32,988 nucleotides of DNA from Octopus bimaculoides (GCF_001194135.2 NC_068982.1:63813088-63846075); one strand, 5' to 3'; counted from the stretch's first letter, positions 1 to 32,988 are shown. Notes: generated from the sequence alone by a model not told the origin. Made by a program: numbers and translations.

Positions 1-218
1 GTGTGTATGTGTGTGTATGCGTGTGTGTTTGTGTATCTGTGTTTGTGTATCTGTGTTTGTCCCCCCAACATCGCTTGACAACCGATGCTGGTGTGTTTAC
101 GTCCCCGTAACTTAGCGGTTCGGCAAAAGAGACGATAGAATAAGTGCTAGTCGATTTGTTCGACTAAAGGCGGTGCTCTAGCATGGCCGCAGTCAAATGA
201 CTGAAACAAGTAAAAGAG
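1..218 (+). mobile_element. SINE family A, 3' half (internal GT microsatellite plus 3' domain)
   Basis: ccccccaacatcgcttgacaaccgatg...cggtgctctagcatggccgcagtcaaatgactgaaacaagtaaaaga recurs as reverse complement at 32783-32988 and 31300-31490. This copy lacks a short internal segment present in the 32.8-kb copy. Confidence 0.8.
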
Positions 219-234
219 TATATCATTATCACTG

Positions 235-246
235 ATATAGATAGAT

Positions 247-314
<68 letters not shown>
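235..314. repeat. (ATAG)n microsatellite
   Basis: Near-perfect tetranucleotide run; it explains the ORFs at 164-349 and 229-420. Confidence 0.95.
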
Positions 315-315
<1 letters not shown>

Positions 316-342
316 TGCATATATACATATATACATGACCCT

Positions 343-540
343 CAACCACGTTCTTCCGGATTCAGTTTCACTGCGAGGCACCTTGAGCAAGTGTCTTCTA
401 GTATAGCCTCGGCCAACCAAAGCCTAATAAGTGGATCTGTCAGATGGAAATTGGAAGAAGCCTTTCGAATATATCTTTATATATCTGTGTAGGTGTCTCT
501 CTGTTTGTGTTTATTTCTCATCACCGTTTCACAACTGTTG
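343..540 (+). mobile_element. SINE family A, degenerate 5' head
   Basis: caaccacgttcttccggattcagtttcactgcgaggcaccttgagcaagtgtcttctagtatagcctcgg aligns with the head at 8971-9095 and with the reverse complement of 31765-31902. Confidence 0.75.
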
Positions 541-658
541 AAGTTTTGAACTTTATTCTCCTTCCTGTATTCTTTTATCTATTGTTTTACTCCTCATTCT
601 TCTATCTACTATTTCATTCCTTTATAAACCGTGAATTCCCTGTCTAGAACTTTCACCT

Positions 659-736
659 TGTCTCTTATGACGGACTACCCAATGTATGAAGATGATAACC
701 TATCGCTTGGGATATCCCAGAAACAGCTGTAAGACA
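659..736 (+). ncRNA. Degenerate type I hammerhead ribozyme motif (PLE type)
   Basis: Stem I tgtct(659-663)/agaca(732-736); core CTTATGA (664-670, one change from CTGATGA); imperfect stem II gga..cccaa/ttggg..tcc; GAAAC(720-724)-agct-GTA(729-731). Confidence 0.55.
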
Positions 737-1406
737 TCCAATAATTAATTAATTAACTAGTTAATTAATTACTTCAAATTCACCTTACTCTAATTCAGTA
801 TTCTAAATGACTTGAGATACTCGTCCTGCCTTGGTTTTTGTTGTCCTGTTCCTCTAATGTGTGTATATATAAGAGTTAAGGAATGGAGTAGATAACATTC
901 AGACTTTATATGTTCCATAGCGAGCGAAACCTCAGAAGTGGTAAATATCTAAGTGAGGTGTATACCGCAGGCTACTCTTCTAAATGAATGTTTACATCAT
1001 CGCAAGGAGGTACATGTTAACACATGGAAGATTCAATCACATGTACCTCCTNNNNNNNNNNNNNNNNNNNNNNNNNNNNNNNNNNNNNNNNNNNNNNNNN
1101 NNNNNNNNNNNNNNNNNNNNNNNNNNNNNNNNNNNNNNNNNNNNNNNNNNNNNNNNNNNNNNNNNNNNNNNNNNNNNNNNNNNNNNNNTATATGTGTATA
1201 TATATACACATATACATATATATATCAGTTAATAAAGTTAAAACATGATCTGGTTTTTACGTTTCTTTTTATTGTTGTATCTTAAAATAATTTTTTTACA
1301 ATGTTGAAGTGTATTAAACATTAAAAATATATTTTGTAATGTTCATAAAGTTCAATCAGTGCTTTCATACATTCGTAATAATCATCAGATTTCGAAATGT
1401 ATTTAA

Positions 1407-1699
1407 CTGTGCACAGTTGTGGAAATTAGCTGCCCAGCGGATGTTAACATAAAGCTGAAGATCAATGAAAAAGAGAACACCTTTGCTGAGCTATTGAGAA
1501 ATCTGCAGTTATTCTATCCAGATTACAAGTTCAGGCTTATACTTGTAATTATTTGGGCCCTGGGATATGTAACACACTGCCTAAATACTAATCTTGAGAA
1601 ATTAGGCTTCTCAAAACCAGGAAGTGGAAAGCTAATTCGAAGACTACAGATCCAATTTATCACTGGAACTGTAAAAATCTATAAAACTTTCCAGAAGTT
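1407..1699 (+). mobile_element. RLE-type non-LTR retrotransposon (R4/Dong-like), C-terminal endonuclease fragment; left half of a split copy
   Basis: CTVVEISCPADVNIKLKINEKENTFAELLRNLQLFYPDYKFRLILVIIWALGYV...QFITGTVKIYKTFQKF resembles the (E)xxxP...EK..Y...IIGALG tail of RLE LINEs. A homologous copy lies at 18372-18660. Confidence 0.75.
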
Positions 1700-2450
1700 C
1701 AATTAAACCTTGGGAGAGGCATTATGCCGGTAATAAACACACGCACTAGTTCAGTCCTTTATTAATTTATATAGTTTTTTGTTAAATTATTTCATTGCAC
1801 TCTTGCAATCTCTTCAGTAACTTGTCTCTCCACTTCCATTTATTTTGAATATATGATCTGGCGTTGTTTTGGCGTTGTTTCGAAACTGTTTGGTATGAAC
1901 ATGTGAGTGTGTGCAAGCTCGTATGTGTGCACGCTCATATGTGTTCACGCACTTATGTGTTCGTGCTTATATGTAAGTATGTGCGTCCATATGTGTGTTT
2001 NNNNNNNNNNNNNNNNNNNNNNNNNNNNNNNNNNNNNNNNNNNNNNNNNNNNNNNNNNNNNNNNNNNNNNNNNNNNNNNNNNNNNNNNNNNNNNNNNNNN
2101 NNNNNNNNNNNNNNNNNNNNNNNNNNNNNNNNNNNNNNNNNNNNNNCGTGTATTTGGTGTTTAAAATTGGTTGCGTTTCAGTTATGAGGACCGACTCCTG
2201 TATTTGTCGCAACGATGCGTCACCGAGGTGTCTAGACAGGATTTCTATGCTAACTCTGTCCAGTACACCACCATGTTGTTCTTTGGCATGCTGGTAGAGC
2301 ACCGAGGTTTGTTTTTGATTATTATAGTCCCTCCAATGTTCAACACGCTCAACCAAACTTCTTGCCGTCTCACCTATGTATGTCGTGTTTCTGTTTTTAC
2401 ACTTACCATCCATACAGCTTATTTTGTAGACTACATTTCTGGCTTTGCAG
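1700..2450 (-). mobile_element. 5'-truncated Penelope-like element: GIY-YIG endonuclease plus 3' UTR
   Basis: 2450-2147 reads CKARNVVYKISCMDGKCKNRNTTYIGETARSLVERVEHWRDY...SVLYQHAKEQHGG...LRQIQESVLITETQPILNTK, a PLE-type GIY-YIG. Extension to 1700 is inferred from the flanking duplication and the hammerhead-like motif at 1781-1821. Confidence 0.8.
1781..1821 (-). ncRNA. Degenerate hammerhead-like motif in the PLE 3' region
   Basis: Minus strand gtta-CTGAAGA-g-attgca-agag-tgcaat-GAAA-taatt-taac: intact core, perfect 6-bp stem II, 4-bp stem I; stem III too short to fold canonically. Confidence 0.5.
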
Positions 2451-2565
2451 AAGTTTATCATTAAAATACATAAGAGCATGTCTAGATATGTAACTATATG
2501 CATGAGAATACTTATATATAAACCATACAAATCTCTACATGCATACATACATACATACATACATA
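2443..2565 (+). mobile_element. RLE LINE 3' end with (CATA)n; right half of the split copy
   Basis: cagaagtttatcatt...gtctagatatgtaactatatgcatgagaatacttata matches 18534-18605, which directly follows the endonuclease coding tail in that copy. Confidence 0.75.
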
Positions 2566-4335
2566 GCTGAATGCTTGTATTCATTGTAGGAAATTTGCAA
2601 TAAATAAATCCTGTATATTTTGCTAGTAATAGTGCTGACTTTTTCAAATTGTAGAACCCTGAATATAACGACAAAGTAATCCATATGTGTGTACTAATTG
2701 TGTGTATGTATGTAAAAGTAACTTTTGCAGCTGCTTCGATATTCGTAGGTATGTGTGTGTGTGTGTGTGCGTGCTACATCAGTATATGTGAAAGTAGTTT
2801 CAAAATCCGTTTTCTCAACGTTATGCCTACTTTTAGGAATGATGTAAAACAGAACACATCATTGTCTATTCTGAATGAGTATTAAAAGACATGTGTGTGA
2901 AACATTTCCATATTGACTGATACAGTATCAAATAGCTATACACCCTACATAATCACAGTTAGTCATCTCAAATATTCAATCACATATAACATCACAACCC
3001 ATCTAAACGGTATTTTAAATTAAAGAACGAAGAATTTTCCAAATGTCCCCACGAAAATAAGTTACATGGTGAATTACAAGAGCCGAATAAACTACAAGTA
3101 ATATACCAGGAGTAAGTAAACACGAATTTATTCGTTGACCTGAATGCTTTCAGTATCTACTTACCCGCGACACTGAACGTAAATAATTCTTTTACTATTT
3201 TCAGTAAATAATCAGGTTGGGGCGTAACTTAGCATAATAGCTGCAATACAATAATAATTAACCTTAACGATAATGTGGGAGTAGGGTTTGTGTGTGTGTG
3301 TGTGTTTATGGGAGAGACTCAACGCGCAGTGTTTTCTGGAAGAGAAGGTATCTATCAATAATAGAACATCACTATTTAGCTTTGTAATGTTGTACCTATC
3401 AACCATTTCAAATATAATTATTTCTCAATGGGTTGTCTACAGTCACAACGTAGCGCCAATGACAAAATTATAAACAGTTAACATCTGTTACCTGAAACCT
3501 TATTGACTAAATTAGCCTTGAATGTATTACAATGGAGACATATTTTAAATAATTGATTTTTAATGAGGAGCTACAAGATGAAAGTTTATTGAAGAGGCAT
3601 TGATGGTTGAACTGACCTTTAGTACTCATTTTATCGGCCCCGAATGACATACAAGGATATTGCAGCAGAGTAAAGTATCGAAATAAAATACTAGAAATAA
3701 TGTATTTCGTCACCCTCCAGGTTATACCTATTCAGCGTTCAGAATTATTTATAGTTCGTAAATGTCCTTGCAGACGTAACGTCAGAATTGGCAGTGGTTG
3801 TGTTTATATTATACCATACAACAGAATGAAAAAAAAATCAGCTTGAATTATTTACAGCCAAACTAAAAGATAATGACATTTATGTAGCATTAAATAGCTG
3901 CATTCTTTTGGTTGATATATGCTATGAAAACATTGAATCGGATGGTAGTGATCTTTTGAATTTCTACACAAAAGAATAATAAGCAAATAATTTAAGCCTC
4001 TTGTCTGTAGTAATTCACCTCCTCATTTTATGCGTATTCTTGTTTTGGGTGGAGGATTCAGTTTCAAACCATCAAACAAGATACATCATTTCTATTTAGT
4101 TTGGCACTCAATCTCTAAGAATTTCTTTTTCAATCTTACCTGGTTTGTTGGCAAGGAAAGTATGTTTTTTTTTCGTCCTTTTCTTTTAATTGATTTTCCT
4201 AAACTCAAATCAAAACGTCATAAACAATTTAGAGTTAGAAACTTAACTGAGAGACCGACACCTTCATCACTCGGTCACTGTGGCCTTATATGCTATTATG
4301 TGTATGTGCCTATGTAGGAAGATACATGTCTGTAT

Positions 4336-4424
4336 ACACACACACGCACGCACACACGCACACACACACACACACGCACACACACACGCACACGCACGCA
4401 CACACACGCACACACACGCACGCA
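4336..4424. repeat. Imperfect (CA)n/(CACG)n microsatellite
   Basis: Direct reading. Confidence 0.9.
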
Positions 4425-4602
4425 CATATATATCCATCTGGAATACATTAAAGTTCAAGCATAATGATCCAACTTCATTCATCAAACACATAGCAGTGTA
4501 ATAACTTCATGAAGCAGCTATGATGCAGAGAGAGGTCTGGCAATATACGGCTTGTTTCAAGAGCTTGTTTCAAGACCTATATTCCTCAATAAAAAAAGCC
4601 TG

Positions 4603-5497
4603 ATTTATATTTTAGTTCAAAATATAGTGGTGAGGAAGTGTACAGGATAAAGGTCGTATATTTTATTGAAGTGGAAAAAGGGAAGAACTTGTAACGGTTA
4701 GTTCTTCGTTGCAGTCGAGGGTCACCAATTGTAACGGTAGTGTTCTTAAGATGTAGGTTGCCAGTGTGCAAGATGGAAGAACAGCGAATGAAGTTGTAAA
4801 GAGATATTTGTTTACCGTTACTTTGCATATATCTAAAACCACGACGTGTTGGTATGTATAACTAGTAAATGGAAAAGCATGTGAGGAAAAAAAGAGTTAA
4901 TTTCGGCCAGAGTGTGTACACGATCTCATAGTAGTATATGTAGAGAGAGATATGGTAATGTTACAGAGAAAAGAAAGTGAGTTAGTGAAAGTGAGAGTGG
5001 TGGGACGAAACAACTGCTTCGTTGGTGAGTTACCATAGTTGACCCTTTGTGCCTTTTCCTTTCGAGACGGCGTTTTGTTCAGCCGGTCAGCTAGACCCCC
5101 TTCTCACTAACTGCTTTGGCTTACGGAGTTCTTGTTTTTATAACTATCCTAACTAGTTAGAAGGATAGATATATTGTTGAGAACAACAGATTTCGTTGGC
5201 GTCTGTTATCTCTATTCTAGCTTTTGGTGGCCTTGAAAAGGTTAGAAGAGTCAAGGGGCAAAGACATTATTCTGCTTAGCGATGGCAAATGTAACTGCTG
5301 CCACTCAGAAAAACTATTGTTTTACCGTGAGAAAAGTCCTGTTGAACTGTTAAGTGAAATTTGGCGATCGAGGATCGAATTCACGCCATGCCTGCATGAA
5401 CCACTACATCTACATTTTAGTCCAAAATATAGAGGTGAGGACGTATACAGGATAAAGGTCGTATATTATATTGAAGAAGGAAAAGGGAAGAACATGT
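4603..5497. repeat. Pair of 90-bp direct repeats (4603-4692 and 5408-5497)
   Basis: Ungapped manual alignment gives 79/90 identities; starts are 805 bp apart. Confidence 0.9.
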
Positions 5498-6344
5498 CCC
5501 AAGAGCGTTTGAAACATAAATAAAAGGGCTTCAACCGAGGTCTCTAACTTTGACGCACGTCACATATTTACACATAGACCTTGAAAGGATTGTAATACAT
5601 TACTGATAATTAACTCATCTATCCCGAGGATAAACTGAGAAGTGAAGTTCGGTGGAACTCGAATCAGGACATAAAGAGCAGTAAATAAACACTACGCTTT
5701 ATATTTTCTGATCAGTTATTTCACCATCCTCAGTATTTCAATTATAATTAATGCTTCATAAGCACTAAATTCTGGATCTATTGGAAACAAGAAATTATAT
5801 CGTACCTCTTTCAAAGTTATTTAAAATGCTCTTGTAAATGCATGACTGTTACAAAGCTCATTTTGTTTTTTGTTGTGTTTTTTTTGTTGTTGTTTTTTTT
5901 TGTTTTCTTTTTGTCATAACTGGCCGTCTTAATAATCAAGATGTTTCAACACTGATTCTCCTTCTTAGAAACCATTAACATTTGTGGGATTTGTGCTGCC
6001 AATGTAGGATTTGCTGTTTAAGTGAATTTAAATTTCAAGAAACAGTAATCACAATCAATTTCATCCGCTAGTTATGCAAACATACTCTTTTCAGTTTTCA
6101 CCTTCGTCGGCCTCCAATAATTTTTCTTGTTTTCACCAGTGTCTTTCACATCACAAAGTTTTACGTATAATAAAAAGTTGAATGTTGTGATATTGACCCA
6201 GTACCATCAATAGTAAAGAAACGACGCTTTGGCTTACAACACAAATCAGGACGGAAAAAATAGCGGATAAAATAGCAGAGAAATCGCCTCCAAAACTACA
6301 CTCAACAATCATAAAAATAAAAGGACACATTGGAAAATGTAATG

Positions 6345-8540
6345 CTAGTTATTTTTATTCTTTCCTGCCTTTAACCCTCCAACGCAGAGTATAGGACACT
6401 TATAATTGAATTCCATGTCACATAATTTTTCGCTTCTGTACTTATACTTTGCCATGAATGTCCCCTTTTCTCTAGTTCCTTTTGTGTTGATCTACGCCAC
6501 GAGTTCTTAGGCCTACCCCTCTTTCTATATCCATCTGGATTCCACTGTAAAGCACTTTTCGCTAGATTTGATGTCTCTTTTCTAATTGGGCTACCAATCC
6601 ACTTCCGCTTTTTCTTAAATATTTGCTCCCTAATCGAAACTTGATTCGTTCTTTGCCATAGCTCCATATTGCATCTGTTGATGAATGATTGTATTTGCTT
6701 ATTTGACTTATTTGCTTATTTGCTTATTTGACTTAAATGTTGTTCGCCATGTCTCAGCCCCATACAATAACACCGCTTTTACGTTAGAGTTAATAATTCT
6801 TATTTTGTTCTTTATTGAAATTACACTTGCGCTCCATACTTTTTTTAACAGATGGAAAGCGGTCCTTGCCTTACTTATTCTCGTCTTAATATCTTCGTCG
6901 GTGCCGCCTGAGAACATTATCTTACTACCTTAATAAGTAAACTCGTCTACATCCTATAGTTCACCAGTTTCTAGTTTAATACGTTCGCTTTTTTCTTCAT
7001 TAACGCTCATAATTTTTGATTTGTCGCGGTTGATTTCAATCCTAGTTTGGCAGTTATTGCTTCTAATTTTGACGTCGTTTTATTTTGCATTTGGCTATGT
7101 TTGTGAAAGTAGCGCTATATCATCTGCAAAGTCGAGATCTTCTAGAACTTCTGTTTGGCTTTCAATCGTAGTTTCCTTCATAATCCAATCTATAACTAGT
7201 AGAAATAAAAAGGGAGAAAGTATACAGCCCTGTCGAACTCCTGTTTTTACTTCGAATTTATCCGTAGCTCCGTTTCCATGCAAGACTCGGCATGACATTC
7301 CTTGGTAAGTTGCTCTTATTATAGATATATACTTGTCTGGTATGCCGTAGTGCTGCATAATTTTCCATAAGCCTTCCCTATCTACACTATCGAATGCTTT
7401 TTTCGAAATCAATAAAGTTAATATAAAGCGGTGCATTCCACTCTGCGCTTTNNNNNNNNNNNNNNNNNNNNNNNNNNNNNNNNNNNNNNNNNNNNNNNNN
7501 NNNNNNNNNNNNNNNNNNNNNNNNNNNNNNNNNNNNNNNNNNNNNNNNNNNNNNNNNNNNNNNNNNNNNNNNNNNNNNNNNNNNNNNNNNNNNNNNNNNN
7601 NNNNNNNNNNNNNNNNNNNNNNNNNNNNNNNNNNNNNNNNNNNNNNNNNNNNNNNNNNNNNNNNNNNNNNNNNNNNNNNNNNNNNNNNNNNNNNNNNNNN
7701 NNNNNNNNNNNNNNNNNNNNNNNNNNNNNNNNNNNNNNNNNNNNNNNNNNNNNNNNNNNNNNNNNNNNNNNNNNNNNNNNNNNNNNNNNNNNNNNNNNNN
7801 NNNNNNNNNNNNNNNNNNNNNNNNNNNNNNNNNNNNNNNNNNNNNNNNNNNNNNNNNNNNNNNNNNNNNNNNNNNNNNNNNNNNNNNNNNNNNNNNNNNN
7901 NNNNNNNNNNNNNNNNNNNNNNNNNNNNNNNNNNNNNNNNNNNNNNNNNNNNNNNNNNNNNNNNNNNNNNNNNNNNNNNNNNNNNNNNNNNNNNNNNNNN
8001 NNNNNNNNNNNNNNNNNNNNNNNNNNNNNNNNNNNNNNNNNNNNNNNNNNNNNNNNNNNNNNNNNNNNNNNNNNNNNNNNNNNNNNNNNNNNNNNNNNNN
8101 NNNNNNNNNNNNNNNNNNNNNNNNNNNNNNNNNNNNNNNNNNNTGTTCTGGCGCTGAGCTGCACGTTCTGCTGTCGTTGCCAAATTTTCGAAATATTTTC
8201 GCTTGTCTCTTCTTAATTGTTTTTTAACTTTCTTATTTTGTTGGTTGTAATTTCCCTGACATCTATTTATCTCTACTTCTAAGCTTGCCGATAGTAATTT
8301 TTCCTTTAGCTTCTTTCTTATTTCTATGGCTGTTAGTGTCTCTTGTGATATCCACGTCTTATTCTTTTTGTTTACACACCCTACGCATTCTTCTAATAAT
8401 GAAATAAAAACATCCTTAATTTTCGACCAAGTATGTTCTATTGTGTTACCTTGCATCCTTTTTACTTGCATTGATTTGCATGATTATGCCTTTCTGTATT
8501 TTATTTGGGTGTCTTCGTGATTTAGTTTTACAGTAATGTA
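6345..8540 (-). mobile_element. RTE-clade LINE, 5'-truncated and frameshifted
   Basis: KKNKTWISQETL; KAFDSVDREGLWKIMQHYGIP; GVRQGCILSPFLF; LDFADDIALLS; LLYGAETW; ALQWNPDGYRKRGRPKNSWRR. The gap at 7452-8143 is internal; several frame changes; no endonuclease domain seen. Confidence 0.92.
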
Positions 8541-8824
8541 AAACAATAAAACCATTGCAAATAAAAAGTAATTTGTTTATACATGGAAAATTTAAATTCT
8601 AACCAGATCAGTGACTCGGCAGCATATTTAATCATCACATATCTACAATCAAGCAGCATCCATCGAAAAGAATAGAGATAACGTTGCATCAAGAGGTATT
8701 CTGTGTGAACAACAGTTATTGATTTTATATGCAGGCTTTGAGTTTAAAAACGTGGAAGATCAGATTAGGTCATTTCCATGCAGTTTTCAGGGATCATATG
8801 ATCTAAAATTCAAGTTTGATTCAC

Positions 8825-8970
8825 AGTCACATACTTCCGGGTTCTGAGGGAACCCTAACCCTTGACAAGTGTATTCTGCAACTGCCCTGGATTGATCAAA
8901 GCCTCGCGAATGGGTTTGGTAGACGGAAACTGAAAATAACACATCGTGTGTGTGTGTGTGTGTGTGTGTG
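8825..8970 (+). mobile_element. SINE family A, degenerate head with GT run
   Basis: ttccgggttctga...ccttgacaagtgtattct...caaagcctcgcgaatgggtttggtagacggaaactgaaa resembles the head of the other copies. Confidence 0.6.
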
Positions 8971-9095
8971 CAGGAGTGGCTGTGAGGTTACTAGCTTGCT
9001 TACCAACCACATGGTCCCGGGTTCAGTCCCACTGCGTGGCACCTTGGGCAAGTGTCATCTACTATAGCCTCGGGCTGACCAAAGCCGTGCGAGTA
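8971..9095 (+). mobile_element. SINE family A, tRNA-derived head
   Basis: A-box-like tggctgtgagg (8977-8987), B-box ggttcagtccc (9020-9030), then accttgggcaagt, which resembles the start of the CORE domain. Confidence 0.85.
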
Positions 9096-9101
9096 CATTG
9101 A

Positions 9102-9625
9102 AATTTAATCATCAATGTACTTTCCCTGATTATCTATCACTTCTTTCCATTTATTTACAAGCTTTTTAATCCCATCAGTGTAAAACTCTTTTGCTTTCAA
9201 AGCGAAGAACTCTGAAATGTCAGTTTCGACATCCTCCTGGCTTGCGAAAGTTGTCTCCCAGATGATTCTGTAAACTACGAAACAAATGGTAGTCTGAAGG
9301 AGCAAGGTCGGGAGAATAAGGCGGATGAGAAATTTTTTTCCCAACCTAGCTCTTCGATCTTCTGTGATGTGGTCTTTGCAGTGTGGGGTCAAGCATTGTC
9401 CTGATGAAACATCGCTCCTTTTCGATTCACTAAAGCGGGTCTTTTTTTCTTCAAAGCTTGCTTCGAACGCTCTAATTACTAACAGTAGACTTGAGCATTG
9501 ATTGTTGCATTAGGTGATAACAATTTAAAGTGAATTACTCCCTTGCAATCCCACCAGATAGAGAAAAGAACCTTTTTCCATGAAATTCCCTTCTTCGTTG
9601 TGGTTGAGCTTTTTCCCTTTTACCT
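9102..9625 (-). mobile_element. Mariner (DD34D) transposase, C-terminal fragment, inactive
   Basis: KKVLFSIWWDCKGVIHF...KRPALVNRKGAMFHQDNA*PH...HPPYSPDLAPSDYHLFRSLQNHL...FYTDGIKKLVNKWKEVIDNQGKYIDD, with stops and a frameshift. Confidence 0.9.
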
Positions 9626-9638
9626 GCGTGGTAAGTCG

Positions 9639-9640
<2 letters not shown>

Positions 9641-9671
<31 letters not shown>

Positions 9672-9751
9672 ATTGAGTGAGAGAGCAGTGCATGCCATCA
9701 AAGTAACACTGGGGTAAAATGTGCTAAAACACAGGGGTAAAATGTGCTAAA
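9641..9751. repeat. (TAT)n run followed by a 23-bp tandem duplication
   Basis: acactggggtaaaatgtgctaaa (9706-9728) and acacaggggtaaaatgtgctaaa (9729-9751). Confidence 0.85.
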
Positions 9752-10652
9752 AACACACGACGAATATAGAGATTCTTAGACAGTTCAAAGAGAATAGACA
9801 ACTATTATTTTTCTCTCAGTATTGTTATTTGAGATTATGTACTTAAATATAAATCATTTTCGTACAGTTAAATAGATGTTGCTCTAGTCATATCAAAATA
9901 TATATGGATGTGTGTGTGCGTGTGTGAGTGTGAGTGTGTGTGTGCGTGCGCGCATGCGTGTACATATATAAACATGCATATATATATATACATATATATA
10001 CATATACACACACATATATATATATACATATATNNNNNNNNNNNNNNNNNNNNNNNNNNNNNNNNNNNNNNNNNNNNNNNNNNNNNNNNNNNNNNNNNNN
10101 NNNNNNNNNNNNNNNNNNNNNNNNNNNNNNNNNNNNNNNNNNNNNNNNNNNNNNNNNNNNNNNNNNNNNNNNNNNNNNNNNNNNNNNNNNNNNNNNNNNN
10201 NNNNNNNNNNNNNNNNNNNNNNNNNNNNNNNNNNNNNNNNNNNNNNNNNNNNNNNNNNNNNNNNNNNNNNNNNNNNNNNNNNNNNNNNNNNNNNNNNNNN
10301 NNNNNNNNNNNNNNNNNNNNNNNNNNNNNNNNNNNNNNNNNNNNNNNNNNNNNNNNNNNNNNNNNNNNNNNNNNNNNNNNNNNNNNNNNNNNNNNNNNNN
10401 NNNNNNNNNNNNNNNNNNNNNNNNNNNNNNNNNNNNNNNNNNNNNNNNNNNNNNNNNNNNNNNNNNNNNNNNNNNNNNNNNNNNNNNNNNNNNNNNNNNN
10501 NNNNNNNNNNNNNNNNNNNNNNNNNNNNNNNNNNNNNNNNNNNNNNNNNNNNNNNNNNNNNNNNNNNNNNNNNNNNNNNNNNNNNNNNNNNNNNNNNNNN
10601 NNNNNNNNNNNNNNNNNNNNNNNNNNNNTATATATATATATATATATATATC

Positions 10653-11043
10653 GTGGAAGTATATTTGCCACCTAAATGTGGCTGATACTTATGGCACGAT
10701 GCTACTGCAGTTTATAGCCCCAAGGAGACATCTCCTCCAGCTGGCTAATTACACAGTGTCTATGCCCTATCAGTATTTGCAAAGGGAATTCATCGTTCCC
10801 ATCTCTAGCCTGACGTGATACGCATGGACCCGGGTTTCTGGTGGTAACCTGTCATCAGCGTGTGGCAATCACCGGCTAGGGATGAGAAGTGATATTTCTA
10901 ATGCAAATATATATGCTTTTTCCAGTGACAAAAAACTCGCTGATCTGATTAACCATGTGGAGGAGTGTCTTCCTGAGGCTATAAACTACAGTAGCATCGT
11001 CCCATATGGATCAGCCACATTTGGGTGGCAAATATACTTCACA
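10653..11043. mobile_element. MITE / foldback element with about 94-bp terminal inverted repeats
   Basis: 10656-10749 versus reverse complement of 10948-11040: about 82/94 identical; about 200-bp non-coding interior; no clear TSD. Confidence 0.8.
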
Positions 11044-12113
11044 ATGTCGTGCTGCTACTGTTTATTTGCACACGCAAATAGACACATATAAATATGCATG
11101 TCCAGTGGCTTACAATAACTTTATAACCAGGGTAATTATGCAAAGTTAATTGAACTTCTAATAACTTTATGAAAATAATCCAAAATGAAGAAAACTTTCT
11201 TCAGTATTTTTTAGGCTCCCTTGTTACAGCTTTCACTCAAATTAATCATGGATTTGGTTAAATTTTCAATAGCCTAGTAATTCATGTTTATTCACACTTC
11301 GGTCAATGCTTTTGTTTTTGTTTTGTTTTTTTGTTGTTTTTGTTTGTTTGTTTGTTTTTTATATTTTTTTAGGTTAGCAATTGATGCAATTTACGACGAT
11401 CTTGTTTGCAACCTTTTATCAAGATATTCCTATAAATGTCCTAACGGACCAAAATAGTGAAATACAAAACCTATTTCAGAAATTCGAATCAGTGGGTTCA
11501 TCTCTAAATGTGTATGCCATGAGTCTCCATCTTCTTCAAAATCAATGCTTTTATCATTTCTAACAATTGAGCAGATGGGCAGTCGTCATTTTTGAAGATT
11601 TGATAGTATTTTGAGCATTTAACTATTTTTTTTAGCAAAAGCGAGCTGTGATTTCCCAGTCACCCAGACTGTCTCCTACCCCATATCACATCTCCATCTT
11701 TATATTTAACTATTCCTCACAAACACTCTGGCTTCTATTTTTAATCATTTCTTTCTTACCTATCCTTTTTGCCCTCTCATATTTCTTCTTCATGCTGCAA
11801 TGCCCTGCTTCAATCCACCTCCTGGCTATACTATTCACTGTTTTATTATTAACACTGAAAAATTGGGCTATTTCTCAATTGGACTTCACACATTGATATA
11901 AGCCGATGACTTGCCCACGTGTAAATTCATCTTTATCTTTTCCCAATGATTTAATTGTTGTGAAACCACTGGAAAAATGGTTTCATTGTCCCTAACACAT
12001 TTAAATGTACCAGCCTAAAGACAGAACGTATAAATCATTAGAGCGTAGGAACAAAACATCAGGTGGTGCGTATGTGTACGTGCGTGCGTGTGTCTATGGT
12101 TTATACGCGTACA

Positions 12114-12116
<3 letters not shown>

Positions 12117-12186
<70 letters not shown>
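12117..12186. repeat. (GT)n microsatellite
   Basis: Direct reading. Confidence 0.95.
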
Positions 12187-12189
<3 letters not shown>

Positions 12190-12429
12190 AGTGCTTGAAT
12201 TGATGTTTATATACAAAAGAATACAATTTGGCGATTCGCGTTCACCGTTCATTGCTCTTTTAAACAGTTGACGAAGGTCTCCTGTAGAAACTTTTCTGTG
12301 CCAATAACCGATTATCCTCTCCTAAACGATTTTCCGTTCAGTACATCTGCAAAACCGCCAGAAGAGTTAGGTTAACTATTGATATTATTTACCTTGAGAA
12401 ACGTTTGTATAGGACTCAGTCCGTAAGCT

Positions 12430-13400
12430 AATGTGAACATATTGAATTACAGTTGATTCGCTTGCTTACATTCCAGATTCCTCCTCCATAATAACTCTTG
12501 GTAAATCTAAGAATGGGCTTTTGCAACCTTGATATGGTCTTTCATGCTATGATAAGCAGCTTTGGGGATTTAATACAAATTTCATATTGATATTCCTATA
12601 TTTTAGTAATTTCTCACTTTTGCAGTTCTTGTTTAGAGACAATTAGTTCACGTTTTAGTGTTTCTTGGCATAGCTAAGGTAAACTAGCATTAAGTCGGAG
12701 CTGGTGGTTTGTGAATTTGTGTTTCAGTTTTTACTTAAGAGTCGTGTCCAATTCACCCATATTCTCCTTGATCCTGTCGATACTTCTTTGGAGACAAGCG
12801 ATTCACTTTAGTTGTATTTTCTTGTTATGCTTGATAGCTGGTACTCCTATCAGTTTGTAAAAGATAATTTGTAAAACAATACAAGAGGACCATTCAATGT
12901 CAGCAGATTGAGAACTTCAATTTGCGCTTGGTGTTCTTCAGCAACTTGTTCGATCATGGACAAAATCAAGTCGGTATAGACTCATGTCATAATCGTTCTT
13001 TCATGCGATTGTTTGTTGAGGTAAACGTTGAAGTTTTGCGATTTACTGTAACTTATGTTTCGAGTGCTTATATTCTTCACCCATTTCTGTTTGTTCATAA
13101 GCAGCCACCGTTCACCTGTGTAATAGTGGCAGCCTTGTCTAACTTATTGTTGTTATTATAGTTGCTGTTCGTGGTTTTCTTGAGAGAAAACGTTTGTCTG
13201 TTCGCAATTTATTTAATGTACGATTCTGATGTTCTGTAGCAAGAATAGCATATTTTGGCGTAGAGTCGCAACTGTCTGGCATTAGTATGTGACTAGCTGC
13301 AGTATTTTAGATTCCAGGTTATTATTAATTCTTTTCATATCAACAATCTAGAGACCTTTCATAACTTTTTTGCAGAATTGGAACAGGCCTTGACTCAATT
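12430..13400 (-). mobile_element. Highly decayed pre-RT region of an RLE LINE (tentative)
   Basis: Broken frames give KLKHKF...ETLKRELIVSKQELQK and NINMKFVLNPKAAYHSMK...GIWN, resembling the region upstream of the RT in R4/Dong-like ORFs. Many stops. Confidence 0.45.
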
Positions 13401-14394
13401 CAAAAGTTCACTGGAATTTCTCACGATAATTCCGCGACTTGCGACAATAGACCTGTGTGTGTATATGTATTCGCTTTTCACACGAAAACGATTGCGCACA
13501 TTGCTTCCATACTTGGGATACATAAATAATTTGACTTCGGATACATAGAGTCTTCAGTTTTTTTTTGTTTTTTTTATATTAAGAATAGATGGTATTGCTT
13601 TATATATATGATTCACTTCTTTAAAAAGGTTTCTCAATGTCAACTTCCGCTTTTGACGTAGCAACAGCGAAATTTTCCGTTTACATTTGCAAAACCTCTC
13701 ACTCTCTATTTTAATGTTTTCATTTCGAGTTTTAATTCGCTATTTGCAAACAACTACGATAAATTACTGAAAGAAATATTTACTAAGTTCACAAATTTAA
13801 ATATTCGGTACAAGGCTTTATTTATACGAGTTTTTTATTTCATATTTTTCATTCATTGGTTGCAATNNNNNNNNNNNNNNNNNNNNNNNNNNNNNNNNNN
13901 NNNNNNNNNNNNNNNNNNNNNNNNNNNNNNNNNNNNNNNNNNNNNNNNNNNNNNNNNNNNNNNNNNNNNNNNNNNNNNNNNNNNNNNNNNNNNNNNNNNN
14001 NNNNNNNNNNNNNNNNNNNNNNNNNNNNNNNNNNNNNNNNNNNNNNNNNNNNNNNNNNNNNNNNNNNNNNNNNNNNNNNNNNNNNNNNNNNNNNNNNNNN
14101 NNNNNNNNNNNNNNNNNNNNNNNNNNNNNNNNNNNNNNNNNNNNNNNNNNNNNNNNNNNNNNNNNNNNNNNNNNNNNNNNNNNNNNNNNNNNNNNNNNNN
14201 NNNNNNNNNNNNNNNNNNNNNNNNNNNNNNNNNNNNNNNNNNNNNNNNNNNNNNNNNNNNNNNNNNNNNNNNNNNNNNNNNNNNNNNNNNNNNNNNNNNN
14301 NNNNNNNNNNNNNNNNNNNNNNNNNNNNNNNNNNNNNNNNNNNNNNNNNNNNNNNNNNNNNNNNNNNNNNNNNNNNNNNNNNNNNNNNNNNNNN

Positions 14395-14465
<71 letters not shown>

Positions 14466-14760
14466 GGGGTGTGTTGTCATGTATACGTTCATACATAAAT
14501 ACATGGGCATACATCCTTTTCGTATGTATGCATGCGTGTGAGAGAGAGAGAGAGACAAAGAGAGAGAGAGACAAAGAGAGAGAGAGACAGAGAGAGAGAG
14601 ACAGAGAAAGAGAAAGAGAGAGACAAAGAGAGAGAGAGACAATGAGAGAGAGAGAGACAAAGAGAGAGAGCGAGACAAAGAGAGAGAGAGTGATGTCTAA
14701 GTGGCACTCACTCTCTCTCTCACACACGCACGCGCGCACACACACGCATACAAAAAAATA
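14395..14760. repeat. (GT)n followed by compound (GA)n/(GAGACAAA) and CA repeats
   Basis: Direct reading; explains the SL- and TH-rich ORFs. Confidence 0.9.
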
Positions 14761-14791
14761 TGTATGCATATTTATTTATGTATGTACGCTT

Positions 14792-16077
14792 TACACCTGG
14801 AGAAACAGTAAATGATGCAAGAGGAAACGTGGGGCTAACGCTCTTGCAAGAGTTTACAGTGTCCCTCAAGCCAAGTAGAATGCTACTACTTTCGGCTCTT
14901 TTTGCATGAAGTACGTGGTCCCAAATCATTCCAAGATTCGAGGAGGGTAAATGGTCATGTGTGTGAAATTTATAGGGAAGCATGCTATCAACAAGATTTT
15001 TTTAGAAAATGATGAGCATTGGAACCTCTCATTGACTGAAGCATCGGTATCAGATTCTCCAAGGAAACTCGGTAGCTTTTTTGCAATTATACTGAACATG
15101 TGTCAACTTGGCAGTCTCCTACAATTTTGGACGAAACATCGCGAGGACATGGCTGAGGACTAAAAGTATGCAAGCCCAGATATTGATATTCAGTTCTCTG
15201 GAACAATTTTTAACCAAGCACTGATTGAAATTTAGGATCAAGTTTTGGCTATGGACTGCCAAACTCAAACCGTCAAATTAGTGATTTAACATCAAGAGAC
15301 ATATCAAGAGAGACAAATTATGACATCACAGACTTGGCTGCATTTGTGAATGAACATGAACCTAAACTTCATCCAGAACAACGCTGTGCATATGATAAAA
15401 TTATTTCGTCAGAGTACAAAGTGGAGGAATTTTCTTTCTTGATGCTCCTGGTGACACAGGTAAAACATTTTTAACAACATTGCTCCTCTCCAAGGTAAGG
15501 CAACAAAAAGGAATTGCAATTGCTGTAGCATCGTCTGCTACCCTTCTCCCAGGAGGACGAACAATTCATTCTGCTTTTAAATTACTGCTAAACTTGGTCA
15601 CAAATGACAGTCCAATTTGTAGCATAAGCAAAGGTTCAGGTTCAGCACAAGTGTTGTGCCAATTCCACCTGATCATTTGAGATGAATGCACCATGTCACA
15701 TAGAGATGCAATTCAAGCTCTTGATAAGACCTTACAGGACATCAGAGGCAACAATAAATCTATGGGAGGAGTTACATTAGTTTTATCAGGAGACTTCAGA
15801 CAGACATTAACAGTCATTCCGAGACGAACAAGATCTGGTGAAATAAAAGCATGCATTAAATCTTCATACCTATAGAGTAAAGTACAGAAATTCTCCTTCA
15901 ATACTAACGTGCGAGCTTTATTACATGGGGACCAATGTGCAGAAAAGTTTTCAAACTGGCTCCTTCAATTAAGAAATGGAAAAGTATCATTTGATGGGAA
16001 TAGTGATATCAATTTGGCTCATATTGCTATCATGGTTAATTCCCCAGTTGAATTGAAGAACAAGGTATTTCCAGACC
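14792..16077 (+). mobile_element. Helitron RepHel fragment (PIF1-family helicase), inactive
   Basis: ALARVYSV...ECYYFRLFLHEVRGPKSF...FLENDEHW; Walker A DAPGDTGKT (15441-15467); GGRTIHSAFKL; Walker B II*DEC; MGGVTLVLSGDFRQTLTVIP; FSNWLLQLRNG. Several stops and frameshifts. Confidence 0.92.
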
Positions 16078-16810
16078 ATGATGCAATTCACTCTGTCAGA
16101 AATTTGGAAACGACATGCTTTACTATTTGGCGTTCGCGCTGGAAGTTCCAATACGAACATTACAAAGTGTTTCGGTGTCAATATGAGGACAGTGCAATCT
16201 GAGGACTTGTACTGAGAGTGATAAAAGTCAACATCATGGTGCTTGGAGTGATCACTAATGATGGCGACGTTATGCTTCCATTCATCTTCCCACGCGGCCT
16301 CACACTCAACACGGAAGCCTACATCAAGTGCCTGGAGGAGGTAGTGCTGCCCTCGATCAAGAGAGTGATTGTCTGGCAACAGGACTTTGCACCATGCCAC
16401 ACACGAAGGAGAACACAGTCATGGCTGTCAGACAATTTCTGCAAACAACACCCCTAACATCTGGCTACCGAACTCCCACACTGCAAGCCCCTTGATTATT
16501 ATATGTGGGGCGCAGTTGAGCGAGAGTCCAACAAAACTCCTTGTAATACCAAAGATGAACTGAAGGCAAGGATTATAGCAGCATTCACCGACTTAAACAA
16601 GGAGGCCGACCAGAAAAGTTGCAGGAGATTCCTAAGTCGTCTGGAGGCTGTGGTTGGAGCCAATGGCAATTTTATTGAATAAATTTACTCTTTAATATTT
16701 CAAGATATCTTTATGTAATTTTGGTAAATATATCCGTTGAAATGAGATGTCAGTGTTACTTTCATTTTTACTTTTTACATAATTTAGATGACAGTTTATT
16801 CATCGTATGT
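16078..16810 (+). mobile_element. Internally deleted maT-like (DD37D) Tc1/mariner element
   Basis: MMQFTLSEIWKRHALL... joined to VNIMVLGVITNDGDV...VWQQDFAPCH...IWLPNSHTCKPLDYYMWG...GANGNFIE* (stop 16680-16682). QQD-to-PLD spacing is 37 if a 2-nt deletion is restored. Confidence 0.85.
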
Positions 16811-17004
16811 ATATATATATNNNNNNNNNNNNNNNNNNNNNNNNNNNNNNNNNNNNNNNNNNNNNNNNNNNNNNNNNNNNNNNNNNNNNNNNNNNNNNNN
16901 NNNNNNNNNNNNNNNNNNNNNNNNNNNNNNNNNNNNNNNNNNNNNNNNNNNNNNNNNNNNNNNNNNNNNNNNNNNNNNNNNNNNNNNNNNNNNNNNNNNN
17001 NNNN

Positions 17005-17895
17005 TCTATCCATTGATCCCTCCTCCCACTCTCTCACCACCTCCACCTTCTTCAAACCCACGGATTCACCCCTCTACCTCAACTTTTCCTCCTCCCATCC
17101 CTTCCACACCAAACGGGCCCTTCCATTCTAGTTTCTCCGCCTCCGACACCTGTGCAGTCTAGACCAGGATTTCGAGACCCAGTTCCAGTACCTGGCTCGA
17201 TTGTTCATGCGTCGCAAGATACCCATTCACCCTTGTCTATACTGCCCTAACCCGCACTCGTCAAATCGACCGTACCACCGTTCTCTCCCCTTCTCCACAC
17301 CGACCCCCAACCGTATCTCCTTTCCCCTCCTTTTCCACTACTCCGCCCTCCCCTTTCGTCGGAGGATCATGCGGGCCTTTCATCGCCTCCAACTAGATCC
17401 CACCACTCTCCCTATTTTCCCCAACCCACCCTTGCCTTCCTTCAAACGCGCCTGTAATATACGCAATCTACTGGTCCGATACACCTTCCCCCTCCATTCC
17501 AACCCAACCCGGATCCTTCCCTTGCTTCAAATCCCGTTGCCACACCTGTCCTATCATCACTAACACCACCTCCCTCACTGGATCCAACCAGCACACCCTC
17601 TATATTAGGAACTCCTTCTCCTGCACTTCTTACAGCCTTATTTATTGCATCAGGTTCAACCTCTGCAACAAAATTTACGTTGGTCAAACGGGCCGCCGGC
17701 GAGCCGACCGGTTCACCGAACATCTAGATGTTCGTCTACGTATGAACACCCCCGTCACCCGTCATTTTCGCTTGGCCAACCACTCTACCTCAGACATTAC
17801 CGTCTTCGGTCTTGCCTAACACAATGGATCCGCCAACACTAGACTCCGCCTGGAGCAGCGTTACATTTTTACTCTACATTACTAAACCCCTTCCT
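17005..17895 (+). mobile_element. Penelope-like element: RT C-terminus, Cys-rich linker and GIY-YIG
   Basis: TSTFFKPTDSPLYLNFSSSHPFHTKRALPF*FLRLRHLCS; PPLPSFKRACNIRNLLVR; GSFPCFKSRCHTCP; LIYC...KIYVGQTGRR...RFTEHL...PVTRHF...EQRYIFTL. Stops and frameshifts present. Confidence 0.9.
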
Positions 17896-18371
17896 CTCAA
17901 TGACTGTCCCTACAATTGTCCTTAAAAAATAACATTTTACCCTGTCTTAGTTTTACTCATTTATTTATTTTTATTCAATTTTTATATCTTTTATCGTTTA
18001 TTTATCGATTTTTCATATTTTATTCTTTTATTCAGTTATTCATTTTCGTTTTTTTTTATTCGTTTATTTCTGTTTGTGTTGTATTTGTTTATTTTTATCC
18101 TTTAAATTTTTATTATTTTTTATTACTATTTTAAAAAATTTATTTTTGTCACTGATTTGTTCATATAACCTTTTCCCTTTAAGGGTTTTATTTTACCAGT
18201 TCCTACTTATCACTTGTATTATTTGTACTATTTATTATTTGTATTAATTTTTATGTCTCATATTCCTAAATCACACACCACACAACACACAACACACACC
18301 ACACACCACACACCACACAACACACACCACACAACACACACCACATACCACCCCTTCTCCCTCTCACGCAA

Positions 18372-18660
18372 GCATTATAAGTTCAGGTTTATACCTGTAA
18401 TTATTAGGGCACTGGGATATGTAACACACTGCCTAAGTACCAATCTTGAGAAATTAGGCTTCTCAAAACGAGAAAGGAGAAAGCTGATTCGGAGACTGCT
18501 GATCCAATCCGTCACTGGAACTGTAAAATTTACCAGAAATTTATCATTTATGTATATATAAAGAAGTCTAGATATGCAACTATATGCATGAGAATACTTA
18601 TATAAACACTTATACTTATACACATACTTATATAAACATATATATACATACATATTCTCA
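18372..18660 (+). mobile_element. RLE LINE 3' fragment, same family as 1407-1699 plus 2443-2565
   Basis: YKFRFIPVIIRALGYVTHCLSTNLEKLGFSKRERRKLIRRLLIQSVTGTVK, followed by the shared 3' UTR. Confidence 0.8.
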
Positions 18661-18704
18661 CACATGCGTATGTATGTGTATGTGTGTATGCATGTGTGTA
18701 TATA

Positions 18705-19250
18705 GACAACTTCTTCATGTTGTTGACCTAGTTATATTTTATTTGCAATGGGAATAGCTTCCTATCACATTTTCCTTCAAACTAATTGCTATTCACTGTG
18801 GCATCATCTCTTGGGGTTTGTTCAAAATAGCGAAGTTGCCTTAGGTTTTCAGAAGTATTAGTTTTAGAATAAAATTGTTGGTTCTTCTTTCCATGCAATA
18901 TTCCAGAGTTTAATACAAGCGTTGAAATTTCAAAATCTTATCATCTGTTTTTAGGGTTCATGTCTCTCTGCAACAAACGGTTATTGACCAAGCCAGCTTG
19001 GTATTAATGCTTATCGATCTACCTAGCAAGATGTTCCAAATTTCTGTAGTAGACGTGATTGCCATTACTAACCTTTGCCAGATTTCCTTATCGTATTCGT
19101 TTGTGTCAATTAGTTCTGTGCCAAGAGGCAAGGTTGGACACTTGTTCGGTCTTAATGTTCTCGAGTTACTGAATTCATCAAACACCAATATTACAGAGTA
19201 GTATTTGCAGGTCTTCTGTTACGCTAACAGGACTGTGTCGTTTGCGTATC
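18705..19250 (-). mobile_element. Decayed RTE-clade LINE fragment
   Basis: RYANDTVLLA (YADD-derived) at 19250-19221; EQVSN..LGTELIDTNEYDKEIWQRLVMA...ILLGRSISINTKL; CCRET*TLK; downstream EGKCD-like remnant. Confidence 0.7.
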
Positions 19251-19254
19251 TTAA

Positions 19255-19460
19255 GTGTTTGTAATGCTGTGTGTGTTGTCTACAGTGGGAACAGAGACAG
19301 TTTTCTCTATGAAGGCCTGTTTTAGTCTATCCACTGATATAGTGTCTTTACGACCATCAAAGTCTATAACGAAAAATTTATCCGTGCGTGAAAGAAAATG
19401 GAAATGATCTGCATCGTTGCGCACAAAACTTGAGTCCAAGAAGTAAAGCCTACTTCAAGG
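19255..19460 (-). mobile_element. Gypsy integrase C-terminal fragment
   Basis: SWTQVFVRNDA..FHFLSRTDKFFVIDFDGRKDTISVDRLKQAF matches the typical HVFVRxDA...VLxRxDK.F...GRxDTVSIDRLKPA tail, with the PYDGP part deleted. Confidence 0.75.
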
Positions 19461-19817
19461 CAGGGCTAGAAATGCAATTGTCAAGTAGTTAAGAGGTTTT
19501 AAACAGGAGCGATATATTCAAAATTGGTAAAACTAAAAATTGTCAAGGATAAATTAGATTTATCATTGTTACTGAATATATTAGTGTTATTTAATTTCTG
19601 AATGGTTTTGCTGCTGTTTGTTTATGTAGTTTGATTTCTTTATCTATCAGTTTCTACTAAGATAAAGACACGAGTAAAATTAATAATGGAGAAACGAAAA
19701 TAAAACATTGGAAACAGCAACGCCGCCATAACTTACGTGGAAACCATGAGCGTGCTTTCAAGGGAGACTTGAAAGTTAACGTAAGTTCGTAATCATGTAA
19801 AATAGAGTAAATATAAC

Positions 19818-20005
19818 AAATAATCCAGAATCCTTGTCCGGTACCGGATCGATCCCAAAATCTAATTAGCTCGTGCCAGTCACGAGGCCAAACATCCCCG
19901 AAAGTTTCATCCGAATCCATCCAGCGGTTCTTGAGATATCTTGTCCACGGACAAACAAACAAACACAACTGAATACAACACCCCCGCCTTTGCTAAAGTT
20001 ATAAT
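19818..20005 (-). mobile_element. Helentron-type non-autonomous element (HINE / DINE-1-like), 5' half
   Basis: Degenerate 5' subterminal repeat (19987-19999; 9/13 to the complement of ccttggcggaggt), (GTTT)n microsatellite, then a core matching 24929-24965 at 36/37. Confidence 0.7.
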
Positions 20006-20533
20006 GCAATTCCTGGAAAGAGCAAAATGATTTCGCCGCATTAGAAATATTTAGCCCTGCTGTGAAATAATTTCAGGGTTTAAAACATAAATGTAAATTT
20101 TAAAAAAAGCAATAACTGATGTATAGAACTGTATTAATTGATCCGTCACCAGCGAGAGAAGGTTGTCTTGGTTACTAAACCAAAGTGACTTTTTCACCAT
20201 GCTCTAATGATTCTGTTCCGCTACTACTGCCATCATTTCTTCATTTCTTTATCATCAATCTTACCCAGCTTTATTTTTACACTTCTCTACTACTGCTACT
20301 AACTGTTTTATACCCTTATTTTTTTTTCAATGTTTCTCCAGCGTCGCTGATACAGTCATTACAACTACCAACAGCCAACACCATCATAACTTCCACCACA
20401 CAGCCTACACTAGCCTCACACATTGATGGGTTTCATGTGGAAAACATTTCTCCAGTTGAAATATAATGCAAACAGTTTCACAATTCCGATATATATACAT
20501 ATGCATGTATATATATTCACTTTACATATAAAT

Positions 20534-20574
<41 letters not shown>

Positions 20575-20912
20575 CGCACGTGTGCATATATAAACAGAAA
20601 GTGAGAGAGATGAGACAGAGAGAGGGGAGGAGGAGCTTGGTCTGAGAGAAAACTAGAAGAGGAAGAGAGAGAGAAAGATACAGCGTTGTTTACCTAACAG
20701 AAATTTGTTTATACAAATTGGTTTATACAATTGTGGGCTGATTTGCATTTACATTTATATCTTGCATAGAGTTTCGGCATCATTAACAATTTTGATGAAG
20801 TGAATTCTATTTGAGCTGACAATGATACATTTAAGAAAGCACGAACGTTTGATGTCCCTTAAAGTTTCGGGGCCATATGTGTAGTTAAATGAAACTTAAT
20901 ATAACTCTGCTT

Positions 20913-21110
20913 ATGGCGGCGATATGGCAGAATCGTTAGCACGCCGGGCAAAATGTTTAGCGGCATTTCTTCTGTCTTTACATTCTAAGTTCAAATTCCG
21001 CCGAGGTCGACTTTGTCTTTCATCTTTTTGAGGTCGATAAAGTAAGTACCAGTTGAATACTGGAATCTATGTAACTGACTTTCTACCACCATCGAAATTG
21101 CTGGCCTGGG
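20913..21110 (+). mobile_element. SINE family B (tRNA-derived)
   Basis: A-box tggcagaatcg, B-box agttcaaattcc, then gaggtcgactttg...ggtcgataaagtaagtaccag; repeated at 25577, 27353 and 29075. Confidence 0.85.
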
Positions 21111-21114
21111 CAGC

Positions 21115-21555
21115 TTACAAGTTCAAACATCTGCTTTCTTGTGTTCTTGTAGTGACCAGTTCAGAAGTAGAAACATGGGCGTGAGTACAGGCACTGCAAC
21201 GGTGTTGTGAACAATATGCTTATTGTAAGCTGAGAGTTTTGATGACCGTATTCTCTTTATTCTTTACTCGCATTCCTTGTCCTCTTCTTATTTATGGGTC
21301 CATCATATCTGATTTTCTCATCCTGTCCAAAATGCCTTTAATTGTCACCTGACAGTAGACTTTGTATTGTCAAGCCATTTAGTTTTAGGTTTTCAGAGGA
21401 GGGTACAACTTTCCATGTTTTATTGTCAAAAATGCATATTTGGACTCACCAAATTCCATTCCAGTATCTATAGGAAGTTAAGCATTGTGGTCTAGTTGGT
21501 TTTTATGTGATTGATATTTGGCCCATACAGTTCAGGTCGTCGGCAAAGAAAATAT
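21115..21555 (-). mobile_element. RLE LINE RT and post-RT fragment
   Basis: FFADDL..LYG...DTGMEFGESKYAFLTIKHGK...LNGLTIQSL...GQDEKIRYDGPINK...HNTVAVPVLTP...LNWSLQE, with frameshifts. Confidence 0.8.
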
Positions 21556-21558
21556 GCT

Positions 21559-21591
<33 letters not shown>

Positions 21592-21692
21592 AGCTGGCTG
21601 GCTGGCTGGCTGGATGGATGGATGGATGGATGGATGGATGGATGGATGGATGGATGGATGGCTGTATTGATGGATGGATGGATGGATGGATG
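21559..21692. repeat. (TGGC)n grading into (TGGA)n microsatellite
   Basis: Direct reading. Confidence 0.95.
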
Positions 21693-21739
21693 GGGTGAGT
21701 TCCGAAAAGAAACCGATCTTCATAAAAAGTGATTGATCT

Positions 21740-22870
21740 AACTAAAATTCAATCAGCAATGCCGCTTTCGAAGTATTTCTCTCCCCTATTGATAGCCCAC
21801 TCCCAACGTCTTCCCAGTTCTGGAACACATTTTCAGTGATAGCGCACAATTCTTGCAACAAATGTCTTCAATCTTATATCATCGGAAATTGGCGACCTCT
21901 CTAGTAAAATTTCAACTTTGAGAATAAAACTCCACAGAGATTACTAAGGAGTTCGGGACAGTTGTTCGATGTACAGTGTCTCGTGCCAAATTGTCACAAA
22001 TAAGGAATGAGGCGCTGTCGTAGCGCAGCTCCCACATTTAATTGTCCATGCCTCAATCCTCTTCCTTTGCATGACTTCTTTCAAATTAATCAAGACTTCC
22101 AGGTAAAATCTTTATTGATCGCCATACTACGCGAATGACACTCATAATTAACGAGACTCTTCAGATGAAAAAGATATCACCCTCACATTTGAGGATTCTG
22201 ATGCTCAAATGCAAAAAGGATGTCGGACCACGTTTAACACAATTATGATGAATGACACTATTCCTGTCAAAAAAAAAAACTAATATCGCTTTAACATTTG
22301 AGCGACTCCGCGTATTTTTATTTTTATATTTTTTTGCTTGCGGCGATGATATTTGAACCCACCTTGACTGATTTTTGGTTTTGACATTGCACCCACTTTT
22401 ATTACACTAGAAACTTTTCATTGGCATTTTAAACAATCGAAGAACTCCTAAATGACTATCAGTCGGTTTTCTTTGTGTTTATCTATTGGCATTTCTAGGC
22501 ACAAATATTCTGCGGTAATAATGCAATTTATTTTAATGTCTCTTTTAAAATCTCGTGGCTCGATCTTTTACATGTACTCACGTCTTCATAAATTTCGCGG
22601 AAAATCAGACTACGACTTTCCCAGCATATACTTACTCAATGCGATCGTTGTCCATTTTCATGGAAATTCGCCTAGCTTTGGAATTTTCCTCCGTCGATAC
22701 CCTTCACGATTTGAAGCCTTGGTGACACTTGTGACATTGCGTCCGACTCGGACAGTCCACTCCATAAACATATTGCATCAATAGAAATGTCTCCCTGTCT
22801 TCTCCCCAATTTAAACAGAATTTCTCACAGAGAAATCGTTCATTGTTCAACTTGTGAAAAATTGCCAAGT
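21740..22870 (-). mobile_element. Near-full-length but heavily decayed mariner transposase
   Basis: KFCLNWGEDRETFLLMQYVYGVDCPSRTQC..FKS; CHEILKE; KTKNQSRWV..SPQAKK; INKDF/YLEVL..LKEVMQRKR; LFSKLK..RGRQF; FQNWE.RWEWAINRG..YFE are collinear with a mariner ORF. Confidence 0.75.
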
Positions 22871-23560
22871 ACACTAAGCATATCTTCATTCTAGCATCAA
22901 TAACTAACAAACACGATGTGATATGACTATTATTAGGTCAAAGGTCGAGCTCACCTATAGACAGCATATATATATGTGGCCACATTCACTGGCAGCTGCG
23001 CTGTTTTAAAAGTTCGTTTTGATTGAGGATAGACCTCGTATATTCAAATGAAGCAAAAAGTATTTACAAGTTACTCACTCATACTCGTGTGAGAAGTCGC
23101 CACTAGCATAACTGAAGTCATCCACGACCTAACTGTCTTTCTCGGTGCTAATGTCTAACCACTTCCTCAAGAAACCTCGTATATAGTTTTTGCTAACCAC
23201 CTCTATTTGATTGTTCTACAAAATCTACTTTCTTTTCGATCGGCACATCATTTCTATATTCTCCCCTCAATTTATTGGCTATTCGAAGAGCTGTGTAATT
23301 CATATTCCCGCAGGAAACATGGCTTCTGGACTCGTTCTTCTTTTTATTGTTCTTTTTCTTTCATTGTTGTTTCCCACGTCTATTTGCAATTCTCTCCAGC
23401 TTCCAGCTTCAGCGCATTATCAATAGACTATATGACTGTAGCAATTTTCTGGTTGTTAGCTCCAAACAGGGAGGGCGAGGCCAGTTTTTCGAGGTTTGGA
23501 AGCAGCAGTTTTTGAATTCCATTATTGTCATTGCTGACTCTACTGTCGTCTACCACACAC

Positions 23561-23579
23561 TCTCTCTCTCTTTCTCTCC

Positions 23580-23617
<38 letters not shown>

Positions 23618-23638
23618 ATCTATCTATCTTTCTCTCTT

Positions 23639-23712
<74 letters not shown>
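23561..23712. repeat. (TTTC)n/(TC)n microsatellite
   Basis: Direct reading. Confidence 0.95.
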
Positions 23713-23715
<3 letters not shown>

Positions 23716-24788
23716 ACTTTCTCAGTTTCTCTTGGTTCTCTGGGCAGAAAGCTCTTGGTGTCGCTTAGTTTCACGGATTTCTCCTCACTCCACCTATCAG
23801 TCTAACGGCTTTTCTTTCTGCGCCTCCTTTGGAGTACAACTCCACAGTAACTTTGTTGTGTTCGAGTGTCATTAGGACTTAGATGTCCATTTTTGCGCCA
23901 CCAGACAATATGCCTGTGCTCTACCGCAAATGTGACGACCAGCTGCTGGTCAACATTCTTACCAATGACCTTGGATTTGACCCGTGTATTCCACCAACCA
24001 GCCAGTGAAAAGTGGCTCGATGTGGGTCCTAAAGATCGGGAATACATTTCCATATTCCAACCCCGACTGATGGAAGTGACAACGTTCTACACATCAACCA
24101 AGACCTCCTTCAACTGTGCTTTTTGATAGCATATAAGGCATATGAAAACCCTTTTAATTTTGGGCAAGCCAGAGATATGTTATCTTTTTCCTTGTACGTT
24201 CGAGTATATAGTACTCAGGCAAAAGGTATTATTTTTCATAAAAAATATTTCTCGTGTATATTTGTCCGAAGCCGACGTATGTCTCCGTAACTCGCCGTGA
24301 TAGCAAAACTACTGCTATTACTACTCACAGCATTAGCAAATTTTTTTTTTTTTTTTTCGTTTCTCGTAGGTTTGAACGCTTGCCGTATCTCTTGTTCAGT
24401 TTTACTCATTCACTGGGATTTTTCTGTTTATCGTTCTTGAATTCTGATTTAATGTTTTCACATAATTTTGCTTTAGGGGCGTGATCGTGCTCCATGTTTG
24501 CAGTAAATACCACTCACAATTATTACAGAAAAGAAACCATAAAAAAATAATAAAATACGAGTAAACGACTGCTTACAAATATTGACTATAAAAAGAGCAA
24601 ACCTTATCTTCCCACCCAAACTAAATGGAGTCACGATGTCAGTGTTCAAAAGCTTTCTATCAACAAAATAATCTAACGAAATTTTCCCCTTTAATTACAA
24701 CGTAGTAAATACGAGCTGTACTTGACAAGTCCGTTCACCTTAAATATAACAACTACATCAATGGAACAAACATTACCATTACGACGAC

Positions 24789-24821
<33 letters not shown>

Positions 24822-24823
24822 TA

Positions 24824-24920
24824 AGGCCTTCGTAGAGAAAACTGTCCCTGTTCCCACTGCAAACGACGACACACAGCATTACAAACACGGCCCGCACATC
24901 CACCTTCACATTCCATGACT
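24824..24920 (+). mobile_element. Second copy of the Gypsy integrase tail
   Basis: 24824-24887 matches the reverse complement of 19256-19318 at 58/64; reads KAFVEKTVPVPTAN. Preceded by (TAA)n at 24789-24818. Confidence 0.75.
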
Positions 24921-24928
24921 ACCATTGA

Positions 24929-25118
24929 GATCGATCAGGTACCGGACAAGGATTCTGGATTATTTTGAGAACAGTCGGGTTCATTTTTAGTATTCTCGTT
25001 TGTGAGAGCAATAGAGTTTATTTAAGATATTCTCGTTTTAAAAATCATTTCCGGCTAATCGTTGAGAGGACGTTGGTGCTGCCTTGGCGGAGGTTTGCGC
25101 TCTCTGAGTGCTCTTGTT
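24929..25118 (+). mobile_element. HINE / DINE-1-like element, 3' half
   Basis: Core at 24929-24965; 3' subterminal repeat gccttggcggaggt (25081-25094); hairpin gcgctc-tct-gagtgc (25097-25111); ends in tcttgtt. Confidence 0.75.
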
Positions 25119-25122
25119 GTTG

Positions 25123-25180
<58 letters not shown>

Positions 25181-25578
25181 GATCCGATTGAATTTCATTT
25201 TATTTCATCTTCTTACCGGATCTCAACCAGAGACCTAAGGCACGTATATATTAGATAGAGAGAAACTTCCTGAGAATGTGGGCGATTGATGTCAACACAA
25301 TTTTTTGAGTCTCCTACATTGTTGGTTTCCAAGGGATCTGGTCAAAAAACTTGTCACTACGTTTCTTGGTCATTCCCAAGGCTCCTACAACAACACGTCC
25401 TAGATATCTCAATCGCAAGGTCTTTATATTTCGACAGTTTTTCAAATTCCTTTGCTGAGCGGTTTCTATCAGTAGGTACTGTCATTTCAATGAACAGTCA
25501 TGTTCTTTGTTTTAGGTCTCTGATGACGATATCTGATCTGTTATCATTTATTTGCTTGTGTGTATGTATCCCATTAAG
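25119..25578 (-). mobile_element. R4/Dong-like LINE 3' end: RLE domain, 3' UTR and (TAA)n tail
   Basis: NRSDIVIRDLKQRT*LFIEMTVPTDRNRSAKEFEKLSKYKDLAIEISR..VVVGALGM...TQKIVLTSIAHILRKFLSI*, followed on the same strand by (TAA)n at 25180-25126. Confidence 0.85.
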
Positions 25579-25804
25579 GTGGTGAGCTGGCAGAATCGTT
25601 AGCACACTGGACGAAATGCTTAGCAGTATTTCGCCCGTTGCTCCATTCTGAGTTCAAATTCTGCCGAGATTGACTTTACCATTCATCCTTTCGGGGTCGA
25701 TAAAATAAGTACCAGCTGAACACTGGGGTCAATGTAATCGACTCATTCCCTCCTACAGACTTGCTGCCCTTGTGGCAAAATTTGAAACCATTGTTGTTGT
25801 TGTT
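25577..25804 (+). mobile_element. SINE family B, near full length
   Basis: ggtggtgagctggcagaatcgttagc...gagttcaaattctgcc...ggggtcgataaaataagtaccag...tttgaaacca plus (TTG)n. Confidence 0.85.
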
Positions 25805-25844
25805 CATACTATTTCTAGATAAACACAAGATTATAAAATTAGGA

Positions 25845-25960
25845 CTCAGGGAGTGACCGATTATATTGACTCCAGTATTTGGCTGATGCTTTATCGACCC
25901 CGGAAGAGTCAAATGCAAAAGTGACTAGGCAAGATTTGAGTTCAAAACGTAGAAAAGAAG
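25845..25960 (-). mobile_element. SINE family B, degenerate partial copy
   Basis: Reverse complement ttttgaactcaaatc...ccggggtcgataaa...actggagtcaatataatcgg aligns to 25647-25750. Confidence 0.6.
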
Positions 25961-27352
25961 ATCGTGTGATCAGCTGGTAATCACATACGATAGCCACAAC
26001 AAAATAATAGTAAATACAGCTGTATGTCATTGAATTATGACTAATCATGAAAAACGATCAAATAAGGAGGTAGGTGTCCTGTTTAGGCACAGAGCCACAG
26101 GTAGGAATGATATTGTGTGGTTAAAGGACGGATGAATATCAAGTGACAGAATAAGAATTACTAATGTATTATATGTAATTTATGGGATAGGTCAATGTGC
26201 CTGTGACTAATGGCTATTTTACCCCAAATATTCTTTATAGCCATTCACACGCACCAAATCCGGGACGTATTTTTTACTTTAAAAATCATTTGGAAATTTT
26301 AAGCAATGCGCAGAGCATTCGAATGAAACCTCATTTGTCATTAATAATTGCATGAGCGACCAATCTTTAAGTGTATATTTTGCGTTGTTGCATATATACC
26401 TACAACCGATTTGTGTTCACGCAAACGACCTAACACTCATGAAAATGGATGGCAATTTTCTGTTATTAGAAAAAGAGGATATTTATATTTATTCCACATT
26501 GAAGAATTTATAAGTTATAGCAATGAAACAGAAGTGACTCCATGATGAAATACTTACTTATGTTTTACCCGAAATCTCGAAATGCTGCTTCACAATTTCC
26601 TGCTGTCGTTTCTGAAATTAAAACCTGTTCTAACAAAAAAAAAGGATGGATGCTCACAAGTGGAACGCTTTTAACCATCGGTCTACTCGATCAGCGTTTA
26701 CCAAGAGCTAAAGAACAGCTCGAAACCCTGTTCCAATGTAGGAACTAGTATTTAGTTATATTTTATCATGTATTCTTACTAATTGTGATTCTCCACTAAG
26801 ATCATTCAATATTTATGCTCACTGTATTTATAGATAATAGAAAGCAATTATTTACACCGGATAGTAGTTAAGTGGAATAATAAGAAACTTTGTGTCAAAT
26901 AATGTTAGTAACGAAAACATTTGCGAAATTCTTTATTAATGTGGTGACTGTGTTAGATGTAATTGTATTACATATCGGCAGCAGAATATTAGCTGAACGA
27001 TAGCAAACAGAATGAAAACAATGGAGTGTTAAACAATATTCACCAGCTTTTGTGGATTTCGTGCCACTCATCAAATTTTCTATTTAATGTATTTCAAACT
27101 AATGACACTGGACGAGTGAATAACACTTCCGAATCCTGGTTCACTGACTATAAGTTCGCATGCCTATTCCTGAGTTGAGCTATGATCCTTGATACCCTTG
27201 ATACAGGTTTTCAGACTGAAACAGCGCCACAAACAAACAAAGTAGATATTTGATCATTATAAAGATATAACGACATCGCGGTACAAATACTTCTTATGTT
27301 TCTATCATGAAGAGACAAAAGCCAATTGCACTCCTCTTTCTTGATGTACAGA

Positions 27353-27543
27353 ATATTGGTTTCAAATTTTGGCTAAAGGCCAGCAATTGCGAGGGAGGGC
27401 GTAACCGGTACTTATTTTATTGACCCCGAACGATGAAAGGCAAATTCAACCTCGGTGGAATTTGAACTCAGAATGTAAAGACGGATGAAATGCCGCTAAG
27501 CATTTTATCCGGCACAGTAACGATTCTGCCAGCTCACCGCCTT
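27353..27543 (-). mobile_element. SINE family B
   Basis: ggtacttattttattgaccccgaa...ggaatttgaactcagaatg...cgattctgccagctcaccgcc is the reverse complement of family B. Confidence 0.85.
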
Positions 27544-28173
27544 CTTAATGTACAGAATGTTGATTTCTAAATTTAGCAGGAGGCACCAAATTCTTCGACA
27601 GCAATAATTCGCCTATCACCACCCAATATGCCACAACTATCAATGATTATTGACCTTTAACATTTGTAAGACTTGGGGGCTAATTATCTGCGAAGTGCCA
27701 TCATTTCAGATGCGTGGACTTGGAACCAGGGGAAAGTAAATGTATTGCTCCACAAGGTCACCCGACAACCGTGTTGTTAATCGAACTAATGACCTTATGT
27801 TTGTGAGTATAACATGAAGTTAGGCTGTTAGGCTCACGTTTCAAATTTTGCTGATGCTTATTTTAGATCAGAACGGAAAAAATATGTATCTAAGTACTGA
27901 AAACATTTTGTATCACCATACTGCTAGCATTGGTCCACGCGCATTAACATTTCAAAAATGAACTTCATTCAAGTTTTTGTTTTTTTTTCCTTTTCTCAAA
28001 TGGTTAACTGATTAAGTTAAGAAGGATATAATTTTGACAGACTTGTGATACTGAAGTGACTGTCTATCGATTTACTACTTGAAGATATTTACTTCTTGGA
28101 TAAAATCTTATCAACTTCCGAGTCAATGTGGGAACAGCAGGTTCCCTCAGTATTTTATGTTATCTAATAGCAG

Positions 28174-29830
28174 TCAAATTTCCTTGAAATTTTTTAAGTA
28201 TGGAATGACACATTTATAAAGTGTCCGGAGAAGGATAGGATGGTCACAAATAAGACAACTTTCACATAGCTTTGTTCTATGAAAACTGATTTGAGGTTTA
28301 ACAATAATTACAACAAATCTAGTGAGAGCGGGGGTAGAGAACGTGAGAGGTAGTGCAATATTTGTATACCTGTTGTATTTCTCAATATTCACGTCAACCC
28401 TATAAACATCGTTAATAGCCGACACATGTCGACACTTTTTCCATTCACTCCTGAGTATTAAAAAAAATTACGTGCGTTCTTTTTTTCTTTCGAAGTTATC
28501 AATGTGAGCTCGATAATCTTATTACAATTTATACTTGGGTATCTAATATGCCAATTTTTCTTGGGCAATGGAACTTGATTTACAACATAGGAGAGACACC
28601 ATGTCAATTTATTGTAATAAATTTAGCTGTATGTTGTAGGTGTGGATCCTGTGCTGCAATAAAAATCATTCGGTCACGGCTGTGAGTTATGCGCTTCTCA
28701 ACCGCTGCTGAGATTCTTCTCCGTTTTAATCTTATCAGATATTAGTCTTGTAGGCTGTTTTCTTGCAACCGTCTAAGATAGAAATTTCTATCTTAGTTTT
28801 TTTTTAACAAATTTTGTTGTTATTTAGGCATTCTCTTCACATCGATCTGTTACCTTAGCCTCTCTTTTATATTTATTGGCTTCCTTGAGAACAAGTTTCT
28901 GTTCTGTTCATGTTTTATAATTATTTGTGCTTGTTTTCTTTATCCTTTACTGGATAATTTTGTAGTCCTATGATAGATTATCATAATTTTCGTGATTGTG
29001 AAGGCTCTTCCTTCTTCTATTCGTAGTAAATATAAGTTTGCTGAGGGGAGCTTTAGAAAAAATGCATTGCTCTTGATGTACTGAGTTCAAATTCCGCCAA
29101 GATCAACTTGGCCTTTCATATTTCTGGGGTCGATGAAATAAATTGCCAGTCAAGTATCGACAACACTCTTGTTTCAAACGTGCTAGCCGTGTGCCCTAAA
29201 TTAGAAACGATTGTTTTTTGTTTTGTTTTTTCTTGCTTTCTTGCCCGGTCTTGTTAATTCATTTAGTGTCCAGGCAAGAATATCATAACTATAACTTATT
29301 AATGAAGCAACTAATGTATCGATTCCTAATATTCTATTCATAATATTAAATGTTTAAAGTACTAACTTTATGTCTGTAAAATCTTTTGTTGAGTTTGTGC
29401 GTTGTACTCAGTGAAGTTCATTAAATCCTTAGTATGCGTAAGTCTATGCTTAGAATTCTCATGCCATTCATTCTTTATCTAACATTGTATTAGTGGTATT
29501 CATTCATTCTTGTTCTTTCGAACTCGCTTTAGCATATTCTTCTAAACCGAATTCCATATAATTTATTCTACTGTCTCTTCTGGGTTGTAACTTGAGGTCA
29601 TCCAGATATAAAGGATAGTTTATTGTTCCTCCCATCGCATTTATATTCGAATCCAGTTTGTTTAACATGTTAGCTAGAGATACTAAAAGGAAAGAAATAG
29701 ATAGAAGGAATCTCTTTGAAATATTCATCTAAGATATTTCGTTCTTAAAAGAAATTCGCTTTCAAAATTCCCTTTTCCTTGTTGTACCTGCAGAATTGTT
29801 TATTCATGATATGTTTGATGTATATAAACA
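28174..29830 (-). mobile_element. Decayed R4/Dong-like LINE, RT to C-terminus, interrupted by a SINE
   Basis: Collinear remnants: TINYPLYLDDLKL...MEFGLEEYAKAS; KLVL...GIDTLVASLISYSYDILAWTLNEL..KKARK; LYLLRIEEGRA; QRLRSA*LTAVTE*F.IAAQD. The 28480-28174 part (EKYNRYTNIA) is only weakly RLE-like. Confidence 0.7.
29075..29215 (+). mobile_element. SINE family B, degenerate, nested in the Dong-like LINE
   Basis: ctgagttcaaattccgccaagatcaacttggcctttcatatttctggggtcgatgaaataa...ttagaaacgatt. Confidence 0.65.
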
Positions 29831-30923
29831 AAAACACTTGCATTACGGGCTCGCAAACTCTTCTGTCTAAAGAGAATTCTTTTACCATCACCCATCCCCA
29901 CCATCCGTTATTTATCTTTATCATGTGACTCTACCCATCCCTTTCGTGCCATGTGTTCTAACTAACTCACTTTGGCAGATTTTACCTGTTTTTTTTTACA
30001 CCTCACCTCTGTGGAATTTACTACTTCTTCACATCCAGCGTATGTTTTTAAAAGAAAGTCTTTTTCTTTCTTCCGAGAGAAACGCTTTATACTCTGGTTA
30101 ACCAGTACTATTCTATCGCAATCCTCTTGCGTCACCCAGCTTCCTTTACAAGTTACTCTCCATACATAGGACACTCCTACCACAAATGCGTTGTGATTTT
30201 TTAAATAATTTTTCTCCGCTTACAGAACGCGTAAATTTTTATTTTAGTGTTTTATAGTAATTAATTTATCTCCAATTTTTCTTTTATTTTCCTCACTCCT
30301 CTAGTCGCTTTGAGCGCGCACCTTTTTCTCATTTTCGCTTCTCTTATTCATACCTTCCTTCCATGTAACAGCGTCTCACACCCACATTCTTGAACCCACT
30401 TCCGTCAAACACTCTATTCGCGCCTGCTTCCACCACCTCAATTCCACGCTTTCCTTACACACGCACACACGCACACACCAAAACCTCACAACCTCATTTA
30501 TCCGCTCCACAATATTTCTGCACTTGTAAACCTCTTCTCAAGAATATATATACACCAAAAAAAAAAAAAAACAAATACACACCCCTCTCACATATACCCC
30601 TCTCTAAATACGGTTAGACTTTACCTGAAGGCATTTCTATTGTTTGCCATGCCACTTAAAACTACAACGTCAATCCAAGAGGTTTTATAGCTATAAAGCT
30701 ATAAGATAGCATTCTAAAAACATTGTATCTATCTTGTTTATGCATACACGCGTGTGCGTATGTGTATCTGTCTGTCTGTCTGTGTGCGTGTATACGTATG
30801 CGTTACCAATGACGAGGAAACTTAAAACTAGTAGCGAAAGCATTGTACATTGTAATACCAAGATACGTCATGTTCGTTAATGAGTGACAGCTGTAAATGT
30901 TCATACATACATATATACATACA

Positions 30924-31218
30924 TTTACATATATACCAATAATAATTGGTGCAATAAGTTTTGTGAATAAATGCCTAAGTGATAATCTGGAAAAGTTGGA
31001 GTTTCTAGAAAAGGAAATCAATATGCAAACTGTAAGCAGCGCAGTTAATATATGCGTGACTTTTCCCATGGTGAGAGTGCGAATGGTTCTTGTTAGCTGC
31101 ATTCCAGCGATAAAGCTTTATGTCTTATGTTAAAAGCCGACTATTTCCTTACAAGAAAGACTTGCATTAATTAAAACAGAAGAGAACACATACATACGTA
31201 CATACATACATACATACA

Positions 31219-31247
<29 letters not shown>
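30924..31247 (+). mobile_element. Divergent RLE LINE 3' fragment ending in (CATA)n
   Basis: FTYIPIIIGAISFVNKCLSDNLEKLEF..QTVSSAVNICVTF is homologous to the 1.4-kb and 18.4-kb copies; (CATA)n at 31188-31247. Confidence 0.6.
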
Positions 31248-31250
<3 letters not shown>

Positions 31251-31299
31251 CACAAGCACACGCGCACACACACACACACACATAAATATATATATCTTT

Positions 31300-31902
31300 T
31301 ATTTTTTACTTGTTTCAGTTATTAGACTGTGACCATGCTGGGGCACCGCCTTGAACAATTATTTTAGTCGAATGAATCGACCATAGTACTTATTTTTCGT
31401 TAAGCCTAGTACTTATACGGGGACGTAAACACACCAACACCGGTTGTCAAGCAGTGGCGGTAAACTGACAAAAACAGAAACACACACACACACACACACA
31501 CACACANNNNNNNNNNNNNNNNNNNNNNNNNNNNNNNNNNNNNNNNNNNNNNNNNNNNNNNNNNNNNNNNNNNNNNNNNNNNNNNNNNNNNNNNNNNNNN
31601 NNNNNNNNNNNNNNNNNNNNNNNNNNNNNNNNNNNNNNNNNNNNNNNNNNNNNNNNNNNNNNNNNNNNNNNNNNNNNNNNNNNNNNNNNNNNNNNNNNNN
31701 NNNNNNNNNNNNNNNNNNNNNNNNNNNNNNNNNNNNNNNNNNNNNNNNNNNNNNNNNNNNNNNNATATATGACGGGCTTCTTTCAGTTTCCGTCTCACAA
31801 GGCTTTGGTCGGCCCGTGGCTAATAGTAGAAAACATTTGCCCAAGATACCACTCAGTGAGACTGAACTCGGAATCATGTGGTTGGGAAGCAAGCTTACTT
31901 AC
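31300..31902 (-). mobile_element. SINE family A, head plus internal microsatellite plus 3' domain (spans a gap)
   Basis: 31765-31902 is the reverse-complement head and 31300-31490 the 3' domain, with (CA)n and the gap between. This links the head and tail fragments seen elsewhere into one family. Confidence 0.85.
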
Positions 31903-32782
31903 TGTATAAGGGATAATATTATCAATGAATGAAACAGTCATCTAAATGCTTAAAAGCCCCAGATTAATGTTTTGTTTCCATAGTCAAATATCCTTTAAAA
32001 TATCCGTAAAAGTCACCACAAACTGCGCTTTCTTGAACACTAGACGTCGATGCACATTTCGAAGGTTAGTTTATTCAACAATATTTCTATTTGGCCTGAA
32101 GCCAGGTTGAAAAATTAGCATTAATTCCTAGTCCTGCGAGTAATGCTCGATTAAAAGGCTTGTCGCTTGTGCACAAGTGATAATTCTCTTTCTGCTTCAT
32201 GTTATGACCATTTGGGGTAATCAGTATTATAGATGTTCTACACTGTAATATTACTCTATACTAGACGTTAATGGAGCAGCCTTTCTACCGATGATAGTCT
32301 AGCTACGGAATTGTCAGTGATCCACATTCAACATGAGAGGGAGATATGCGGTTATCTTCTAAAGCGTTTACAACTGCTATAGTGCAATAGTGTATGACGA
32401 ACGACTCACAAAAAACATGCACAGAAAATTAGCAATGTTTATGCAACCTACATTACAACATTGCTGCATGGTGACAGCTGTTTAGTTTGCTGAGTACTTA
32501 GAATGTAAAAATATATAAGTGAGTTCATGGTTGATTGAGTCAAGTGATGTATTTATAAGTACTGTGTGTAAATGAGTTTATTTAACTTGCCGTGTGTGAC
32601 TGTTTTACGTATAAGAATGTGTGACTATTTTTACATATAAGAGTGCGTGATTATATGTTAATATGTGTATGTGGGTGGGTGTATGTGTGTGTATGCGGTT
32701 AAGTGTTTAAGTGCATGTTGAATACATCTGATATAATAAATGAAAATTATAATTTTTAATGATGAAATATATATTCTTTTAC

Positions 32783-32988
32783 TCTTTTACTTGTTTCAGT
32801 CATTTGACTGCAGCCATGCTGGAGCACCGCCTTTAGTCGAGCAAATCGACCCCAGATCTTATTCTTTGGAAGCCTAGTACTTATTCTATCGGTCTCTTTT
32901 GCCGAACCGCTAAGTTACGGGGACGTAAACTCACCTCCATCGGTTGTCAAGCGATGTTGGTGGGACAAACAGACACACAAACATACAC
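32783..32988 (-). mobile_element. SINE family A, 3' domain, cut by the window edge
   Basis: Reverse complement of 50-218 plus the internal segment missing there. Confidence 0.85.

Follow-up and report, generated by a model that had tools for sequence, protein, structure and literature searches.

Two loci, A on the minus strand and B on the plus strand, 5.5 kb apart, were analyzed in a 32,988-nt stretch of the Octopus bimaculoides genome (the window, below). Judging from the order and orientation of their pieces, they may derive from one old non-coding HINE copy with an insert of a Gypsy tail, later split by a small local inversion; we give this history about an even chance of being right. HINEs are the non-autonomous partners of Helentron rolling-circle transposons. 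Complementary inverted halves combined with a 65-bp inverted duplication are the signature expected of one inversion-split copy.

HINE halves and termini

The HINE label proposed in an earlier note on this DNA was confirmed by nhmmer with a profile of 24 independent full-length relatives, all from other organisms. The profile had only two matches in the whole window: the 5' half, from the left module through the central segment, at 20005-19819 of the minus strand (E 2.6e-19; E 6.9e-09 with a second profile), and the 3' half at 24932-25123 of the plus strand (E 4.5e-17). No HINE besides A and B was found in these 33 kb. The two matches are complementary, covering profile positions 7-197 (A) and 165-295 (B). 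Thus, the claim that A and B are two partial copies was not borne out; they read as complementary halves of one copy, inverted and 5.5 kb apart.

In HINEs, the subterminal inverted repeats (subTIRs) measure 11-15 bp, the 5' one lying 2-4 nt from the end. A decayed 5' subTIR, ACTTTAGCAAAGG (canonical ACCTCCGCCAAGG), was aligned to the 5' subTIR of the relatives and was correctly placed in A (19987-19999, minus strand). Its 3' counterpart in B, CCTTGGCGGAGGT (25082-25094, plus strand), is a perfect copy, the reverse complement of the relatives' 5' subTIR. The two are complementary at 9/13 positions, while the relatives mostly had 10-13/13 and the shuffled control mostly 7-9; with pairing weaker than in most relatives, halves A and B could come from different copies. 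A short inverted repeat beside the 5' subTIR no longer pairs (ACTTTA..GGGGGT in A, ACCTCC..GGAGGT in relatives), which is consistent with the decay of an old copy. The left module also contained the microsatellite (GTTT)n GTCC (19947-19966, minus strand), aligning to the (TCTG/TTTG)n block of the relatives; GTCY-type motifs are reported from Cg_HINE (PMC7492417).

At the right end, the 3' palindrome GCGCTC-TCT-GAGTGC (25097-25111, plus strand) lies at the 8-35 nt from the 3' end typical of HINEs, was predicted to form a hairpin in the DNA fold, and is conserved in relatives; the fold energy of the whole 3' end was no better than that of shuffles, and its z-score was not significant. A metagenome survey found the 3' end of this HINE type nearly invariant across distant hosts, and no match to the 3' motif was detected in the viral contigs scanned. 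The repeat (TTG)4(TTA)18 (25113-25180, plus strand, TRF) grows from the element's own 3' terminus, CTCTTGTT, which is identical in two relatives (L037 and L079). On the other side of B, a (TAA)12 microsatellite (24789-24824, plus strand, TRF) adjoins the Gypsy piece and forms an inverted match across B, 37 nt being 92% complementary to 25113-25149. These inverted microsatellites on either side of B hint at a more complex rearrangement. The flanks of the element are T-rich (…CATTAT| and |GTTGTT…) and so do not discriminate the insertion of HINEs into TT or T-rich sites, which leaves no target duplication. An open frame across the HINE gave no protein match in a word-index search, and the terminal motifs, searched as text in the literature, returned unrelated primers only.

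Inverted matches between the loci

Self-BLAST and direct alignment revealed two inverted matches between A and B: the Gypsy pieces at 24824-24888 (plus) and 19318-19255 (minus), with 59/65 identical positions, one 1-nt gap, and E 1e-17; and the cores at 24925-24965 (plus) and 19858-19818 (minus), with 39/41 identical positions and E 2e-11. The figures reported previously (58/64 for Gypsy and 36/37 for the cores) were essentially right, and so were the order and orientation: on the minus strand, locus A runs from the HINE 5' part through the core and the 369 nt of X to Gypsy, and on the plus strand, locus B runs from Gypsy through the core to the HINE 3' part. Outside these matches, further likeness between A and B was not above chance. 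The loci tile as 5' module, core, X, Gypsy tail, core, and 3' module, about 977 nt in all.

The core copy in A (19818-19858, minus strand, profile positions about 160-197) carries the palindromes GATCGATC and TCCGGTACCGGA; it is natively joined to the 5' half and broken on its 3' side, at 19817/19818. The copy in B (24925-24965, plus strand) is natively joined to the 3' half, the profile alignment continuing from the core into the 3' module, and is broken on its 5' side. The relatives carry the core as a single copy between the 5' and 3' modules, so the suggestion that it is a special bracket of the cargo did not hold. One HINE subfamily of the relatives, multicopy among the sampled metagenome contigs, natively has two cores in direct orientation about 170 nt apart (130-nt spacer). 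Interpretation of the A and B cores as the C1/C2 paralogues of this subfamily was ruled out, both aligning to C1.

The divergence was 4.9% for the core pair and 9.2% for the duplicated Gypsy pieces (G, below). Pieces 5-9% apart are old real duplicates and not one sequence assembled twice.

The Gypsy tail

The piece previously called a Gypsy integrase fragment does belong to Ty3/Gypsy pol, but it is the C-terminal tail of pol, downstream of the integrase catalytic core, and not the core itself. Its assignment was made by phmmer (46 hits, best E 2e-14), tblastn of the 46 relatives, and a tail profile (E 4e-22). A relative has RVT_1, RNase H (RT_RNaseH), Integrase_H2C2, and rve upstream of the homologous tail. 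In A, the tail occupies 19255-19448 (minus strand) and ends abruptly at 19255-19258; it shows 73% DNA identity to the O. bimaculoides locus L001, the alignment ending at 19258. Its duplicated part, G, is present in A at 19255-19318 (minus strand) and in B at 24824-24888 (plus strand), and in B the native tail continues at about 24889-24924 (plus strand), aligning to the L001 tail beyond the stop of A. Consequently, the 36 nt between Gypsy and the core in B, earlier left unlabelled, are themselves Gypsy tail according to the L001 alignment. Judged by eye, the tail of B seemed to go on at the upstream side of the (TAA)n repeat ("ING..TI"), but the tail profile did not support this.

The closest relative of the tail is an O. 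bimaculoides gene. The fragment resembles Ty3/Gypsy pol C-terminal tails such as that of O. bimaculoides LOC106874016 (identity to this octopus gene of 54-60% in amino acids and 73% in DNA) and shares with them the conserved ...DKFF.ID..GRKDT.S.DRLK.A... block; unlike them, it amounts to about 230 nt of Gypsy sequence in total, with an internal 17-codon deletion and stops. Neither reverse transcriptase, RNase H, integrase core, nor LTR was found near the tail, and tblastn matches were limited to 19505-19218 of the window. The Gypsy tail is an isolated fragment, not a complete or near-complete element. The word-index protein search gave no match for the 67-aa tail. Tail stretches are repeated 2-4 times in each of three gene models of other species (P0001, P0002, and P0004).

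Insert X

Between core and tail in A lies X (19449-19817, minus strand), an AT-rich stretch of 369 nt with an imperfect internal palindrome at 19501-19619 and no match to the HINE or Gypsy profile. It also lacked the conserved tail continuation (TRSGRxVxxP motif), and searches of the window, of 145 kb of octopus loci, and of 620 kb of relatives matched it nowhere else. Even with greatly relaxed thresholds, the profile did not support TATGGCGGCGTTGC (19730-19717) as a HINE 3' end hidden within X.

Junctions and proposed history

Outside references showed which junctions are native: in A, the 5' module to the core and upstream Gypsy to G; in B, the core to the 3' module and G to downstream Gypsy. 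Non-native junctions are core|X, X|Gypsy, and G|left flank in A, and microsatellite|G and Gypsy|core in B. With four rearrangement junctions, at least two events are needed. From the identities, extents, and junctions of these pieces we infer the following order of events and mechanisms.

In the first step, the HINE copy would have gained about 600 bp in the middle of the element, i.e., the 369 nt of X and about 230 nt of the Ty3/Gypsy pol C-terminal tail; the HINE central segment, directly duplicated over 41 bp, would have come to lie on both sides of this insert. This duplication may have come from fill-in of a staggered break or from repair synthesis re-copying the core. The resulting order would have been 5' module, core, X, Gypsy, core, and 3' module. 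In the second step, a later local inversion of about 5.6 kb (19255-24823), with one breakpoint within the Gypsy piece, would have left the 65-bp inverted duplication, so that A would run from the 5' module to Gypsy and B from Gypsy to the 3' module. One inversion undone at G gives a single contiguous composite.

The earlier note had offered one inversion with duplicated breakpoints as its alternative; the observed order cannot result from unduplicated ancestors in this way. In the staggered-break model, both duplicated pieces are adjacent at both breakpoints (PMC1885836). Here, G and the core abut in B (via the Gypsy continuation), while in A some 500 nt lie between them and Gypsy is attached by its other end. 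Since a single inversion is unable to give this order, a composite arrangement would have existed at least at this locus.

Several observations weigh against the one-copy inversion history. The history does not account for X, and we know of no simple enzymology that would produce a 41-bp direct duplication around the insert. The core pair was not more diverged than the G pair, though its duplication should be the earlier one; a comparison of 41 nt with 65 nt carries no statistical weight. A repeat split across the putative inversion junction, which would have proved the inversion, was looked for and not found.

Alternative explanations

The first alternative is a mobile HINE subfamily with captured Gypsy sequence, the window holding either one copy later split by inversion or two truncated copies; we consider it unlikely. 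The tiling of A and B into a composite with both HINE termini suits this explanation, as do the multicopy duplicated-core subfamily (130-nt spacer) in the sampled metagenome contigs and a Helitron-type helicase remnant in the same window. Helitron-type elements capture host DNA, and HINEs mix modules with unrelated interior (PMC7492417). Against it stand the decay of the 5' subTIR (9/13) and the searches for further copies, which covered octopus DNA of O. bimaculoides and O. sinensis (145 kb with seven Gypsy-tail loci; eight loci with about 159 kb in total) and 620 kb of HINE-bearing contigs of relatives. No other HINE and no copy of X or of the junctions occurred in the 145 kb of octopus DNA or the about 159 kb of Gypsy-tail contigs; likewise, the junctions, X, and this Gypsy subfamily had no second copy in the 145 kb of octopus DNA or the 620 kb of HINE contigs. 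Gypsy tails beside HINEs were not found in the relatives, nor was an autonomous Helentron in their contigs, where no long ORFs of Rep/helicase/endonuclease type lay near the elements. Neither the 145 kb of octopus DNA nor the 620 kb from relatives gave any sign of mobilization of the composite as a unit. The version with two truncated copies further demands complementary truncations and a 65-nt overlap at a distance of 5.5 kb in a family of fewer than 1 per 100 kb. Because the HINE family is sparse, it would be a large coincidence for two fragments of independent origin to lie within 5.5 kb and yet be complementary and overlapping, and separate transposition of two partial copies is very unlikely. 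That an octopus HINE subfamily took up the Gypsy pol fragment between two palindrome-rich cores and spread with it seems quite unlikely.

An inversion at the core instead of at G is also quite doubtful. Here, the HINE would be intact and cargo-free, beside tandem Gypsy pieces (G with its continuation, X, and the upstream tail with G), and one inversion would have broken the HINE core with a 41-bp stagger and, at its other end, would have cut between X and the first Gypsy piece. Undoing it likewise gives a consistent map, the core pair is less diverged, as expected of a younger duplication, and tandem Gypsy tails do occur, as in the three gene models mentioned above. However, G|left flank and microsatellite|G remain as additional separate events, the lack of the TRSGRxVxxP continuation in X means that one extra junction has to be assumed, and the total number of events exceeds that of the history with the inversion at G.

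An artefact of the draft short-read assembly, such as a locally inverted or chimeric contig, is improbable: although N gaps (seven) and microsatellites (many) interrupt the window, and B lies between long (TAA)n/(TTA)n runs poorly spanned by short reads, A and B share one gap-free 14.5-kb stretch, and misassembly of one sequence would not produce the 5-9% difference between the duplicates. About as improbable are two unrelated truncated HINEs and two unrelated Gypsy remnants close together by chance, with neither composite nor inversion. The repeat debris filling the window speaks for such a chance association; against it, the HINE density is low, HINE-profile and Gypsy-tail coverage is complementary with short overlaps, the relative orientation is identical at A and B, and identity within the overlaps is 91-95%, compared with 73% for the closest Gypsy tail elsewhere in octopus.

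Comparison with known systems

The octopus element belongs with HINE/DINE-1-like non-autonomous Helentrons (Thomas et al. 2014, PMC4067079; Cg_HINE of the Pacific oyster, PMC7492417). It has a left module with a subterminal repeat and a tetranucleotide microsatellite, a right module in which a short palindrome follows the partly complementary subterminal repeat, a T-rich 3' end, and a variable interior, and its homology by profile to over 100 elements of this kind in other organisms is significant. Unlike known HINEs, the octopus copy lies in two inverted halves, carries a decayed 5' subTIR, lacks tandem central repeats, and has a retrotransposon fragment in its interior; no autonomous partner with matching ends was identified. 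HINEs combine flanking modules with unrelated internal DNA (PMC7492417), which, like the double-core subfamily of the relatives, is a precedent for the composite step of the inversion-split history.

The presence of foreign DNA between rolling-circle terminal modules resembles Helitron-type capture (filler-DNA or read-through models). Such capture is defined by many transposed copies with common cargo, whereas one locus is known here and the HINE may already have been in place when it received the insert. To our knowledge, duplication of 41 bp at the point of insertion has not been described as a hallmark of this process.

For the inversion-split history, the nearest parallel is the staggered-break inversions (Ranz et al. 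2007, PMC1885836): the 65-nt non-repetitive Gypsy piece is inverted at both ends of the 5.6-kb segment, and each Gypsy copy ends exactly at the putative breakpoint. Unlike those inversions, a clear duplication is seen at one of the two breakpoints only, the core pair is misplaced for the model, and the inversion would be very small.

By itself, the finding is ordinary genome wear of little import. It puts a HINE-type (Helentron-associated) element on record for a cephalopod; Helentrons and octopus were mentioned together in just one paper of the literature searched for the pair. The case also shows that two short inverted matches are resolvable into a two-step local history. Were the composite multicopy, a duplicated core around cargo would help to explain the uptake of foreign DNA by rolling-circle elements. 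If it had spread as a subfamily, the core duplication would mark replication leaving and re-entering the element, the footprint of template-switch capture by a Helentron-type element.

Window and genomic setting

Seven N gaps and numerous microsatellites are present in the window, and the gap-free stretch containing both loci extends from 17005 to 31506. Rfam and tRNA scans of the window gave no matches, and ten of its ORFs were absent from the protein collection. A remnant of a Helitron-type PIF1 helicase was identified at 14839-16200 (PF05970, E 1.4e-50), the Rep motif, endonuclease, and ends being missing. Repeat debris is dense throughout the window and includes SINEs, mariner, LINE, and Penelope-like pieces.

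Paired matches and identity of the HINE halves

Window self-comparison and direct alignments confirmed two short inverted matches, claimed earlier, between locus A (minus strand) and locus B (plus strand): the core (24925–24965 (+) and 19858–19818 (−), 39/41 identical) and a Gypsy tail part, G (24824–24888 (+) and 19318–19255 (−), 59/65 identical). No further similarity between A and B was found in or around either locus. The order of pieces was also as the earlier note had given it: A reads HINE 5′ part, core, segment X (369 nt) and Gypsy on the minus strand, and B reads Gypsy, core and HINE 3′ part on the plus strand. Both loci lie within a gap-free stretch of the window (17005–31506).

To collect relatives of the HINE, a non-autonomous partner of Helentrons, the 3′ motif of B was searched for in JGI metagenome contigs; it was present in at least 120 eukaryote-like ones. 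The canonical element in these contigs was ~300 bp long. It opened with TT and a 5′ subterminal inverted repeat (subTIR), ACCTCCGCCAAGG, within which a second, short inverted repeat was nested, followed by a microsatellite (TCTG/TTTG)n, a left body that was conserved, and a central segment (…TTTTGG..GATCCGG…GGATTCTGGATCACTTT). After a short variable region came CCTTGGCGGAGGT, which is the 5′ repeat in reverse complement, then the palindrome GCGCTC-N3-GAGTGC and a T-rich end. The same architecture defines HINE/DINE-1 elements (PMC4067079; PMC7492417). A profile built from 24 full-length relatives gave exactly two matches in the window, one at A (20005–19819 (−), profile positions 7–197, E 2.6e-19) and one at B (24932–25123 (+), positions 165–295, E 4.5e-17), so the HINE label was correct. 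The core thus corresponds to profile positions ~160–197, the normal central part that the element has in single copy, and A and B are complementary HINE halves overlapping there. The 5′ subTIR of A and the 3′ subTIR of B paired at only 9/13 positions, so the element as reconstructed is no longer functional.

Across the metagenome loci (L004–L123, at least 120 eukaryote-like contigs), elements of this type were nearly invariant at the 3′ end, and contig L070 matched the octopus copy at 40/40 nt; part of this follows from how the search pattern was constructed. A multicopy HINE subfamily of ~440 bp (metagenome contigs L037, L079, L074, L019, L016, L116, and L049) natively had two direct copies of the core ~170 nt apart; the 130-nt spacer was conserved, and the 3′ end (GGCGGAGGTTTGCGCTCTCTGAGTGCTCTTGT) was the same as in the octopus copy. 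Both window cores aligned to the first core copy of this subfamily, so they are recent duplicates and not the subfamily's paralogues.

Gypsy fragment

The 67-aa translation of 19454–19254 (−) had 46 matches in a full HMMER scan (best E 2e-14); the closest relative was the annotated Octopus bimaculoides gene LOC106874016, and many other matches came from O. bimaculoides and O. sinensis. Together with SINE-like repeats 80–85% identical to many copies in octopus loci and with the window-end repeat described below, these matches place the window in octopus, most probably O. bimaculoides. In one of the matches (P0007), the same tail was preceded by RVT_1, RT_RNaseH, Integrase_H2C2, and rve; the piece is therefore the C-terminal tail of Ty3/Gypsy pol and lies beyond the integrase core. 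The Gypsy label was correct, although the piece is not the integrase core itself. When all tail matches were run against the window by tblastn, 19505–19218 was the sole region recovered; the piece, with an internal deletion of 17 codons, is an isolated fragment within the window.

In DNA alignment to octopus locus L001, Gypsy homology ended at 19258 in A and in B ran on through 24889–24923, to 2 nt before the core; the 36 nt between Gypsy and core in B, previously unlabelled, are Gypsy tail as well. The tail profile detected no Gypsy sequence left of 24824 in B. Taken with the alignment, this shows that A holds the upstream tail and G, followed by a break, and that B begins at G and proceeds into its native continuation. 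Gene models of other species (P0001, P0002, and P0004) contained the tail 2–4 times each, with a period of ~328 residues in P0001 and P0002, which suggests that the genomes concerned contain partial Gypsy units in tandem.

Junctions and rearrangement history

Junctions were classed as native or rearranged by outside references. The native ones were 5′ module to core (A), core to 3′ module (B), upstream tail to G, and G to downstream tail; core to X, G to left flank, microsatellite to G, and Gypsy to core were rearranged, and X to Gypsy was a further non-native junction. The other side of each core (the X side in A, the Gypsy side in B) is a breakpoint. Because a single inversion accounts for only two junctions, the arrangement requires two events or more.

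The locus is most readily interpreted as a single decayed HINE copy that carried an insert and was later split by a small inversion. Reversing an inversion of 19255–24823, with G as the staggered overlap, yielded one contiguous composite of ~977 nt in the order 5′ module, core, X, Gypsy tail, core, 3′ module; the composite arrangement proposed earlier holds at this locus. A HINE copy would have gained a ~600-bp insert flanked by a 41-bp direct repeat of the HINE middle, either after or before the HINE's own insertion, and the later inversion would have divided the composite into A and B. We prefer this history, giving it about an even chance of being right. The core pair was slightly less diverged than the G pair, a difference that runs opposite to the preferred event order and carries no statistical weight.

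That the composite constitutes a mobile HINE family is unlikely, even though HINEs have a modular build and acquire unrelated internal DNA (PMC7492417) and the double-core subfamily among the relatives is multicopy. No copies of the HINE, X, or the junctions were found in 145 kb from O. bimaculoides and O. sinensis (contigs encoding Gypsy tails, eight look-ups), and no Gypsy tail in 620 kb of contigs that carry HINEs in other organisms; X had no match in the latter or elsewhere in the window either. With one split copy in ~178 kb, the HINE family is thinly spread in octopus. It is therefore very unlikely that two fragments arose independently 5.5 kb apart with truncations that are complementary and overlap, which removes the reading of A and B as two partial copies. 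The locus is best read not as two copies of a mobile capture product but as a cephalopod HINE, a known kind of element with an ordinary fate.

In a mirror solution, which we regard as improbable, the inversion occurred at the core instead, and the ancestor was an intact HINE with two tandem Gypsy pieces. This leaves two G-side junctions without explanation and requires X to follow the tail natively, whereas X lacks the conserved TRSGRxVxxP continuation and is thus not the tail's native extension; on both grounds, the composite followed by inversion is preferred. The 5–9% difference between the duplicates and the lack of a gap between the loci make misassembly unlikely. An inversion with duplicated breakpoints, the earlier note's alternative, does not work as one event: when the breaks are staggered at both ends, the duplicated pieces come to lie side by side at both breakpoints (PMC1885836). 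The Gypsy piece and core do adjoin in B; in A, however, ~500 nt lie between them, and Gypsy is joined to the core by its opposite end.

Locus B is flanked by inverted microsatellites, (TAA)n…AACAATAAG at 24789–24825 and CTTGTTGTT…(TTA)n at 25113–25180 (37 nt, 92% complementary). Variant units are common to their inner ends, so two clean events may be too simple an account of the rearrangement. The right microsatellite grows from the 3′ terminus of the HINE itself; the left one may be an inverted copy or due to chance.

Other repeats in the window

A remnant of a Helitron-type Rep/helicase protein occupied 14839–16200 (+), 3–5 kb from HINE half A (PIF1-like helicase, PF05970, E 1.4e-50 on read-through). 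It was preceded by a 'LLHEVRGPKSFQD.RRVNG' linker, typical of Helitron transposases. The Rep domain was lost in a gap and microsatellite at 13867–14790. With the C-terminus cut off at ~16250, the remnant may derive from either a Helitron or a Helentron. The truncation was due to a mariner/Tc1-like transposase remnant at 16250–16690 (+), recognized by DDE-region motifs by eye, with no Pfam match; another lay at 21947–22937 (−) (weak HTH_48 match, E 0.009).

Non-LTR and Penelope-like retroelement debris (7095–7450 (−), 6371–6667 (−), 1419–1706 (+)/18374–18528 (+), 25317–25497 (−), 1967–2674 (−), and 17005–17130 (+)) included an RT fragment (RVT_1, E 1e-13), an RTE-like C-terminal ORF, a conserved retroelement tail in two copies (88% alike), and GIY-YIG-like and Penelope-like motifs seen by eye only. 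Long microsatellites, (TGGA)34, (CT)n, and (GT)n, were located at 21559–21693, 23560–23715, 12117–12186, and 14395–14463, some adjoining N gaps. SINE-like copies at 20915–21074 (+), 25576–25737 (+), 27403–27543 (−), and 29081–29141, in which ARAGORN called no tRNA, were 80–83% alike mutually and 76–85% alike to many copies in O. sinensis and O. bimaculoides loci. The window ends carried an inverted repeat pair (30–217 and 32783–32985, 83% alike) that was 93–95% identical to copies in the O. bimaculoides loci L001 and L002.
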